Part shown: in pieces, positions 1-64,000 of the stretch
Layout of the letters: each line of letters starts with the position of its first letter
Numbering within the stretch: position 1 is the first letter of the stretch
NCBI GenBank assembly: GCA_964601225.1
Contig: CAZRMM010000006.1
Span: forward strand, 20,240 to 84,239
Direction: 5' to 3'
Length of the DNA stretch: 64,000 nucleotides
Origin: an uncultured Candidatus Peribacteria bacterium
Lineage (GTDB): Bacteria; Patescibacteriota; Gracilibacteria; Peribacterales; Peribacteraceae
The notes under the pieces: generated by a model
Databases searched by the model: none
What the model was told of the DNA's origin: nothing
The model's input: only the letters and a program-made list of their open reading frames with translations
Made by a program: the position numbers and the translations under genes

Positions 1-731
1 GAACGCATCATGCGATGCATTTCGAACTGGAAGAACCCGGATGAATCGGCCTGTTCGCGCTTTCCGTTCGTCCCACGCCGCGTATTGCCTCTGCCGTCGA
101 CATCAATGGTTTCATCATCCTCGTTTTGCCGTCCGTCCGTATCATGCGCATCATTGCCATTTCTCGAACCGTTTCGCCCATGGAATCCGTTCCTACTTTT
201 TGCCTTGCCATTGCCATTGTGATGATAGCTTTCTGCACGGGCATACTCCTCACTCCGCTGCTCCTCGGTCTTGATGCGCGGCGCGATGCGGTCCAGATAA
301 TACTGTGATGCGCGCCCCGTAACCGCGGCTTTTTCGCGCTCGAGATACGATGCGAATTTTTCCGGATCGACATCTCCGATGCCGGCCGTTTTTTTCACCC
401 GTTCGCGCGTCTCTCCCATCATCGATCCGAACAATTCGTCACGACGCGGACGTTCGTGGTATTCGCGTGCGACCGTCTCGGCAAAGCCTTTCCAGATGGA
501 CGAAGCATCATGGGCGCGCAAGGCACCGAGATACAAACCCGCCGCATTATCGGCAATGCCTTGGTACGCGGCTGTCTCTCCGGCCCCGGCCTGTGTCCAG
601 AGCTGCTTTCGATTGCCCGAAGCCCTCGACGCGCGGAGGGCGCAGTACCGTGCCCACGCCAACTCCCCAAAGGCCCCGATGAGGGGCGATTGGGGTTCCT
701 GTTCCCGGTGGGGGGGAGGAGTATCTGGCAT
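1..731 (-). CDS. hypothetical protein, N-terminal 243 codons only (ORF runs off the left edge)
   Basis: Manual minus-strand translation from ATG 731..729 stays open to position 3 (MPDTPPPHREQEPQSPLIGAFGELAW...GFFQFEMHRMMR). It is absent from the ORF track because it has no in-window stop. It is co-directional with, and 58 nt downstream of, 790..2544. The start codon is uncertain and no family is recognised. Confidence 0.4.
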   Translation of the reverse strand, partial: MPDTPPPHREQEPQSPLIGAFGELAWARYCALRASRASGNRKQLWTQAGAGETAAYQGIADNAAGLYLGALRAHDASSIWKGFAETVAREYHERPRRDELFGSMMGETRERVKKTAGIGDVDPEKFASYLEREKAAVTGRASQYYLDRIAPRIKTEEQRSEEYARAESYHHNGNGKAKSRNGFHGRNGSRNGNDAHDTDGRQNEDDETIDVDGRGNTRRGTNGKREQADSSGFFQFEMHRMMR

Positions 732-789
732 AGGGTATCGATATTCGATGGTACGTTTTTTCGCGGGTTCTGGCGAGGATTTTCCGGAC

Positions 790-2544
790 TTACTTCTGTT
801 CGGCCTCGGCGACAACGCGATCAATGGCCTCGACAGAGACTCCGAACTCCTGAGCACAATCCCGGCGGGCTTCGTCCTTTTCAGCTTCTGCCGCAAGAGA
901 GACGTACGAACGAATGTTGACCTTGTCTTCCTCGGAGAGCCCGGCAACTTCGGCTTCGATGGCAGCCTGTGCGTCAACGGCCTCCGCAGGAGCCTCGGCC
1001 TCGTCAATGAGCTCAACCTCATCGCTGGCCCCGTCAACAATTTCCGGAATTTCCTCTGAAATACCGTCTGTCTTCGGAGCTTCGATGAGCGCCTTCACCT
1101 CGCCCTTCGTCTCGTCGGTGACATTTGCGGGAGTCTTGGCCGGAGTCGGCGTAACGACGATTTTGGCATCGGGAGACAGTGCGGCAAGAAGCGCAACGAC
1201 TTGTTCGTGCCGAACTACTTTCATCGGCCTCTCCGTGGTACGCACTTTCTGCAATTTCACATCACCCACTTTCTCACCGAGAAGACACGCCTCGTTAACG
1301 GGAAGTCCGAGCTTCGTCGCGCCCTCGCCCAGAAGAACAACGCCGGGACCGGAAAGACCCTGGATTTCGATCGGGAAATCCTCCTCTCCGACACGGACCG
1401 TACCTGTTACCTTGGAGGCCGACGTCAGCTCTTCGAACATTCTCCGCATGTTGTTCATATGGAAAACGCTGACCGTTTTGGCCTTCCCAGCCATTTCATC
1501 AATACGGGTCTTTTCCGTCGGCGTCACCTGCTGCGGGTTGTACGAATACGGAACATCATCGTCAAACGTCATTTCGACACGCGCAATGTCTGCGCCGCGT
1601 TTCGTTCCGTTCTTATCGATGGCCTTTTCCATATACTTCGAAGGACTGATCTTGAAGAGCTCAAGTTCGTCGGATCCCTCTTTCAGAAGCGTGCCGAGAG
1701 CTCCGCGTAACGACAGATCGGTAAGATCCGTCGTCTTCTGGCAAAGACCACGAAGCGTGTTTACGAGAATGGCCACTGCGATGTTCTTTTGAACCGTCTG
1801 CATTTTCCCCTCGGCGTATTGCATGAATTCCGTAGCCATCCGAGTAAGGAAAGTTTGAATGTGCGCATCGGCTTCCCCATTGAGGTAGGGGGAATGGAGA
1901 AAATTAAAGAGATCTTCTCCGAAAACCTTCTCCTCGAGAAAACCCTTGAACACCGGACCGAAGTCCTCGTCGTCTCCGAGCTCATCTTTCACGATCTCGG
2001 CGGCGGCGTACCGGCTCAGACTGCCCTTAAGCGCTTGCTCAAGAGCCTGTGACGCCTCGGGGATCCTGCCGATCAGTTCCGTGAAAAACCGCTCAACCGT
2101 GTCGAGGTCCTCAACGTTGATCTGCAACTTATACGCACCTGCCTCGGCTTCGGTCATATTCGCACGACGGGCAACCTTCTCCTGAATCCGCTGTGCCGCC
2201 GCGATAGCACGCTTGACGTTTTTCACGTTCTTCACGCGTCCGACAGCGGTGTCCTTCAAATCGGAAAGATACCCGACGAGCGACATTGCACCGTTCGATG
2301 CAATAAACCTCTGAAGTCGCGGCGTAATGCTTTCTCCCGGCTTCACCGTATCGAGCTTCATGCCGGTATTTCCCTCGAACTCATCAAGCTTTCCGACCGT
2401 TTTTTCACGCTGACCCTGGGCGAACACGGAAATACTCTCATTCGCCGCAGTGTTTTTCTGATCGGCAACTTCGGATCGAAGAACGAGACTTCCGGGGGTG
2501 ACCGACGTGTCATCCTTCTTCGTAAGGTCCGCGTCTTTCGTCAT
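790..2544 (-). CDS. hypothetical protein (584 aa, acidic Ala/Glu-rich C-terminus)
   Basis: Long ORF with balanced protein-like composition. The overlapping plus-strand ORFs (914..1792, 1201..1710) are Ser/Arg-rich shadows. It has its own promoter in the AT-rich gap upstream. No family recognised. Confidence 0.7.
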   Translation of the reverse strand: MTKDADLTKKDDTSVTPGSLVLRSEVADQKNTAANESISVFAQGQREKTVGKLDEFEGNTGMKLDTVKPGESITPRLQRFIASNGAMSLVGYLSDLKDTAVGRVKNVKNVKRAIAAAQRIQEKVARRANMTEAEAGAYKLQINVEDLDTVERFFTELIGRIPEASQALEQALKGSLSRYAAAEIVKDELGDDEDFGPVFKGFLEEKVFGEDLFNFLHSPYLNGEADAHIQTFLTRMATEFMQYAEGKMQTVQKNIAVAILVNTLRGLCQKTTDLTDLSLRGALGTLLKEGSDELELFKISPSKYMEKAIDKNGTKRGADIARVEMTFDDDVPYSYNPQQVTPTEKTRIDEMAGKAKTVSVFHMNNMRRMFEELTSASKVTGTVRVGEEDFPIEIQGLSGPGVVLLGEGATKLGLPVNEACLLGEKVGDVKLQKVRTTERPMKVVRHEQVVALLAALSPDAKIVVTPTPAKTPANVTDETKGEVKALIEAPKTDGISEEIPEIVDGASDEVELIDEAEAPAEAVDAQAAIEAEVAGLSEEDKVNIRSYVSLAAEAEKDEARRDCAQEFGVSVEAIDRVVAEAEQK

Positions 2545-2567
2545 GGGGGAGAGGGGGAATTGAGAGA

Positions 2568-2595
2568 ATTATAAACTAATTAATTATTTTGTCCA
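2568..2595 (-). promoter_or_regulatory. sigma70-like promoter TGGACA-16nt-TATAAT
   Basis: On the minus strand, TGGACA is at 2595..2590 and TATAAT at 2573..2568, 23 nt upstream of ATG 2544. It lies inside the only AT-rich stretch of this cluster. An AAGAATTT/AAATTCTT palindrome sits at 2652..2669. Confidence 0.55.
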
Positions 2596-2736
2596 GTACC
2601 ATTATGCAATGATGCTGTTACACATTTTCGAGAGAATCAACCGCATAGTGCAAGAATTTTTAAATTCTTGAAAAGGAAGCCAAAATGTCCCCTCATCAAC
2701 CTAGATGCTTATTGAACAAATTTTTTGCTCAAAAGG

Positions 2737-3282
2737 TCAGGCTGCCATGGAGGCCTGGTTTTCGGCAGAACCGGAGCCGATTTTTCCCTTCTTCTGTGCC
2801 GGAACCGTATTCGAGAGAAGGGCCCGCGCAGCATCGATCCCCTCCTGATCCACCGTTTCGCGCTGGGTGGTTTCATCCGCCTTGTCGCCTTCGCGGTCCG
2901 CCTGTTCGAACAGTTCCTGGATGGGATAGAGGGCACGCTGCGCCTCGGCAAGATCGCTGATCTGCTGCTTGGCAACCTCTTGTACTTCGTCCCATGCGCG
3001 CGCTTGAAGAGTGGGATCGTCGTTCACTTTTTTCAGTTCCTGGGCGATGTACACGTTCTCCTTTTCCAGTGCCTCGCGCTTGGTTTTCTGACGGACGTGG
3101 TCCTCGCCGAAGAGCTTCTGGAGCATGCTGCGGCGCTCTGGCGAAATGCCCACCGTGCTCATCTCGCCGCGAATCATCTTGTATTCCTTTGCGGAGAGAT
3201 TCCCCTGTTTCACGAGCCTCTCAAGATTGCGAGCGATAAAATCCTCGTTGGTGGCCGACGGTGTTTCGGGACGGTACGTCAT
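2737..3282 (-). CDS. hypothetical charged coiled-coil protein (181 aa)
   Basis: The track ORF 2737..3564 has an Arg/His-rich first 94 codons that overlap the upstream gene. The internal ATG at 3282 forms an ATGA overlap with the stop of 3279..4589 (tcat at 3279..3282). The remainder, MTYRPETPSATNEDFIARNLERLVKQG..., is protein-like. Confidence 0.6.
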   Translation of the reverse strand: MTYRPETPSATNEDFIARNLERLVKQGNLSAKEYKMIRGEMSTVGISPERRSMLQKLFGEDHVRQKTKREALEKENVYIAQELKKVNDDPTLQARAWDEVQEVAKQQISDLAEAQRALYPIQELFEQADREGDKADETTQRETVDQEGIDAARALLSNTVPAQKKGKIGSGSAENQASMAA

Positions 3283-4589
3283 GCGGCTTGGGAGTAGAGG
3301 GCTTCGGAAGAGGGATTGCGGAGGAAGGTGTCCTTGTTGCCGTGCTCGAACGTGCGCGTGACGATCGTGCCGTCCGGATCCACCGTGGAGCATTGCGCGT
3401 TCTCGCTGATGGCAACGAGCGCCGCTTCGTCGGATTCGCCTTGTTTCTGGAAAATCATGCTGCGCCCGCTCTTGCCCATGCCGACGTAGAAAGCGGCGAA
3501 ACGCTTGCCGGAGATCTGCAGCAGAATGGGTTGCACGGGAGGATTCTTGAAGAGCCTCTGGCAACGCTTTTCGATGGGCAGAGCGTCGTCCACCTCGGAC
3601 TGGAGTCCGAGCACAAGCTGAAGATCGGTGATCTGCATGCGTTCGGCCGCGGAGACCAATGTCTGACGGATCTCGATGGGCCTGGCCTTTTCTTTGAGAA
3701 GCGCGACCATCGTCTGGCGATTACCCCTGAGAAAATCGCGCGTCGCCGCCGTGATTTCCTTGGGACTGACTTTGGCGTCACTGAGAGCTTTCTGTGCGAG
3801 ACCGTACCACTGGCGCGCCGACGAGAAGTTCTGAGGCAACTGCTTTTCCTGGGCTAGTTCCGCATCGATCTGCACCCGCAAATCCGCGGCGGCCTTCGTG
3901 AATTGATCGCGCTGCTTGAGTTCCTCCGGGCGGATCCATTCATGCCGGGCACCGAAGTACGCTTCGAGCGCGGCGGATTCGCTCTCGGCGCGCGCCGTCT
4001 CTTCGCGTTCCACTTGGTTCAGCGCCGAAAGATCCTCGAGAACCTGTTTTTTGTACTGCAAGAGCAAAATTCGGTTTTCGGCCCGTTCGCGGCGCCAGAG
4101 GAGCACGCGTCGTGTCTTGTCCAAATCGCGGCCGCCCTGGCGAATGCGGCGCAGCGCCTCTTCCTCGATCGCGCGGTTGAAACGGGCCTCGTACGTCACC
4201 GCGGGAAGGCTGTGGCGGGGAAAGGGCTTCGCGGCGATGGCCAAGATGCCACCGATGATTGGCGTTGCCATCACGACGTCGCGAACGGCTTTCGCGGAAA
4301 ACGTCAGCGGGCTTGTAATGAACCGTGCGAGCCGGCGTGCCGCCTGTACGGGCATGGTATCGATGTATCCGCGCGGCATCGCTTCGAGCTTGTTCAAAAG
4401 CTGCTTCGTGTGCCCCTCGAGCGCCTCCGACGGATCGCCCTCCCCGACTTTCATCGCGTTTTTTAGGTCGCTCTCCGCCACAGTCTCCGATTTCGTCGGT
4501 TTATCCACCTTGAAGCCAAGAAGTCGGCGCTCCCGTACAAAGCCGAAGGACGATGAGGAGTATTTGTTCAAATCCGAGTATTGTAGCAT
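3279..4589 (-). CDS. hypothetical protein (436 aa), one hydrophobic segment plus a long helical charged region
   Basis: Long ORF with one hydrophobic stretch (VVMATPIIGGILAIAA). It is the first gene of the co-directional cluster 4589->1. Antisense ORFs 3261..3857 and 3916..4602 are Arg-rich shadows. Confidence 0.7.
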   Translation of the reverse strand: MLQYSDLNKYSSSSFGFVRERRLLGFKVDKPTKSETVAESDLKNAMKVGEGDPSEALEGHTKQLLNKLEAMPRGYIDTMPVQAARRLARFITSPLTFSAKAVRDVVMATPIIGGILAIAAKPFPRHSLPAVTYEARFNRAIEEEALRRIRQGGRDLDKTRRVLLWRRERAENRILLLQYKKQVLEDLSALNQVEREETARAESESAALEAYFGARHEWIRPEELKQRDQFTKAAADLRVQIDAELAQEKQLPQNFSSARQWYGLAQKALSDAKVSPKEITAATRDFLRGNRQTMVALLKEKARPIEIRQTLVSAAERMQITDLQLVLGLQSEVDDALPIEKRCQRLFKNPPVQPILLQISGKRFAAFYVGMGKSGRSMIFQKQGESDEAALVAISENAQCSTVDPDGTIVTRTFEHGNKDTFLRNPSSEALYSQAA

Positions 4590-4610
4590 TTTTTTGGCTT
4601 AGAGACAATT

Positions 4611-4671
4611 CCTCGTCAGGCTCGGAATGACAGTAGAAAAACCTTGGTTTGTCACGCCGAGCCTGACGAGG
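4611..4671. repeat. palindromic element (perfect 15-bp arms)
   Basis: CCTCGTCAGGCTCGG (4611..4625) pairs with CCGAGCCTGACGAGG (4657..4671), with an inner TGACA/TGTCA pair. The right arm encodes the last residues (ASSGSA) of the GIY-YIG ORF. The core resembles the CGTCAGGCTCAGGGTGACAG elements at 44.82 and 44.95 kb. Confidence 0.7.
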
Positions 4672-5032
4672 CGCACAGCGAAAGAAAGCGGAAAACTCGA
4701 CGTCGAGTGTTTTTTGAAATCGGATAAAGATACGCGTTGTTCGATGTATGACTTAGACGCGAGAGATCACTAATACGCCCTTCGCTTAAAGCTTTTTTCT
4801 TCGCATGACTCCATTTTTTCAAACGAGTCTCCCAAGCAATGGCGTCGTGCACGTACTGAAAATATGCCGAGTACACCAGAGTCACCGGTCGCCTCTTGTG
4901 CGTATAACTCCGGAGGTCAATTCCCTGCTGATGCTGCAAAACACGAGCAGCTATATCGTTGGTCACCCCCACATAGTACTTCCCATCCGCACAGCGCAGC
5001 ATGTAGACCCAGAAGTGATACGCGCGCCTCAT
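4652..5032 (-). CDS. GIY-YIG family small nuclease (YhbQ/UPF0213-like), 126 aa
   Basis: These are the C-terminal 126 codons of track ORF 4652..5401. The sequence FWVYMLRCADGKYYVGVTNDIAARVLQHQ...HKRRPVTLVY...AIAWETRLKKW fits the GIY..YVG..R..H...E pattern. ATG 5032 overlaps the stop of 5029..8124 (ATGA). Confidence 0.8.
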   Translation of the reverse strand: MRRAYHFWVYMLRCADGKYYVGVTNDIAARVLQHQQGIDLRSYTHKRRPVTLVYSAYFQYVHDAIAWETRLKKWSHAKKKALSEGRISDLSRLSHTSNNAYLYPISKNTRRRVFRFLSLCASSGSA

Positions 5033-8000
5033 ACCCTCCGCGCCAGCGTCACACCCTTCGCCGCGGCGACTCCGGAGAGTGCCCCGGCGAGCATAGCGGC
5101 GAGGACGATCACGAAAACCTGGGAAAGCGAGAGGCTGACGGCAAGCGAGGACGAGCTGAAGACAACGTCTTCCTGAGGACGATCGAAGGCCTGCGGCAGC
5201 AGCGATGCAAAGGACAGTATCGGTTCTTTTTTTGACGCGGTCTTCGCCGACGCCTTCCGCTTCGCGGCCGATGCTTTGGCGACGGATGCCTTTTTCTTTT
5301 TCGTAACAGGCTCGACGCAGCGATTCGGTCCTCCCGGCGTGGGAGCGAGCGTGACGCAGTACGCCTCCTCGGGATCGGCCGGCTCTCGCTCGCCGGTCCA
5401 CGCATACGCGGAACCGGGCGGGAGCTTCGGCAGGCTCACGCGGTCCGCAAGAGAGCCATCGGGCGCCAGGAGTCGCACGATATCGCCGGCGTCATTCAGC
5501 GATAGCTTAGTGACCGACTTCGGGAACACCGCGTATTCCCCCGGTACGAGCGGTAGCGGGCGGGCGATTCGCCACGGTTTGCTGCCGGCACTCTCCTCGT
5601 CGTCGAGTAACCAATTCCGAAGATCAACGGCACCGGTGCCCGTGTTTACGAGCTCGATCCATTCACCGCTTCCCGAAGATGGATGAGACAGCGCCTCGGA
5701 AATGCGAATTCCAGATGTATTTGATAAAAAATTATCCGATTGAGCCCAAATATAAGCCAATAAACCTGATCCACTTTTTTGATCTTTAATCAGCTGATCG
5801 AAAAGCGGATGCACCCAAATTCCACGGTGCGCTTCCCTCGCCGCTGTTTCATACGCCTGGTAATCCGTCTTCCGGTAAAAGGAAAATGCAGTCGTGACCC
5901 ACGCCATCCCCTCCGTCAGAATCGCCTTCTGCACATGTTCACCGGACGAGAGATTCACGTACGCAAGCACCCGACCGTACGGATCTTCTTGATCGTTTGA
6001 ATCAAAATTGAGTTCAACTTCTTTCTCTTCTAAAAGGGCTATTAAGAATTTCTTAGATTGATCTGCCATCGATCGTACAACCGGATTTCGGTCTTTAAGC
6101 TCTGGGGCGTCCACCCCGATGAGACGAACGCGAAGAGACGTCCCTGGGTCGTCGATCGCGTACGCGTCGAACGTATCGCCATCGAGCACTTCGGTCACCC
6201 GTACCCGAAGGCCGTCGGCTCGCTCCGGGCGCACGAGAATCACCTGGCCGGGCTTGGCATCGGACCAGTGTAGGCGAGACTGCGTCTGGCCGGACGAATC
6301 TTGAAGAAGCAAACTCCCGGATGTATTGCGAAGAGTGATATGGAGTTCGACCGCAGTAAGCTTTTTCGCAGTGCCTCCATCGAGAATAAGACGCGGCAAG
6401 AGAACGGTCTTTCCCTCGACCCGAACTGACCACCCGTCGAAGACCTTCCTGCCCGCATCCGTACTGACGATCCCGATCCATTCGCTCTCGGCCGTGTCCT
6501 TGCCCTCGGGATTCGGAAGGGCGCCGGTAAAGACCATATGCGCGCCACGTTCTGCTTCGGATACCGCCGATTCACTTAGAGATGGCCCGGAAAGCGAGGC
6601 GGGGGCCATCGACGAAGAACCCGAACTGGATACTCCGTTCGCCGCAACCTCTTGCGTAAGTTCTACCGTAGTACCACAATAATTCACTATGGACGCTGTC
6701 AAAAAATACCTTCCGGTGTCGACGTATCGATGACTCGGGGGATTGCAAGTGCTGACGACGATACCGTCATCGAAATCGACCGCGCAGGAGACGCCGGCCA
6801 GGGACTGACCCGGCACGGGCAGGATTTGGATATTGATCGAATGCGGCGCGGGCGCGGAATACGAACCCGATTGGAGATCAAGAACATACGCTGGCGCGAC
6901 AATGGCGTTCTCCTGACCGGGACTTGGCACACAGTATGGCTCGCCGATTGCCGACGGCGACCGACGACCGTACGAAACGCCTTCGGGAAGAGATGGGAAG
7001 GTCATCTGGTCGAGAAGGGAGCCAACGGAATCGATCAGCGAAACCGTTCCACCGGCATGACTGAGGGCAGCAGGAATCTTCGCTCGAGACAAAAGCATTC
7101 TGTCACCGGCAAGAAGCAATGTGCCGCTTTCGCCGAGCGGAAGGGTTTTCCCCGACTTGTCGTCGCGAATACGGACGCGATCGAGCGGGACATCGCTCTG
7201 CGCAACAAGCTCAATCCATTGACCGTTATCGTCCCCGATCGGATCGGGGAAGAGCTCACTGATCCAGAGGGATATCGCCATCACTGAAGACGATGATTGA
7301 TCACTTTCTGTACTCGAATTTTCTGTTGAATAGAAGGGCTCCGATGAAAAAAAGCCTGAAGAAGTAATAGAGGATGAAGAGATTGAAAAAGGAAGAGAGG
7401 TTATCGACGAGGAGGCCTCGAAACTGCTTGCCGTGGAAGACGATGCACTGCTTCGGGGAAGATACCCAGGCGTCGCAAGAACAAGCGCATCTGGATCAAG
7501 ACCCTGCGCGGTCGTGGCGACAGTCCAGTTCTCCTTGAGTTCACCGGAAGAGGCGAGATCGATGCGAACCATGCTCGCCTTGGACTCAGGCGCTTTGGCG
7601 TTGTTGCCGCTCATGGGATCGCCGATACCGTCGTCGGCCGTATCGCGCACGTTGCCGTCGGCATCCCACAGACGAAGAAGAAGCTTCGTATTCGGCAAAG
7701 TCATGGACGACGTGACGACCGCGGGATCCTGCAGCAGACGGGACGAGGACGCGGGATACCGTCCCACCACGAGCGCCGAGCCCGAGGCGATCGTGGTGCC
7801 GGTCCCAAAACGGACGACGGAGACTTCAACGCCGGAGGTGTTGAGACTCGTGAGCGTCCAGCCGTCGAGAACGCAGAGCGGGGTGGAACCGGAGCCGGTA
7901 CACGCGATCTCGATCCACTCGTCCGAAGCCGAGAGATCGGACCCCATCCAGAGAACCTCACTGATCACCGCTGCCGCTCCGACATGACGGACGAGGAAGA

Positions 8001-8124
8001 GAGCGACGCAACAGCCGAACAGCGCGGCAAGGCGAAAACGTGAGCGAGAGAATGACATAGAAGACCACGATGACGGACCGTCCATGCCGCCGGGAGCGGA
8101 CAAAACCGAGGCTCTTCGGTTCAT
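5029..8124 (-). CDS. membrane-anchored extracellular nuclease: 4 lamin-tail-like domains + PKD-like + staphylococcal-nuclease domain
   Basis: 1031 aa with an N-terminal hydrophobic signal. Four LTD-like segments are present (ISEVLWMGSDLSASDEWIEI, ISELFPDPIGDDNGQWIELV, ALPNPEGKDTAESEWIGIV, ISEALSHPSSGSGEWIELVN). There is a PKD-like segment (DFDDGIVVSTCNPPSHRYVDTGRYFL) and an SNase core (VTEVLDGDTFDA..RVRLIGVDAPE..DPYGRVLAYV). A Lys-rich stretch and a C-terminal TM helix follow. Confidence 0.85.
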   Translation of the reverse strand: MNRRASVLSAPGGMDGPSSWSSMSFSRSRFRLAALFGCCVALFLVRHVGAAAVISEVLWMGSDLSASDEWIEIACTGSGSTPLCVLDGWTLTSLNTSGVEVSVVRFGTGTTIASGSALVVGRYPASSSRLLQDPAVVTSSMTLPNTKLLLRLWDADGNVRDTADDGIGDPMSGNNAKAPESKASMVRIDLASSGELKENWTVATTAQGLDPDALVLATPGYLPRSSASSSTASSFEASSSITSLPFSISSSSITSSGFFSSEPFYSTENSSTESDQSSSSVMAISLWISELFPDPIGDDNGQWIELVAQSDVPLDRVRIRDDKSGKTLPLGESGTLLLAGDRMLLSRAKIPAALSHAGGTVSLIDSVGSLLDQMTFPSLPEGVSYGRRSPSAIGEPYCVPSPGQENAIVAPAYVLDLQSGSYSAPAPHSINIQILPVPGQSLAGVSCAVDFDDGIVVSTCNPPSHRYVDTGRYFLTASIVNYCGTTVELTQEVAANGVSSSGSSSMAPASLSGPSLSESAVSEAERGAHMVFTGALPNPEGKDTAESEWIGIVSTDAGRKVFDGWSVRVEGKTVLLPRLILDGGTAKKLTAVELHITLRNTSGSLLLQDSSGQTQSRLHWSDAKPGQVILVRPERADGLRVRVTEVLDGDTFDAYAIDDPGTSLRVRLIGVDAPELKDRNPVVRSMADQSKKFLIALLEEKEVELNFDSNDQEDPYGRVLAYVNLSSGEHVQKAILTEGMAWVTTAFSFYRKTDYQAYETAAREAHRGIWVHPLFDQLIKDQKSGSGLLAYIWAQSDNFLSNTSGIRISEALSHPSSGSGEWIELVNTGTGAVDLRNWLLDDEESAGSKPWRIARPLPLVPGEYAVFPKSVTKLSLNDAGDIVRLLAPDGSLADRVSLPKLPPGSAYAWTGEREPADPEEAYCVTLAPTPGGPNRCVEPVTKKKKASVAKASAAKRKASAKTASKKEPILSFASLLPQAFDRPQEDVVFSSSSLAVSLSLSQVFVIVLAAMLAGALSGVAAAKGVTLARRV

Positions 8125-8359
8125 CGGATGTTTTAGGCATTCAGATAAGGAAAATTACGTTCCAAGCTCGCGCGGAACTCCTCTCCTCGACAATCAAAAC
8201 CCCCCGTGTACACTGACGAACGAACTCCCATGCTCTCGCTCCCCTTCCGTCACACCGACTCTTCCCTCGGAACGAACGTTTCCCGAGGTTCACGACAACC
8301 GTTTTTGCGTGTGACGCGTTCCTGAGAGCGTGGGAGGGTACATCTTGCCCCTCACCACC

Positions 8360-9916
8360 ATGCCACTCTTCATCCCCTTCGTCGCCCTCGTTCTAGGATC
8401 CGTTCTCGGCATCGCAGCCGGCAAGGTCCTGTTCTCGCAGGGAAAGAAAATCTCCGCCGCGCTCCAGCAAAAGATCTCCGAGAAGGAAAGCGAGCTCCAT
8501 AAGACCGAATCGAAACTTGCGGAAGCTCGCGGACAAATCAAAGCCGCCGAAGCCGAGGCCAAAGCCACCGCCAAAGAAATCTTAGCCGAGGCCAAGGCGA
8601 GCGTGAGCGAGATGGAAGCAAAAGCGGAAAAGGAGCTGGGTCGCATCGAAGAAAAAGAGCGAAGCTTGGACCAAAAAGTGAAGGAGGTTGAACGCCAGAG
8701 AAGCGTCGTCGACAAGCTGAAGACCGATCTCGAAGAAACGAAGAAAGAAGTGAGCGACGCGGCGGTTAAACATCGTGAGGCATTGGAGAACATCGCAAAG
8801 CTCTCGACCGACGAAGCCAAAAAGCAGTTGGAGAAGCAACTCGAGGAAGAGTTCTCCGGCCATTTCGCGAAACAGATCAAGCTGAAGAGGCAGGAGATGG
8901 AACAGGAAGTGGAAGAGAAGGCGAAGGAACTCCTTGCACAGGCGATGCAGCGCTATGCCTCCGAAGTGGCAAGCGAATCGACGGCGACCGTGGTGCAGCT
9001 CCCGAGCGACGACGTGAAGGGCAAGATCATCGGCAAGGAAGGCCGCAACATCACCGCCTTCGAGCACGCCACGGGCGTCGACGTGATCATCGACGACACC
9101 CCGGGCGCGATCATCATCTCGGGCTTCGACCTCGTGCGCCGCTACGTGGCCAAACTCGCGATGGAGAAACTCGTCCAGGACGGTCGCATCCAACCCGCGA
9201 GGATCGAGGAGATCGTCGTGAAGGTGAAGGAGCAGGTGGGCAAGATGATGATGGAATTCGGCAAGCGCGCCTGCGAGGAGCTCGGCATCGCCGGCTACGC
9301 CCCGGATCTCCTCAAAATCATCGGACGCCTCCGTTTCCGCACCAGCTACGGCCAGAACGTTCTCAAACACTCCGTGGAAATGGCCAACATCGGGCGCATG
9401 ATCGCCGAAGAAATGGGCGCCAACGTCTCGACCGTCGTCGAAGGCTGTCTGCTCCACGACATCGGCAAGGCGCTCGACCACGAGGTCAGCGGCACGCACG
9501 TGGAGATCGGCGTGGAGATCTGCAAGCGCTACAAGATTCGCCCCGAAGTGATCCACTGTGTCGCGGCGCACCACGAGGACATTCCGATGGAGACGCCCGA
9601 GGCGTTCATCGTCGCGGCGGCCGACGCGATCTCCGGCGCCCGTCCGGGTGCCCGCAGGGAATCGCTCGAAGAGTACTTCAAGCGCCTGAAGGCGCTCGAG
9701 GACGTGGCCAAGTCGTTCGAGGGCGTGCACAGGGCCTTCGCGATCTCCGCGGGCCGCGAGGTGCGCATCTTCGTCGACACGAAGAAAGTCGACGACCTGG
9801 GTCAGGAGAAGCTCGCCAAGGACATCGCCAAGAAGGTCGAAGCCGAGCTCACCTACCCGGGCGTCATCAAGGTCAACGTGATCCGCGAAAGGAGAATCGA
9901 GGAACTCGCGAAGTGA
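8360..9916 (+). CDS. rny: ribonuclease Y
   Basis: It has an N-terminal TM helix (MPLFIPFVALVLGSVLGIAAG) and a coiled coil. The KH segment is KIIGKEGRNITAFEHATGVDVIIDD. The HD domain is LLHDIGKA...CVAAHHED. The tail GREVRIFVD...YPGVIKVNVIRE is conserved. The track starts at GTG 8330; I prefer ATG 8360. Confidence 0.9.
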   Translation: MPLFIPFVALVLGSVLGIAAGKVLFSQGKKISAALQQKISEKESELHKTESKLAEARGQIKAAEAEAKATAKEILAEAKASVSEMEAKAEKELGRIEEKERSLDQKVKEVERQRSVVDKLKTDLEETKKEVSDAAVKHREALENIAKLSTDEAKKQLEKQLEEEFSGHFAKQIKLKRQEMEQEVEEKAKELLAQAMQRYASEVASESTATVVQLPSDDVKGKIIGKEGRNITAFEHATGVDVIIDDTPGAIIISGFDLVRRYVAKLAMEKLVQDGRIQPARIEEIVVKVKEQVGKMMMEFGKRACEELGIAGYAPDLLKIIGRLRFRTSYGQNVLKHSVEMANIGRMIAEEMGANVSTVVEGCLLHDIGKALDHEVSGTHVEIGVEICKRYKIRPEVIHCVAAHHEDIPMETPEAFIVAAADAISGARPGARRESLEEYFKRLKALEDVAKSFEGVHRAFAISAGREVRIFVDTKKVDDLGQEKLAKDIAKKVEAELTYPGVIKVNVIRERRIEELAK

Positions 9917-10215
9917 TTTCCCTGTCTCCGACGCTGATTCTTCGCCAGGCTTAGGATCAACGTCGTCCGCGAGCACTGCATCGAAGAGTTGACTCAGTAA
10001 GGCGCGTTCCCAAAGAGCACCTGTGACCTCCATACCCGTGAACGAAGGTCCCGAAGAGCTGGCGCCACCGTGTCGAATTCACGATTGAAGCATCGACCTT
10101 CCCCGCATGGGCTCCTCGCCCGCACTCCGGGAAAAGCTGTACAAGCGACATCGTTCGTGGCGCGACCCCGAGAAAATACGCTATTCTGCGGACCGTCTCC
10201 TTACGGTCCTGCAGC

Positions 10216-11376
10216 ATGCGACGCGACACCGCTCTCACCATCGCATCGATCCTCGTCGCGGGCGGCATCGTGCTCGGCCCGACCATCGCGGACTACCGTG
10301 CAAACCATCGGGCTCAGGTCACCGATCCCATCTACACGACGCCGGTTGATCCGGCGGTATTCAATACCAGAACTGTCCCGCTTCGCCGGGTAAGCGACGA
10401 CGCGCGGCGCGATTTCTGCTCGATGCGACAGCTCAGCGGGGGCAAGTGCGTTCCTGCGGAAATCCGTTGCCCGACCGGATGGAAAAAAGTATGCCAAGGC
10501 ACGTGCGCGTGCGGCGGAACCATCTGCCAGTGCGTGAAGGAGGAGAAAGCGAACGAAAACAACACCTGCGGAAATGGCATATGCGAACCGGGGGAGTACC
10601 GAACGGAACTGCCTCCGTGCGATCTGAGAAGCAGTGACTGCGTACAGGCGCCGCGTCTGATTCCCATTTGCCAGAAAGATTGCAATTCCCTCGCCCGTTC
10701 GGGAACGCAGGAAAGCATGTGTTACGACACGCGATACGCCGACTGTGCGAGAGGCGTCACCGATCGGAATCGCCTCAAGGACTGCGAGATACTTGCCGAA
10801 CGTTTCTGCGGATCGAACGGACAAAATCCCACCTGTACCGAGGCGCAGCTCAAGCGCTGCATCGACCAGCTTCTTGTGCGAAACACATCCGCGATCGACG
10901 CGCAGAGGATTTGCAATGCAGATTGCAACGGCACCTTCGTGGCGCCTCCCGGAAGCACTTGTACGAACGACCAGGTGAAAATCTGCGTGAAAAGACTCAT
11001 GGAACGGGGCACTTCCGCAACGGACGCAGAGCGCCAGTGCCTTGCCGATTGCGCCCCTCCACCGGCTCTGCCGCCTCCCCCGGCGCCCGTGGGCGGTTGC
11101 ACAGGAGAGGAATACGCGCAGTGCGTGGAGAGGGTGATTCTCCAGGGAACAAGGCTCTCCGACGCCCAGGATCTCTGCAAAAAAATCTGCAACGACATCC
11201 AGGGTGACCGCACCTACCTGGATCAGCTGAAAAAACGCGTCAGCGTGTGCGACTTCTCCAGCATCGGACGGTGCTGCGAAGTCGCAAAACAATTGGGAAA
11301 CGACGCGGAAAAGGACTGCCTCACACTTTGCGAACGCAAGGGCGTATCGATACAGGACAAGGCCCTGTGCAACTGA
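10216..11376 (+). CDS. membrane-anchored/secreted Cys-rich repeat protein (386 aa)
   Basis: N-terminal TM helix (ALTIASILVAGGIVLGP). There are about 40 Cys, including three ~31-aa modules C-T-x2-[QE]-x3-C-x3-L-x4-T-S-A-x-D-A-x-R-x-C-x-A-D-C. The antisense ORF 10201..11292 is Arg-rich. Confidence 0.6.
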   Translation: MRRDTALTIASILVAGGIVLGPTIADYRANHRAQVTDPIYTTPVDPAVFNTRTVPLRRVSDDARRDFCSMRQLSGGKCVPAEIRCPTGWKKVCQGTCACGGTICQCVKEEKANENNTCGNGICEPGEYRTELPPCDLRSSDCVQAPRLIPICQKDCNSLARSGTQESMCYDTRYADCARGVTDRNRLKDCEILAERFCGSNGQNPTCTEAQLKRCIDQLLVRNTSAIDAQRICNADCNGTFVAPPGSTCTNDQVKICVKRLMERGTSATDAERQCLADCAPPPALPPPPAPVGGCTGEEYAQCVERVILQGTRLSDAQDLCKKICNDIQGDRTYLDQLKKRVSVCDFSSIGRCCEVAKQLGNDAEKDCLTLCERKGVSIQDKALCN

Positions 11377-12354
11377 TTATCCGGGAAGCTCCCACGCCCC
11401 CGGAGAAGAACGGACAAGCCCGTCGTGCTCGAGTTTTTGCAAAAGACCGAGAAGCCACGCCTCATGCTCCAAAGCATTCCAATCGATACACACTGCTTCC
11501 CCAATCACCCGCAAAGGCAATTTCTTTCTGGCGTCTCGAAGCACCTCCACGATTCGCCCGCGAAAAATGCGATTGGGAACGAAGACCGAACCGACAAGTC
11601 GACCCGGTTCTTTTTTTGCGACTTTCGGCCGCGGATCGACTGCCACCCTGTGCGCGGCTTTCATGAGTCCGCGTCTCGTCAGAGGGCAGATGCCCCATTG
11701 CGGATTTCTCTTTGTACAAATAATTGATCCAAAATCCATGAGTGCCGCATGCCAATTTCGCGCGTCGTGCGGTATCGAATTTCGGACATCGGATGTCGAG
11801 ATCGCCGCCGCCAGAACCTCCGACGCAAGCGTGAGCAAGCGATCGTCACCGATGGGAAACGTACCGTCGGATCTTTCGGGGCCGAAGAACGCGCGGTGAA
11901 GGATGCGTCGAATGTTGGTATCGAGACAGGCGGTCGGAAGATTGAACGCAAAATTACGGACTGCCGCTGCCGTGTAGTGGCCGATTCCGGGGATCGATCG
12001 AAGATCGTCCATCTCTTTCGGAAAAGATCCCCGTGCAACGACCGCTTTCGCCGCGTCGCGCAACCGCAGAGCACGACTGTTGTACCCAAGCCCTCTCCAA
12101 GCAATGAGAACATCGCGATTGGAAGCAGAAGCCAAATCCTCGATTTTCCTAAACTTTTCGAGGAATTCTTTGTACAAAATTTTTACTCTACTAACCTGCG
12201 TTTGCTGAAGCATGATCTCGGAGACAAGCACGCGATACGCCCGCTCGCTCTCGTTCGTGATCGCAAGATCACGCCAAGGGAGTTCGCGCTTGTGAGCAAC
12301 GAACCATTCCCAGATGGTATCGGTGAACGCCCGAATACGATCCGCTTTTTTCAC
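11377..12354 (-). CDS. mutY: HhH-GPD base-excision glycosylase, MutY-like
   Basis: Matches include LPWR near the N-terminus, SEIMLQQTQVSRV, WRGLGYNSRALRL, the HhH motif IPGIGHYTAAAV and the catalytic-Asp region LDTNIRRILHR. It uses a GTG start. The Fe-S loop retains only 2 of the 4 usual Cys (ICTKRNPQWGICPLTRRG). Confidence 0.75.
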   Translation of the reverse strand: MKKADRIRAFTDTIWEWFVAHKRELPWRDLAITNESERAYRVLVSEIMLQQTQVSRVKILYKEFLEKFRKIEDLASASNRDVLIAWRGLGYNSRALRLRDAAKAVVARGSFPKEMDDLRSIPGIGHYTAAAVRNFAFNLPTACLDTNIRRILHRAFFGPERSDGTFPIGDDRLLTLASEVLAAAISTSDVRNSIPHDARNWHAALMDFGSIICTKRNPQWGICPLTRRGLMKAAHRVAVDPRPKVAKKEPGRLVGSVFVPNRIFRGRIVEVLRDARKKLPLRVIGEAVCIDWNALEHEAWLLGLLQKLEHDGLVRSSPGAWELPG

Positions 12355-12512
12355 GCTCCCATCGTAGAAGAAAATTCATGCGGTGAAATTCCAAAAGCGG
12401 GAAAACGGATTTTTCGGCATTTCCGTCTCAATTTCGCCCTGAATTTCTGCGCGCACAATTCCTGTTTTTTTCGTGGTGGCGGAAAAATAAAACTGACAGA
12501 CTGACTCTTCCG

Positions 12513-14420
12513 ATGCTTCTCATTCTCACGCTTCTCTGGCGGCACGCACGGCGTCACCCCTGGAAAACGGGTATCACTTTTGCGCTCGTTCTCGCCGTTG
12601 CCGCGCTGTGGATCGCCGAACCTCTCTATGCAAAGTGGGCGGTCGATACGCTCTTAAGAGCAAAAGACGGAGCGACCGTTCCCTACGCGCGCGTTTTTTT
12701 CGGTTGGGGAGCACTCGTCGTCACGATGGCCATCGTCCAGGCTCTCGAAAAATACTGGACCTGGGAAATCGACAACACTCTCGTGCTCGACCGGCGCCAG
12801 GACGTGTACGAAAAAGTGCTGCACTTGGACGTCGCGTTCCATACTTCCCAGAAAAGCGGCGAAGTGATCAAGATTCTGGATGAAGGCGCGGATCAATTGA
12901 TGGACATGCAACGGGAAATCTTCGTGAACTTCCTCCCGTCACTCATCGCCGCCGTGGTATTCCTCGCCATCGGAATCACCATCGAACCGATCCTTGTCGG
13001 AGTCCTGGCAATCACGCTTTCGCTCTACTTCGTGGTCGTAGTGCTCGGCGTGCAAAGAACCGTCGTTCTGCAGCAGCAAATCAATAAATTGTGGGTGGAG
13101 TCTATCGGCCGCGCGTACGACGCGGTGCTCAATATCTCTTCCGTCAAATCAGGAGCGCAGGAGAAACGGGAGCTCCAGCACATGGAAAAGCTCCATGCGA
13201 CCGCGCACCGTAAGCAATCGCGCGTGAACTATCGCTGGGCACTGATTGAAAGCATGAACTTCTTCCTGCTGACGAGGGTATTGCTTATCGGCATCGGCAT
13301 CGTGCTCTACGTGCACGGGCGCATCACGCTCGGCGAACTCTACTTCTTCCAATCGTCTTTCTTCCGCGTGCTCACTCCGTTCGAAATACTCTCGGGAATC
13401 CTTCCTCAATGGAACAAACGACTTGGAAAAATCCGCATGAGCGAGGAAATCTTCCAGACACCGGTAACCGTAAAAAGCATGGGCGGCCAGACCCTCGGCG
13501 CCCTCCGGGGTGAGATCGTGCTCGAGAACGTGTGCTTCTCGTACGAGGAGAAACCGACCGTCTACGACACGGACGCACTCGACGCGAGCGCAGACCACGG
13601 AGGTACGGAACAGAACAGGGAATCGGAACCTTCGGAGGCCGCGATCGAGAAACTCCACGTCATGCGAGAAGAACCCCGACGCGAAGAAGCGTCCGACGAC
13701 GATGCGACCCATTGCCACGACTATGACGTGCTTGAAAGCGTTACTCTGACGATCAAGGCAGGAGAGAAAGTTGCCTTTGTGGGGCACTCCGGCGCAGGCA
13801 AAACCACGATGGCCATGTTGTTGACGCGCTTCTATGACGTCACCAAGGGCAAGATCGTAGTGGACGGTACGGATCTTCGGAAATTGGATCTCCAGTGGTG
13901 GAGGAGCCGCATCGGTCTCGTCCTCCAGGACAACATCCTCTTCAACGACTCGGTGCTGGAGAACATCCGCTACGCGCGCCCCGACGCGACCAAAGAGGAC
14001 GTGATCGACGCCGCCCGGCGCGCGGCCGCCCACGAGTTCATCGAGAAACTCCCGAAAGGCTACGATACGCTCATCGGCGACCGCGGGATCCGTCTCTCGG
14101 GCGGCCAGCGTCAGCGCGTCGCCATCGCACGGGCAATCCTCAAGGACCCGGCGATCGTCATTCTCGACGAAGCGACGAGCGCCCTCGATTCCGTAACGGA
14201 GCGCGCCGTGCAGCAGGGTATCGAAAGTCTTACGAAGGAGAGAACATCTTGCATCATCGCGCACCGCCTTTCGACCGTACGCAGCTGCGACCGCATCGCC
14301 GTGCTCGATGGGGGAAGGCTTATCGCCTACGCACCGCACGAGGAACTCATGAAAACCTGCGCCATCTATAAGGAAATGGTGGAATTGCAAAGCCAGGGAA
14401 TGTTGGCGGAGAATTCATGA
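12513..14420 (+). CDS. ABC exporter, fused permease/ATPase (MsbA-like type)
   Basis: Six-TM N-terminal half. Walker A is GHSGAGKTT, the signature is LSGGQRQRVAIARA, Walker B is VILDEATSALD and the H-loop is IIAHRL. A ~55-residue acidic insertion sits between the FSY strand and the VLESV strand of the NBD (about 13545..13725). Confidence 0.85.
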   Translation: MLLILTLLWRHARRHPWKTGITFALVLAVAALWIAEPLYAKWAVDTLLRAKDGATVPYARVFFGWGALVVTMAIVQALEKYWTWEIDNTLVLDRRQDVYEKVLHLDVAFHTSQKSGEVIKILDEGADQLMDMQREIFVNFLPSLIAAVVFLAIGITIEPILVGVLAITLSLYFVVVVLGVQRTVVLQQQINKLWVESIGRAYDAVLNISSVKSGAQEKRELQHMEKLHATAHRKQSRVNYRWALIESMNFFLLTRVLLIGIGIVLYVHGRITLGELYFFQSSFFRVLTPFEILSGILPQWNKRLGKIRMSEEIFQTPVTVKSMGGQTLGALRGEIVLENVCFSYEEKPTVYDTDALDASADHGGTEQNRESEPSEAAIEKLHVMREEPRREEASDDDATHCHDYDVLESVTLTIKAGEKVAFVGHSGAGKTTMAMLLTRFYDVTKGKIVVDGTDLRKLDLQWWRSRIGLVLQDNILFNDSVLENIRYARPDATKEDVIDAARRAAAHEFIEKLPKGYDTLIGDRGIRLSGGQRQRVAIARAILKDPAIVILDEATSALDSVTERAVQQGIESLTKERTSCIIAHRLSTVRSCDRIAVLDGGRLIAYAPHEELMKTCAIYKEMVELQSQGMLAENS

Positions 14421-14755
14421 CCGTCTTCCCCTCTCTTCCTATGACAAAGAAAACATTCACGATCGATCCGGAAAAGCGGACCGACGCCGCCAAAGCGCTC
14501 GGAGACCTGAAGAAAAAAATTCTCGATACTAATCCGGACGATGTCGTGGGCGAACTTCCTGCCGGAAGGAAAAAGGAAATCTCCCTTGGATTCAACGATC
14601 TCATGCAGGCGGTCCGATCAGGTACCGCCTCCATCGGCGCGTACATTTTCACGGAGAAATTCAACGACCCGGACGCAACCATCGACGATTTCACGCGTAG
14701 TATTGCGGAAAAAGCGCAGGCCATCCTGGAGCAATTTTCGTCCTCGGTTTCCTGA
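14417..14755 (+). CDS. hypothetical protein (112 aa)
   Basis: ATGA overlap with the ABC exporter stop (14417..14420). Composition is protein-like. No family recognised. Confidence 0.5.
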   Translation: MTVFPSLPMTKKTFTIDPEKRTDAAKALGDLKKKILDTNPDDVVGELPAGRKKEISLGFNDLMQAVRSGTASIGAYIFTEKFNDPDATIDDFTRSIAEKAQAILEQFSSSVS

Positions 14756-14821
14756 AAACACCGTGGAGGAAGTGTGCGATCTTTCCTGCCCTGCGTTTCC
14801 GGACGTACGAACCACTTCCTA

Positions 14822-14851
14822 TTGACGCATCCGGCGCGCTTTCCCTAGACT
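14822..14851 (+). promoter_or_regulatory. promoter TTGACG-18nt-TAGACT upstream of tuf
   Basis: TTGACG is at 14822..14827 and TAGACT at 14846..14851, 70 nt upstream of the tuf ATG. Confidence 0.5.
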
Positions 14852-14921
14852 GCCGCGGCTATTTAAAGGTAATCTCCCTCTCCGGAAGACACCTTTTCCC
14901 CACTTTTTTCCTCCCTTCGTT

Positions 14922-16121
14922 ATGGCCGAGCAGAAGAAATTCGACCGAACCAAGCCGCACGTTAACGTCGGCACCATCGGTCACATTGACCACGGAAAGA
15001 CCACGCTCACCGCTGCCCTATCAGCTCGCGGCGCGGCCAAGTACGGCTCCACGGCCATTGACTATAAGTCGATTGCAAAGGGTGGTACGGAACGCGATTC
15101 CACCAAGACGATCACGATCGCCTCGGCCCACGTCGAGTACGAGACGGCCAACCGTCACTACGCCCACGTCGACTGTCCCGGTCACGCCGACTACGTCAAA
15201 AACATGATCACGGGTGCCGCTCAGATGGACGGCGCCATTCTCGTCGTCTCGGCGGCGGACGGTCCGATGCCCCAGACCCGCGAGCACATTCTTCTCGCCC
15301 GCCAGGTCGGCGTGCCGAAGATCGTGGTCTTCCTCAACAAGATCGACCTCGTGAAGGACAAGGAACTCCTCGACCTCGTCGAGGAAGAGGTTCGCGAGCT
15401 CCTCACGAAGTACGGCTTCCCGGGCAAGGACACGCCGGTCGTGAAGGGTTCTGCTCTTCCCGCCTACTCGAACCCGAAGGACGACACCGCCAACGCCTGC
15501 ATCGACGAGCTCTTCAAGACGCTCGACGAGTACATCCCGATCCCGCAGCGTGAAGTGGACAAGCCGTTCCTCATGTCCGTCGAGGACGTCTTCTCCATCA
15601 AGGGTCGCGGCACCGTCGCCACGGGCCGTATCGAGCAGGGTAAGGTGAAGGTCAACGAAGAAGTCGAGATCATCGGTCTCAAGGACACCCGCAAGTCCGT
15701 CTGCACGGGCGTTGAAATGTTCCACAAGCTCCTCGACGAAGGTATGGCCGGTGACAACGTCGGTCTCCTCCTCCGCGGCGTTGAGCGCGAGGACGTTGAG
15801 CGCGGCCAGGTTATCGCGAAGCCGGGCAGCATCACCCCGCACACGCAGTTCGATTCTGAGGTATACATCCTCTCCAAGGAGGAAGGCGGCCGTCACACCC
15901 CGTTCTTCAAGGGTTACAAGCCGCAGTTCTACATCCGCACCACGGACGTTACGGGTTCCGTAGAGTTGGCCCCCAGCGTCGAAATGGTGATGCCGGGTGA
16001 CAATACGAAGTTCACCGTCACACTCGGTCTTCCCGTCGCTCTCGAGCAGGGAACGCGCTTCGCCATCCGCGAAGGCGGCCGCACCGTCGGTGCCGGCGTC
16101 GTGACCAAGATCATCAAGTAA
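14922..16121 (+). CDS. tuf: elongation factor Tu
   Basis: G1 is [10 protein letters not shown]3 is DCPGHADY and G4 is NKID. The full-length 399-aa protein aligns with EF-Tu. The switch-I region is unusual ([13 protein letters not shown] instead of the ARGITI type). Confidence 0.97.
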
Positions 16122-16220
16122 TCTCCCCGTCCCGAAGGGGTAATGGCTCGACTTCGCTCACCATTGCCCCTTCGGCCCACGGTCCCTATACTCCCCCGCT
16201 CTTTCTCCCCCTCTCTGCCC

Positions 16221-16682
16221 ATGGCAACCGCCAAGAAGTCCACGGAAAAGAAGACTCCCGCCAAGAAAGCCGCCCCGAAAGCGGCCTCCCCTGCAGAGAA
16301 GAAGCCGAAGACGGCCGCGGTTTCGGCGAGTGCCGTTACGGCCGAGAAGTCCGTCAGCGGCAAGAAAGAGATTAAAGCTGCCGTCATCCGCATTCGTCTT
16401 TCGGCCTTCGACCACACGGTCTTGGACGAGGCCGCCGCGAAGATCATCGAGACTTCCGAGCGCTCCGGCGCCGTCGTCCACGGACCGATCCCGTTGCCGA
16501 CGATCCTCAAAAAGTGGACCGTGAACCGTTCGACGTTCGTCCACAAGGACGCCCGCGACCAGTTTGAGATGCGTATTCACCGCCGCCTGATCGACCTTTC
16601 TGAGACCACCTTCAAGACCGTGGAGAGCCTGCAATCGTTGTCTTTGCCCTCCGGCGTGGACATCGAGATCAAGATGGGTTGA
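16221..16682 (+). CDS. rpsJ: 30S ribosomal protein S10 with ~50-aa Lys/Ala/Pro-rich N-terminal extension
   Basis: The core [39 protein letters not shown]...RIHRRLIDL...[10 protein letters not shown] is S10. I start at ATG 16221 ([20 protein letters not shown]...). A TTGCCC-17-TATACT promoter-like site lies at about 16183..16211. Confidence 0.9.
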
Positions 16683-16736
16683 TTCGTTCTCTTGTAGAAC
16701 TGTAAAACCAAAGAATCCACCTGTGTGGAATTGACG

Positions 16737-17078
16737 ATGGAAGGATGTAAGCTAGCTTGCTCCCATATGGTCAATACCATCAGCTTCGAAGAGGTTCCGC
16801 CGATTTTACGAGATCTCATGGAGTGTGTTGTAGAAAAAAATTCCGTCAACGCATGGCTCACGAACAAGAAATCTTTCCCGGGGGAAGGCCGACCGATTGA
16901 TCTGTTGTCTGCGGATCGGCGCGATCTCTATTGGAATATTAGGCGAATTACTGAACGCTTTTACTCGGGAATAGGTATGGCATCCGCTCCGAATATCCCG
17001 CAACAAGAAGAATTGATAAAAAGGTGCGTAGCGGAACTCCTGGGTTGGGACAGTGAAGGGGAGGATATCCTCGCCTGA
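16737..17078 (+). CDS. DUF2384-like (Xre/MbcA/ParS antitoxin C-terminal domain-like) protein
   Basis: NAWLTNKKSFPGEGRPIDLLSADRRDLYWNIRRITERFYSG resembles the toxin-binding domain pattern (WL..P...LGG..P.DLL). The track starts at GTG 16725. No RES-type partner gene is adjacent. Confidence 0.45.
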   Translation: MEGCKLACSHMVNTISFEEVPPILRDLMECVVEKNSVNAWLTNKKSFPGEGRPIDLLSADRRDLYWNIRRITERFYSGIGMASAPNIPQQEELIKRCVAELLGWDSEGEDILA

Positions 17079-17142
17079 CGTGCTCACACACCGCTTCATC
17101 GTCTTCTTTTTTTCCCCACGCCCGTCCCTTACACTTCTTTCC

Positions 17143-17835
17143 GTGCCATCCCCCTCCCCCCTCACGGAGCTCGAGCGTGTCATCGGCGTCGACTTTAAGC
17201 GAAAAGAACATCTTCGCCAGGCACTGATCCACCGTTCCGCGGTGAAGGAAGCGCGCGCATACGGGCATAACGAACGCCTGGAGTTCCTCGGGGACGCGGT
17301 CCTGGAGCTTGCGACGACGGAGTACCTCTTCCACCTCTCCGAACGCCCGGAAGGCGAGCTGACGAACTGGCGCTCGGCGCTGGTACAAGGCGACCACTTG
17401 GCCCAAGTGGCGAGGCAGCTCGACCTGGGAAAATATCTTTCCATGAGCAAAGGCGAGGAGGCTTCCGACGGCCGCAACAAGGATTCCACCCTGGCAAACG
17501 CCCTTGAAGCGCTTATCGGGGCGATCTACCTCGATAAAGGCTTCGCCGTGGCCAAGCGCTTCTGCGAGGAGCACATTCTGACGAACCTGAACGATCTGCT
17601 TGCGATGGGAAAACATCGCGATGAGAAGAGTCTCTTCCAAGAACGTGCGCAGGAGCGCATGGGTGTTACGCCCCATTACGAAGTTGTGGGCGAGGAAGGA
17701 CCGGATCATGACAAGAAGTTCACCTGTGCCGTCTTCATCGGAGCGGAGAAAATCGCCGAAGGCAGCGGCAACAGCAAGCAGCGCGCCGAAACCGCCGCGG
17801 CCAAGGAGGGATTGAAAGTGAAGGGCTGGGCGTGA
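17143..17835 (+). CDS. rnc: ribonuclease III
   Basis: The signature is NERLEFLGDAVLELATTEYLF. Further matches are NALEALIGAIYLD and a C-terminal dsRBD (HDKKFTCAVFIGAEKIAEGSGNSKQRAETAAA). The start is uncertain: GTG 17143 gives 230 aa, while the track start at 17053 adds an implausible Pro/Phe-rich leader. Confidence 0.85.
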   Translation: MPSPSPLTELERVIGVDFKRKEHLRQALIHRSAVKEARAYGHNERLEFLGDAVLELATTEYLFHLSERPEGELTNWRSALVQGDHLAQVARQLDLGKYLSMSKGEEASDGRNKDSTLANALEALIGAIYLDKGFAVAKRFCEEHILTNLNDLLAMGKHRDEKSLFQERAQERMGVTPHYEVVGEEGPDHDKKFTCAVFIGAEKIAEGSGNSKQRAETAAAKEGLKVKGWA

Positions 17836-18468
17836 TCACTCCCCCTCCAAGAAGTTTTTTTCGCGCTCCTGTTTCTTCGCATCCTCGGTCCAGCGATCTT
17901 TCGGGACGTACGTAAACGCCCGCAAAGGCTTATAGCGAACCTTGCCCTTTGCGAAAACGTCACCGTAGGGAACGCGGACAAAGGAATTCGACACGGTCTC
18001 CGCGACCCAGATGCCGTCTGCGTCGAAACTGTACGCCGCCGCGACGTGGGGCACGGTTTTAAGCGAGCCGTCCTTTGCGCGATACGCGAGCATGTAGGAA
18101 ATCGCCACAGGATCGCCGTCGCGCAGGTGATCGAAGAGAAAACCGATGTCACTCGATTCTTCGACCTTCGCATGCACCGCGTTCAGAAAATTCCGCTGAT
18201 CGGCCGCCGTGGACAACCGTTTCGGATCCTTACCGATGGCCTTTTCGACGGAACTCACATAGATCCCGATGCCGTACTTCTCTTTGAGAATGTTGCGCAC
18301 TGCGAAAAAATAACAGGCGTTGAGCGACTGCTTCTTCAGGGGAAAAACATACGTCGGCGGAAGCCTGGGCTCATACCCGGCACGGAGAAAATCGTCCGGC
18401 GACATCATGGCTTTCGCCCCAAATGGCAGGGCGAAGACCGTGATAACCAGAACGAAGCGGAGGCGCAT
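17836..18468 (-). CDS. secreted protein, possible papain-like (C39-like) cysteine peptidase
   Basis: Signal peptide MRLRFVLVITVFALPFGAKA. A candidate Cys (SLNACYFFAV) and His (VPHVAAAYSFD) sit in the order expected for papain-fold enzymes. The assignment is weak. Confidence 0.5.
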   Translation of the reverse strand: MRLRFVLVITVFALPFGAKAMMSPDDFLRAGYEPRLPPTYVFPLKKQSLNACYFFAVRNILKEKYGIGIYVSSVEKAIGKDPKRLSTAADQRNFLNAVHAKVEESSDIGFLFDHLRDGDPVAISYMLAYRAKDGSLKTVPHVAAAYSFDADGIWVAETVSNSFVRVPYGDVFAKGKVRYKPLRAFTYVPKDRWTEDAKKQEREKNFLEGE

Positions 18469-18483
18469 GCCCGTACTATACCG

Positions 18484-18885
18484 TCACTTCTTGTGCGCGA
18501 TGGCGTTGAGCACCCCGTTGACGAACTTTCCGCCTTCACCGGTGCCATACTCCTTGGCAATATCGATAGCCTCATTCATGACCACCGCCTGGGGAGCATC
18601 TTTATTGAACAGAAGCTCATAGGCGCCGACGAGCAGGATGCAGCGCGAAATAGGATCCATGCGCTCGAGCGGCCACTGTGGGGCGTGCGTTTGGATGACG
18701 TCTTTCAGCTCCTGCTCCTTTTCCACCGTGCCGCGGACGAGGGACTCGGCGAAATCGCGGTCGCAATCCCCGAGCTCATCCATGTTACGACCGAGAGCCG
18801 CGGAAAGATCGCTCATCGAATGTTTCTCGCGCTCGAAGAGCACTTGCATGACGGCAACGCGGGAGAGGTGACGGCGACGGGCCAT
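18484..18885 (-). CDS. nusB: transcription antitermination factor NusB
   Basis: 133 aa. RRHLSRVAVMQVLFE lies at the N-terminus. EAIDIAKEYGTGEGGKFVNGVLNAI matches the conserved NusB C-terminal motif. Confidence 0.85.
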   Translation of the reverse strand: MARRRHLSRVAVMQVLFEREKHSMSDLSAALGRNMDELGDCDRDFAESLVRGTVEKEQELKDVIQTHAPQWPLERMDPISRCILLVGAYELLFNKDAPQAVVMNEAIDIAKEYGTGEGGKFVNGVLNAIAHKK

Positions 18886-18898
18886 GAGAGCTGGATGA

Positions 18899-19084
18899 TT
18901 ACGCCTTCACGCGCGTAATGCCTTTGAGCGCCTTGCTAGCCTTGTTCTTCGGCTCGGCAACGCCGGCATACGGGGAGTTCTGGCGGTTCTGGAGACGGCG
19001 GACTTCCTTCTGAAGATAGACGGAGTGCTGACGGCGCCCGTGCGATTTCGCACGGCGCTTCTTCGGTGTTGGTCGCTTACCCAT
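18899..19084 (-). CDS. rpmF: probable 50S ribosomal protein L32
   Basis: 61 aa and basic. RPTPKKRRAKSHGRRQHS resembles the bL32 N-terminal P.PK.K.SK.R...RR.H signature. There is no Cys knuckle. Confidence 0.5.
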   Translation of the reverse strand: MGKRPTPKKRRAKSHGRRQHSVYLQKEVRRLQNRQNSPYAGVAEPKNKASKALKGITRVKA

Positions 19085-19220
19085 GGTTCTGAGGAGAATC
19101 GATGCCGGGGGCTCTCCGCCCGCGGCGAAAACGGGGGTATCCTACGGAAATTGATGAGAGAAAACCAGGGGAAATGGCGACCAGGCTTCCCAAATCTTGA
19201 ACACAAAAAGTGATCATGAA

Positions 19221-19913
19221 TCAGCCACGCCTGTTGCCGGACACCGCGATCATAAACCGCAGAATTGTGAGGAAGAGATTGAAGATGTCGAGATAGAGCG
19301 AAAGCGCCATCAGGAACGGATTCGCTCCGGCTCTTCCCTGTTCACGGATGCGCTGCAGGTCGTACGCGGTGAAACCGGCGAAGAGCAGGATCGCGGCACC
19401 GGACAGCAACATCTCGAAGGCGCCCGTTCGGAGGCCGGGAACAAATATCTGGAAAAGACCGGCAACAATGATGCCAAGGAGACCGAAAATCAGCGCGCCA
19501 ATCCATCCGCGCGTGTTGATGCCGCTGCGGGCGACAACCGCGCACGCCAATGCCGTCGTCGCCGTGGCACCGAGGGCATTCAACAGGATTGCACCGCCGT
19601 TGGCATACCCCGTGAGAACCATGAGGATATACGGCGTGACCGTAACACCCGAAAGGAGGGGGAAGGCAAGAAACAAGATCGCATTGAGAGGACTATGACG
19701 AGCCCAGAGACGGGAGGTGAGGATGAGCGCAAACTCGCAAAGCGTGCAGAGAAGAAGGATGCCCGTTGTGAGCAAACTGTTTGCGAAGGCGATTCCCAGA
19801 TACACCCCCAGCGTTGTGAGGCCCATGGCTACGCCAAAGAGCGCATACGTGTAGGCCTCGGTAGAGGCTCCGATATCGATAGGCTGACTGCGCGGTACAG
19901 AGAAGGTTGTCAT
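19221..19913 (-). CDS. Bax inhibitor-1/YccA family membrane protein
   Basis: Seven hydrophobic segments. The C-terminal AYDLQRI...LALSLYLDIFNLFLTILRF is typical of the family. Confidence 0.8.
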   Translation of the reverse strand: MTTFSVPRSQPIDIGASTEAYTYALFGVAMGLTTLGVYLGIAFANSLLTTGILLLCTLCEFALILTSRLWARHSPLNAILFLAFPLLSGVTVTPYILMVLTGYANGGAILLNALGATATTALACAVVARSGINTRGWIGALIFGLLGIIVAGLFQIFVPGLRTGAFEMLLSGAAILLFAGFTAYDLQRIREQGRAGANPFLMALSLYLDIFNLFLTILRFMIAVSGNRRG

Positions 19914-19999
19914 GACCCCATTCTATGCCGCCGGGACCGACGGGCAATTCGATCGCCGGTTTTTTTGCAAACATTCATGGAACGGTATGATCGTTCCGC

Positions 20000-21484
20000 A
20001 TGCGCCCTATCGAGATCTCCTTCGTTTCTCTCCTCGTCTCGGTCATCTCCGTACCCATACTCGCGAGTGCGCACGAGGGAGGTTCCTGGATCGTTGACGT
20101 GAATGAACGCGGCTTCTCACCGTCGACACTCACGATCGCGCAAGGTGATACCGTCGTTTTCCGTAACACGGGAACAGCGGCTCACTGGCCGGCATCGGAT
20201 CTTCACCCGACACACGGCGTCTACCCCGCGTTCGATCCGAAAAAGGCGATCCTTCCAAATGATTTCTGGTCATTCCGTTTTACGAAAGTTGGAACATGGC
20301 GCATGCATGACCATCTCGCGGCAAAATTCACCGGGGCGATAACCGTGGAATCGGATCCCGACTTCGTCGACGCCGAAACCGTAACGACGGAGACACCGAC
20401 GTTCGACGAACGTTTTTCCGAAAACTTCGGACGTCTCCTGCTCTTTCTCTTTCCCTCTCAGCGCACCGAATCCCTTAAGCACATGGATGTTCGCAAGATC
20501 ATCGCCGACGAGAAAAACCTGAAACGATGGGCAAAACTCGTGGGCCCAACTGCGCTCCTCGATAATCTTCTCATCGTCACAAACGGAGGGGCTCTGGAGG
20601 ACTGCCACACCGAAGCGCATACGCTTGGACATGTGGCTTACGAAATCGATGGCGACAAGGCATTCGCCGAGGGCAACTCCGCATGTCACTCGGGGTTCTA
20701 TCACGGGGCAATGGAGGTCATGCTCCAGGAACGAGGTACGGAAGATCTGGAGACGACGGTCAAAGACATCTGTCGTTCGTTTCCGACGAATTTCGGAACA
20801 TTCGAGTGTCTCCACGGCATCGGTCACGGTCTTCTCGCCACTCTGAACTACGATCTGCCCGCCGCGCTCGCCCTGTGCAAGACTCTCGAGGACGATTTCA
20901 CGGTGTCCTCCTGCTACGGGGGCGTATTCATGGAGAACGTCGTCACCGGTCTTGGAATCGGCGCGGCGGCAGACCACACGACGCCGTGGCTCAACGACGA
21001 CCCGCTCTTTCCATGCAATGCACTCGACCAGAACGACGCGCCGATTCAGCGCGAGTGCTATCAGATGCAAACGAGCTGGATGCACAATCTGTATCCCGGC
21101 GACTACGGACGCATCGCCGACGAATGCGAGAAAGCGGGAATCCTGGGTATCGATTTCTGTTTTGTCAGCTACGGGAGAGATGCGGCTGGAATGACGCTGC
21201 GAGACCCCGTGAAGATCATCGAGAAATGCTCGCTTATCCAAGACGTCCACCATCGTGAACGATGTCTCTACGGAGGACTGGGGGTGATCGTGGATTTCTG
21301 GGGCGAACGCCTGCGCGACCAGGCAACAGCACTCTGCAAGCTCCTGACGGGAAACGAGAAAGATCTCTGCTACGACACATTGATCGGCAGACTCCCCGAC
21401 CTGTTTCCCGATCATGCGATCATCGGCGAGATTTGTGCCAACGTCGACGAAGCCTACCGCGAAAAATGCTTTTCTAAGATTTAG
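20000..21484 (+). CDS. secreted protein: cupredoxin-like N-domain + Cys/His-rich repeat domain
   Basis: It has a signal peptide. FSPSTLTIAQGDTVVFRNTGTAAHWPASD...GTWRMHDHL looks cupredoxin-like. The C-terminal 350 aa carry repeated C..(H)G.GHG-like motifs (CHTEAHTLGH, CHSGFYHG, CLHGIGHG). Confidence 0.6.
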   Translation: MRPIEISFVSLLVSVISVPILASAHEGGSWIVDVNERGFSPSTLTIAQGDTVVFRNTGTAAHWPASDLHPTHGVYPAFDPKKAILPNDFWSFRFTKVGTWRMHDHLAAKFTGAITVESDPDFVDAETVTTETPTFDERFSENFGRLLLFLFPSQRTESLKHMDVRKIIADEKNLKRWAKLVGPTALLDNLLIVTNGGALEDCHTEAHTLGHVAYEIDGDKAFAEGNSACHSGFYHGAMEVMLQERGTEDLETTVKDICRSFPTNFGTFECLHGIGHGLLATLNYDLPAALALCKTLEDDFTVSSCYGGVFMENVVTGLGIGAAADHTTPWLNDDPLFPCNALDQNDAPIQRECYQMQTSWMHNLYPGDYGRIADECEKAGILGIDFCFVSYGRDAAGMTLRDPVKIIEKCSLIQDVHHRERCLYGGLGVIVDFWGERLRDQATALCKLLTGNEKDLCYDTLIGRLPDLFPDHAIIGEICANVDEAYREKCFSKI

Positions 21485-21587
21485 GCTTTAATTAGAGGAA
21501 ATTTCAGAATTTTGAACACTTTTTGTGATCAAAAGGCGACAGTGCAAGATCTTCCCATGGAAGGACCTTCCGAAATTGCGATTTTTC

Positions 21588-21596
21588 TGCTACAAT
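21588..21596 (+). promoter_or_regulatory. extended -10 element TGCTACAAT (followed by AAGAG)
   Basis: tttttcTGCTACAATAAGAG lies 21 nt upstream of ATG 21618. It is nearly identical to ttttgTGCTACAATAAGAG at 47328..47341. Confidence 0.6.
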
Positions 21597-21617
21597 AAGA
21601 GGATTTTTAGAGATTCT

Positions 21618-22454
21618 ATGCGCTTCTTGCGTACCCTCCCGGCCATCCTCCTGGGAATCACGCTGCCCCTTGCTGCGCACGCCTTCGAATTGAGCAACGA
21701 CTGGGGAATGCTCTGCAATTACATCCCATGTTCGGCGGGAGGCGGAGGGGCTTTCGGCTTGAGCGGTTATGTTTTCTCGAAGATCGTCCTCGCCATGGAA
21801 GGACTTTTCGTGGCAGCCGCGGGTTTGGCCTTATTCTTTTCGGCCGCACGCATGACCCTCCAGAGCTCGGACGAAGGAGCAGTCACGGAATCCCGCACCG
21901 CTTTCCTGTACGCGATCGGCGGTGCCACGGTCGTCGGCTTCGCGCGTTGGATCGTCATGGCATTCGCCCCCTCCGAAACGGGTGCCGCTCTGGTGAACAC
22001 GAACATCATTGTCGCCGGTGCTAATAACATCGTGACGTATGTCCGCCTCGCCCTGGCGACGGTTCTGCTCGCAAACATCGTCATTCAAGCTTTCCGTTTG
22101 ATCGCGTCCCAAGGTCAGGATGAACAGACGAACAAGGCAAAAACGCGTCTTATCGCCAGCTTCATCGGCGTGGGCATCGTGATGCTCGCCAACGTCGTCA
22201 TGGTCGCCGTGAACCCGGAACTCGGCAGTTCCTCGATGATCGCCGAAGAAATCGCCGGTATCGGCAATTTCCTCATCACCCTGTTCGGCTTCCTCGCCGT
22301 CGTGGCAATCATGGCTGCGGGACTCATGCTCATACTGTCCGCCGACGACGGAGTGAAAGAAAAAGCGAAAAACATCATCAAGACGGCCGTCGTCGCACTC
22401 GTCGTTGTGACCGTCGCATACGCTCTCGTCAACGAATTCATCACCCTCGCATGA
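21618..22454 (+). CDS. polytopic membrane protein, three VirB2/TrbC-like two-helix units (278 aa)
   Basis: Signal peptide MRFLRTLPAILLGITLPLAAHA and a Cys pair (LCNYIPC). Three units of TM helix, short polar loop ending in a K/R-A-K-type motif, then TM helix. The track starts upstream at GTG 21525; I prefer ATG 21618, downstream of the promoter. Confidence 0.65.
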   Translation: MRFLRTLPAILLGITLPLAAHAFELSNDWGMLCNYIPCSAGGGGAFGLSGYVFSKIVLAMEGLFVAAAGLALFFSAARMTLQSSDEGAVTESRTAFLYAIGGATVVGFARWIVMAFAPSETGAALVNTNIIVAGANNIVTYVRLALATVLLANIVIQAFRLIASQGQDEQTNKAKTRLIASFIGVGIVMLANVVMVAVNPELGSSSMIAEEIAGIGNFLITLFGFLAVVAIMAAGLMLILSADDGVKEKAKNIIKTAVVALVVVTVAYALVNEFITLA

Positions 22455-23332
22455 ACCGCCATCTCACCCGCATCGGCCTCGCACTCGGCCTCCTCTTCGC
22501 TCCGACGGCAGCATTGGCCGATTACTCGGTGATCAATAACAGCGTCAATCTCGTGGGTGGCATGATGCCGAATCTTGAAGTATTCACTGGCGGATCGCTG
22601 TGCGACGCCATCGACGGACCCTGCGGCTTCGCGGCGATCGCAAGCATGCTCCTGCTGCGTTTCCGCCCGCTTCTGACGATCGTGGGCATCATGGGAATGA
22701 GCTTCGCGGGCATTCGCATGATCATCGCCCAGGAAGACGAATCGATCGGGAAGGCTCGAAGCGTACTGAGCGCCTGCATTGCCGGAATCATGCTCGCGTA
22801 TCTCATTGAACCTTTCCTTGCGGCCTTCTACGGCCAGAGTGGCTCCGTGCAGCAAGGAGGAATGGCAGCGGGTGTTTCGGTGCTCTCCGACGAAGTGGCC
22901 GGCGTCATCAACTGGGTACTCGTCATTGCCGCCTCACTCGCCGTCGTGATGATCATCCTGAGTGCGCTCAAATCGTTCCAAAGCTCCACAAGCGAGGAGG
23001 GAATCAGCAATATCCGCAAGACCGTCATCAGCGTCGTCATCGGCATCATCCTGCTCGTCGTGCGCACGGCACTCGCCGCATCGTTCACGACGGGCAACGC
23101 CGAAAGTCTCATCTCCATCGTCGTCGCGTTCATCGCCTACGTACTCGGATTCCTCGCTCTTGCCGCGGTGTGCATGATAATTTTCGCGGGAGTCCAACTC
23201 GTTCTTTCATGGGGAAATCAGGATGCGATGACCCGCGCAAAGAGCATCGTGATCAGATCGGCACTGGGATGCATCGTTTTCATGCTCTCCCTCGCACTCG
23301 TCCGTTTCGTCATTGAGCCGGGAGTGTCCTGA
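22451..23332 (+). CDS. paralog of 21618..22454: polytopic membrane protein with three two-helix units (293 aa)
   Basis: ATGA overlap with the upstream gene. It has a signal peptide, a Cys pair (SLCDAIDGPC) and the same three-unit architecture, with loops IAQEDESIGKAR, FQSSTSEEGISNIRK and SWGNQDAMTRAK. Confidence 0.65.
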   Translation: MNRHLTRIGLALGLLFAPTAALADYSVINNSVNLVGGMMPNLEVFTGGSLCDAIDGPCGFAAIASMLLLRFRPLLTIVGIMGMSFAGIRMIIAQEDESIGKARSVLSACIAGIMLAYLIEPFLAAFYGQSGSVQQGGMAAGVSVLSDEVAGVINWVLVIAASLAVVMIILSALKSFQSSTSEEGISNIRKTVISVVIGIILLVVRTALAASFTTGNAESLISIVVAFIAYVLGFLALAAVCMIIFAGVQLVLSWGNQDAMTRAKSIVIRSALGCIVFMLSLALVRFVIEPGVS

Positions 23333-23425
23333 TGGGCAGTTTTCGGAAACGCGTCGCGAAACTTTGCGCTTTTATCCGACGCATTCGCGGCATCGAATTT
23401 CAATGGCTTTGTATGCAGAAGCGCG

Positions 23426-24241
23426 TCACATCTTCTCCCGAATCCGCTGGGTAATTTCGCATGCGCGGCGAACTTCCAGCACGTCATGCGTACGGATGTA
23501 GTCGGCACCGCGAAGAACGGCGATCGCGGATGCCGCAATCGTCCCGGGAAGACGATCCAACGTCTTAAGCTTCTCGGAACCGGCGACGAAGGACTTACGC
23601 GACGGACTGAGGAAAATCGACGACCCGAGCGAGGCGAATTCTGGAAGGCGGGCGATGATCTCGAGAGACGGTCCTGGCAGGCTCGAAACGAAGTGCCCGA
23701 GGCCGGGATCGAGAATAACTTGCTCAGCACGCACGCCGGCGGCGACGGCCGCGTCCTTGCGCTCGGCGAGGAACGCTTTGACCGTGACGACAATGTCGTC
23801 GTATTCCACGTCCGCGATCGTAGTGCGCGGAGACGCATCCTTGCTATACATAAGCACCAAAGAAACGTCGGGGTACCTCGCGAGAACATTGAACATTGCA
23901 GGATCGGACCGTCCCGCGGTGACGTCATTGACCATGCGGACGCCGAGCACGATCGCCTCCTCGGCAAGACTCGATTTATACGTGTCGATCGAAAGTCGCG
24001 CCGCCGGAAACGTCGCCCGGATCGCCTCGATCGCGGGCAGGACGCGCGCTCGCTCCTCATCAAGGGAGACACCGGGGGAATTCGGCCCCGTCGATTCGCC
24101 GCCGATTTCGATAATGTCCGCACCGTCGCGGACCAACTTTTCCGCCTGCGCGAGCGCGGACTCAGCACCGACGTACTTCCCGCCGTCGTGGAAGGAATTC
24201 GGGGTGACATTGAGGACGCCGACGATCTGAGTCGCATGCAC
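23426..24241 (-). CDS. folP: dihydropteroate synthase
   Basis: VGVLNVTPNSFHDGG, DIIEIGGESTGP, LSIDTYK, MVNDVT and ILDPGLGHF are the DHPS motifs. Confidence 0.9.
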   Translation of the reverse strand: MHATQIVGVLNVTPNSFHDGGKYVGAESALAQAEKLVRDGADIIEIGGESTGPNSPGVSLDEERARVLPAIEAIRATFPAARLSIDTYKSSLAEEAIVLGVRMVNDVTAGRSDPAMFNVLARYPDVSLVLMYSKDASPRTTIADVEYDDIVVTVKAFLAERKDAAVAAGVRAEQVILDPGLGHFVSSLPGPSLEIIARLPEFASLGSSIFLSPSRKSFVAGSEKLKTLDRLPGTIAASAIAVLRGADYIRTHDVLEVRRACEITQRIREKM

Positions 24242-24337
24242 GGAACGACTCTAGCGCGAGGGGATGCAAATCGGAACGGGGGGCACCGGTTTTTCCTTGG
24301 AGGAATATCGAACGGAATTTAGAGTCGCGTATTCAGC

Positions 24338-25342
24338 ATGCAAGACGAACGCGTTCTCATCCTCACCGACCTCCACCTTGGCGGCGTTCGCTGGAAACCG
24401 AGAGACGGTCAACCCGATCACTATGGGGAAATCGCCGAAACGGACGACGAGCGGGCGGCGCTGAAAACGAGGGCCGTTGAAGCAGCCTTTCGCTACGCAA
24501 TACGACAGGGGGTCCATCATTTACTCCTCGGCGGCGACGTCCTTGACCAGTCGGGAGACGAGAAAGGCATTCGCCAAGAAGCGAGCCACCTGCGCGATCT
24601 CATCGTCGATGCCAATCTCTCGACGGCTTCCACGGACGGGAATCATGAAGAACGACTCCGGAAAGCGAACCACGAACTGACCATTCCCAAACTCTTCGGC
24701 AACTCGGTGCGACATGATCCTCACTTTATCTCTAGAGAAAAAATCGTGACCGTACTGCATGGCCATCAATTTGATCACGCGACTCGCAATACCCATGCGC
24801 ACGAATGGCTGGGACATCAGTCGATCCCGGAAGCTATCGATGTACACACGATCGGCAACATGCTCGATTGGCTCTCTCTGGCCGCGTTCCGATCCTCGTC
24901 GCATCTGCTCGGACTGAACGGCAACAATCTTGCGGAGCTGCCGACGGTCGATGAATGCCGAAAAAAATTCCTCTCCTGCCTCGCCTTTTCGCGAAAAAAA
25001 ATGAATGGAAACGGACAATCGCCGGTGCCCCCGTGTCTGCGAGTCATCCGCGAAACGGTCGGCGCGCACTTGGCTTCATTCACGCATTCCAATGCGGTGG
25101 TACTCGGGCATTCGCATCATCCGCGGCTCTTTGAGACAACGGTCATAACAAAAAAGGGGAAATGGCGAAAAATTCTCGTGGGGAACGCGGGCGGCTTCAA
25201 GGAACCGCTCAAACCCATTACGGCCATCGAGGCAGGAGCGGATTCGCTGACGCTGCTCGAGTACGTCGCGAACGGACGCAACGACGGAAACTTCGTCCGC
25301 TCAAAGAGCATTCGACGGGAACCTGACCCCGTCCGCGAATGA
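24338..25342 (+). CDS. calcineurin-like metallophosphoesterase
   Basis: Motifs appear in the expected order: LTDLHLG, GGDVLD, GNHE, HGHQFD, GHSHHP. Confidence 0.7.
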   Translation: MQDERVLILTDLHLGGVRWKPRDGQPDHYGEIAETDDERAALKTRAVEAAFRYAIRQGVHHLLLGGDVLDQSGDEKGIRQEASHLRDLIVDANLSTASTDGNHEERLRKANHELTIPKLFGNSVRHDPHFISREKIVTVLHGHQFDHATRNTHAHEWLGHQSIPEAIDVHTIGNMLDWLSLAAFRSSSHLLGLNGNNLAELPTVDECRKKFLSCLAFSRKKMNGNGQSPVPPCLRVIRETVGAHLASFTHSNAVVLGHSHHPRLFETTVITKKGKWRKILVGNAGGFKEPLKPITAIEAGADSLTLLEYVANGRNDGNFVRSKSIRREPDPVRE

Positions 25343-26742
25343 TGTACCATGACGGCATGGCCATCGATCCCCATATTTTTCGCGCGTACGACATCCGCGG
25401 AAAGGCATATAGCCAACTCTCGTCCGACGCCTGCGAGAAGATCGGCGCTGCGTTCGGCACGGTGCTCCGAAGAAAGACCGGCAAACCGCATCCGACCGTG
25501 ATCGTAGGTCGGGACGCGCGCACGCACGGGCCCGAGCTGCAGGCCTCTCTCATCAAGGGACTGGTCTCAACCGGATGCCACACAGAGGAAATCGGCCCCA
25601 CGCCGAGTCCTGTCTGCTATTTCACGATCTGCGCCCGAAACGCCGACGGCGGCGTGCAGGTGACCGCGAGCCATAACCCCAAAGAGGACAATGGCCTCAA
25701 ACTCTGCACCGCGAACGCGCAAGCCCATAGCGGTGAAGACATCCAGGAGCTCCGACGCATGATCGAAAAGGGAGACTTTGAAACCGGCAAGGGATCCACG
25801 AAGACGATCGACGCGACGAGGCCCTATGTGGAGTACGTTTCCTCGCTTTTCGCGGGCGTCGGAGAAGGACTTTTTGTCAGCATAGACGGTGGCAACGGCA
25901 TCGGCGGACCGACGAACGTGGAAGTGCTCCGTCGCATCGGCGCCGGGGTGAGCGAACTCTATACCGAGCCCGACGGCACGTTCCCCAATCACCCTGCCGA
26001 CCCGAGCAAGCGATCGACACTCAAGGAACTCCAGGCGGACGTCTTAAGCGAGGACGCGGCCGCGGGATTCGCATTCGACGGGGACGGCGACCGCTTGGGC
26101 GTCGTGAATGAGAAAGGCGAGATTTTGTCCGCAGACGAAATTCTTCTTCTTCTCGCGAAGGACCACCTCTCGCGACATCCGGGTGCGACGGTTGTCTTTA
26201 CCGTAAGCAACTCCGGGATCCTGCAGAGCGAGATCGCCGCGTGGGGCGGCAAACCCGTGATGTGCAAAGTCGGACACTCCTTCGTAGAGCACGCGATGCA
26301 CGAGGCGGGTTCGCTCCTCGGCGGGGAGCAATCGGGGCATTTCTTCTGCGGCGAGGGCTACCATCCGTACGACGATGCGCTCGTAGCGGCGTTGCGGCTG
26401 CTCTCAATCCTCAAGCGAGAGAAAAAGCCTCTCTCCGATCTCACCGCGAAATTCCCGCGCGTGTTCCAGGCAGACGAGATGCGCCCCTTCTGTCCCGACG
26501 ATGAGAAGGGAACGGTGATCAAGGCGGTAAGCGATCACTTTGCGAAGGAGTTTCCCGTGCTCACCCTCGACGGCGCGCGCATCGACTTCGGCGACGGCGC
26601 CTGGGCGGGTATCCGCCAGAGCAACACGAGCCCCTGCCTCTCGATCTGTCTCGAGGCCCGGAACCCCGAAAAGCTGGCAGAGATCGAGACGCTGGTTCTG
26701 AGCCATATGAAGAGCTATTCCGCAGTGGATTTTACGAAGTAA
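25339..26742 (+). CDS. phosphoglucomutase/phosphomannomutase family protein
   Basis: The phosphoserine loop is TASHNPKEDNGLK, the metal loop is FDGDGDRLGV and the sugar loop is GGEQSGH. ATGA overlap with the upstream gene. Confidence 0.85.
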   Translation: MMYHDGMAIDPHIFRAYDIRGKAYSQLSSDACEKIGAAFGTVLRRKTGKPHPTVIVGRDARTHGPELQASLIKGLVSTGCHTEEIGPTPSPVCYFTICARNADGGVQVTASHNPKEDNGLKLCTANAQAHSGEDIQELRRMIEKGDFETGKGSTKTIDATRPYVEYVSSLFAGVGEGLFVSIDGGNGIGGPTNVEVLRRIGAGVSELYTEPDGTFPNHPADPSKRSTLKELQADVLSEDAAAGFAFDGDGDRLGVVNEKGEILSADEILLLLAKDHLSRHPGATVVFTVSNSGILQSEIAAWGGKPVMCKVGHSFVEHAMHEAGSLLGGEQSGHFFCGEGYHPYDDALVAALRLLSILKREKKPLSDLTAKFPRVFQADEMRPFCPDDEKGTVIKAVSDHFAKEFPVLTLDGARIDFGDGAWAGIRQSNTSPCLSICLEARNPEKLAEIETLVLSHMKSYSAVDFTK

Positions 26743-26817
26743 ATTGCGGATTGCGAAATCCGTCATTTCTCTTGCAGAAGCCTTTCATCCTGATCACCTT
26801 TTTGATACAACTATCAC

Positions 26818-26970
26818 ATGTGGCCGTTTCGCCGAGCAAAGAAGGAGAAGAAAGGACGCATTGTCCAGAAAGTCGTCGTGGGCGTCATCATCGGCGGCGC
26901 CATCGGCTCGATCATTGGGAAGAAGATCCTCGAGAAGCACGAGCGAGAGAGGGAGGAAGATGGGGATTGA
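26818..26970 (+). CDS. small single-TM protein (50 aa), below the ORF-track length cutoff
   Basis: Manual translation gives MWPFRRAKKEKKGRIVQKVVVGVIIGGAIGSIIGKKILEKHEREREEDGD. TGATACAAC (26803..26811) lies 6 nt upstream of the ATG, the leaderless-type arrangement seen elsewhere in the window. Confidence 0.4.
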   Translation: MWPFRRAKKEKKGRIVQKVVVGVIIGGAIGSIIGKKILEKHEREREEDGD

Positions 26971-27963
26971 TCAGTCATCCAACTCTCCCACCAAACTCTT
27001 CTCCATCAGCTCCCGAACGCGTGCCGGCGTTTTCGCCTGCGTGAGCGCCCACATGAGCTTGACCACACTGCACTCGAAACCCATGTTTTTGCCGGAGATG
27101 ACGCCGAGTTCCTCGAGCGTGAGCTGGCGGCGGAATTTCTGCAGATCCACGGCGCCGCGGAGCGTTTGCGAGATGATGACGGTGGGAATGTCCCGTTTCT
27201 TGAGCTCGCGAAGCCACGGGAAGAGGTGATCCGGGAGCATTCCCGGACCGTACGCGCGCAGAATCACGCCATGCGGGTTGCCCGCAAGCACGGCGGCGAG
27301 ATAGTCCTGAGAAATGCCCGGCACAAGCGTGATCACGACCACGTTGGGATCGAATTCGGGACGACAAAGCAGTGTCCGCTTGCGACGGACCATGCGCCAC
27401 GGATGAAGGCGAATCTCGTTGCTGAAGTCGGCGAGCGCGGGGAAGCGGGGACTGTCGAACGTCTGGAGGAGCGAATCATCGACCTTCTTCGCGCGCGTGC
27501 CTCGAATCACGCGCGGGCCGAGCACCACGCAAACTTCCGCGATATCAAGGCATGCGGCACGGATCGCAAAAATGAGGTTCATGCGTCCGTCGCCGGCAAT
27601 GTCGTTGATCGGGAGCAGGGCGCCGGTGACGACGACGGGCTTGCGAAGATTCTGCAACGCAAAACTCAGCGCGCATGCGGTATAGGCCATGGTATTCGTA
27701 CCGTGTACGACGACAAAACCGTCGAAATCCTCGTAGAGATGTTCTATTTTCCGGGCGATATCCACCCAGTGCTGCGGTGTGACGTCGGAGGAACCGACGT
27801 TCGCGATGGCGAAGAACTCAAGGGAGACCTCCTTCTGCATCTCGGGCACCGCGCGGTGCACCATGCCGAGCGACTCGACGGGCTCGATGCGGTGCGTCTT
27901 TTGGTTCATCACCATCCCGATGGATCCGCCGACGTAGAGCAGTGCGATCTTGGGTCTGGCCAT
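26971..27963 (-). CDS. ansA: type I L-asparaginase-like protein (AnsA family) with altered catalytic motifs
   Basis: Aligns by eye over its full length with cytoplasmic asparaginase (LLYVGGSIGM, VVVHGTNTMAYTA, PVVVTG, ILRAYGPG). I start at ATG 27963 rather than the track start 28056. GCTACAAT lies 6 nt upstream of the ATG. Confidence 0.8.
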   Translation of the reverse strand: MARPKIALLYVGGSIGMVMNQKTHRIEPVESLGMVHRAVPEMQKEVSLEFFAIANVGSSDVTPQHWVDIARKIEHLYEDFDGFVVVHGTNTMAYTACALSFALQNLRKPVVVTGALLPINDIAGDGRMNLIFAIRAACLDIAEVCVVLGPRVIRGTRAKKVDDSLLQTFDSPRFPALADFSNEIRLHPWRMVRRKRTLLCRPEFDPNVVVITLVPGISQDYLAAVLAGNPHGVILRAYGPGMLPDHLFPWLRELKKRDIPTVIISQTLRGAVDLQKFRRQLTLEELGVISGKNMGFECSVVKLMWALTQAKTPARVRELMEKSLVGELDD

Positions 27964-27969
27964 GGCGAG

Positions 27970-27977
27970 ATTGTAGC
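27970..27977 (-). promoter_or_regulatory. -10 element GCTACAAT, 6 nt from the ansA-like ATG (leaderless)
   Basis: The minus strand reads taaGCTACAATctcgccATG. Confidence 0.5.
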
Positions 27978-28090
27978 TTATTTTGCCGAACATCTGAACG
28001 AGCGGGTCTCGCGGGCCCCGCTCGTGAGGATTTCCTTGAAGGGAAAGAGAGCCCACGAGAGGAAACCGACAAGGTTTCCTTTCGTGAATG

Positions 28091-28135
28091 AAAAAACCCC
28101 GCTGCCGACTTCCGGAGAAGACAGTGCGAGCGGGG
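28091..28135 (-). terminator. intrinsic terminator
   Basis: The minus strand reads CCCCGCT..(inner GTCTTC/GAAGTC pairing)..AGCGGGG followed by TTTTTT. The stem arms are 28097..28103 and 28129..28135, and the run is 28091..28096. Confidence 0.65.
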
Positions 28136-28520
28136 GGTTACGACGCGACCAACGTCGTAGCTCCCTACCTTTCGGCGCCGTTTGGGTGAGGTGGCGGCCG
28201 AACCTCGTGTGTATGTGTGTGGAGCCCGCCCTTCGACAAGCTCAGGACGGGCGTCGGTTCCCTTTTTCTGCTGGGAAGGCAGTATGGTTTGTGTTTGTTT
28301 GTCATCTCGAACGAAGTCGAGAGACGATTGGTCGAGATCCCTCCAGTGGAGAGAACCTCTTGCGTGCGGGAGTCGTCGATTCCCCGCAGGGAATCGTCCG
28401 CGGAAGAGGCAGGGAGGAATGAAGGACGACCGATCGCGAGAAGGTTTCCAATGATGGAATTTCCGCCGTCGTCCCTCGTTCCTCCCGCCTCGGAAGGTAG
28501 AGAGATGGAAAAGAGCAAAT
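28091..28520 (-). ncRNA. candidate ~430-nt structured non-coding transcript, class unknown
   Basis: It is bounded by the best promoter in the window (28527..28555) and an intrinsic terminator. It contains a ~24-bp imperfect helix (GAGGCGGGAGGAACGAGGGACGAC / GTCGTCCTTCATTCCTCCCTGCCTC) and several short perfect hairpins. The ORFs crossing it are Arg-rich and read through the terminator. Confidence 0.35.
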
Positions 28521-28526
28521 CTCATA

Positions 28527-28555
28527 AGTATAGCAGAAATTCTCCATTTTTACAA
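28527..28555 (-). promoter_or_regulatory. promoter TTGTAA-17nt-(TGC)TATACT
   Basis: On the minus strand, TTGTAA is at 28555..28550 and TATACT at 28532..28527, preceded by TGC. The spacer is exactly 17 nt. Confidence 0.65.
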
Positions 28556-28605
28556 GGGGCGGTGGCAGCTCGTTTACAGAGGTTTGGAGCCGAAATTCCA
28601 AGCTT

Positions 28606-28658
28606 TAAGCACTAAATCCAAAAAGATGCATTCCTCTGCGTTTAGAATTTAGTGCTTA
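28606..28658. repeat. perfect 12-bp inverted repeat overlapping the gmk -10 region
   Basis: TAAGCACTAAAT (28606..28617) pairs with ATTTAGTGCTTA (28647..28658). The right arm overlaps TGCTTACAAT (28653..28662), which lies 14 nt upstream of the gmk ATG. Confidence 0.6.
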
Positions 28659-28676
28659 CAATTTCGTTTTTTCCCC

Positions 28677-29309
28677 ATGTTGGACGATCTTCGGCAAAAC
28701 CCTTACTCTCTCGCACAACGAATGCCCCACGGAAAACTCGTCCTCATCATCGGCCCGAGCGGCGTCGGGAAGAGCGTGATTCTCAAGAATTTGCGGACCA
28801 CTTTTCCAGAACTTCACTTCCCGCGTTCGGCTACGACGCGTGCGAGGCGCGAAGGCGAGGGGGACGACCTCTACCGCTTCGTCTCGGACAAGGAATTCGA
28901 CACTCTCCTCAAGAACGATCAGATCCTCGAGTGGGCAGTAGTGCACGGCGGCGCCCGGTACGGCACCCTCAAGGAGGAAATCATTCCCTACATCGAGAAG
29001 GGCGTGATCGTGGTGCGCGAGGTGGATGTGCAAGGCTTCGTCAGTATTCAGAACAATCCCCTCTTTGCGGACGGCTCTGCCCCCTATCGCCTGCAGTCGG
29101 TGTTCATCCTCCCCGAGAGCAAGGAGCAACTCATCGAGCACATCACGAAACGTGCGCCCATCGACGGGGAAGAACTTCGCCGCCGCCTCTCGAGCATGGA
29201 AAAGGAGCTCGCCTACGCCGAACACTGCGATGCCCGCGTAACCAACAAAGAAGGAAAGCTTGCCGAGACGCTCGAGACGGTGGAAAACATCATCTTCGAT
29301 CGGGACTGA
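28677..29309 (+). CDS. gmk: guanylate kinase
   Basis: The P-loop is GPSGVGKS. RSATTRARREGEGDDLYRFVSDKEF and EWAVVHGGARYGT match GMP kinase. Confidence 0.9.
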   Translation: MLDDLRQNPYSLAQRMPHGKLVLIIGPSGVGKSVILKNLRTTFPELHFPRSATTRARREGEGDDLYRFVSDKEFDTLLKNDQILEWAVVHGGARYGTLKEEIIPYIEKGVIVVREVDVQGFVSIQNNPLFADGSAPYRLQSVFILPESKEQLIEHITKRAPIDGEELRRRLSSMEKELAYAEHCDARVTNKEGKLAETLETVENIIFDRD

Positions 29310-29346
29310 ACAAAAAATTTGCGCTCCCCCCGGGGCGAGGTGCAGA

Positions 29347-30123
29347 ATGCCGACCATGCACCACACCGCCCAGCGCGTTTCCGCGCTCCGAATCGCCCCC
29401 TTCGCCGCCGGCTTCGCCGCGGTCGCCGGAGCCCTTCTGCTACTCCCGATCCTGCACTCTTCCGCCGCAGGCATTTGCCCGAACGTGGATGATTCGATCG
29501 CGGTGTGCAAGAGCACGGGCCTCGACTATCAAATGAACACCCGAGCCGACGGCTGCAGCATTGCCACCTGCGTGCCGATCGGCATGTGTCCCGAATTCAA
29601 AGATGAAGCAAAAGTTTGTCGTCAGACCGGATTGGACTACGAAGCATTCTGGGACGAGCGCCGCTGCAAACGCGCCAAGTGCGTGATGCCGAAGATCGAC
29701 GAAACCACGGGCTGCCCGATGCCCTGGGACGAAGCGAAGAGCAAGATTCAAAACTGTGAGTCGACGCCGGGTTTCCGCGCGATCGTGACGGAATCGGCCA
29801 CCTGTACCGTCTTCACCGGATGCGAGCGCGTCCAATCGACAGCGAAAAAAGGTGAAGTGAGCTGCACGAAGAAAATGCTCGACAATTGCGCGATCATCAA
29901 ATGCGAGGACGGCTTCACCTGGAACTCCTGCGGTGCCTCCGCCGTGACGAGCTCGGCCATGTCCGTACAGCCCGACCCCTGCGCCGAGATCCAAGCAAAA
30001 GCCAAAGAAGCCGACGAGATCTTTGCGGTGAAAAAGCGCGATGCCGACGCCAGGAACCGCCGCAATGATCTTAACGTGCAGCTCCGCCGCTGCAGGCTTC
30101 AGCATAAGAATGCTTCGAAATAA
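29347..30123 (+). CDS. secreted Cys-rich protein (258 aa)
   Basis: The signal peptide region is APFAAGFAAVAGALLLLPILHSSAAG. About 24 Cys occur in repeated C..TGLDY..(R/D)..C..A.C modules. I start at ATG 29347 because the track start 29260 overlaps gmk. Confidence 0.55.
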   Translation: MPTMHHTAQRVSALRIAPFAAGFAAVAGALLLLPILHSSAAGICPNVDDSIAVCKSTGLDYQMNTRADGCSIATCVPIGMCPEFKDEAKVCRQTGLDYEAFWDERRCKRAKCVMPKIDETTGCPMPWDEAKSKIQNCESTPGFRAIVTESATCTVFTGCERVQSTAKKGEVSCTKKMLDNCAIIKCEDGFTWNSCGASAVTSSAMSVQPDPCAEIQAKAKEADEIFAVKKRDADARNRRNDLNVQLRRCRLQHKNASK

Positions 30124-30235
30124 GGTCTCTTCCTCGCGGATTGCCTAGAAAAGCCCTCGGAAGGCTGGTACCCTCTCACGGCTCGTCCTTCGGCTTCGCC
30201 CAGGACTGGCCGACTCGATCTTTCCTTGTGTACGT

Positions 30236-30313
30236 GCGCCCGTAGTTCAGCCCGGATAGAACGCCAGGTTGCGGACCTGGAAGTCGTAGGTTCAAATCCT
30301 GCCGGGCGCACCA
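30236..30313 (+). tRNA. tRNA-Arg (anticodon GCG as read)
   Basis: The cloverleaf reads: acceptor GCGCCCG/CGGGCGC, D arm GTTC..GAAC, anticodon arm CCAGG-TTGCGGA-CCTGG, T arm GTAGG-TTCAAAT-CCTGC, discriminator A, encoded CCA. Confidence 0.85.
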
Positions 30314-30319
30314 TCTTTT

Positions 30320-30396
<77 letters not shown>

Positions 30397-30404
30397 CCGA
30401 CATC

Positions 30405-30623
30405 TCATTTTTTTGGGGAAAGAATGGAAGTTGCCCGTGATTTTTTGTCGTTCTCCACAAAGAGGTCCATAGGACCCGTCCGTACGCCGACCGCCCCGAG
30501 CAGCGCGTCGCCGATCGGGTTGAGCCGGAGCAGGCACGGGATGCCGGCGGCCTCGAGAGCGCAGCGGGCGATCTCCGCTTCCGTCTCATTTGGAAAAGAA
30601 TCCAGAAGAATCCACTGCGACAT
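30405..30623 (-). CDS. DUF2007-like small protein
   Basis: MSQWILLDSFPNETEAEIARCALEAAGIPCLL resembles the DUF2007 (putative signal-transducing) N-terminal pattern. I start at the internal ATG 30623. Confidence 0.45.
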   Translation of the reverse strand: MSQWILLDSFPNETEAEIARCALEAAGIPCLLRLNPIGDALLGAVGVRTGPMDLFVENDKKSRATSILSPKK

Positions 30624-30712
30624 GGAAAAACTGTATCGCAGTGCGATGAACAACGCGAATACGCCATACCCCTTCGTTGCGAGGACCCTATCCGCGCAGT
30701 ACGCTGACCGCC

Positions 30713-31429
30713 ATGATGACCCTTCCTCGTACAGTCGCCCTGGGATCCTTCGCCGTGATGCTCTTCACGGGACTCGGGCTCGCAAGCGTTTCATTCCTCG
30801 CGCCAAAACCAACCGAGGTGACGGATAAAACTCTCCCGCCCGCCCCGCCGTTGACGGCACAAGTCCGAGCGCAGGCACTCGGCATGTACCACGAGGATGC
30901 CGAATTGTTCCAACCGCTCACGTTTCAGCCCGGTATCGCACACTACTTCCGCTGTCCTCAGGGCGGATCGGTATCGAACATCGTCCTTCCGGCCGATTCG
31001 GGATATTGGGGATATGTTTTCAGCGGCAGAGAAGCGGTCAATTCGCTGACGGGACGTGAAATTTGGGATGGAGAGTGGTTCGCTTCGGATTCGATTAAAA
31101 ATGCGCAGGACACGTCCGGGTACCGCATGACGGAAGAAATTCCCACCGGACAATGGGTGTATCTCATGTCGAACGATCCAGTTCTCGTGAACTGCACCGG
31201 CTATCCTCTGGATGAGGACATGCAGGTCAATGTCTTGCGCCGCCCGCCCGCCAATGACCAAATACCGCTCTACGTGGACAATGCCCAGTGCACCTCCGGT
31301 TTTATGACCTGCGACGGCTCGCATAATTGCGTCTGCGGCGGCGACGAGGAAGCGTGTGCGAAGGCCAGGAAAAACAGCTATGAAAATTGCTTTTGCATGC
31401 AGGGCACATGGACGTGCGCCGTGAATTAG
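30713..31429 (+). CDS. secreted protein with Cys-rich C-terminus (238 aa)
   Basis: The signal/anchor is MMTLPRTVALGSFAVMLFTGLGLASV. The C-terminal 50 aa carry 9 Cys (CTSGFMTCDGSHNCVCGGDEEAC...CFCMQGTWTC). Confidence 0.5.
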   Translation: MMTLPRTVALGSFAVMLFTGLGLASVSFLAPKPTEVTDKTLPPAPPLTAQVRAQALGMYHEDAELFQPLTFQPGIAHYFRCPQGGSVSNIVLPADSGYWGYVFSGREAVNSLTGREIWDGEWFASDSIKNAQDTSGYRMTEEIPTGQWVYLMSNDPVLVNCTGYPLDEDMQVNVLRRPPANDQIPLYVDNAQCTSGFMTCDGSHNCVCGGDEEACAKARKNSYENCFCMQGTWTCAVN

Positions 31430-31539
31430 GAGTGAATTCGTTGCCTTCGGAGAGCGACGAAGGATCCTGAATCAGTCGCCTGCTTGCACTCGTCACGATG
31501 AGGATCTAGGCTCCGTTCCTTTCCTTTTTCCCTGAAAAA

Positions 31540-32451
31540 ATGCCTGTTGAGACGCCAATATCAGCAAATGCGGATCGTGAGGCCCGCGGAGCCGTGGGAC
31601 TTACGCGGAAAGAGGCGGCGTCCGTCATGGGCTTCAGTGAAGTCATCGTCAGAAAACTTGCAAAGAGCGGCGTCCTGCCGACTATCGCCGCGGATGACGG
31701 CAGGGTCGACGCATTGGCTCTGCGCGAAATGCTTGCTGCCCGCGGAATCACGACGGCCCCGCTCGATCGCATGATCGCAGAGAAGCGCGGCGAGCCGAAG
31801 CCGCCGATACGCCTTCAGCAACTTGACGACGAGCAGCTTCTCACGATGCAAAAAATCGGCGATCTCCTCGGTCTATCGCAACGCACAGTACAAAAACGAA
31901 TCGATTCGGGGAAAATTTCCCGGTGGTATTTTCCGGAATTTCCTGACCGACGCGCGACGCTTGCGAGCGTCTTGGCTTTTTGCCGCAGTGTCGATTTTCC
32001 AACGGAGAACATCGAAGAGCAATTTCCGCAGACGTCCATCGCACTGCTCGGCGATGCATCGCTTGCGCACGAACTAGACGCGTACCTCCCCCATCAACGC
32101 GAAGGGAAACCGACCGTGGAACCGGTGAGCGCGATATCGGACGTACACGAACTCATGAAGAAGCGTCGTCTCGCAGCAGTGCTCATGAGTCGCGAAGGGC
32201 AGCGCGCGATGGGGCAGGATTTGCCAGCCATCACCGACGCACTTGATGCCCCCATGATCGATGAAGTTATTCCTCCGTACGTCCTCGTAGGAGACGACGA
32301 GTACGACGCGGCGGAATGGGATGGCATCGCTCGGCGAAAGTGTCTTCCCGTGGCGCTCGCCGTTGATCGGAAGGACCCGGCGAATGCAGCAAGGAAGATC
32401 GCGGAGCTCCTCGGATGGGAACTTCCCGGGCACAACGGCTCGCAAGGGTGA
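31540..32451 (+). CDS. protein with two excisionase/MerR-type helix-turn-helix segments
   Basis: LTRKEAASVMGFSEVIVRKLAKSGVLP and LLTMQKIGDLLGLSQRTVQKRIDSGKI both look like HTH_17-type motifs. The C-terminal half is unassigned. Confidence 0.5.
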   Translation: MPVETPISANADREARGAVGLTRKEAASVMGFSEVIVRKLAKSGVLPTIAADDGRVDALALREMLAARGITTAPLDRMIAEKRGEPKPPIRLQQLDDEQLLTMQKIGDLLGLSQRTVQKRIDSGKISRWYFPEFPDRRATLASVLAFCRSVDFPTENIEEQFPQTSIALLGDASLAHELDAYLPHQREGKPTVEPVSAISDVHELMKKRRLAAVLMSREGQRAMGQDLPAITDALDAPMIDEVIPPYVLVGDDEYDAAEWDGIARRKCLPVALAVDRKDPANAARKIAELLGWELPGHNGSQG

Positions 32452-32454
32452 GGC

Positions 32455-32721
32455 TCAGCAATTCTTCGCTTTCCTCCATCCCGCATCCCTGGCTTCTTTC
32501 TCCGTGCAAAACCATCGCTCGCCCGAAGAGGGATCGATGACGGTAGCCTTGTAGCTCGCACAGCCTGGCAGGTGATAAATTCTCTCCTTCTTATTGATAT
32601 TTCCTTTGATGACGCAAGAAGTAGCCGACGCCTTTGGCGGTGCAGCCTTCTTCGTCGCTGCCAAGGCGGACCCGGGAGCGCAAACCGCAAGGACAATCGC
32701 AAGCGCAAAGAAGTACCGCAT
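32455..32721 (-). CDS. secreted sunset-domain-like protein
   Basis: It has a signal peptide. CVIKGNINKKERIYHLPGCASYKATVIDPSSGERWFCTEKEARDAGWRKA fits the IKGN...IYH.PG...Y....I......WFC.E.EA..AG.R pattern. Confidence 0.65.
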   Translation of the reverse strand: MRYFFALAIVLAVCAPGSALAATKKAAPPKASATSCVIKGNINKKERIYHLPGCASYKATVIDPSSGERWFCTEKEARDAGWRKAKNC

Positions 32722-32811
32722 ACGGATAGACTAAAAGGAATCCTCTCGATTCGCGCTTGCATAGAGACCCCGGTGCTGCCGTAGAATCACTTCCACTTTC
32801 CCCCTGCCCTC

Positions 32812-33264
32812 ATGCACGTCCGTTTCCTCCTCGGATCGAAAGCCGACACCGAATACGCAGAGAAGATCGCCGGCATGATCAAGGAATACGGCGTGGAGAC
32901 GCAGATCACCGTGGCTTCGGCGCACAAGGTGCCCGAGAAGGTCGCCGTGATCATCGACGAATTGAACGGGCGCACAGACCCCACGCTCGTCATCACCGTC
33001 GTCGGCATGAGCAACGGCCTCGGAGGAGTCATGGCCGGCGGTTCCGTGCACCCGGTCCTCAACTGCCCGCCGTTCAAGGACTTGAACGATTATCTCGTGA
33101 ACGTGCACTCCAGCCTGCAGATGCCCTCCGAGGTTCCGGTGATGACCGTCCTCGGACAGAAGAACGCCGCGCTCGCGGCGCTCCGCATCCTGGCGCTCAG
33201 CGACCCGGCCCTAAAGAAGAAACTGCTTGAGCGCATCGCGAAGCTGAAGGCGGAGTATCAGTAA
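32812..33264 (+). CDS. purE: PurE-family AIR carboxylase/mutase
   Basis: Matches are LLGSKADTEY, VASAHKVPEKV and VVGMSNGLGGVMAG. 150 aa. Confidence 0.75.
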   Translation: MHVRFLLGSKADTEYAEKIAGMIKEYGVETQITVASAHKVPEKVAVIIDELNGRTDPTLVITVVGMSNGLGGVMAGGSVHPVLNCPPFKDLNDYLVNVHSSLQMPSEVPVMTVLGQKNAALAALRILALSDPALKKKLLERIAKLKAEYQ

Positions 33265-33276
33265 TGTCGATGGGCG

Positions 33277-33388
33277 GTTATTGGTTACTCGTTATTGGTT
33301 ATCCGATACGAATCGAGTGACCATTCGTCCTCTGTAGTACCCACCACGAGCACTCCTCGTAACCAATAACGGATAACGAGTAACGAGC
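33277..33388. repeat. hairpin element with tandem heptamer arms (GGTTAYT)n / (ARTAACC)n
   Basis: The left arm is GGTTATT GGTTACT CGTTATT GGTTATC (33277..33304). The right arm is CGTAACC AATAACG GATAACG AGTAACG (33359..33386). It ends 6 nt before the udg ATG. Confidence 0.7.
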
Positions 33389-33393
33389 TCCCC

Positions 33394-33981
33394 ATGATCA
33401 CTCTCGACTTCCTCCAACAGCGGCTCCGTGAATGGAAAGGTTGTGAGCTGTACAAGACTGCGACCCAAGCCGTGCTCGGCGAAGGCAATTCGGAAGCCGA
33501 AATCATGTTCATCGGCGAAGCGCCCGGACAACGCGAGGACGAGCAGGGCCGGCCCTTCGTGGGACCGGCTGGACAGTTCCTGGACGAGCTCCTCGGCACG
33601 ATCGGCCTCAAGCGGGAAGACGTGTACATCAGCAACGTCGTGAAGTACCGGCCGCCAAACAACCGCGACCCCACGCCTGAGGAGAAGGAACAGTGCATGC
33701 CGTGGCTCATGCTTGAGATCGCCATCATCAAGCCGACGGTAATCGTTCCTCTCGGGCGCCACGCGCTCGGCCACTTCGTCACGACGATCTCGATCACCGA
33801 TGCGCACGGCAAGCCGATCATGATCCCAGCGAAGTCGAAGAATGGCATCGCCAATGACGTGACGGTATTTCCCATCTACCACCCCGCCGCCGCGCTCCAC
33901 AACGGAGGCCTTCGTCAATCGCTGTACGACGACTTTAAGGCGCTGGGGGAGTTTTTAAAGAGGAGAAAAGAGAAGACATAG
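33394..33981 (+). CDS. udg: uracil-DNA glycosylase, family 4 type
   Basis: GEGNSEAEIMFIGEAPGQREDEQGRPFVGPAGQFLDELL, VYISNVVKYRPPNNRDP and the late HP motif fit family 4/5 UDGs. Confidence 0.85.
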   Translation: MITLDFLQQRLREWKGCELYKTATQAVLGEGNSEAEIMFIGEAPGQREDEQGRPFVGPAGQFLDELLGTIGLKREDVYISNVVKYRPPNNRDPTPEEKEQCMPWLMLEIAIIKPTVIVPLGRHALGHFVTTISITDAHGKPIMIPAKSKNGIANDVTVFPIYHPAAALHNGGLRQSLYDDFKALGEFLKRRKEKT

Positions 33982-33982
33982 C

Positions 33983-34050
33983 GGTTACTCGTTACTGATT
34001 ATTCGTTACTCGATAGTGATACTAGTAACCAATAACGAATATCCAGTAAC
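33983..34050. repeat. second heptamer-arm hairpin element
   Basis: GGTTACT CGTTACT GATTATT CGTTACT ... AGTAACC AATAACG AATATCC AGTAAC starts 2 nt after the udg stop. Confidence 0.7.
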
Positions 34051-34091
34051 TTCTCCGACCCTCCCTCCATCACATACACTTTCGCTGCTCA

Positions 34092-34454
34092 ATGACCTCG
34101 CTCCTCTTCGCCATCACTCTCTCGTCGCTGCTGTCCGTAGCATCATTCCTCGTGGTCATTTTCCGCGTCAGCCCCATCATTTCGCCCGAGTACGCACTTC
34201 CCGCATTTTTCCTGAGCCTCCTCCTTGCCGTGAGTTCGACGGGCACATTGCTGTTGTACTTCTTTTGGCGCCTGATGCCGGTACACGCGTGGGATCTGGG
34301 TCAACTGATCGGCATATCGCTGCGACAAGGAATTTTCTTGGGAATTGCCACCATTATCATGGTGATATTCCATCTGCTTGGCCTCCTCACCTGGTGGATC
34401 GTGCCGATGATCTACGGGGTGTTCGTGCTGGTGGAGCTGGCGCTGAACTCGTGA
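34092..34454 (+). CDS. small membrane protein (120 aa, 4 hydrophobic segments)
   Basis: The profile is hydrophobic throughout. No family recognised. Confidence 0.5.
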   Translation: MTSLLFAITLSSLLSVASFLVVIFRVSPIISPEYALPAFFLSLLLAVSSTGTLLLYFFWRLMPVHAWDLGQLIGISLRQGIFLGIATIIMVIFHLLGLLTWWIVPMIYGVFVLVELALNS

Positions 34455-34455
34455 A

Positions 34456-34520
34456 GATACCGAGGATACCGACGATGGGCTTCTTCGGGCTCTTTGGAAT
34501 ACTCGGAATCCTCGGTATCC
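34456..34520. repeat. hairpin with tandem 9-mer arms
   Basis: GATACCGAG GATACCGAC (34456..34473) pairs with AATACTCGG AATCCTCGG TATCC (34498..34520). It lies in the 73-nt gap before pheS. Confidence 0.6.
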
Positions 34521-34527
34521 TTGTGCC

Positions 34528-35538
34528 ATGACCGACTTCAGCGCTTACGAAGGCAAGATCCTCGCCGCCAAGACCCCCGCGGAACTCGAGAGCATCGAGC
34601 TCGAGATCTTCGGACGAAAACAAGGCGCCCTCACGGCAGCCATGAAGGGCCTCGGCACCCTCACGCCCGAGGAACGCACGAAACGAGGACAGGAATTGAA
34701 CCAGATCAAGACGACGCTCGCGACCGCCGTCGAAAGTCGACGCAAGGCGCTCGAACGCGAGGCCATGGGCTCCCTGGGCGACAACGACCGTCTCGACGTA
34801 ACACTCGAACTTCCCCGCGACGAGCAGGGCCACCTGCACCCGATCGCCGAATTCATCCGTCAGGTGGAAGACGTTTTCACGAGGATGGGCTTCGACGTCG
34901 TCTCCGGCCCCGAAGCCGAGAGCGAGCGCACCAACTTCGACCTCCTCAATTTCCCGCTCCAGCACGCCGCCCGCGACGCGCAGGACATCTTCTACCTGGA
35001 CATGCCGGAAACCGACGGCACGCGCCCGCTGCTCCGCGGACACACGTCCACGGTGCAGGTCCGCTACATGCAGAGCCACAAGCCGCCCTTCCGCATCATC
35101 TGCCCGGGCCGCGTGTATCGGAAGGATGCCGATGCGACGCACTCGCCGATGTTCCACCAGTTCGAAGGACTCATGATCGGCAAGGACGTGAACCTTGCGA
35201 ACATGAAGGCCGTAATGATGGAAGCGATCCGCGAGCTCATCGATCCCGATACCGAATTCCGCTTCCGCACGGGCTTCTTCCCGTTCGTGGAACCGGGCCT
35301 CGAGGTGGACGTCCGCTGGCGCGGCGACGAATCGAAGAGTCGCGAGGGCAAGTGGCTCGAGATCTGCGGCTGCGGCATGGTGCACCCCAACGTCCTCAAG
35401 AACTGCGGCATCGATCCCGAGGAATTCCAGGGCTTCGCCTTCGGTTTCGGCGTCGAACGCATGATCATGATCCGCAACCAAATCCCCGACCTCCGCTCGT
35501 TCTACGTCGGGGACATGCGGTTCTTGCGACAATTCTAA
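34528..35538 (+). CDS. pheS: phenylalanine--tRNA ligase alpha subunit
   Basis: FRIICPGRVYRKDADATHSPMFHQFEGL and GFAFGFGVERMIMIRNQIPDLR are class II motifs 2 and 3 of PheS. No pheT follows. Confidence 0.95.
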   Translation: MTDFSAYEGKILAAKTPAELESIELEIFGRKQGALTAAMKGLGTLTPEERTKRGQELNQIKTTLATAVESRRKALEREAMGSLGDNDRLDVTLELPRDEQGHLHPIAEFIRQVEDVFTRMGFDVVSGPEAESERTNFDLLNFPLQHAARDAQDIFYLDMPETDGTRPLLRGHTSTVQVRYMQSHKPPFRIICPGRVYRKDADATHSPMFHQFEGLMIGKDVNLANMKAVMMEAIRELIDPDTEFRFRTGFFPFVEPGLEVDVRWRGDESKSREGKWLEICGCGMVHPNVLKNCGIDPEEFQGFAFGFGVERMIMIRNQIPDLRSFYVGDMRFLRQF

Positions 35539-35591
35539 AAAAAGTCGTCCCGAACGTATCGAAGGATGAACCATTTTTGTATACAAGAAAA

Positions 35592-35611
35592 GACCCGCTC
35601 AACAGCGGGTC
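35592..35611. terminator. bidirectional hairpin terminator between convergent genes
   Basis: GACCCGCT-caac-AGCGGGTC is flanked by AAAA upstream and TT downstream. It lies between pheS (+) and 35629..35982 (-). Confidence 0.5.
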
Positions 35612-35628
35612 TTCATGAGAAAAACGCA

Positions 35629-35982
35629 TTAGCTCAACTGAATAAATCCATCTCCCGTACCGGGCTTGTAATTTGTCACAAACTTGTTCTTTTTTGCAGG
35701 AAGTTCTTTTTGTACGTCGGCACCACCGACCGGATGCATGGAAACATTATCCGACTTCTCTGCGGGCATTATCAAGCTCCAATCCTTTGGAACATCGGTA
35801 GACAGAGGATTTCTCCCGATATTCGGAGCATTGTAAGACACCTGAACCAAGTCCTTCACGCCGCCTGCAGTGGAGGCAAAATACGCATCGATCGCTGCGT
35901 TTCGATTATCGTGAGGAGGCTGAACCCCCGAGGCCCGATCGAGACGGTGATCCGAATGCTCGGGAAGAGCGTGTGATGCCAT
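35629..35982 (-). CDS. hypothetical protein (117 aa) in an AT-rich island
   Basis: This is the only long ORF here. A TTGACA-containing promoter-like region and an 18-bp palindrome lie upstream. No family recognised. Confidence 0.4.
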   Translation of the reverse strand: MASHALPEHSDHRLDRASGVQPPHDNRNAAIDAYFASTAGGVKDLVQVSYNAPNIGRNPLSTDVPKDWSLIMPAEKSDNVSMHPVGGADVQKELPAKKNKFVTNYKPGTGDGFIQLS

Positions 35983-36005
35983 AAATTATATTGGTATGAG
36001 GAGTA

Positions 36006-36023
36006 ATGATATTATAATATCAT
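36006..36023. promoter_or_regulatory. perfect 18-bp palindrome ATGATATTATAATATCAT (operator-like)
   Basis: It sits 24 nt upstream of the start of 35629..35982. On the minus strand it overlaps the TATAAT-like hexamers downstream of TTGACA. Confidence 0.5.
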
Positions 36024-36055
36024 ATATTCAAATTTTGTCAATATTCAATGACGTA

Positions 36056-36343
36056 CTAGAAACCCTCATCTCTCTTGAGTTCTTCCAGGGTTGGACGGAC
36101 AAAAGGGCCAAGATTCGGCCCCAGTCTCTCCAGAGGCTTCAGAGCCTGAAACAAAAGCCACCCCAGATCGATCTGTTCGATAAGACGATCAATATCCTCA
36201 CGGACCGCAGGTAATGGGATAACAAAACCGGAGACATCGTTCGACGGAACGATACCCTCGGACGATAAAAGGGGGGCCGTACTGAATTCCGTCGACGAGG
36301 TGAAATTTTTCATGCGCGGTAGAGTGCATGAAAGAAGTGTCAT
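36056..36343 (-). CDS. hypothetical protein (95 aa)
   Basis: This ORF lies in the AT-rich island and overlaps a 72-aa plus-strand ORF (35996..36214). The strand choice is uncertain. Confidence 0.3.
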   Translation of the reverse strand: MTLLSCTLPRMKNFTSSTEFSTAPLLSSEGIVPSNDVSGFVIPLPAVREDIDRLIEQIDLGWLLFQALKPLERLGPNLGPFVRPTLEELKRDEGF

Positions 36344-36380
36344 TGCAAAAGAATTTTCCTCAAAAATTCATTTTACGGCT

Positions 36381-37022
36381 TCATCGAACCATTTTTCCCC
36401 AGTTCTCCGGATCCTTCGCAAACGCCTCCACAAGCTCTGCTTGCTCCTGAGTAATGCGATCCTGGTTCACCGCGACCCGGAGCAAGGTGCCGATCGTCGT
36501 GAGCGGATGGAGCATCACGCCGTGTTCCATGGCGGCTTCGCGCGAGGCGAGAAAATCATAGGTGAAGATCGAGACGATGTCGCTCACCGTGGCTTGGCCC
36601 TCCTCGCGGAGCGCGCTCACGGTAGAGACCGAACTCCCTCCGGTGGACAGGAGATCCTCAACGACCACCACGTGCTTGCCGGGCTTCAGATCGCCCTCGA
36701 TGCGCTTCTTGGCGCCGTGTTCCTTGGCTTTGGCGCGGACGTACACGAAGGGCAGGTTAAGCTTGTCGGCGACGAGCGCCGCCCATCCGATCGCGGCGGT
36801 GGCCGTGCCGGCGACGACGTCGACCGGTACGTGCAGCGACCGCACGCACGACGCGAGGGACTGCACCACGAAACTGCGGGCCTCCGGATGACTGTAGATC
36901 ATGCGGTTGTCGCAGTAGATGGGCGACTTGATACCACTGGTCCAGGTGAAAGGCTGGTCGGGCGACAGACGCACGGCACCGATCGAAAGGAGGAATTCCG
37001 CGATGCGTTCTCCGTGGGGCAT
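36381..37022 (-). CDS. pyrE: orotate phosphoribosyltransferase
   Basis: The PRPP loop is VVVVEDLLSTGGS. SGIKSPIYCDNR and AGTATAAIGWAALVA also match. I start at ATG 37022 (MPHGERIAEFLL) rather than 37082. Confidence 0.85.
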   Translation of the reverse strand: MPHGERIAEFLLSIGAVRLSPDQPFTWTSGIKSPIYCDNRMIYSHPEARSFVVQSLASCVRSLHVPVDVVAGTATAAIGWAALVADKLNLPFVYVRAKAKEHGAKKRIEGDLKPGKHVVVVEDLLSTGGSSVSTVSALREEGQATVSDIVSIFTYDFLASREAAMEHGVMLHPLTTIGTLLRVAVNQDRITQEQAELVEAFAKDPENWGKMVR

Positions 37023-37080
37023 GGGACAAGAATAGACAGCGAGGAACATCACGATCAAGTAGACTACGGTACCGATACGC

Positions 37081-37116
37081 ATTATTGGTTACTGGTTCCT
37101 GGTTATTCGTTATTCG
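37081..37116. repeat. single-arm heptamer array (GTTAYTN)5
   Basis: ATTATTG GTTACTG GTTCCTG GTTATTC GTTATTC is preceded by CCGATACG, an octamer also found next to the array at 33304..33311. Confidence 0.6.
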
Positions 37117-37130
37117 CCATCGCATCAACG

Positions 37131-37817
37131 ATGACTTCCGACCTTCCACCGCAGGCCACCCTCCACGAAGCGGATCTCCGACGCCTGATGGACGCTTTCC
37201 TCGCGGAGAACGCGAAGCTGAACCTTTCGGCGCTCCGCACGCCCGAGACGTGCTGGCACGGGAACATCCTGGATTCATTGCCCGTACTCGACGTACTCCC
37301 GGCGACGGCGATGAAGATCCTCGACGTTGGGACCGGCGGCGGTTTTCCGCTCCTGCCCGTCGCGGTTTGCAGACCGGAGTGGGTCTGCGTGGGCCTCGAT
37401 TCCGTGGAGAAGAAGATCAACGCGCTCGACCGCATCGTGCGGACGATTGGGATCGGCAACGTCGATCTGCTCTGCGGGCGGACCGAGGAACTCGGCAGGA
37501 ATCCGAAGTACCGCGAGACCTTCGACGCCGTCTTCGCGCGCGCCGTCGCGCCCATCAACGTACTCCTCGAATATGTCAGCCCCTTCTGTAAGCCGGGCGG
37601 GAAAGTGATCCTGTGGAAGAGCCTACAGGTGGAAGAGGAGCTGAAGGACTCGCTCCTCGCGCGAGCCGAACTCTCCTGTCATCTCGCCTCGCGCCACGAG
37701 TACGCGCTGCCGGGCACGTGGGGGACGCGCCAACTCCTGATTTTCGAGAAAACGTCTCGCCTGTCGGAGAAATACCCGCGGGGACTCGGGGTGCCGAAGA
37801 AGGATCCGCTGCGCTGA
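37131..37817 (+). CDS. rsmG: 16S rRNA (guanine527-N7)-methyltransferase RsmG
   Basis: These are the C-terminal 228 codons of track ORF 36300..37817. The SAM motif is ILDVGTGGGFPLLPVAV. FDAVFARAVAP and GGKVILWKS also match. Confidence 0.85.
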   Translation: MTSDLPPQATLHEADLRRLMDAFLAENAKLNLSALRTPETCWHGNILDSLPVLDVLPATAMKILDVGTGGGFPLLPVAVCRPEWVCVGLDSVEKKINALDRIVRTIGIGNVDLLCGRTEELGRNPKYRETFDAVFARAVAPINVLLEYVSPFCKPGGKVILWKSLQVEEELKDSLLARAELSCHLASRHEYALPGTWGTRQLLIFEKTSRLSEKYPRGLGVPKKDPLR

Positions 37818-37908
37818 AGGCAGAAAGGCAGCAGGGCAAGAGGGTAGAACGTCTGCGCTCTTTGCGGATCGGCGACCTGCTGCCCTTCTGCCGTTCTGCC
37901 TTGCTGCC
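37816..37908. repeat. hairpin with tandem octamer arms (nAnGGCAG)4 / (nTnCTGCC)4
   Basis: GAAGGCAG AAAGGCAG CAGGGCAA GAGGGTAG (37816..37847) pairs with CTGCTGCC CTTCTGCC GTTCTGCC TTGCTGCC (37877..37908). It begins at the rsmG stop. Confidence 0.65.
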
Positions 37909-37944
37909 CTCGATTCCCGAGGATAAACAAGGCACACTTTCCCC

Positions 37945-38535
37945 GTGGCTAAACCCTACGTCCCCAACGACAAATGGAGCCAGAAGGCCGCGGAACTTGG
38001 ATATCGAGCGCGGTCGGTATTCAAGCTCATGGAGCTCGATGAAAAATTCGACCTCCTGCAAGCCGGAATGACCGTGGTGGACATCGGTGCCGCTCCGGGA
38101 AGTTGGTTGCAGTACGCGAAGGAAAAAGTGGGGCCGAGTGGCCGTGTTTTCGGATTCGATCTGACACCGATCGAACCCATAGCGGAAAACGTGATTACGG
38201 AACAGATCGATGCCCTCGATCGTACGAAGGTGGAATCGGCGCTGCGTAAACACGGCTTTGAACACCCCGACCTGGTGCTGTCCGATATCGCTCCGAATAC
38301 GAGCGGCGTGCGCGACGTGGATCAGTGGAAATCGGTGGAACTGGCAACCGCAGTTTCTCAGGTAGCGAGGTCGATTCTCTCCGTCGGAGGCAGATGCGTC
38401 ATCAAAGTCTTCCGCGGCGGAGATTTTGACGAATTCTTTCGGCGACAAAAAGCCGCCTGGCGCGAATCGAAAGTGGTGGAAGTGACCGCGACGCGCGAAA
38501 GTAGCAGGGAGGTGTACGTGGTGCTAAGGAAGTAA
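37945..38535 (+). CDS. rlmE: 23S rRNA 2'-O-ribose methyltransferase RlmE/FtsJ
   Basis: Matches are YRARSVFKLMELDEKFDLL, VVDIGAAPGSWLQ, LVLSDIAPNTSG and IKVFRG. It uses a GTG start. Confidence 0.85.
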   Translation: MAKPYVPNDKWSQKAAELGYRARSVFKLMELDEKFDLLQAGMTVVDIGAAPGSWLQYAKEKVGPSGRVFGFDLTPIEPIAENVITEQIDALDRTKVESALRKHGFEHPDLVLSDIAPNTSGVRDVDQWKSVELATAVSQVARSILSVGGRCVIKVFRGGDFDEFFRRQKAAWRESKVVEVTATRESSREVYVVLRK

Positions 38536-38611
38536 TCATTCTGACGCCCTGTTTTTCCCGAACATCGTGAGAGACGAATAAGACGACAGGACGACAGGAC
38601 TTCAAGAGATA

Positions 38612-39499
38612 ATGCCCGCAGACGGCGATACACTCCCCTCCATGCTCGTCCTCAAAAACGTCGGCGTGATGCGCGGCAAGCGAACGGTGCTTTCACAGGT
38701 CAATGTGACGATCGAACCCGGCGAGTTCGTGTGCATCGCGGGCGGAAGCGGCAGCGGCAAGACCACGATACTCGAACTTCTTGCGGGCCTGCGAAAGCCG
38801 CAGACGGGAAGCACGGAGGTCGATGGCGTGGACCTTCGAGACATTCCGGAGCCGGCGCTGCAGCTGTATCGCCGACGGCTGGGAGTGGTCTTCGAAGGAG
38901 GGAAACTCATCCCCTATCGTACCGTCGCGGAAAACGTGGCGTTTCCCCTTGAGATCTGCGGCGCTCCGGACAACGTCATTGAGAAGCGCGTGAAAGAGGC
39001 GCTCAGACAAGTGGATCTGACTGGGCGCGACGACGAACTCCCCGACCATCTCACCGCCGACGAACGAACGCGCGTGGCGATTGCGCGGGCAATCGCGCAT
39101 AAGCCTTTGATCGTTCTTGCCGATGAACCGCTGGCGCTGCTCGACCGATCCGAGACCTCCCATATTCTCTCTCTGCTCAAGGAAATCCACGCATCGGGAA
39201 CGACCGTGGTGGTATTCACGCACGACCCGGACGCACTCAAGGGCATTGCCACCCGTATGATTGATCTCGGCGGAAAGATGAGTCCGACCGCGACGACAGA
39301 AGAAACGCCTCGTCACGACGTCTTTGAGAAAATGCCCGCGACGGCACCGATGCCCGTCCCGGCCGCATTCGCGGATCCGACCGCCGTCGCACCGGAGTAC
39401 GAACCAGCGGCCGAGGCGAAAAACGAGCCATCGGACGAAGCCTCGAGATCCAAGACCGGAGGACGAAAGATCCGTGTGACGTCGATCCATTCGGATTGA
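38612..39499 (+). CDS. FtsE-like ABC ATPase with degenerate signature motif and C-terminal extension
   Basis: Walker A is GGSGSGKTT, Walker B is IVLADEP and the H-loop is VVVFTHD. The signature reads LTADERTRVAIARA instead of LSGGEQQR. A ~70-aa Pro/Ala/Glu-rich tail follows. No FtsX gene is adjacent. Confidence 0.7.
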   Translation: MPADGDTLPSMLVLKNVGVMRGKRTVLSQVNVTIEPGEFVCIAGGSGSGKTTILELLAGLRKPQTGSTEVDGVDLRDIPEPALQLYRRRLGVVFEGGKLIPYRTVAENVAFPLEICGAPDNVIEKRVKEALRQVDLTGRDDELPDHLTADERTRVAIARAIAHKPLIVLADEPLALLDRSETSHILSLLKEIHASGTTVVVFTHDPDALKGIATRMIDLGGKMSPTATTEETPRHDVFEKMPATAPMPVPAAFADPTAVAPEYEPAAEAKNEPSDEASRSKTGGRKIRVTSIHSD

Positions 39500-39575
39500 G
39501 AATGACGAACTTCGGGCTTCGAGCTGCGGGATTCTCGCTGCCCTCGGCCCGCCACTCGAAGCCTTTCGTCAAGGT

Positions 39576-40649
39576 ATGAGTTTTCCGTATACTGTGGCCA
39601 TGACCTCCAAGAATTCCCGTTCCCTCTCCTATGCCGCAGCCGGCGTGAACATCGACGAAGCCGATGCCGCCAAAACACGGATGGAGTCGATGCTCAAAAG
39701 CTCCGACAAGCGCGTCTTGAACCAGGTCGGCGCCTTCGCGAGCCTCTACGACGGTCGTTTCCGCGGCTACAAGCAGCCCGTGCTCGTCCTCAAGACGGAG
39801 GAGCCGGGAAGCAAGCAAAAGCTCGCGATCGACAACGGCAAGGTGGAATCGATCTGCCAGGACCTCGTGAATCACCTGCTCAACGACATCATCGTGATGG
39901 GCGCCACACCGCTCTCGGTACAAGACTGCATCGTCTGCGGCAAGCTCGACAAAGAAGTGATCACAAGAATTGTTCAGGGAATGTCGCAAGCCTGCAAGGC
40001 ACAAGGCTGCGTGCTTACGGGTGGCGAGACGTCGGAACAGCCGGGGATCATTCCGGCCGGCACGTACATTCTGAGCGCGAGCGTCATCGGCGTCGCGGAG
40101 AAGCGCGACGTCATCGACGGGCGCAAGATCAAGAAAGGCGACAAAGTGCTGGCGATCGCCAGTAACGGCCTGCATACCAACGGCTACTCCCTCGTGCGCC
40201 GACTGATGAAGGAGGATCCGAAACTCGCGAAGAGGAAAATCGGGCGCGACACGTTCCTGGATGCGATCCTCAAGCCGCACTTGTGTTATTACCAGGCGGT
40301 CCGCCGCCTGTTCCGCGATCGCGGACTCCATGGCATGGCGCACATCACGGGCAGCGGCATCGAGGGGAATCTGTGTCGCATCCTTCCGAAGAACGTGAAC
40401 GCGGTGATCGACCTCTCGACTATCAAGGTGCTCCCGATTTTCAAAGCGATCCGCGACGCGGCTGACGCTCCGGATTCCGAAATGTTGAGAACCTACAACA
40501 TGGGTGTCGGCCTGACGATCGTGGTATCGCGCGCAGCGAAGAAACGCATCCAGACTTCCATCCGGCGCCAAGGCTACGATTGCTATGAAATCGGAGAGAT
40601 CGGTCTCGGTGACGGGAACGTCACCTTCGCAGGGAACATCGACTGGTGA
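39576..40649 (+). CDS. purM: phosphoribosylformylglycinamidine cyclo-ligase (AIR synthetase)
   Basis: YAAAGVNIDEADA, DLVNHLLNDIIVMGATPL, LTGGETSEQPG and SNGLHTNGYSL are PurM motifs. Confidence 0.9.
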   Translation: MSFPYTVAMTSKNSRSLSYAAAGVNIDEADAAKTRMESMLKSSDKRVLNQVGAFASLYDGRFRGYKQPVLVLKTEEPGSKQKLAIDNGKVESICQDLVNHLLNDIIVMGATPLSVQDCIVCGKLDKEVITRIVQGMSQACKAQGCVLTGGETSEQPGIIPAGTYILSASVIGVAEKRDVIDGRKIKKGDKVLAIASNGLHTNGYSLVRRLMKEDPKLAKRKIGRDTFLDAILKPHLCYYQAVRRLFRDRGLHGMAHITGSGIEGNLCRILPKNVNAVIDLSTIKVLPIFKAIRDAADAPDSEMLRTYNMGVGLTIVVSRAAKKRIQTSIRRQGYDCYEIGEIGLGDGNVTFAGNIDW

Positions 40650-40734
40650 TCGCGGCGCTAGCGCGAGCCCAGGAAAGCGACGCCTTCTCCGGAAAATTTG
40701 CCGGAGGATCGCCGCGTCGTAGACTCAAGAGTTG

Positions 40735-41736
40735 ATGCTCCTTCGCCCCAAACCGCCGCCTGCCCCCGAGAAAGGGCCGAAGGTGGCGCCGGGAAGGGTG
40801 GGCGCGCTCGTCTCGGCCGTCACGGCTCCCATCCGCGCCGTCCGCGACGCGATCGCGCGCCGGTTGATCGAACCCTTCGAATCGACGGTGCCGGAGGGAT
40901 ACCGCACGAGCTTTGCTCACAAACGTCTCCTCGCGGTGTGCGGCGCGTTCGGCCTCAGCGTCGCAGCGCTGCTCCATGCCGTTCGCGAACCCGACAATCC
41001 CATCCCTTTCGCATACGCAGGAGATTCTTTCGACGAGCCGGGAAAATGCGAGAGACCGGGGCTCGATGCGCCGATGGAATCTCTCATGGTTCATCTCCGA
41101 CATCCCGACGACCTCAGCGCGTTCCTCCACGAACACACGGAGCACTCGTACCCGGAAGGACTTCTCGATTTTCTCGAGACATACCGCGCGCCTCCCGAAG
41201 AATTTTTCCGGCGGACAAAGAGGATCCAGAGCATCAACGGCGAAACGAAAGAAAAGGCCCACGGTCCCTGCAACAATCCCGCGGAGCACGTCGCCCGCTG
41301 GCTGTGGGCACACGGCGTGCAACCGAGTATCGGACGCACAAGACCGCCCGTCGCCGATCTCATTTTTGATTGGCAGTGGAAAAAATGCCATGAGGTGATG
41401 ATCTACCGGACAGTCGGCGACGAATACGTCGTATTCAGCAACAGCGGATACAGCGTGATACGGGCCCCCTCTCCCAAAGAGGCGCTCGAGAAATTGGATC
41501 CCGGTTCGACCGTGCTCGAACAAGGCGGGATCGTGCCGTGGAAGCAGACCCGAGACAACGCGGTCGCCCGCTTCTTTCACACGCTCGGCGGCAATCAGAC
41601 CGAGCTTCCGGAGCATCCCCGCCATCGGATCGCAGAGCGACATCCGGCCGTTGTCGCCGACGCGGGGATTTCTTGGTTTTCTTCGACGATCTCCAATGCA
41701 ATTTCTGCACTTCAGGATGCCAAAAAAACGGAGTAG
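40735..41736 (+). CDS. hypothetical single-TM protein (333 aa), weak Cys/His hydrolase-like pattern
   Basis: TAGACT (40720..40725) lies 9 nt upstream of the ATG. There is one TM helix (LLAVCGAFGLSVAALLHAV). GPCNNPAEHVARWLWAHGV ... CHEVMIYR ... FSNSG loosely resembles transglutaminase-like cores. The antisense 436-aa ORF is Arg-rich. Confidence 0.5.
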   Translation: MLLRPKPPPAPEKGPKVAPGRVGALVSAVTAPIRAVRDAIARRLIEPFESTVPEGYRTSFAHKRLLAVCGAFGLSVAALLHAVREPDNPIPFAYAGDSFDEPGKCERPGLDAPMESLMVHLRHPDDLSAFLHEHTEHSYPEGLLDFLETYRAPPEEFFRRTKRIQSINGETKEKAHGPCNNPAEHVARWLWAHGVQPSIGRTRPPVADLIFDWQWKKCHEVMIYRTVGDEYVVFSNSGYSVIRAPSPKEALEKLDPGSTVLEQGGIVPWKQTRDNAVARFFHTLGGNQTELPEHPRHRIAERHPAVVADAGISWFSSTISNAISALQDAKKTE

Positions 41737-41929
41737 AAACCCTGTCTGCTTGCGCGCCGATTCCCGGAGCGCATACTGCTCGTGGACATGAACTGTCGCG
41801 AACTCTTCCTCGGCAAGCTCTTCCTCTCCCTTACGACGGGAGCGGTGCTGCGCTGAGTGACCGAACGAAACGCGAGCACCCCTCCCCAGCAGCCGGAGGA
41901 TTTTTTTCATCACTTTCCCCCAATTCCCC

Positions 41930-42310
41930 ATGGTTCACCCTGAAACAATCGACGGCCGTACCGACATCCCCGATGAACTGAAATACGAAGCCGCAACGAC
42001 GGTCGGAGACACCGTTGATCCTCAAGACGGCATGCTCTGGAAAATCGAGGAAACCCCAGACGGACATAAAGTCGTCATTCTTTCCGCGGACGCCTTGGCA
42101 CTCGCAGAAGGAAGAACGAACAATATCCCTCCCGCATACGAACCGCTCGTCGCGACCGTTACGAATACCCGCGGCAACGTGATCAAAGCGACGACCCGGA
42201 ACAATCATTGGCATCCAAAAGTCGTAAAGATCAGCGATACTCTGGAACTGGGATTGCACGACTTCGCCGAGCTGAATCGCGACATACAACTGCAGATGGG
42301 CGCGCAATAA
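41930..42310 (+). CDS. hypothetical protein (126 aa)
   Basis: The ORF is followed immediately by a strong terminator. No family recognised. Confidence 0.45.
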   Translation: MVHPETIDGRTDIPDELKYEAATTVGDTVDPQDGMLWKIEETPDGHKVVILSADALALAEGRTNNIPPAYEPLVATVTNTRGNVIKATTRNNHWHPKVVKISDTLELGLHDFAELNRDIQLQMGAQ

Positions 42311-42317
42311 TTTCCCC

Positions 42318-42352
42318 GGGCATCCGTCGGTTCGGTCGGATGCCCTTTTTTT
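42318..42352 (+). terminator. intrinsic terminator
   Basis: GGGCATCCG-(10 nt)-CGGATGCCC is followed by TTTTTTT. Confidence 0.75.
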
Positions 42353-42654
42353 CCCTCATTGGTATGCCATTCGGCACTCAACCCCGTATTGCAGTTTCTC
42401 TTGAAAACGACCCCCGAGTCCTTCAAGGCATTCTTGCAAACCGTGCAAAGAACCCCGATCACTACGGCAATCATCCTATTGCCACAGAAGAGATCAAACG
42501 AGCCCTCCAGGAGATTCTCGTAAGAAGAAGGGCAAGAGCGAGTTAAACGGCATACCGGCTTTTCGGCCAAATTTTTGCAGGTGAAAACATGGTTTCGGCC
42601 CTTGCAGATCACAAAAAAATCCCTAGACTCCCCGCAATCCGCTTTCCCCCTTCT

Positions 42655-43071
42655 ATGGACCTCGCCACCCAGGTGACCGTCGTCATGAAGAACGTCCCGA
42701 GCTCGCTTGCGAAGGTCGGCGACAAGCTGCGTGCGTCGGAGGTGAACATCGAAGCGATCTCCTGCACGGAAGGCCGTGACAGCACGGCAATCCATCTCAT
42801 TGTGAGCGACCCAGACACCGCGAAAATCGTACTCCGCGAGCTTGGCACCGTCAGCGCTCTCGACGTTCTCGCCTTGAAAATGAAGAACAAGACCGGTGCG
42901 ATCGCCGACATCGGCCGCGCTCTTGCCGCCGCGGGCATCAACATCGGAAGCATCTACGCCACGACGTGCGGCAAGGAGGCGATGGTCTACGTGACGGTGC
43001 TCAACGCCGACCCCGCCGAAGCGCTCAACGCGATGAGGGCCTGGGAGAAGAAGCGAAACGCCATGATCTGA
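42655..43071 (+). CDS. tandem ACT-domain protein
   Basis: Two beta-alpha-beta-beta-alpha-beta-like units are present (VTVVMKNVPSSLAKVGDKLRASEVNIEAIS and LALKMKNKTGAIADIGRALAAAGINIGSIY). TAGACT at 42624..42629 acts as the -10. Confidence 0.6.
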   Translation: MDLATQVTVVMKNVPSSLAKVGDKLRASEVNIEAISCTEGRDSTAIHLIVSDPDTAKIVLRELGTVSALDVLALKMKNKTGAIADIGRALAAAGINIGSIYATTCGKEAMVYVTVLNADPAEALNAMRAWEKKRNAMI

Positions 43072-43118
43072 GCCGCTCGGCGAGAGCGCTGAAAATACCG
43101 GAAGGGTATTCTTTCGAC

Positions 43119-44138
43119 ATGGCCCTCTTCTCCCGCCCATCTCACTCCCCCTTCGGACCGCGACTCCGCTGGATGTATGCCGTCGCATCGACGCTGTTTG
43201 TGGGGGGACTCTACATGGACGGCTGGGCGCACCTGCACGTCCCGGAACTGGAAACGTTCTTCACGGTCTGGCACGCGATTTTCTACTCCGGCTTCGCCCT
43301 GACGGCCGGACTGCTCATCCACGAGATTTTTCGCCGAAGGAACCGATCCAAAGACTGGCGAAGTGCCGTCCCAAGCGGACAGGGCCTGACACTCCTCGGA
43401 ATCGGGATCTTTGCACTCGGAGGAATCGGCGACATGCTGTGGCACACCGTTTTCGGTATCGAGATAGATATCGAAGCCCTGTTGAGCCCCACGCATTTAC
43501 TCCTCGCTTTCGGTCTTTTCCTCATCGTCACCGGAGGCATCCGGGACCAATGGTCTCGGAGCGAGAATGCGTACGGAGGAAATCTTTTTGCCTCCATGCC
43601 CTACGTACTCTCGATGAACTGCGCATTTGCGGGAATCGTTTTTCTCATCCAATTCGGCGAATTCACAGACTTCGGCTTCGCGAAAGAGTGGATACCCGAT
43701 TCCGGAGCGCTGCGCTTTTACCAGCAAGCGACGCCGATCCTCGGTGCGATGCTCTTCTCCGCAATCCTCACCGGAACGTTCACAACGCTCCTCAAGCGCG
43801 GACGCCTGCCCTTCGGCGCCGTGACGCTGGTGCTCGGGCTCACGATGACGGGACTCAGCGTGAATCGCGGGGGCACTGCATACATCCCCGCGGCGCTCCT
43901 TGCAGGACTCGTCGGTGATACGTTGCTTGAAACAGCCGAGTGGAGCCGCAACCGCACCCGTTGGCTCCGCCTCTTCTCCTTTCTCCTGCCCTTCTCCCTC
44001 TACGCCTTCATGATGACGACCCTCACCGTCGTGAAGGGCACGTGGCTCACGGTGCACATGTGGACGGGGATCCCCGTGCTCGCCGGACTCGCCGGAGGCC
44101 TGATCGGCCTGACGGCCTTCGGCAACGACGACCAGTGA
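43119..44138 (+). CDS. polytopic membrane protein (339 aa)
   Basis: About 9 hydrophobic segments with conserved His/Trp (WAHLHVPE, WHAIFY, DMLWHTVFGIE). I start at ATG 43119. No family recognised. Confidence 0.55.
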   Translation: MALFSRPSHSPFGPRLRWMYAVASTLFVGGLYMDGWAHLHVPELETFFTVWHAIFYSGFALTAGLLIHEIFRRRNRSKDWRSAVPSGQGLTLLGIGIFALGGIGDMLWHTVFGIEIDIEALLSPTHLLLAFGLFLIVTGGIRDQWSRSENAYGGNLFASMPYVLSMNCAFAGIVFLIQFGEFTDFGFAKEWIPDSGALRFYQQATPILGAMLFSAILTGTFTTLLKRGRLPFGAVTLVLGLTMTGLSVNRGGTAYIPAALLAGLVGDTLLETAEWSRNRTRWLRLFSFLLPFSLYAFMMTTLTVVKGTWLTVHMWTGIPVLAGLAGGLIGLTAFGNDDQ

Positions 44139-44185
44139 CGCGGAACTCCCTTGTTTTTCGTTTTTCGCACAAGTATATTTTTCCC

Positions 44186-44680
44186 ATGCGCCGTATTGCC
44201 ATTATCACGGCCCTGATCGTCACCGTTTTGACTCCTCACGCCTCGCAAGCGGCTGAGTCACGCGCGGAAAAGTTCAACGCAATGACCCCCGTCCAAAAGG
44301 AGGATTTCATGAGGGCGTATCTTCCGCGCAGAGGCCTACTCAATCTGGCGATGTCCGGCGAAGGCGGACATTTGAATCGCAACGGCACCCTGAACGTCGT
44401 CTGGAAGCTCGACTACGCAGGCGAAAACGACACTCGCCCGACACTCGGGGAAGGAGCGTGGAATATTTCCCGGGGGGCACTCACGATCACGGGGACATCG
44501 ATCTCCGACGGAACTTTCTCCATCGGGAAGTTCCGCGCATTCACGTACAAACGAAGGCTTGTCCTCTCGAACTGCGCGGAGAACTCACCTCTGCTGGGCA
44601 CCCAACCCTCATGGCGGACTACGCTGACGAATGCCGACCGCTTGGCACTGTCCGAACTGCAGTGGCAAGAGTGCCAATAA
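44186..44680 (+). CDS. secreted hypothetical protein (164 aa)
   Basis: The signal peptide is MRRIAIITALIVTVLTPHASQA. I start at ATG 44186. Confidence 0.45.
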   Translation: MRRIAIITALIVTVLTPHASQAAESRAEKFNAMTPVQKEDFMRAYLPRRGLLNLAMSGEGGHLNRNGTLNVVWKLDYAGENDTRPTLGEGAWNISRGALTITGTSISDGTFSIGKFRAFTYKRRLVLSNCAENSPLLGTQPSWRTTLTNADRLALSELQWQECQ

Positions 44681-44744
44681 CGGCTTATTCGCCCCCAAAC
44701 CCGATTGCCTGACCGCTGTTTTCTGATATCGTCTACCGGCGCAT

Positions 44745-44819
44745 TGGGGAGTCGCCAAGTGGTAAGGCAGTAGCCTCTGGAGCTACCATTCGGGGGTTCG
44801 AATCCCTCCTCCCCAGCCA
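44745..44819 (+). tRNA. tRNA-Gln (anticodon CTG)
   Basis: TGGGGAG TC GCC AAGTGGTAA GGC A GTAGC CTCTGGA GCTAC CATTC GGGGG TTCGAAT CCCTC CTCCCCA G CCA. The 3-bp D stem and U1:A72 pair match bacterial tRNA-Gln. Confidence 0.9.
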
Positions 44820-45056
44820 CCCTTCGTCAGGCTCAGGGTGACAGTCTTTGGGCGAGAGTCGGAGGGATGAGAAGTTTACCCTGAGCGAGTCCTGAGGAGC
44901 ATCGTGCGACGAAGGACGAGTCGAATGGGAATCCCTCCTCCCCAGCCACCCTTCGTCAGGCTCAGGGTGACAGTCTTCGGGCGAGAGTCGGCAGGATGAG
45001 ACGTTTTTCCTGAGTGAGGAGCGCCGAGCGCGACGAGTCGAAGAAAATCCGTTCCC
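44800..45056. repeat. 2 copies of a 129-bp tandem unit that begins inside the tRNA-Gln T-arm/3' end
   Basis: GAATCCCTCCTCCCCAGCCACCCTTCGTCAGGCTCAGGGTGACAGTCTT occurs at 44800 and again at 44929, with a single mismatch at the last base shown. The rest of the unit is diverged. Each unit contains the palindrome CCTTCGTCAGGCTCAGGGT...ACCCTGAG...GACGAAGG. Confidence 0.8.
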
Positions 45057-45127
45057 ATCGCCATTTTTCGAGAGTGGTATCCGGGAACGACGATGATTTT
45101 TTTCGGTGTTCAAAGCATGATTTTTCC

Positions 45128-45135
45128 GCTATAAT
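45128..45135 (+). promoter_or_regulatory. -10 element GCTATAAT, 7 nt from ATG 45143 (leaderless)
   Basis: The sequence reads tttttccGCTATAATaagggaaATG. Confidence 0.55.
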
Positions 45136-45142
45136 AAGGGAA

Positions 45143-46411
45143 ATGCTCAAAACAAACCCCCCACATCAGCGGATGATCTATCCACTGCTGTGCGGTTTCT
45201 TTTTCCTGCTTCTTCTCTTCCTCAGTGTCCGGTTGTATCAACGAAGCAAGGCGGTCGCGGAAAACCACATTCGCAATGCAGTTCTGGCCGTCGTCAGCAT
45301 TGCCGCGAACGACTTCGCCAAGGAATCCGGCGCCCTCGAATCGATGCGCACCCGCGCCGACATGACACGGAAGGATTTTTCCGCCGTGGTTCAGAGGCTG
45401 AAAGACATTCGCACGAGCATCCCCGGTATCCGTTTCGCATACATCATGCGAAGAACCGAGGATCCCATGACGCTGGAATTCATCGCCGATGCCGATTCCC
45501 TGGCGACGGACGGAGAATTGGACGTAAACGGGAACGGTACCGTGGACGATGATGAAAAGGGATCCTATCCCGGCGACTCCTACGACATCAGCGAGACGCC
45601 GGCGATGCGGGAATCCGCTTTCGAAGGACCAACGACCGACGCCGATTTTTCGCACGACTCCTGGGGGACATGGATTTCCGCGTACGCACCGATCCGCAGC
45701 ACCGACGGAAAAGTCGTCGGCATTCTGGGAATAGACATGGGATCCTCGGAGTATGACCGTTTCGTGAACGAAATATTTCCGCAAATTTTCGCTCTCCTCG
45801 GATCAGGATTGCTGTTCTGCCTTGGAGTGACATTCACGGGCTTCCTCCTGCATTTCAGCCGCGTGAGCGCGGAACAAAAAGCGGAGAGCACAGCGGAAGA
45901 GCTCCGGTCCGCGGAGGACGTACTGCACACCATTCTCGAAAACCTTCCCGTCGCGCTCTTCTGCAAGGACGTAAAAAACGGCTACCGCTTCAACATGTGG
46001 AACAAGGAAAGCGAAAAGATGTTCGGTCTGCAATCGAACGCCGTGATCGGAAAGAGCGACTACGATCTCTTTACGAAAACGGAAGCTGATTTCTTCCGAC
46101 AAACCGATGAGAAAGTGATGTCGCAGGGAAAGATCGTCGATATCCCCGTCGAGACGATCGTCTCGAAGAGTCTCGGAAAAATATTTCTTCACACGCGCAA
46201 GGTGCCCATCGTCGATCAGGACGGCAATCCCCAGTATTTGCTCGGCATCTCAGAAAACATCACCGACCGCAAAATCCACGACGATGAAATGAAAAAGAGG
46301 GCGATCGAGCTGCAGCAAATGAACGATCTGATGGTTGGCAGGGAACTTCGAATGCAGGAACTCAAAAAAGAAATTGAAAAACTTAAGGAAAAAAAAGATT
46401 CAACATCTTAA
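45143..46411 (+). CDS. sensor protein: TM - Cache-like periplasmic domain - TM - PAS - coiled coil, no output domain
   Basis: The periplasmic part looks Cache-like (IRFAYIMRR...PGDSYD...WGTWISAYAPIRSTDGKVVGILGIDM). The PAS part is LENLPVALFCKD...GKIFLHTRKVPIVDQDGNPQYLLGISENITDRK. It ends in ELQQMNDLMVGRELRMQELKKEIEKLK. There is no HisKA, GGDEF or other output domain. Confidence 0.75.
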   Translation: MLKTNPPHQRMIYPLLCGFFFLLLLFLSVRLYQRSKAVAENHIRNAVLAVVSIAANDFAKESGALESMRTRADMTRKDFSAVVQRLKDIRTSIPGIRFAYIMRRTEDPMTLEFIADADSLATDGELDVNGNGTVDDDEKGSYPGDSYDISETPAMRESAFEGPTTDADFSHDSWGTWISAYAPIRSTDGKVVGILGIDMGSSEYDRFVNEIFPQIFALLGSGLLFCLGVTFTGFLLHFSRVSAEQKAESTAEELRSAEDVLHTILENLPVALFCKDVKNGYRFNMWNKESEKMFGLQSNAVIGKSDYDLFTKTEADFFRQTDEKVMSQGKIVDIPVETIVSKSLGKIFLHTRKVPIVDQDGNPQYLLGISENITDRKIHDDEMKKRAIELQQMNDLMVGRELRMQELKKEIEKLKEKKDSTS

Positions 46412-46534
46412 GAGAAAAACCGAAAGCGCCATGCCCATCCCGCAGAACCATATCCTTCCCGTGAGGAAGAGAGTGACAATGGAAGATTGGGATTGCGCAA
46501 CCGCAACATCGTAGGAAAAGAGCACGAATTTGAC

Positions 46535-46568
46535 GCTCTTTCCATGCGTTTTTGCATCGCAAAAGGAG
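46535..46568 (+). promoter_or_regulatory. possible SD-sequestering leader hairpin upstream of yhhQ
   Basis: GCTCTTTCC (46535..46543) can pair with AAAGGAG (46562..46568, the only strong SD seen in the window). This encloses the inner hairpin ATGC-GTTTTT-GCAT (46544..46557). Confidence 0.35.
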
Positions 46569-46574
46569 AAATGA

Positions 46575-47276
46575 ATGCCTTTGTTCCCTATGCTCAAAAG
46601 CATGAACGGGTTTCTCTTGCTCCTCCTCGCGATCGCCGACCTCAGTTTCGTTTTTTTCTGCTGGTACCTCGGCGAAGAATGGGTGTACGCCTCAATCGTG
46701 GTCAACATGCTTCTCATCGTGTGCTTCGCGCAGAAACTCATAACGATTTTCGGTTTTATGACAAATGCCGGCAATGTTTTCTACGCCGCAACATTCCTGG
46801 CCATGGGAATCATTATCGAGAACAAAGGTGCCACGCGCGCCTACAAAATGGTGTGGCTGGGTCTGGTTGTTCTCATGACGTTCATTCTGTTCAGTCAAAT
46901 CGTCCTGGGGATGGAAACCGCAAGCTCCTCATTGGCAATTTCCCGTTCGATGAACTCACTTTTTTCCGCCAGCCCCCGCGTCGCCCTTGCTTCATTTCTT
47001 GGCTACAGTTTGAGCCAAACTTTCAATATTTGGTGTTATGATTTTATACGAAAAAAAACGGGCGACGGCTATCTGTGGTTCCGAAAAAACGTCAGTACTT
47101 GGTTTGCCCAAATCGTGGATTCTGTGATTTTTTTCAGCATTGTCTTTGCCGGAGTGGTCGATTTTACAAGCGTTCTGCAGATCATGATCGTAGGACTGAT
47201 TGTAAAGATCGTCGTTGCCATTCTCGATACGCCGTTCCTCTACCTCAGCAGAGTCATCCGCCCGCTGGAAGAGTAA
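46575..47276 (+). CDS. yhhQ: queuosine-precursor transporter (YhhQ/DUF165 family)
   Basis: It has six or more TM segments. WFRKNVSTWFAQIVDSVIFFSIVFAG ... KIVVAILDTPFLY matches the conserved YhhQ C-terminal half. Confidence 0.8.
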   Translation: MPLFPMLKSMNGFLLLLLAIADLSFVFFCWYLGEEWVYASIVVNMLLIVCFAQKLITIFGFMTNAGNVFYAATFLAMGIIIENKGATRAYKMVWLGLVVLMTFILFSQIVLGMETASSSLAISRSMNSLFSASPRVALASFLGYSLSQTFNIWCYDFIRKKTGDGYLWFRKNVSTWFAQIVDSVIFFSIVFAGVVDFTSVLQIMIVGLIVKIVVAILDTPFLYLSRVIRPLEE

Positions 47277-47327
47277 AAACCGGCAGCGATACTTGGGGGA
47301 GATTCGTTTTTAAAAAATCGACTTTTG

Positions 47328-47336
47328 TGCTACAAT
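47328..47336 (+). promoter_or_regulatory. extended -10 element TGCTACAAT (followed by AAGAG)
   Basis: ttttgTGCTACAATAAGAG lies 20 nt upstream of ATG 47357. Confidence 0.6.
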
Positions 47337-47356
47337 AAGAGCAAATACCCATATTT

Positions 47357-48934
47357 ATGAAGGCGCCACAAACCTCCCGGCAATTCTCTATTCTTGCCTG
47401 GGGAATTTTTGTTCTGTGCATCGCCGCGACAATTCTGTGCGGGGCCATCGTCCGACGCTCCGAGAACGAATCCGCACAATTTGCCTTCACCTCAAAAGTG
47501 GATGTCGTTTTGCAGACGATCGCCAACCGAATGATCGACTATGAATCCGTGCTGAACGGGGTCAAAGGACTTTACTTGGCATCGAAATCCGTCGAGAGGG
47601 ATGAATTTGCAAGCTACCTGTCCTCGCTGCAACTTTCCCGCAGACTTCCAGGCATCCAGGCGATCGGCTACAGCGAATTCGTCGGATCAAAGGAAAATCT
47701 CAAGGCATTTGAGGAATCCGTACGGGCCGAGGGGTTTTCCAATTTTGTCGTCACGCCGGAAAATGATCGCAATGAATACCATTCCATCAGATTCATAGAA
47801 CCGTTTGACGAACGCAATCGGCGCGCCTTCGGCTTCGACATGCATACGGAAAGCACACGCGCCGCCGCGATGGATCGAGCGCGCGACACGGGAGTCGCAA
47901 TCCTATCGGGCAAAGTCACGCTCAAGCAGGAAAACAACTCACAACCCCAGGCGGGAACGCTCCTCTATTTACCCATCTACCGCAAGGGAGAGCCCGTCGA
48001 TACGCCGGAACAGCGTCGTGCCGCTTTCCAGGGATTCGCCTATGCGGCTTTCAGAATGGAAGATTTGTTCACGGCGATTCTGAGCACGGTCGACACCTCG
48101 TACATCGATCTCGAAATTTATTCCGTAACGGGAAAAAACGGGGAGGAGGATCTCCTATACACAAATGAAGACCCCGAGGAAAAAGAATCATACCTTCCCG
48201 AAATCGCAGGAACGCATACGCTGCGTATCGGAGGGCAATCATGGTCCGTCCGTTATCACACATCGAAAGAATTCGACAGGTCGCACTCTCATCTCAGCTC
48301 AATCATCGCTTGGGCATCCGGAACTGTCGTCAGTATTCTGGTTTTTACGATTGCCATGCTCCTCAGCTTGGCAAAAGAAACAGCAGAGGGCCGGGCACAA
48401 AAGATTGCGCAGGAAATGGCAAAGAACGAGGACACGTGGAAACTCGCGATGGAGGCGAGCGGCGATGCCGTGTGGGAATGGAATCTCTTAAGCAATCAAT
48501 GGAGGAACAGCGAGCGCGGCGCCCGCATGCTCGGATACAATCCGGGCGAATTGAAAGATGACGAGCTTGCGTGGCCGAAAGTGGTGCATCCCGACGATTT
48601 TGCAAAAATCACGACGGAACGAGAGCGTCACATCCAAAACCAAAACGAGATTTTCTTCTGCGAAGTACGCATGCGCTGCAAAGAAGGGAATTATAAGTGG
48701 GTCTCTCTTCGAGGAAGGGTGGTGGTGCGCTCGGCAAACGATAGGCCCGTACGCATGATCGGCACCACGACCGATATCACAGAACGAAAAGCATACGAAG
48801 AAAATCTTCAAGAGAAGAATGCGGAACTTGAGCGCATGAACGAGTTGATGGTCGGTCGCGAACTGAAAATGCGTGATATGAAAGATGAATTGAAAAAATT
48901 ACGCGGCTCTACGGACGATTCCGCGTCGTCATAA
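47357..48934 (+). CDS. sensor protein: CHASE - TM - PAS - coiled coil, no output domain
   Basis: The CHASE-like region is LPGIQAIGYSEFV...YHSIRFIEPFDERNRRAFGFDM...RARDTGVAILSGKVTL...LLYLPIY. The PAS region is WEWNLLSNQW...VHPDD...YKWVSLRGRVV. The C-terminus ELERMNELMVGRELKMRDMKDELKKLR is near-identical in pattern to that of 45143..46411. Confidence 0.75.
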   Translation: MKAPQTSRQFSILAWGIFVLCIAATILCGAIVRRSENESAQFAFTSKVDVVLQTIANRMIDYESVLNGVKGLYLASKSVERDEFASYLSSLQLSRRLPGIQAIGYSEFVGSKENLKAFEESVRAEGFSNFVVTPENDRNEYHSIRFIEPFDERNRRAFGFDMHTESTRAAAMDRARDTGVAILSGKVTLKQENNSQPQAGTLLYLPIYRKGEPVDTPEQRRAAFQGFAYAAFRMEDLFTAILSTVDTSYIDLEIYSVTGKNGEEDLLYTNEDPEEKESYLPEIAGTHTLRIGGQSWSVRYHTSKEFDRSHSHLSSIIAWASGTVVSILVFTIAMLLSLAKETAEGRAQKIAQEMAKNEDTWKLAMEASGDAVWEWNLLSNQWRNSERGARMLGYNPGELKDDELAWPKVVHPDDFAKITTERERHIQNQNEIFFCEVRMRCKEGNYKWVSLRGRVVVRSANDRPVRMIGTTTDITERKAYEENLQEKNAELERMNELMVGRELKMRDMKDELKKLRGSTDDSASS

Positions 48935-48941
48935 AACCCTC

Positions 48942-51326
48942 ATGGCAAAGACCCTCTCCATTCAGGCCCGACTTATCCTCCTGCTCCTGCCGGCGGTTTT
49001 CGCGATCACGGTCGTTTCCCCCCTCGTGTTTTTCGGCATCGTCGGCACCGCGATCGAAGATTCGAGCATCCGGGAAAATCTTCTCGTTCTTAAAAAAAAC
49101 AGCGAAACCACGAGGCAATTCGTCGAAAGTGACAAGCGCCTCATTTTGGCTCTTCGCGATGTGCCGCCGATTCAAGGAATGATTCGTTCGAGGAAAACGG
49201 GTTTGGACAAGCAGGACAACAGTACGTACGAACAGTGGTCCACGCGATTGTCGCAGATTTTCCGAGCCCATTTGAAAGCGAACAATTCCATTTACCAGTT
49301 GCGAGTCTTCGACGAGAAAGGCAACGAAGAAGTTCATGCGGAGCTTATCGGCGGGCAGATCGTCATCACGCCGCCGAATCTTCTGCAAAACAAAAAGGAT
49401 CGTCCGTACTTTCTCGAGGCGATGCAGCTCTCGAACGACGAACTCTATGTGTCGAGCGTCGAGCTCAATCAGGAGTACGGTAAAATTGAAATGCCGTACG
49501 TCCCGGTCTTGCGCATCGCAACGCCCGTTTTCGACTCAGAGGGGAAAAGAAAGGGCGTGATTATGGGAAACTTTCTCGCCGGCGAGATATTTTCGCCCCT
49601 GCGGGAACAGTCCGCGATCCTGGAAAATTTCGTCGTGGATCACGGGGGATTCTTCGCCCTGCACCCAAACGCAGAAATGGAATTCGGGGCTGACCTCAAA
49701 AAGCCAGAAGCGACAATCGTCAACGAATTCCCGACACTCGCCCCGCTGATTCGGAAATCGAAAAACGGAAACTATTACGATCAGGGCACCGAGCGCGAAT
49801 TCCTGTGGGAGACCATCAAATACGGACCGAATGCCGAACAAACATGGACCGTCATTTCCTCCATAGACCGAATGGCTCTGGTCGCCCCGATACAGCGGCT
49901 GAGAAGCATCATCATCGCGGTATCGACGATGCTTGCCTTTTCGATCATCGGTCTTATCGCCTACTCGGCGCACAATCTTTCCTCGCCTATTCGTCATCTC
50001 ACGAAGGCCGTAAGCGCCGTCGCAGCCGGAAAAATTGACACGGTCATTCAGGAAAATGCGAACACGGCGGAAATGGCGGAGCTCAATCAGGGATTTAAAA
50101 AAATGCAAAACGCACTCAATCAAACATATACGGACATGGAGGGGAGAATTCAAGAAAGAACGAAAGACGTCGCCTATGCCCTTGCGAAACAGAAGCAATC
50201 CAATCTGGCAATGCTGAACATCATGGAGGACCTGGAGAATGCAAAAACTCAATTGCAGAACGAGGCGACGGAGACGAAAAAATTCCAGAACGCCGTGGAG
50301 GGCTCGACGGACGCAATCGCCATTACAAGCATCGAAGGAAAGATCGTTTTCGTCAACAGAGCCTTCGAAATACTGACGGGATACAGCTCGGAAGAAGTCG
50401 TCGGAAAAAATCCCAAGATTCTCCGGAGCAACCAAACAAAAGAGGAGACCTACAGCCAAATGTGGAAGGCAATTCTTGAAGGGAAGGTTTTCGCCACGGA
50501 TGATATAGTCAACAAACGAAAGGACGGTACGCTCTACAATGCAGAACTGACCGTCTTCCCGGTACTCAAGAACAACAAGCCCATCTACTTCGTGGGCGTG
50601 CAACGGGACATCACACAACGAAAGAATGAGGATCGGGTGAAATCCGAGTTTATTTCTCTGGCTTCGCATCAATTACGAACGCCGCTCACGGCCCTGCGCC
50701 TGTCTCTTGAACTTCTGTCGAAGGGCCGTTTCGGTCCTCTCACGGAGGAACAGGAGAATATTGTCCAGAGCGGTCTCCGATACGCTGTGGCGCTGGCAGA
50801 GACAATCCACACCATGCTCTCGATCTCGCGCGTGGAAGTGGGAAAGGCATCCATCGATGCGACTGCAATCCACGTGCAAGAATTCCTACGGGAAATTTCC
50901 AAAGAGCTGTCATACAGCGCTTCGCAAAAATCCCTGCAGGTCGTCGTCGATTGCCCGGAAGACATCGTCATTCATACCGACAAAAACTTCCTGAAAGAAA
51001 TTATCGCGAACCTCACGAGCAACGCGATCCGCTACACGCCCGAGAAGGGCAGGATCGAGATTCGCGCCCTTGTCGTCGAAAATAATTTGAAGATTTCCGT
51101 TCAGGACAACGGCTATGGCATTCCCGCGGAAGCACAAGAACGGATCTTCCAAAAATTCTTCCGGGCAGACAACGCGCAAAAGAAAGTGCCGGACGGAACC
51201 GGCCTCGGTCTGTATCTCGTACAATCGCTGGTCTCAATAATCGGCGGGAGGATCTCCTTCGTCTCCGAGGAAAACAAAGGAACGACCTTCACCCTTTCCC
51301 TCCCCTATTCCCCTTCGCAATCGTGA
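48942..51326 (+). CDS. sensor histidine kinase: Cache-like - TM - HAMP - PAS - HisKA - HATPase
   Basis: The H-box is SEFISLASHQLRTPL, the N-box is LTSNAIRYTP and the G-boxes are VQDNGYGIP and GTGLGLYLV. No response regulator is present in the window. Confidence 0.85.
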   Translation: MAKTLSIQARLILLLLPAVFAITVVSPLVFFGIVGTAIEDSSIRENLLVLKKNSETTRQFVESDKRLILALRDVPPIQGMIRSRKTGLDKQDNSTYEQWSTRLSQIFRAHLKANNSIYQLRVFDEKGNEEVHAELIGGQIVITPPNLLQNKKDRPYFLEAMQLSNDELYVSSVELNQEYGKIEMPYVPVLRIATPVFDSEGKRKGVIMGNFLAGEIFSPLREQSAILENFVVDHGGFFALHPNAEMEFGADLKKPEATIVNEFPTLAPLIRKSKNGNYYDQGTEREFLWETIKYGPNAEQTWTVISSIDRMALVAPIQRLRSIIIAVSTMLAFSIIGLIAYSAHNLSSPIRHLTKAVSAVAAGKIDTVIQENANTAEMAELNQGFKKMQNALNQTYTDMEGRIQERTKDVAYALAKQKQSNLAMLNIMEDLENAKTQLQNEATETKKFQNAVEGSTDAIAITSIEGKIVFVNRAFEILTGYSSEEVVGKNPKILRSNQTKEETYSQMWKAILEGKVFATDDIVNKRKDGTLYNAELTVFPVLKNNKPIYFVGVQRDITQRKNEDRVKSEFISLASHQLRTPLTALRLSLELLSKGRFGPLTEEQENIVQSGLRYAVALAETIHTMLSISRVEVGKASIDATAIHVQEFLREISKELSYSASQKSLQVVVDCPEDIVIHTDKNFLKEIIANLTSNAIRYTPEKGRIEIRALVVENNLKISVQDNGYGIPAEAQERIFQKFFRADNAQKKVPDGTGLGLYLVQSLVSIIGGRISFVSEENKGTTFTLSLPYSPSQS

Positions 51327-51643
51327 CAAAGATTCCCGTTGCGGGGGATGAAGAACGTATTGGAAAGCTTTACGCTTTCTCGATCCTCCGATGTCCGACA
51401 TGAACGAATGAGGGACTCGTCCGGCTCAAGAGCGAAGAATTCGGAGCCATCGATTTCATTGTAAAAAGTGATACAGGGAAGCGATCTTGGGGTGAAAATC
51501 CGGGAATATTTCAATTCCCGTCAATCAGTGACTCCAAACTGCGGAATCATCTCCGCCACCGAGAGTACTTGTCTGTTCGTCAGAAGAATTTTTTTGAACA
51601 CAAAATTTGATCATAGTTTTTCCCATTTTCGGCTGAGATCTTC

Positions 51644-51675
51644 AAAAAAAGGACGACCGTGGTCGTCCCTTTTTT
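51644..51675. terminator. bidirectional intrinsic terminator
   Basis: The sequence is AAAAAAA-GGACGAC-cgtg-GTCGTCC-c-TTTTTT. It lies 21 nt after the hcp-like stop on the minus strand and 318 nt after the kinase stop on the plus strand. Confidence 0.75.
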
Positions 51676-51696
51676 AGTCATGAAACACTTAGACAA

Positions 51697-52284
51697 TTAC
51701 TTCTTGGCGGCCTTGAGATCGTAGGTGGCCTTGATTGCAGTGTCCAAACTACCGTCACTCTTTTGCGGACTGTATGAAAATTCGATTTTCGTGAAATTCA
51801 AACTGAGCGACTCCATCGGACGATCGGAGCCACTCTGAGTCATTAGAGAAGAAACCATGACATCCGCGAGTGTTACCTGATAGTACTCCTGGCCAGAAGA
51901 ATTTTTGCAGCTCAGTTTTGCTGACTTCATGTGCGTCCCGGAGACGGCATTCAGAAAGAGCTGAGGAGAAGTTTTATCGATGCGCTTCGTCACCATGAAA
52001 CTAATATCGCTCATCGAAACTTTTCCTGCTCCCATGCCGCTGCTGCCAACGGATGTAGCATTCGACATTCCCCAGCTGAAAGACTGGACTTCGATTGAAC
52101 CGGTGGCGTTTTCCCCTTGGACGCCATCGAGCCAAAGAGTGCAGCCCGGCATGGAAGTTGCCATGGAAGTGGGCGAGATCGTTTTCGCGGTTGTTCTCGT
52201 AGATTGCGCCAATGCCGTCGAGGCGCCGAAGAGAGCCGCAACCACGCCCGCGGAAAGCAGGAGGAATGATGTTCGTTGTTTCAT
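51697..52284 (-). CDS. hcp: Hcp-family (T6SS tube / phage tail-tube fold) protein with N-terminal Sec signal peptide
   Basis: LWLDGVQGENATGSIEVQSFSWGMSN...GMGAGKVSMSDISFMVTKRIDKTSPQLFLNAVSGTHMKSAKLSC...YYQVTLADVMVSSL...ESLSLNFTKIEFSYSPQKSDGS aligns by eye along the whole length with Hcp1-type proteins. The preceding MKQRTSFLLLSAGVVAALFGASTALAQS is a canonical signal peptide. I start at ATG 52284. Confidence 0.8.
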   Translation of the reverse strand: MKQRTSFLLLSAGVVAALFGASTALAQSTRTTAKTISPTSMATSMPGCTLWLDGVQGENATGSIEVQSFSWGMSNATSVGSSGMGAGKVSMSDISFMVTKRIDKTSPQLFLNAVSGTHMKSAKLSCKNSSGQEYYQVTLADVMVSSLMTQSGSDRPMESLSLNFTKIEFSYSPQKSDGSLDTAIKATYDLKAAKK

Positions 52285-52480
52285 AGAAGAAAAGAAAGAA
52301 AGATAGTCTAAGACTAGCACGCGTTTGACGTTTGTTGAGCCTCTCAACACAGGAACGTGCAAAAAAAACAAGGAGAATCGCTCTTCGTAAATTTCGTTTC
52401 AGCTGCTCTTGATTTGAACAATCCCGCACATGATGTGTTATCAAAATTTTTCTTTGCTTTCGAAAAAAGCCCTTTGGTTT

Positions 52481-52489
52481 GTGTACAAT
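52481..52489 (+). promoter_or_regulatory. -10 element GTGTACAAT
   Basis: It lies 39 nt upstream of ATG 52529. Confidence 0.45.
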
Positions 52490-52528
52490 AGGAATCCCTT
52501 TTCCTCTCTACTCTTCTTTCCTCTATCT

Positions 52529-52966
52529 ATGATCCACCTCATCGCCGTTGGGCAGTACGTCGGCACGCACATGCTCGGCATTCTCCTCGCGATCCTTGCG
52601 ACGTACGTCATCGGATTCATCTGGCACGGTCCGCTCTTCGGCAAGCAGTGGATGGCCTACAACAACATCACGCCGCCGAAGAAGGAAGATATGAAATTCT
52701 CCATGATGCTCCCCGGTCTCGCCGCAAACTTCGTCATGGTCTTCGTGCAATCGGCCGTTCTCGGACGAACGTTCCAGATCGTGAGCCTGCGGGGCATCGT
52801 CGACGCGTTGATCATCGCCGTCATTCTCTGGCTCCCCTTTACCGCGCTTGCATTCGCCAATTCGTACGCCTGGGAAGGAAAAAAGCCAGGCCACTGGTGC
52901 CTGGACGCCGGATACTACCTCATCTCAATATTGGCGGTGTCCGCGATCCTCTACATCACCCTCTGA
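52529..52966 (+). CDS. DUF1761-like membrane protein (145 aa)
   Basis: Four TM segments. GFIWHGPLFGKQWM is typical of DUF1761. Confidence 0.55.
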   Translation: MIHLIAVGQYVGTHMLGILLAILATYVIGFIWHGPLFGKQWMAYNNITPPKKEDMKFSMMLPGLAANFVMVFVQSAVLGRTFQIVSLRGIVDALIIAVILWLPFTALAFANSYAWEGKKPGHWCLDAGYYLISILAVSAILYITL

Positions 52967-53070
52967 AAACACGCCTCTTTTTCAAAAATCCCGCACCGTT
53001 CGATGCGGGATTTTTTGATGCGGTTGCGCGACGTTGCCTCAAGAACGGGCGCATGGGTAGAATGGATCCC

Positions 53071-54114
53071 ATGATTGCTTCCGCCCGCAGATTCGCTTCC
53101 TTCTTTTTTCTCGCGCTCGTTTTCGTAACGACGGTTCCCGCCGCGACCGCGCAGGGAATGTCCTTCAAGGACCTGCCGACATCGCACTCCGCCTACGCCG
53201 CGGTGCAGTACCTCACGGGCCTCGGCATCCTCAAGGGGTACGACGACGGCACGTTCCGCCCCGACAAGAAGGTGGCGCGGTCCGAAGCGATCAAGATCAT
53301 CGTGAGCGCCGTGGCCCAGGGGAAGACCTTCACGCCCGGAACTTCTTCCTACACCGATATCCCCGACGGCGCGTGGTACGAGCCGTACGTGGCATACGCC
53401 TGGAAGGAGCTCGGCATCGTCGACGGCCCGCCGACCGCCACCCTTTTCCGGGGAGACAAGAACGTCACGAAGGTGGAGTTTTTGAAGATGCTCCTGCTCG
53501 CGTACAAGGTGGATCCGAAGTCGTTTGGCGAGATCCAATTGCCGCTCGCGAGCGACGTGACGGATCCGGGCGCCTGGTACTACCCCTACATGCGCTACGC
53601 GATCACCGCGTCGATGACCACCGTGCAATCCGACGGCGCCATGGGTCCGAGCCAGGAACTCAGCCGCGCGCAAGTGGCGCTCCTCCTGCACCGCTTCCTC
53701 ACCTACCGCGACGGCCGCCGCACGCAGGCGCTCCTCTCCTCCACGGAAAGCGATCTCGTGAACGTACTCAAGATGCTCGAGGCGAAGGATCTGTCGCAGG
53801 CCGAATACGCGTCGGCGCGCGCGCTGCTCGCCGCCCGCGGCGCGCTGCAATCGAAGCCGGACACGCCGCTCGTGCAAGGCGCGCTCAAGACGACGGAAGC
53901 CTTCCGCGCGCTGGTGCGCGCGTACCGCGCCGGCTCGGAACAGCGCTTCGACGACGCGGTGACGCTCGCCAAGGAATCCTGGTCGCTTGCCGAGGCGGCG
54001 CGCCAGAAGAGCTCCGATCTCGACGGCCTCTCGTCGCAGGTGCAGGGACTCGCGAAGGAAATGGCCGACAGCGCGCGCGACCTCAAGACGAAGTCTGCGA
54101 TGCCGACACCCTAA
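53071..54114 (+). CDS. secreted protein with three S-layer-homology (SLH) domains and a helical C-terminal region
   Basis: It has a signal peptide. The three SLH units are FKDLPTSHSAYAAVQYLTGLGILKGYDDGTFRPDKKVARSEAIKII, YTDIPDGAWYEPYVAYAWKELGIVDG and ASDVTDPGAWYYPYMRYAI...LSRAQVALLLHRFL. The start could be 53053, 53062 or 53071. Confidence 0.75.
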   Translation: MIASARRFASFFFLALVFVTTVPAATAQGMSFKDLPTSHSAYAAVQYLTGLGILKGYDDGTFRPDKKVARSEAIKIIVSAVAQGKTFTPGTSSYTDIPDGAWYEPYVAYAWKELGIVDGPPTATLFRGDKNVTKVEFLKMLLLAYKVDPKSFGEIQLPLASDVTDPGAWYYPYMRYAITASMTTVQSDGAMGPSQELSRAQVALLLHRFLTYRDGRRTQALLSSTESDLVNVLKMLEAKDLSQAEYASARALLAARGALQSKPDTPLVQGALKTTEAFRALVRAYRAGSEQRFDDAVTLAKESWSLAEAARQKSSDLDGLSSQVQGLAKEMADSARDLKTKSAMPTP

Positions 54115-54131
54115 GTTCCTTATCCCCAACC

Positions 54132-55064
54132 ATGAAAAAGAACGGATCGGTTGTCCTGACGCTGAGCCTCCTCATGAACGTCTTCGCGGGTCCCATGCTC
54201 TACAGTACGTGGATCCGCAGTGCGCAGTTTCCGCTGCTTTCTCCCCGCATTTTCGCGCAGAATCGCAATGACATCATCATTAACTTCACGACGCTGCGCG
54301 GGCAGATACGGACCTTTATGGAAAATCAGAAGGACATGCACGTGGGCGTGTACTTCGAATATCTGCCGTCGGGCGTCTCCGTCGGCGTGAACGAGAAAGA
54401 CAACTTCATCTCCGCAAGCCTCATCAAGGTGCCTCTCATCATGGGCATCACGAAGATGATCGAACGGGGAAAGATTTCCCCGTCGCAAACCATCACGCTC
54501 GAAGCATCGGACCTCGACAGAAATTTCGGCCAGCTTTGGCAACGCGGCGCGGGCGCAACGCTCACGGTACAGGAGGCGATCGACCTTACGCTAAAGGAAT
54601 CCGACAACACGGCGGCGCGGGCGCTCGACAGGCTCGTAACCAACGATCCGATCCGCGAAGTGTACGACGCTCTCGACATTCCGACGGATTGGACGGGGCC
54701 CTTGCCCGTCGTGAGTCCGAAGAACTACTCCTCGGTCTTCCGTTGCCTGTACCTCTCGTGCTTCCTCAGCTTCGAGCATTCGCAGCAGATTCTGCGCACC
54801 CTCACGCAGACCGCATTCAACGAGAGCGGCATCGCAGCGGGCGTCCCGCAATTCGTGCCCGTCGCGCACAAAATCGGAATGTTCGATTCGTCGAAATCGG
54901 ATGAGCGCGTGCGGCTGGACTGCGGCATCGTCTACGTTCCCAAACGCCCGTACGTCCTCTGCATCCTCGGCGAGGCAAAAACGGGAACCGAGAACCAGAT
55001 CAATGAGTTCGCGCAGCAAATGTCGGACCTGATCTTCCGCTACGTGAGTACCTTCACGCCCTGA
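54132..55064 (+). CDS. class A beta-lactamase-fold serine hydrolase
   Basis: The SxxK motif is SASLIKV, the SDN motif is ESDNTAA and the KTG-like motif is HKIGM. It has an N-terminal hydrophobic segment. These are the C-terminal 310 codons of track ORF 53373..55064. Confidence 0.7.
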   Translation: MKKNGSVVLTLSLLMNVFAGPMLYSTWIRSAQFPLLSPRIFAQNRNDIIINFTTLRGQIRTFMENQKDMHVGVYFEYLPSGVSVGVNEKDNFISASLIKVPLIMGITKMIERGKISPSQTITLEASDLDRNFGQLWQRGAGATLTVQEAIDLTLKESDNTAARALDRLVTNDPIREVYDALDIPTDWTGPLPVVSPKNYSSVFRCLYLSCFLSFEHSQQILRTLTQTAFNESGIAAGVPQFVPVAHKIGMFDSSKSDERVRLDCGIVYVPKRPYVLCILGEAKTGTENQINEFAQQMSDLIFRYVSTFTP

Positions 55065-55071
55065 TACCTGC

Positions 55072-55371
55072 TTAGAAGAACGAGTAGACGCGGACTTCGC
55101 CGCGGCCTCCCGCGCCTCCCGCGCCGCCCGTGTTCGTCCCGCCTCCGCCGCCGCCTCCGCCGCCGCCAAGCGCGCCGCCCGCGCCTCCCGCGCAACCGGT
55201 ACTGTCCGTATCGGACCCGCCGCCGCCGCCTCCCGTGCCGTTCTTCGTGGAATTGCCCGCGGTGCCGGCGGTACCGACGGTACACGTTGCGCTACTGGTA
55301 CCGGCAGCGCCTCCGCCCGCCGTTGAGTAACCGTTCACCTTGCCACCCGCACCGGCAGTTTTACGCGGCAT
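55072..55371 (-). other. out-of-frame 3' continuation of the glycine-rich domain of 55361..57262 (frameshift or indel)
   Basis: The frame offset by one nucleotute is not the case here to be clear: the frame offset by one nucleotide encodes ...KTAGAGGKVNGYSTAGGGAAGT...GGGGGGGGGGTNTGGAGGAGGRGEVRVYSFF*. This continues the Gly-rich domain after the in-frame TAA at 55363..55361. C5 and C6 homopolymers lie at about 55396..55410. Confidence 0.55.
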
Positions 55372-57262
55372 TTCCTGTCGTGATGCCGCCGCCGCCCCCG
55401 CCTCCCCCCGCGCCGTAGAGCGAACCGCCACCGGTGCCGGCCGCGCCCGGCGTTGCGCTGGAACCGTTCCCACCGCCGCCACCGTACTCGGCCTGACCGT
55501 TGTTGGTGCCGATATTGCCGCCGCCGCCCTGGCCAGAGACACCGTTGGCTCCGGCGGTTGCCGCGGGCAATCCGCCAAGGTTGGTTGCAGCCGCACCGTT
55601 GGAACCGGCGCCGCCGGTACCGCCTCCGCCCCCGCCTGCCGAAATCGCCGCGGCAACGCCGCCCTTTCCGTATCCCCCACCGTAACACGTGAGATAGGTA
55701 CCGAACGACGAGTTGCCGCCCGCGGTTCCGTTGGATCCGGAGGCACCGGCGTTACCGTTTCCGCCCGTGCCACCCGTGCCGACCGTGACGCTTTCCGTAG
55801 CACTAAGATCGCTCGCAGTGAACCACATGTCGCCCCTCGCCCCTCCCCCTCCGCCTCCGCCTCCGATGCGTGCCGTGCCGGCAGCGCCACCCGTACCACC
55901 GCCTCCTCCACCGCCCGCACCCACGCAGATGACATACACGGCCTTGGCACCCGTGGGTTTGGTCCAGGTACCGTTGCCCGTGAACGTCTGCACGTCGACG
56001 CTTTCGGTGGTATAGGCGGTCTCCACCCAATCCGTGCCGTCGTACATGAGAGTAAGTGCCTTCTTTGCCGTGATCTCGCGCAAGGTCGTGCCGAGCTGGA
56101 GGTTGGAACTACCGAGAGTATCCTGGTCCTGGAGGATTACTTTGTTCGTCTCAGCGTTATCGGCGACAATCGTGACTGTTTGACCGGCCACGCCGTCGGC
56201 GATCGTGGGCGTCGAGGTAAGCGTCACGTTGCCCGTGGGATCGATCTTCACGACCCCGGCATTCGCCAAAATGGAGTTGCCAGCGGCGCTGATCGTCTGC
56301 GTCGCGGAGGGCTTGAGAGTCACTGTGCCGCGGACGACGAGAGAACCGGAGCTCTCAAGCGAATCCATTGCGCGGAGGATGCGACCGGAGGAAACACCGA
56401 CCACTTCGAGAGTAGCATCCGGCGCGGCGGTGCCGATGCCGAAGCGATTGTTGGTGGCGTCGAACACCACGGAGTTGCCGTCGAGCACGAACGTGTTTCC
56501 CGAGGTCCCGGTGACGTTGAGCGTCGCGCCCGAGAGGTTGCCCGTCGCGCGGATGTTGCCGGTGACAGAGACGTTCTTGCTGAACTCGAAGCGTTGGTTG
56601 GCGTGCGAATACGTGATCGCCTGGGCAAGCGTGGCGTTGCCGAAGGTGAGCACCGCGTCGGTGGCGCCGTTGTCGCTGTTGAGGGTGAGATCGCCGTTCG
56701 TGAGGATCGTGCCCGACGCGTTGATGCCGCCGGCATTGCGGATGGTAAGCGTGCCCGTCATCGTGTCGCCGGACGTGTTCACGTAGCGAGCGTCGGCATC
56801 CGTCTGGCTGATGCCGCTGCCGGCGCCGCCCTGGTCGCTGCCGCAGGAGAAGCGCTGCGTGGCGCTGTCCCAGAGAAGCTTGTCGTTGGTGCCGTTGCTG
56901 CAACCGGTGAGGCCGGCTCCGGAGAACGCGCGCTGGACATAGAGAGCGTTGCCGGACATGGACCCCGTGACGCCGAGGCTGCCCTGGACGTAAAGCGGGG
57001 CATCGAATTGAAAACGGGAAGTGGTGCGAACGTACGTAAGATTCTTATTGAGAGTACCTCCGAACTTCACGGAGATGTTGGACGAAGAATCCGTGTCGTC
57101 GATCGTTTGGAACGCCTCGGTGTTCACGAGCAGCGTCGGCGCCCACGCGCTCGTCGCAAACGCGGGTGTATGAACCGAAAACGCGAACGCGAGCACGAGC
57201 ATCGCGCGTACCAGGGAGCGACGGGCGCGAGAACTGCCGGGAATGACTTCAGACACGGACAT
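55361..57262 (-). CDS. secreted tail-fibre-like protein A: shared N-module, beta-helix-like repeats, glycine-rich C-terminal domain (interrupted)
   Basis: It has a signal peptide. WAPTLLVNTEAFQTIDD...FGGTLNKNLTYVRTTSRFQFD and DAVLTFGNATLAQAITYSHANQRFEFSKNVSVTGNIRATGNLSG are shared with genes B and C. The C-terminus VQTFTGNGTWTKPTGAKAVYVICVGAGGGGGGG... is a glycine-rich domain. Confidence 0.75.
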   Translation of the reverse strand: MSVSEVIPGSSRARRSLVRAMLVLAFAFSVHTPAFATSAWAPTLLVNTEAFQTIDDTDSSSNISVKFGGTLNKNLTYVRTTSRFQFDAPLYVQGSLGVTGSMSGNALYVQRAFSGAGLTGCSNGTNDKLLWDSATQRFSCGSDQGGAGSGISQTDADARYVNTSGDTMTGTLTIRNAGGINASGTILTNGDLTLNSDNGATDAVLTFGNATLAQAITYSHANQRFEFSKNVSVTGNIRATGNLSGATLNVTGTSGNTFVLDGNSVVFDATNNRFGIGTAAPDATLEVVGVSSGRILRAMDSLESSGSLVVRGTVTLKPSATQTISAAGNSILANAGVVKIDPTGNVTLTSTPTIADGVAGQTVTIVADNAETNKVILQDQDTLGSSNLQLGTTLREITAKKALTLMYDGTDWVETAYTTESVDVQTFTGNGTWTKPTGAKAVYVICVGAGGGGGGGTGGAAGTARIGGGGGGGGARGDMWFTASDLSATESVTVGTGGTGGNGNAGASGSNGTAGGNSSFGTYLTCYGGGYGKGGVAAAISAGGGGGGTGGAGSNGAAATNLGGLPAATAGANGVSGQGGGGNIGTNNGQAEYGGGGGNGSSATPGAAGTGGGSLYGAGGGGGGGGITTGNAA

Positions 57263-57270
57263 TTCCTCTT

Positions 57271-57279
57271 ATTATAGCA
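57271..57279 (-). promoter_or_regulatory. extended -10 element TGCTATAAT, 8 nt from ATG 57262 (leaderless)
   Basis: The minus strand reads tttttGCTATAATaagaggaaATG. Confidence 0.6.
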
Positions 57280-57323
57280 AAAATATCGCCATCTTGCCAC
57301 GCGGCGTCCTTGCGAAAAACCAG

Positions 57324-57349
57324 AAAACATCGTCAAAAAAAACGGGCAC
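57324..57349 (-). terminator. intrinsic terminator after fibre gene B
   Basis: The minus strand reads CGGGCAC-ttcg-GTGCCCG followed by TTTTTTTT. Confidence 0.75.
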
Positions 57350-57384
57350 CGAAGTGCCCGTTCGGATTCAAGGAAAGAGGTTCA

Positions 57385-58749
57385 TCACGGGGTCGTGGTC
57401 GACCAGTTGACGTTGATGTAGCCGGCATCGGAGTAGCCCGTGCTGGTGCTGGCGAGCTTCACGAGGATCGTAATGAATCCGTCGGGAGTATAGGTGCCGC
57501 TCGAGACGTTCGTGAGCGTCGCCGTGGCCCATGTGTTAGACGATCCGCTGGCGAGCGCGGCGCCGCCGGAAGTGGCGACGAGGGCACCCGTCGTGTCGAG
57601 AAGCTTGATCGTCAGGTAGTTCGCGGCGGTCGACGTGGAGCTTGTGCGGTAGCGGAATTGGATCGGGGTGGGCGTCCAGTTGTTGAAGTTCTTCGGCACC
57701 TTCACGCGCACGGCGATCCAGTAATCCTGCATCGTTCCTTGCGACGAGGTCCAACGATAGAAGTTTTCTTTGTTCGTGCTGTCGTAGCTATACGTGAGCG
57801 TGCCGACGTTCGCCGAGGAACCGGATGCGGTATAGACGGCGTTCGGATACTCGGGATGGAGCGAGAGCGAGCCGCCGGAACCGTTGGCGGTGGACGTCGT
57901 GGACCATGTGAGGTTGCCCGCGCCGTCGTTTTTCAGGTAGGTGTTGGCCGAACCCTGCGAGGTCGGAGCGGAGTACGTCACCCCCTTGAGCGTGAGGTTT
58001 CCGTCCACGGTGAGCGTGGAACCGGAGAGGTTGCCCGAGGCGCGGATGTTACCCGTGACCTTCACGTCCTTGCTGAACTCGAAACGCTGGTTAGTGTGCG
58101 AGAACTTCACGGTCTGCGCCGAGGTCTGGTTGCCGAAGGTGAGGGTGGCGTCGTTCGTATCGTTGTCGCCGTTGATGGTGAGGTTGGACTTCGTCGTGAT
58201 GGCCCCAGTGGCAGAAAGTGTGCCGTTGACGATGGCCGTGCCGTCCACGTTAAGAGTAGAACCGGAGAGGTTGCCGCGGACCTTGGTGTTGCCCGTGATG
58301 GTGGCAGCGCCGGTGATCGACGTGTTACCCGTGATCGTGGTGGCGCCGTTCACGGTCGCCGTGCCGTCGACGTTAAGAGTGGAACCGGAGAGGTTGCCAC
58401 GGACCTTGGTGTCGCCCGTGATGGTGGTAGCGCCGCGGATGTTGGCGGTGCCGTCGATCGAGAGGGTCGAACCGGAGAGGGTGCCGCGGACGCTCACGCT
58501 GTCGTTGAATTCGAAGCGGCTGTTCGTACGGTTATACGTAATGGTCTTATTGAGCGTCTGACCGAACTGGATGTACACGTTGGAAGTACCATTGCCTTCG
58601 TCGATGACCTCGAACGACTCCGTATTGACGAGCAGGGTCGGGTTCCAGGTGGAAACCGCAAGGGCATTTCCCGCAAGGAGGGAAAAAGTGAGCACCGCGG
58701 CAAGTGCGCGAGCCGAGCTCTTGGCGATGGAGGGAAAACGGGTTTCCAT
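57385..58749 (-). CDS. secreted tail-fibre-like protein B (454 aa)
   Basis: It has a signal peptide. The N-module WNPTLLVNTESFEVIDE...FGQTLNKTITYNRTNSRFEFND is present. Repeats GNLSGSTLNVDGTATVNGATTITGNT follow, then the DATLTFGNQTSAQTVKFSHTNQRFEFSKDVKVTGNIRASGNLSG module. The C-terminal ~150 aa domain (NFYRWTSSQGTMQDYW...) is shared with C. Confidence 0.8.
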   Translation of the reverse strand: METRFPSIAKSSARALAAVLTFSLLAGNALAVSTWNPTLLVNTESFEVIDEGNGTSNVYIQFGQTLNKTITYNRTNSRFEFNDSVSVRGTLSGSTLSIDGTANIRGATTITGDTKVRGNLSGSTLNVDGTATVNGATTITGNTSITGAATITGNTKVRGNLSGSTLNVDGTAIVNGTLSATGAITTKSNLTINGDNDTNDATLTFGNQTSAQTVKFSHTNQRFEFSKDVKVTGNIRASGNLSGSTLTVDGNLTLKGVTYSAPTSQGSANTYLKNDGAGNLTWSTTSTANGSGGSLSLHPEYPNAVYTASGSSANVGTLTYSYDSTNKENFYRWTSSQGTMQDYWIAVRVKVPKNFNNWTPTPIQFRYRTSSTSTAANYLTIKLLDTTGALVATSGGAALASGSSNTWATATLTNVSSGTYTPDGFITILVKLASTSTGYSDAGYINVNWSTTTP

Positions 58750-58773
58750 GTGGGTATGGGAGGTAATCGGATA

Positions 58774-58782
58774 AGTATAGCA
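58774..58782 (-). promoter_or_regulatory. extended -10 element TGCTATACT
   Basis: The minus strand reads tagTGCTATACTtat, 24 nt upstream of ATG 58749. The same nonamer plus TAT occurs at the ncRNA promoter (28535..28527). Confidence 0.55.
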
Positions 58783-58787
58783 CTAGA

Positions 58788-60506
58788 TCAGTTTTTCTGC
58801 AACTCGGTGAAGAGGAGCCGAATACTACCGAGATGCACCTGATAATTGTCCTTCGCCGAAACCCTGCACTTGACAATGAACGTGCCGCCCGGCGTCCATG
58901 TGGGTGTTCCACCGAATCCGACGGCCGCATCCGCCCACGTAATAGAGGAGAGACCGCCGTAGGAACCGGTGAGGCTCACGGGCTGGCCGTTCGTGTCGAA
59001 GACCGAGATATCGAGGCGGGCGTCCGACGGCGAAGCCGACGTGCCGCGATACTGGACCGTGATCGGATCATCCCTCCATCCCCGGAATCCTTCCGGCAGC
59101 GTGATGGGAAGAACGACCTCGTAATCCTGCAGTGAACTTTGCGTGCTCGTCCAGAGATAGAAGTTGTGCGCGTTGATCTCGTCGTGGGACACGGAGAGGC
59201 GTCCCACGTTGTCCGTCGCGTCGCCGCGAACGGATGCGCCCGGATACGGCGCGTGATACGAGGTCATCTGCTGGATCTCGCGCAGGTCGCTCTGGAGGGC
59301 GCGCATGTCCTCCACGCCCGTCACCGATCCGCCGGAAGTTGTGACTGTCGCGAGCGGAATATAAGCCTGGTCCGTCGGGAAGCCCGAGGTGGACGACGAG
59401 AGGCCGGACGAGACGAAATAAAGGTACGTGGTCGCGTTATCGCCGACGGCGTAACCGGTGACGCCCGCATACTGCGTCGGAGCGCCGCTGACGCGGTACA
59501 CGCCGGCCGCGACGTTCACCGTGAGGCCGGCGCCGGCCGAAACCTGGAGCGGGGCACTGGAGAGCGACGTGAGATCGACGCCGTTCACCGTTCCGGTGAC
59601 GGTGAGGTTGCCTTCGACGCGGACGTCGGCGGAGAACTCGAAGCGCTCATCGCTCGACGAGTAGCGGAGGGTCTCGGGAAGGATGTCGTTGCCGAAGGTG
59701 ATGACGGCGTCGCGCGCGGCGTTGTCCGCGTTGATGGTAAGATCTCCGCCGGCCGCGACGGAACCCGAGGCGGTGACCGTGCCGTCCACGAACACGTCAG
59801 TGGAGAACTCGAAGCGCTGGTTGGCCTGCGAGAAGGTGATCGTCGCGGGCAGGAGCGAATTGCCGAAGGTGAGCGCTGCGTCGGCGGCGGAGTTGTCTGC
59901 GTTGATCGTGAAGCCGTTCGCGTTCGTACCGTCGCCCATCTGGGCGTCGTTCAGCGTGCCGTCGACGCCGAGGATCACGAGATCGCCGGATCCGGTTCCC
60001 GGCGCGCGGCCGTCGACGTTCTGGGCATTGCGTGCGAACGGAACGGAAGTGATGGGCTTGCGGTCGTCGGTATCGGCGCCGACGTCGCCGGTGGGATCCA
60101 TGAGCTGATAGCTGGTGTCGGGCTGACCCGCGTACTTCACCTCCACCTGGAGGTATTTGTGACGGTTGAAATCGAACGTGGGCAGCGCGACGGCGCCGCC
60201 AAGCAGCACGTTCGCGACGCCGTTTTGCGGGGTGACCGTCTGCGCTTCGGACCAGCCGCCGTAGGTCGCGGAGCCCGTGTTGATGGAACCGCCCGACGCG
60301 TCACCGGAGACCCAGTCGCCCGAGGACCACAGCGAGAAGCGCAGCTCGATCGGCACGGTGACGGGATTGTCGCTCGCGTCGAGGAAACGGCCGGTGTACG
60401 TCAGCGTCGTCGGCGTGCCGCCGGCGACGGCGACGGGCATGGCGATGTTTGCCATGAGCAAGCTCAGGAGGGAGAGCAGGCCGATGCGGGCGACGAGGCG
60501 GCGCAT
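58788..60506 (-). CDS. secreted tail-fibre-like protein C (572 aa)
   Basis: I start at ATG 60506 (MRRLVARIGLLSLLSLLMANIAMP, a signal peptide). The N-domain YTGRFLDASDNPVTVPIELRFSLW...WSEAQTVTPQNGVANVLLG...YLQVEV...ITSVPFARNA is the pattern seen at the N-termini of many phage tail-fibre-like proteins. Two ..TFGN..RFEFS.. modules follow. The C-terminal domain (NFYLWTSTQSSLQDYE...) is shared with B. Confidence 0.8.
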   Translation of the reverse strand: MRRLVARIGLLSLLSLLMANIAMPVAVAGGTPTTLTYTGRFLDASDNPVTVPIELRFSLWSSGDWVSGDASGGSINTGSATYGGWSEAQTVTPQNGVANVLLGGAVALPTFDFNRHKYLQVEVKYAGQPDTSYQLMDPTGDVGADTDDRKPITSVPFARNAQNVDGRAPGTGSGDLVILGVDGTLNDAQMGDGTNANGFTINADNSAADAALTFGNSLLPATITFSQANQRFEFSTDVFVDGTVTASGSVAAGGDLTINADNAARDAVITFGNDILPETLRYSSSDERFEFSADVRVEGNLTVTGTVNGVDLTSLSSAPLQVSAGAGLTVNVAAGVYRVSGAPTQYAGVTGYAVGDNATTYLYFVSSGLSSSTSGFPTDQAYIPLATVTTSGGSVTGVEDMRALQSDLREIQQMTSYHAPYPGASVRGDATDNVGRLSVSHDEINAHNFYLWTSTQSSLQDYEVVLPITLPEGFRGWRDDPITVQYRGTSASPSDARLDISVFDTNGQPVSLTGSYGGLSSITWADAAVGFGGTPTWTPGGTFIVKCRVSAKDNYQVHLGSIRLLFTELQKN

Positions 60507-60507
60507 G

Positions 60508-61014
60508 TCAGGCAAGAGACGGATCGGCGTCGGAAGAAAGCAAGGAAAAGGAAGCGTCGGCGGGCGCATCATCGGCGGGCGCGGGCTCGCGGTCCGCGCG
60601 GGCGGCGCGCTTGCGACGATGGGCGGGGGTGTCGGCGAAGAAGAATCCCTCCCGGGCGATCACGCGACCGACGGTGGAGGCGGACGCATCGATCCCCTCA
60701 CCCGCAAGCAAGCGGCTGATCTCCTCCTTGCCCATGAGCGGATGCGCGCGGCGAAGAGCGCCGATGCGCGCAACCGTGGCGGGCGCGGTCTCCGGGCGGC
60801 GCACGGAAAGCGGCCGACGCGAATGCTCCTCGAGCGACGACGGATCGTCGGGGCGGAAGCGATCGAGCCAGCGCACGAGCGTGGAACGAGCGATGCCGAA
60901 GTAGCGGCACGTGAGTGAGACGTTCTCGCCGTGCTGGTGGAAGTACTCGAACCACCGCAAACGCAGCACCGCGGCGGCACTGAGTTCCAGCTCCTCGGCT
61001 TGTTTGAGGAGCAT
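60508..61014 (-). CDS. HTH-only protein resembling the N-terminal DNA-binding region of IS481-type transposases (no DDE domain)
   Basis: VSLTCRYFGIARSTLVRWLDRF...LEEHSRRPLSVRRPETAPATVARIGALRRAHPLMGKEEISRLLAGEGIDASASTVGRVIAREGF matches the HTH plus winged-helix N-terminus pattern. It is 168 aa starting at the internal ATG 61014. The stop at 60510..60508 lies 1 nt before the fibre C ATG. Confidence 0.65.
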   Translation of the reverse strand: MLLKQAEELELSAAAVLRLRWFEYFHQHGENVSLTCRYFGIARSTLVRWLDRFRPDDPSSLEEHSRRPLSVRRPETAPATVARIGALRRAHPLMGKEEISRLLAGEGIDASASTVGRVIAREGFFFADTPAHRRKRAARADREPAPADDAPADASFSLLSSDADPSLA

Positions 61015-61090
61015 CTGAACTTCCGGCAATCGACCAGACCAGGGCGTCACGGCAGAGTTGGAGTTTGTATGTGTTCGATGACTTATGATT

Positions 61091-61096
61091 ATTGTA
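61091..61096 (-). promoter_or_regulatory. candidate promoter TGGACT-17nt-TACAAT for the HTH/fibre C unit
   Basis: The minus strand reads ctGGACTtttttgcaaaaaaagatTACAATaat, about 75 nt upstream of ATG 61014. It contains a TTTTTTGCAAAAAA palindrome. Confidence 0.4.
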
Positions 61097-61119
61097 ATCT
61101 TTTTTTGCAAAAAAGTCCA

Positions 61120-61735
61120 GAGACACGGAATGATGTATATGAACTTTCGGCGCATTTTCGACAAAGCTGTCGCAAAATCGAAAAGCAATATGAAGTGTAT
61201 CTCTCTGAACTTTTCGCATCGAAAAAAGAATTTTCCTTCGTAAAAAAGGGTTGCGAGCCGCATGGCGCGCTCTCTCTGAGCTTTCGATCCGAAGGGGATG
61301 TGCCCGCGGATGCTCGCGATGAACTTTTCAGGAAGCCTGTCGACGCGCACTTTGGAGATCGGCCTCCGCGGGACGTCGCACGATACGAAAACCAAAATGG
61401 AGCGGATCTCCTTGAACTTTACTTTTCTGAATGCAACCGATCGATCCACAGATCGATCGATCAGCGGGAACATTCGGCTGAGTCATCCTAAAAATCGGCA
61501 GGGAGAAGGGCTCAACTGCCTCATGTTGTCCGGATGTTTTTTGGGGGAAAATATGGAGCGATTGTCTGCGAACTTTCCTCGTATTTCAGGGCTCTTCGAA
61601 TAGATGAGATGAAAATGACCGCGCAAAAGCAATGACCGGGCGGGGTCTCGCCCCGCGATTCCGAGAGAAAAGTCCGCAGACAACCGGGCACGCCCTCCTT
61701 GTATCGATTCTCCGTGAACTTTCTGCGGGAATCAG
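61120..61735 (+). repeat. six direct copies of a degenerate ~27-nt repeat with invariant GAACTTT core
   Basis: GAACTTT occurs at 61141, 61207, 61321, 61414, 61570 and 61716, all on the plus strand. Copies 2, 4, 5 and 6 share AAyATGrAGyG.ATyTCTC..GAACTTT. Spacing is irregular (66 to 156 nt). Confidence 0.75.
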
Positions 61736-62895
61736 CGCTTCGCAGTTTTGCGCGTGCGTCGGCGGCGCGGCCAGAACGGCACGAGGAGGGAGACCGGAAC
61801 CCCGCCTGGACGCAGGGCTCCCAAAGCACTGAGGGCCTCCGCAGGCGAAACGTAGGCGGGGATGGTTCCGTAGAAGGCCTCGACGCGGTACACCCATCCC
61901 AGACGCGCAACGATGCCGAGCTCGGCCATGGTCATGCCTCCCATCGTCACGCTGCCGACAGTCGACGAACCGGAAAGCACGCTCGCGGCCAGTGATTCAA
62001 AACGCCCGTTTTCCGACGGAGAAGGTGCGGGGGGAATATCGGGCGGCGTTCCCGGGAGTGGCGAAGATCCGCCGGACTCCGACGCATCCAAGGACGACGC
62101 GGAAGATGCAGATGCCGATTCGACACCCTCCATCGACGACGAGGACGAAGCCCGCGACGGCTCGGACGCAGCCGGATGCGTTACCGGGCGCGGTGACGGC
62201 GGGACGGGTGTGACGGAAGGCGCGGACGAGGGCGGCGATGCGGAAGAATACGCGGCGTCGTGCGTCGGCGCGGAAGACGACGGGGCCGCTGCGGAGGAAC
62301 CCGACGCTCCTTCGGAAGAACGGTGTGAGCCGCCAGAACCGGCGCCTGTTTCGCCGCTCCCCTCGCCCGACGTCGCGGACTCATCGCGCGTGCACGACGA
62401 GGTGTCGTATGTGCAATTGCTGCGGCAACCGAGGCTGCCCCCCGCGAAGCCGAGCGTCGTGCAACTCGCGGAACCGCGGTCGGATGCGTCGCACTGTTCG
62501 TCGCCCTCCTTGACCCCGTTCCCGCAGAGCGGCAGCACTCCTTCGGCAGCGGGAAAATCTGCATGAAAAACCGGAGACGTTCCCGTCAACACCGACCCAT
62601 CGAGCGAATCGCGATCGATATGAATGGATTGCGCGCTCGCGCCGGCGCTCGTTACGAGCGCAACGACGGAACACAGCACGGTCAACCGCAGCCGGCGACG
62701 GGTGTTTGGTGTGTATGTAATCGGATCATTGTACAGAAAAACACCCTTTTTCTCAATGCACTCCTCCGTAGGAAGGAATGGAAAAATGGAAAGTTTTTTA
62801 GACAAAAATGCACGAAGTAACACCCGAAGGAATTTGTCTGCTCTGGAGACGGGATCGGAAGCCGTTTTTTTGCTACAATGAAACGATGCACACAA
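61732..62895 (-). CDS. secreted protein: Cys-rich CGNG-type repeat, Ser/Ala/Pro-rich low-complexity region, C-terminal hydrophobic + Arg-rich tail
   Basis: CGNGVKEGDEQCDASDRGSASCTTLGFAGGSLGCRSNCTYDTSSC resembles the myxococcal-type cysteine-rich repeat. The tail is GGVPVSLLVPFWPRRRRTRKTAKR. The true start is probably downstream of the CTGTACAAT -10 element at 62736..62728 (a non-ATG start before TVLCSVVALVTSAGASAQS), so the 5' end is uncertain. Confidence 0.6.
   Translation of the reverse strand: MCASFHCSKKTASDPVSRADKFLRVLLRAFLSKKLSIFPFLPTEECIEKKGVFLYNDPITYTPNTRRRLRLTVLCSVVALVTSAGASAQSIHIDRDSLDGSVLTGTSPVFHADFPAAEGVLPLCGNGVKEGDEQCDASDRGSASCTTLGFAGGSLGCRSNCTYDTSSCTRDESATSGEGSGETGAGSGGSHRSSEGASGSSAAAPSSSAPTHDAAYSSASPPSSAPSVTPVPPSPRPVTHPAASEPSRASSSSSMEGVESASASSASSLDASESGGSSPLPGTPPDIPPAPSPSENGRFESLAASVLSGSSTVGSVTMGGMTMAELGIVARLGWVYRVEAFYGTIPAYVSPAEALSALGALRPGGVPVSLLVPFWPRRRRTRKTAKR
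62871..62879 (+). promoter_or_regulatory. extended -10 element TGCTACAAT, 6 nt from ATG 62886 (leaderless)
   Basis: The sequence reads tttttTTGCTACAATgaaacgATG. Confidence 0.6.
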
Positions 62896-63989
62896 AAATC
62901 AATCGCACGCTCTTCGCGGGGCTTCTCCTCGTGAGCCATCTTCCGATCGTCGGCGCCGTCGATGCGCCGGCAACACCCTTCGAAAGGAACCTCATCATTA
63001 CCGCGTACTATTCGCCGCTCGAGGGACAATGTTGCTACGTCAAAGGCTCACTGGAAGACGACAGGGTGCTCAACGGCCAAGGCGTGCGAGGCGCCGATGG
63101 CACCGCGGTATACCCGGGTATGGCGGCGGCGCCGAAGTCGTATGCATTCGGCACGAGGATCGAACTCCCGGGAATTGGAATCGTTACAGTGCACGATCGC
63201 GGCGGCGCAATCGTGGACGGAAAGGACACCGACCGGCTGGATCTTTGGATGGGAAGCGGCGAGGAAGGATTGGCGCGCGCCCTTGAATTCGGCGTGCAAC
63301 GCGTTCGGGCAACCATCTATCCGCCGACGGCGTCGCTCCCCGTCGAAAAATTTTCCCTGGACGATTTCGCATCGCCCGTAGAACGAGTGCAACCGTATCA
63401 ACTGGAGGACACGACACTTATGGATATTCGCGTGACGCTCGGCGATCACTCTGCGTCGGCCGCGATGCTCCAGGAAGCCCTCAAGAGCGCCGGTTTTGCC
63501 GTGACGGGCAAGAAAGCGACCTTTGACGAATCCACGCGCGCGTCTTTGCGATCATTCCTCGATGAAGCGGGCCTCTCCGAGCCAGATGACCGACTGACGC
63601 CAAGGGCCGCCGCGCATCTTCTCGCGGCGATGAATCACCGTCATGACCCGGACCGACTCAATTCCCCCATCCGCGAAGGAAGCCCCGCGGATGCCGTTGC
63701 CGAAGCAAAAACCGTTCTCTATACCATTGGACGCTATTCCGGACCGATTGACGGTCGTTACGACGACGAACTTCGCGATACCGTGAAACAATTGCAACTC
63801 TCCAGCGGAATCATCGACGGACCGGAAGACACCGGTGCCGGACAAATCGGACCAAAGACGCTTATCGTCCTCAATCGTCTCTGGAAAATACGCTCCGCAT
63901 CCATCGACGCCGAAGACGCCCTAGCGCTTCGCGCCTCGCCGTTCGGCACACAGGTGCATGAAGCACTGGTCGCCTACCGTTCTCACTAA
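62886..63989 (+). CDS. secreted 3D-domain (MltA/RlpA-like double-psi barrel) cell-wall protein with peptidoglycan-binding-like repeats
   Basis: It has a signal peptide. ITAYYSPLEGQ...NGQGVRGADGT...AAPKSYAFGTRIELPGIGIVTVHDRGGAI...DRLDLWMGSGEEG is the 3D-domain pattern. The later GPIDGRYDDELRDTVKQLQLSSGI...GQIGPKT is PG_binding_1-like. Confidence 0.75.
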   Translation: MHTKINRTLFAGLLLVSHLPIVGAVDAPATPFERNLIITAYYSPLEGQCCYVKGSLEDDRVLNGQGVRGADGTAVYPGMAAAPKSYAFGTRIELPGIGIVTVHDRGGAIVDGKDTDRLDLWMGSGEEGLARALEFGVQRVRATIYPPTASLPVEKFSLDDFASPVERVQPYQLEDTTLMDIRVTLGDHSASAAMLQEALKSAGFAVTGKKATFDESTRASLRSFLDEAGLSEPDDRLTPRAAAHLLAAMNHRHDPDRLNSPIREGSPADAVAEAKTVLYTIGRYSGPIDGRYDDELRDTVKQLQLSSGIIDGPEDTGAGQIGPKTLIVLNRLWKIRSASIDAEDALALRASPFGTQVHEALVAYRSH

Positions 63990-64000
63990 ATATTTTTCAG

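Follow-up and report, generated by a model that had tools for sequence, protein, structure and literature searches.

A conserved Candidatus Peribacteria locus encoding three modular paralogs with phage-tail-fibre-like domains

An ORF check of the window, the 64,000-nucleotide stretch of DNA analysed here, placed genes C (58788-60506), B (57385-58749) and A (55072-57262) side by side on the minus strand, in a neighbourhood of genes for histidine kinases, an SLH protein and a beta-lactamase-like protein.

58788..60506, minus strand: gene C, 572 aa from the likely start ATG at 60506, in an ORF open to 60572
58774..58782, minus strand: extended −10 promoter-like box TGCTATACT in the 38-nt C-B spacer, a consensus match only
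57385..58749, minus strand: gene B, an ORF of 454 aa
57340..57363, minus strand: intrinsic-terminator-like hairpin downstream of B, a 10-bp stem with 6 GC pairs, then a T-run
57271..57279, minus strand: extended −10 box TGCTATAAT, ending 8 nt before the ATG of A, a consensus match only
55072..57262, minus strand: gene A with signal peptide, 729 aa with a 1-nt frameshift near 55363 removed, 633 aa as it stands
53053..54114, plus strand: SLH-domain protein, 353 aa (Pfam SLH, E 8e-24)

As an ORF, A spans 55361..57262, and its continuation in the +1 frame ends with the stop at 55072. Full-length homologues, eight in number and 720-744 aa long, are colinear across the 1-nt frameshift to a conserved ...GRGE[IV]RV[YF][ST]F[FY] end, indicating that the start coordinate of 55072 in the initial annotation is right and that the gene is interrupted in this assembly; the third member may thus be inactive in this population. 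Public data hold a 572-aa protein identical to C (P0234). The ATG at 60506 coincides with the end coordinate previously given for C. The motif TGCTATAMT occurs three times in the window versus 0.07 expected, and two of these putative boxes lie directly upstream of A and B, in agreement with the earlier proposal that each has its own TGCTATA(C/A)T promoter; the box of A comes with a −35-like GTGGCA at 18-nt spacing. The terminator proposed for B likewise corresponds to the terminator-like hairpin at 57363..57340 (minus strand). Such an arrangement would provide B with its own strong promoter-like box and terminator and A with its own promoter-like box, while C may share a transcript with a small HTH gene that abuts it.

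A, B and C are modular paralogs. Composition-adjusted pairwise BLASTP aligned A with B at 41% identity over 254 aa (E 2e-41) and B with C at 31% over 314 aa, C-terminal domain (CTD) included (E 4e-38), while modules of A and C matched at E 1e-13 and 5e-11. The N-terminal module assigned to both A and B, the ~45-aa module assigned to all three proteins and twice to C, and the CTD assigned to both B and C were all recovered as homologous modules. An FG...RF[EQ]F core was located at 67-86 and 207-227 in A, at 62-81 and 205-225 in B, and at 236-256 and 293-313 in C (numbered on its 594-aa ORF). What had been missed is that the N-terminal module shared by A and B belongs, as a diverged copy, to the ~45-aa FGN...RFEFS type, and it follows that each protein carries two module copies. 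At the DNA level the FGN module is a 188-nt repeat present in four copies, the B copy being 74% and the two C copies 61% identical to that of A. Each being kept at orthologous positions across dozens of other genomes, the modules are not low complexity, and the shared motifs are not coincidences of composition.

Protein C consists of a signal peptide, an N-domain, two FGN modules, a mid-domain and the CTD.

59952..60419, minus strand: C N-domain (residues 30-185), beta-rich, directly after the signal peptide
59571..59951, minus strand: C tandem FGN modules (residues 186-245 and 246-312), motif LTFGN...RFEFS
59262..59570, minus strand: C mid-domain (residues 313-415), profile match to PDB 8kec_A 'Long tail fiber' (E 1e-6)
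58791..59261, minus strand: C CTD, jelly roll, paralogous to the B CTD (BLASTP), pLDDT >90

Orthologues of C share 38-53% identity over nearly the full length, and the repeat copies of its FGN modules lie at 59566-59753 and 59737-59924. The AF2 model (mean pLDDT 75) is confident in the N-domain (84-95 over residues 41-140, dropping towards 150), the mid-domain (~80-90) and the CTD. The N-domain had been called tail-fibre-type; it matched no Pfam and no PHROG family, and the label describes a resemblance only. Its profile retrieved 1099 representative proteins at E<=1e-3 and 256 at E<=1e-30, and the domain also heads giant mosaic proteins (P0290 and P0306, for example) that bear LVIVD repeats or weak C1q-like matches.

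In B, the signal peptide is followed by an N-module, a hexapeptide-like beta-helix stalk, an FGN module, a motif we call 'Blink' and the CTD.

58492..58653, minus strand: B N-module (residues 33-86), W.PTLLVNTE.F...FG.TLNK..TY.R..SRFEF, a diverged FGN copy right after the signal peptide
58195..58491, minus strand: B stalk (residues 87-185), Thr/Gly/Asn-rich, hexapeptide-like repeat
57994..58194, minus strand: B FGN module (residues 186-252), DNA copy 58007-58194
57862..57993, minus strand: B 'Blink' motif (residues 253-296; GVTYSAPTSQGSANTYLKNDGAGNLTW), matched by 35 ORFs of IMG/VR viral contigs
57388..57861, minus strand: B CTD, jelly roll (residues 297-454), pLDDT 91-97 over residues 321-440

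Homologues of B number 262, and those with a source name are hypothetical proteins of Peribacteria/Peregrinibacteria. Blink and the N-module are the best-conserved parts of the family (60% and 59% mean pairwise identity), and the stalk is its most length-variable region (27% gaps). The stalk of the present B (mean pLDDT of the AF2 model 82) includes a recent 41-aa tandem duplication, the DNA copies of which (58222-58317 and 58345-58440) are 90% identical at 123-nt spacing; its matches are of YdcK type, to the tail fibre PDB 9cuy_g (E 6e-4) and to tail-fibre families of PHROG. Among the segments tested, only Blink, apart from one hit of the stalk (Bhelix), matched IMG/VR viral contigs, where it often recurs along long, stalk-like ORFs and in one ORF (L089) is followed by a Gly-rich domain of the kind found in A.

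Protein A is built of a signal peptide, an N-module, a linker, an FGN module, a mid-domain and a Gly_rich_2 domain.

56987..57154, minus strand: A N-module (residues 37-92), BLASTP match with B
56708..56986, minus strand: A linker (residues 93-185), Cys-bounded loop (CSNGTNDKLLWDSATQRFSC) and motif DARYVNTSGDTMTGTL
56507..56707, minus strand: A FGN module (residues 186-252), reference copy of the DNA repeat at 56514-56701
55988..56506, minus strand: A mid-domain (residues 253-425), PHROG matches spanning mid-domain and Gly-rich domain
55075..55987, minus strand: A Gly_rich_2 domain (residues 426-729), Pfam PF21722, interrupted by the frameshift at about 55363

The PHROG matches are to phrog_863 ('tail fiber assembly', E 1.6e-18) and phrog_2295, and the mid-domain is present 2-4 times over in some orthologues. 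The glycine-rich end noted before is the Pfam Gly_rich_2 domain (35.1 bits versus a cut-off of 24.3), which also matches PDB 9d93_Qa 'Tail wing brush, gp33' (E 1.8e-4).

The earlier description of A, B and C as secreted fibre-like proteins fits their predicted Sec-type signal peptides and their architecture of beta-helical stalk and distal globular domain. As read from the sequence, the N-termini of all three combine a basic n-region with a hydrophobic core of 12 aa (score 2.3-2.4), and an AxA-type site stands just ahead of the conserved module; an N-terminal helix was modelled by AF2 in B and C. Neither an LPxTG signal nor an SLH domain was found in A, B or C, so that attachment to the wall is something we purely infer. 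The CTD of B and C is confidently modelled, in monomer AF2 models of pTM 0.38-0.43, as a jelly roll resembling carbohydrate-binding modules and phage tailspike C-terminal domains. In keeping with the proposed likeness to receptor-binding proteins, Foldseek matched the B CTD to the phage K2-2 tailspike (8iqe/8iq9, E 1e-4), Kp7 gp52 (7xyc) and CBA120 TSP4 (5w6h) as well as to CBM61, CBM35, CBM4 and CBM11, and the C CTD to CBM61 (2xom, E 1.3e-5, TMt 0.56-0.59) and the Klebsiella phage K2-2 tailspike 8iq9; with normalisation to the query the TM-scores were low (~0.2), because one domain only matches. The BFVD matches of the CTD are phage tail fibres. The CBM-like fold is very common and is no proof of sugar binding. 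Together these matches support the view that the distal domains of A, B and C are of kinds found at the ends of phage tail fibres and tailspikes. A probable functional analogue is found in the MAT fibres of Bdellovibrio, which combine a signal peptide, a conserved N-domain, a beta-helical trimer and swappable tips and are displayed on the surface as glycan-binding fibres (PMC10769870), although A, B and C are not demonstrably MAT members.

Searches by tblastn verified 135 loci, and the 79 listed among them come nearly all from Peribacteria/Peregrinibacteria MAGs. The C-B pair recurs across ~80 genomes of Candidatus Peribacteria/Peregrinibacteria (CPR), with same-strand adjacency in 62 of 80 loci, and just 17 of the 80 have a third, A-like gene. 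Two loci (L001 and L004) share both the C-B-A order and the flanks seen here, and a third (L003) shares the order. The SLH gene of the window stands beyond A and the beta-lactamase-like gene; in 39 of the 44 related loci with enough upstream sequence, an SLH gene is divergent and immediately upstream of the C-type gene, a neighbourhood that makes the SLH protein a candidate cell-wall anchor or partner. The setting of C-B is a conserved chromosomal locus among cellular genes, not a phage or prophage RBP set, and A/B/C form an undescribed lineage-specific family.

We then considered the claim that a diversifying receptor-binding or adhesin family had been built here by module exchange. Its paralogy and fibre architecture stand, and shuffling is evident in the wider family, where the A-type linker, for example, recurs joined to B-type CTDs. 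By contrast, no recent exchange among the copies of the window was seen: 241 of 280 modules, including all six of the window, have as nearest relative the orthologous module in another genome, and the 28 nearest to one in the same genome include 20 B-B pairs, consistent with stalk duplications. In conservation A and B equal or exceed the flanking genes, with identities to the closest genome of 76% (A), 68% (B), 51% (C), 62% (beta-lactamase-like) and 44% (SLH). Only in the closest genome pair does the B CTD evolve faster, at 59-63% identity versus 90-97% for the N-module, as would be expected if the docking part is conserved while the distal end changes more quickly. Across the family, conservation of the CTD (53% in B, 47% in C) is much like that of the remaining protein, and the domain is not hypervariable. 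The tip type of B and C is constant across ~80 loci, and what varies is the number of stalk repeats and, in the third gene, the tip; the distal half of that gene differs between genomes. Given these orthologous modules, the conservation of A and B and a CTD no more variable than the rest, 'diversifying' applies in a weak, long-term sense only. A CTD conserved and unswapped in B and C is unlike classic host-range determinants, and its conservation would also be compatible with a conserved 'self' ligand, for instance the wall polymer or S-layer of the same cell.

The reading we favour, with somewhat better than even confidence, is that A/B/C are vertically inherited mosaic surface fibres, exported by Sec and resembling phage tail fibres, that probably act as glycan-binding adhesins. 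It is possible, if rather doubtful, that B and C are instead envelope-structural, as S-layer(-associated) components or a surface 'nap' whose CTD binds the cell's own secondary wall polymer or SLH protein, in a structural or protective role and not in adhesion to other cells. The single, near-universal C-B pair per locus, the tight linkage to the divergent SLH gene, the strong consensus promoter box and terminator around B (typical of abundant structural proteins), the family-wide conservation of the CTD and the remark in the Peribacteria genome paper that these bacteria invest heavily in envelope polymers and S-layer genes (PMC4736985) are in line with such a role; however, the domains are of fibre/tailspike type and not known lattice-forming S-layer folds, stalk length varies, the tip outpaces the N-module in divergence in the closest genome pair, and relatives carry adhesin-type tips (a precomputed C1q annotation, a weak C1q match, LVIVD repeats). 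Active diversification, with three copies exchanging modules by RBP cassette shuffling or gene conversion, is unlikely. Combinatorial architectures, same-genome nearest neighbours, the duplicated B stalk and the genome-specific distal half of the third gene could all be its marks, but the orthology of most modules, conservation of A and B equal to or above that of flanking genes and a B/C tip type that never changes argue against it, and no strain variants closer than 65-74% identity were present in the searched databases.

That the proteins are released, not anchored, serving in polysaccharide capture or as toxin-like binding components, seems improbable. Signal peptides without a recognisable anchor motif and a tip that is both CBM-like and Cry-domain-III-like would suit release, yet domain searches of A/B/C found no catalytic or toxin domain, the conserved N-terminal module that immediately follows the signal peptide has the look of a docking element, and long repetitive stalks are typical of anchored fibres. 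Tail-fibre genes of a prophage or tailocin, or a decaying remnant of one, were suggested by the tail-fibre PHROG matches, the structural matches to phage fibres and an HTH_32 transposase-like gene adjoining C. This origin is largely refuted and very improbable: ten scanned neighbour genes lack capsid, portal, terminase, tape-measure or baseplate domains, the sole tail-tube-like match is an Hcp-like protein with a signal peptide ~2.7 kb away, A, B and C have signal peptides whereas virion proteins do not, the locus is syntenic among cellular genes in ~80 species-level genomes, and full-length relatives are absent from 50,697 phage genomes and IMG/VR. Finally, a bactofilin-type cytoskeletal identity can scarcely be credited, although some homologues are annotated 'cytoskeletal protein CcmA', several being so named by JGI, and B has a weak Pfam Bactofilin match (30.2 bits versus a cut-off of 27.9). 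That match is confined to the hexapeptide-like stalk (residues 109-206) of a protein with a signal peptide and large extra domains, the match of C (16 bits) is below the cut-off, and generic beta-helix repeats best account for the similarity.

In the favoured reading of vertically inherited surface fibres, Candidatus Peribacteria (CPR/Patescibacteria) would possess a chromosomal set in which C and B are joined by A as a variable third gene. Each protein would start with a cleavable signal peptide, followed by a proximal docking part (the conserved N-module in A and B, the ~130-150-aa beta-rich N-domain in C), a beta-helical repeat stalk interspersed with small three-stranded FGN...RFEFS modules, and a distal binding domain, namely the CBM-like jelly roll in B and C and the Gly_rich_2 'brush' in A. 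The family would have evolved by tandem duplication or loss of stalk repeats, by occasional module reassortment over long timescales and by replacement of the third gene's distal part. The products would form cell-surface fibres that are probably oligomeric and attached to the wall or S-layer, with the neighbouring SLH protein as a possible link. At their tips they would bind glycans or other structures on the surface of partner or host cells, and A/B/C would thereby serve an episymbiotic bacterium as adhesins.

The region 55072-60572 holds three successive open reading frames, all on the minus strand, which encode the modular paralogs A, B and C.

58788..60572, minus strand: ORF of gene C, with a likely ATG start at 60506 that gives 572 aa
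57385..58749, minus strand: ORF of gene B, 454 aa
55361..57262, minus strand: ORF of gene A as assembled, 633 aa
55355-55370, minus strand: 1-nt frameshift in A (GCCGCG-T-AAAACT), where GNAA is followed by a stop and KTAGAGG continues in the +1 frame

The glycine-rich tail of A carries on uninterrupted in the +1 frame until a stop at 55072, and removal of one base near 55363 yields a protein of 729 aa. Eight public homologues (720-744 aa) are colinear with this corrected product across the GNAA/KTAGAGG junction; the A homologues show no break at the site, reading mostly GNAAQTAGAGG, and share with corrected A the conserved C-terminal end ...GRGE[IV]RV[YF][ST]F[FY]. The boundary of A at 55072 in the initial annotation is thus correct, given the +1-frame stop and the colinear homologues, although a frameshift interrupts it in this assembly. 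The resulting 633-aa protein, recorded as P0121, was found on two contigs, one from NCBI and one from Logan, and the frameshift is thus seen in more than one assembly, possibly built from the same reads. It represents either genuine pseudogenisation or truncation, or a read-level error. The three N-termini combine a basic n-region with a hydrophobic core scoring 2.3-2.4 and an AxA-type site, which read from sequence as Sec-type signal peptides, and the domains that follow are arranged as below.

Protein A: signal peptide, N-module, Cys-loop/'DARYVNTSGDTMTG' linker, FGN module, mid-domain, Gly_rich_2 domain
Protein B: signal peptide, N-module, hexapeptide-like beta-helix stalk, FGN module, 'Blink' motif, C-terminal jelly-roll domain (CTD)
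Protein C: signal peptide, beta-rich N-domain, two FGN modules, mid-domain, CTD

Composition-adjusted BLASTP aligned A with B at 41% identity over 254 aa (E 2e-41) and B with C at 31% identity over 314 aa (E 4e-38), the latter covering the entire C-terminal domain, while A and C matched in the ~45-aa FGN module at E 1e-13 and 5e-11. Each protein contains the core FG...RF[EQ]F twice, which makes six occurrences in all, and secondary BLAST alignments together with a MAFFT alignment showed that the A/B N-module is a diverged FGN copy. At the DNA level, the internal FGN modules form a 188-nt repeat in four copies, of which the B copy is 74% and both C copies are 61% identical to the A copy; a module HMM detected no further copies in the 64-kb window beyond these three genes. 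The composition-adjusted E-values, the DNA-level repeat and orthologous conservation rule out low-complexity coincidence as the origin of the shared motifs. The modular paralogy claimed in the initial annotation is therefore real, and the pairwise and profile alignments it had proposed as a check identified homologous modules. Its division of the shared elements into three module classes fared differently: the sharing held, and the separate classes collapse into one repeated module plus protein-specific domains because the A/B N-module is itself a diverged FGN copy.

Named homologues of the three proteins always came from Candidatus Peribacteria, Peribacteraceae, Peregrinibacteria or unclassified Patescibacteria. 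A search for the N-module motif T[LV]LVNTE[SA]F in 185,579 species, each represented by a single genome, gave 135 loci confirmed by tblastn; the 79 listed come almost entirely from Peribacteria/Peregrinibacteria MAGs, alongside four contigs with other CPR labels (Woesebacteria, Kaiserbacteria, Absconditabacterales) and a few whose label is just 'Patescibacteria group' or 'bacterium'. The order C - B - A recurs in genome L003, and in genomes L001 and L004 it is preceded by a gene for a Cys/Ser-rich secreted protein and followed by a convergent beta-lactamase-like gene and an SLH gene. According to our own domain mapping of 80 loci, C is followed by B on one strand in 62, an A-like third gene is present in 17 (with a Gly_rich_2 end in 6) and the beta-lactamase-like gene in 20; where the sequence reaches 1.5 kb or more upstream of C, which is the case for 44 loci, the adjoining gene on that side is a divergent SLH gene in 39. 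Taken together, the named homologues, the motif scan, the shared gene orders and these counts indicate that this is a class-wide, vertically inherited locus with the core SLH, C and B and a variable third gene.

Several further genes of the window lie close to this core.

61732-62895, minus strand: Cys-rich (CGNG..E.CD...C...GF..G...C) and Ser-rich secreted protein with a hydrophobic C-terminal segment
60508-61014 (ORF open to 61473), minus strand: small HTH_28/HTH_32 gene, transposase-N-terminal-like, with its stop 1 nt before the C start
51697-52371, minus strand: Hcp-like protein (Pfam T6SS_HCP, E 1.8e-27) with an apparent N-terminal signal peptide

L001 and L004 keep the Cys/Ser-rich gene as the neighbour just upstream of C. 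Several other genomes have single called proteins (e.g. P0299) in which the C N-domain comes after a Ser-rich N-terminal extension containing transmembrane segments; the product of the Cys/Ser-rich gene may be a fibre partner or membrane anchor. The HTH gene is absent from L001 and L004, where the Cys/Ser-rich gene stands directly before C, and gene calls from two other genomes join the same kind of HTH region to a C-type protein (P0256 in L084, and P0285). It could be a locus-associated regulator instead of an IS remnant. The Hcp-like neighbour was considered as a part of the conserved locus and rejected, as it is not orthologous to the 213-aa gene at the counterpart position in L001; none of the ten ORFs scanned around it is another T6SS gene, and an Hcp with an apparent Sec signal is odd in a CPR genome. 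The GC content falls to 0.49-0.52 at 46001-52000, compared with 0.55-0.64 elsewhere in the window, over a stretch that spans the CHASE/PAS and Cache/HAMP histidine kinases and the Hcp-like gene and that may have been acquired horizontally.

Searches against domain and structure libraries identified fibre-type parts in all three proteins. The Pfam family PF21722 (Gly_rich_2) matched A as assembled at 35.1 bits against a gathering threshold of 24.3 (model positions 3-206 of 226) and the frameshift-corrected protein at 29.8 bits (positions 3-220 of 226), so that the A tip scores as a bona fide member of this family. Against PHROGs, A matched the tail-fibre-type phrog_863 (E 1.6e-18) and phrog_2295, and B weakly matched the tail-fibre-type phrog_4549; C had no PHROGs match and no above-threshold Pfam match. 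Profiles of single domains searched against the PDB matched the C mid-domain to 8kec 'Long tail fiber' (E 1e-6), the B stalk to the tail fibre 9cuy_g (E 6e-4) and the A Gly-rich domain to 9d93 'Tail wing brush, gp33' (E 1.8e-4). Bactofilin (PF04519) was marginal in B (30.2 bits against 27.9), confined to stalk residues 109-206, and fell below the cut-off in C (16 bits). The likeness lies in a beta-helix-type stalk repeat with hexapeptide periodicity; unlike bactofilins, which are cytoplasmic polymers without a signal peptide or extra domains, A, B and C carry signal peptides and large extra domains, and together with the partial, stalk-only match this rules out the bactofilin identity given in some source annotations. 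The N-module, FGN module, CTD and C N-domain are without a Pfam model, and no match to the N-module, FGN module, CTD sequence family or C N-domain was detected outside the A/B/C family; a C N-domain profile run against a representative-protein library gave a best 150 matches all at E<=1e-45.

AF2 monomer models were built for B and C from alignments of 77 and 31 homologues, respectively. The B model reached a mean pLDDT of 82, with CTD residues 321-440 at 91-97, and the C model a mean of 75, with confident N-domain, mid-domain and CTD. The FGN module was modelled as a three-stranded meander. The B stalk had a pLDDT of 77-91 without DSSP strands in what is a monomer prediction, uninformative on trimerisation. 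In Foldseek searches, carbohydrate-binding module (CBM) families were the best or near-best fold matches of the B/C CTD (CBM61 2xom/2xon at E ~1e-5 and target-normalised TM 0.51-0.59; also CBM35, CBM4, CBM11 and CBM22). The domain also matched the C-terminal domains of the phage proteins K2-2 TSP of a Klebsiella phage (8iq9/8iqe), Kp7 gp52 (7xyc) and CBA120 TSP4 (5w6h) at E 1e-4 to 6e-5, and further jelly rolls (Cry toxin domain III, Eph ligand-binding domains). The best named BFVD matches were phage tail fibres, including those of Prochlorococcus phage P-TIM68 and Klebsiella phages. The comparison with phage receptor-binding proteins that had been proposed with the initial annotation was thereby borne out for the modelled CTD, the predicted fold of which matches tailspike and fibre C-terminal domains. 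With the CBM families the domain shares a beta-sandwich/jelly-roll architecture; unlike them, it has no Pfam match, stands at 10-13% identity and is not attached to a glycoside hydrolase, and the modelled CTD is accordingly described here as CBM-like in fold only. The AF2 models and the Foldseek, BFVD and PDB matches support a fibre-like shaft with a distal C-terminal domain.

That so many parts resemble phage fibres raises the possibility that A, B and C are virion proteins carried by a prophage. The neighbouring genes, which encode PAS/CHASE histidine kinases, the signal-peptide-bearing Hcp-like protein, a DUF1761 protein, the SLH protein, a class-A beta-lactamase-like protein and a 3D/PG-binding protein, are cellular, and no baseplate, tape-measure or other phage tail module was found among the ten neighbouring genes scanned. 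A tblastn search with B, C and distal A against 50,697 phage genomes gave four weak matches to the B stalk and none for C or A, with the low-complexity filter probably masking the Gly-rich part of A. In IMG/VR the C family had no matches, and the ~30-aa Blink motif (Y.LP...G....VLTNDGSGNLSW) was the sole tested segment of the B family to be matched, besides one stalk match; no full-length phage relative of A, B or C was found in either collection. Blink is common to many viral ORFs in IMG/VR and is repeated along long ones. One such ORF, at 6795-8792 of the viral contigs L089/L090, carries Blink (YTVPTAQGAANTCLTNDGSGNLSW) followed by a Gly_rich_2-type domain that starts with QTF..GTWTKP, as does the Gly-rich domain of A; among the phage-side sequences found, it comes closest to the distal half of A. 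The parts common to phages are thus Blink, Gly_rich_2, the C mid-domain, which is sequence-homologous to one domain of the cyanophage-type fibre 8kec, and the CTD fold. Unlike phage tailspikes and fibres, the three proteins carry signal peptides, are without a virion-attachment domain or an enzymatic beta-helix depolymerase core, and are encoded by chromosomal genes inherited vertically in a cellular lineage; unlike gp33, a glycine-rich protein of a phage tail tip with which its C-terminal 300 aa align, A has the Gly_rich_2 domain fused to the Peribacteria-specific N-module, FGN and mid-domains in a protein predicted to be Sec-exported, the gene being frameshifted in this assembly. Gene context and lineage-wide synteny rule out a prophage origin, and the signal peptides and cellular synteny indicate that A, B and C are not virion proteins. 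They are mosaics of fibre-type parts.

Domain architectures are combinatorial among the 280 proteins recovered by the homologue searches, for instance pairing an A-type linker with a B-type CTD, carrying one to four FGN modules, or repeating Blink or linker units. Giant mosaics headed by the C N-domain also occur: P0290 (1939 aa), which contains LVIVD repeats and a weak C1q-like match, and P0306 (1012 aa). The nearest neighbour of an FGN or N-module was nevertheless an orthologous module in another genome in 241 of 280 cases (B-B 143, C-C 78, A-A 20), and all six modules of the window were nearest to orthologues; a neighbour in the same genome was found for 28, and 20 of these were B-B pairs, consistent with duplications inside the B stalk. 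Recent gene conversion among A, B and C is unsupported by these neighbours. Identity to the closest genome (L004) was 76% for A, 68% for B and 51% for C, with 62% for the flanking beta-lactamase-like protein and 44% for the SLH protein. Family-wide, the CTD is conserved like other domains (53% identity in B, 47% in C), and the stalk is the most variable part (43% identity, 27% gaps). The B stalk at 58222-58440 (minus strand) contains two 96-nt stretches, 90% identical at a spacing of 123 nt, a pair that is a recent tandem duplication of a 41-aa repeat; such a recent repeat gain agrees with the stalk-length variation across the B family. The closest pair available (L003 and L005) showed 90-97% identity in the B N-module and 59-63% in the CTD, the pattern expected if the proximal dock is conserved and the distal end evolves faster. 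The databases searched contained no strain-level relatives, with B at 65%, A at 74% and C at 53% identity to its next-best match. Diversification by module exchange, as originally suggested, consequently holds in a long-term sense and not as active shuffling, since 241 of the 280 modules are nearest to orthologues. The proposed receptor-binding or adhesin family survives as a set of secreted, fibre-like, modular and plausibly adhesive proteins, and not as a phage receptor-binding set.

Candidate expression signals surround the genes, the box TGCTATAMT occurring three times in the 64 kb against 0.07 expected and at most once in any of 100 shuffles.

57271-57279, minus strand: TGCTATAMT box directly upstream of A (consensus match)
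58774-58782, minus strand: TGCTATAMT box directly upstream of B (consensus match)
57363..57340, minus strand: terminator-like hairpin after B, 10-bp stem, T-tailed (consensus match)

As consensus matches, these agree with the earlier assignment of a promoter-like box to B and to A, and of a terminator-like hairpin to B. The A box matches a sigma-70-type promoter at 10 of 12 positions, with a TG extension, and because its -10 element ends 8 nt before the A ATG, the spacing suggests that the A mRNA is leaderless or almost so. B has CCTCCC, which resembles an anti-Shine-Dalgarno sequence, in its 24-nt spacer instead of a Shine-Dalgarno sequence (region 58749-58782, minus strand). Translation initiation may be unconventional at both A (57262-57279) and B (58749-58782). 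The ATG of C lies 1 nt past the stop of the upstream HTH_32 gene (TGAcATG), and the two are probably co-transcribed. A third exact TGCTATACT box at 28527-28535 (minus strand) is followed by ~470 nt without a convincing ORF (28060-28535), flanked by ORFs at 26971-28056 and 28677-29309, and has a long hairpin downstream at ~28392-28495. No Rfam family was detected there at E<0.1, the matches being sub-threshold and of the hairpin type; 28060-28535 (minus strand) is a candidate for a strongly expressed non-coding RNA or small gene.

Cellular proteins that resemble phage tail fibres are known from the MAT fibres of Bdellovibrio, intertwined beta-helical trimers with a signal peptide, a conserved N-domain and swappable tips; they are surface displayed and glycan-binding (Caulton et al. 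2024; PMC10769870). The proteins described here are likewise non-phage and fibre-like, with a signal peptide leading directly into a conserved beta-rich N-terminal element, a beta-helical stalk and family-wide mosaicism, and in both cases the bearer lives off other cells. Compared by description, C has a beta-rich domain of ~110-150 aa after the signal peptide and A and B a module of ~55 aa, against ~130 aa for the MAT N-domain. MAT tips fold independently, are swappable in evolution and include beta-sandwiches and TNF/C1q-like domains; the tips here, a jelly roll and a Gly-rich domain, also fold independently and fit the 'NS74' logic, with no specific MAT tip fold. By contrast, no sequence relationship was found, B and C have 454-572 aa against ~1000 aa, a locus typically has a single conserved C-B pair against ~21 dispersed MAT paralogs, B and C tips are fixed where MAT tips are swapped, and the organism studied here has a Gram-positive-like envelope and a locus linked to an SLH gene. 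Membership of the MAT family was not supported by motif: a regular-expression search found no capping loop V-G-G/N-x3-P-x3-L in A, B and C, the S74 chaperone/protease (SDxxxK motif, Pfam domain) was absent from them, and Foldseek matches to the Bd2133 fibre (8ond) were weak (probability 0.23-0.47, TM ~0.1). By analogy, A, B and C would work in the manner of MAT fibres and of the tail fibres of phages.

Attachment to other cells is the presumed way of life of CPR/Patescibacteria, and to our knowledge both the host and the attachment machinery are unknown for most CPR lineages, Peribacteria included. As read from their sequences, A, B and C would be exported by Sec and their signal peptides cleaved, leaving the N-module (A, B) or N-domain (C) as a new N-terminus that could dock to the envelope. 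Since Pfam SLH domains and LPxTG were found in none of the three, the leading candidate for a docking partner is the SLH protein that recurs at these loci, with the upstream Cys/Ser-rich membrane protein second. With its domain type established, the stalk would keep the distal domain off the cell surface, probably as an oligomer, and the distal jelly roll of B and C and the Gly-rich 'brush' of A may, judging from fold, bind surface polymers, most plausibly glycans. The role that best fits an episymbiotic CPR lifestyle is adhesion to partner cells, for which the Bdellovibrio MAT family is the functional precedent. The chief alternative, that the proteins are structural parts of the cell's own envelope, is favoured by the universal presence of the C-B pair, the SLH linkage, the strong expression signals (consensus matches) and the fixed tip type. 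The fullest form of the adhesion reading makes the C-B(-A) locus and its linked SLH gene a lineage-defining host-attachment apparatus of Peribacteria, in which phage-fibre-like proteins, once domesticated, use the conserved N-module or N-domain for docking to the wall and present CBM-like and glycine-rich tips to host glycans, as an independent CPR counterpart of Bdellovibrio MAT; we offer it tentatively and consider it rather unlikely as a whole.

Our literature search found no paper describing the A/B/C family, none mentioning PF21722 and none combining CPR, tail fiber and adhesin. In 2016 the genome paper on Peribacteria went no further than extracellular proteins that are large, often rich in cysteine and variable between strains (PMC4736985). 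A, B and C are cellular, phage-fibre-like mosaic proteins, probably of the cell surface, set apart by undescribed modules and by a conserved, SLH-linked locus in one CPR class. The family is compact, class-wide and previously undescribed, and its architecture is the one that phages and Bdellovibrio use for cell-surface recognition. If the tips bind foreign glycans, recombinant CTDs (~160 aa, confidently folded) could serve as host-finding probes for environmental samples; as a family found almost throughout the class and of a size suited to expression, it would then allow tagged CTDs to be used to find the unknown hosts of Peribacteria. If the tips bind the cell's own wall, the family would be a new kind of SLH-linked envelope fibre. 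Either ligand outcome would be useful and current ideas are not overturned. The finding, which is not surprising in principle, supplies an uncultured lineage with a candidate attachment machinery that is concrete and tractable.
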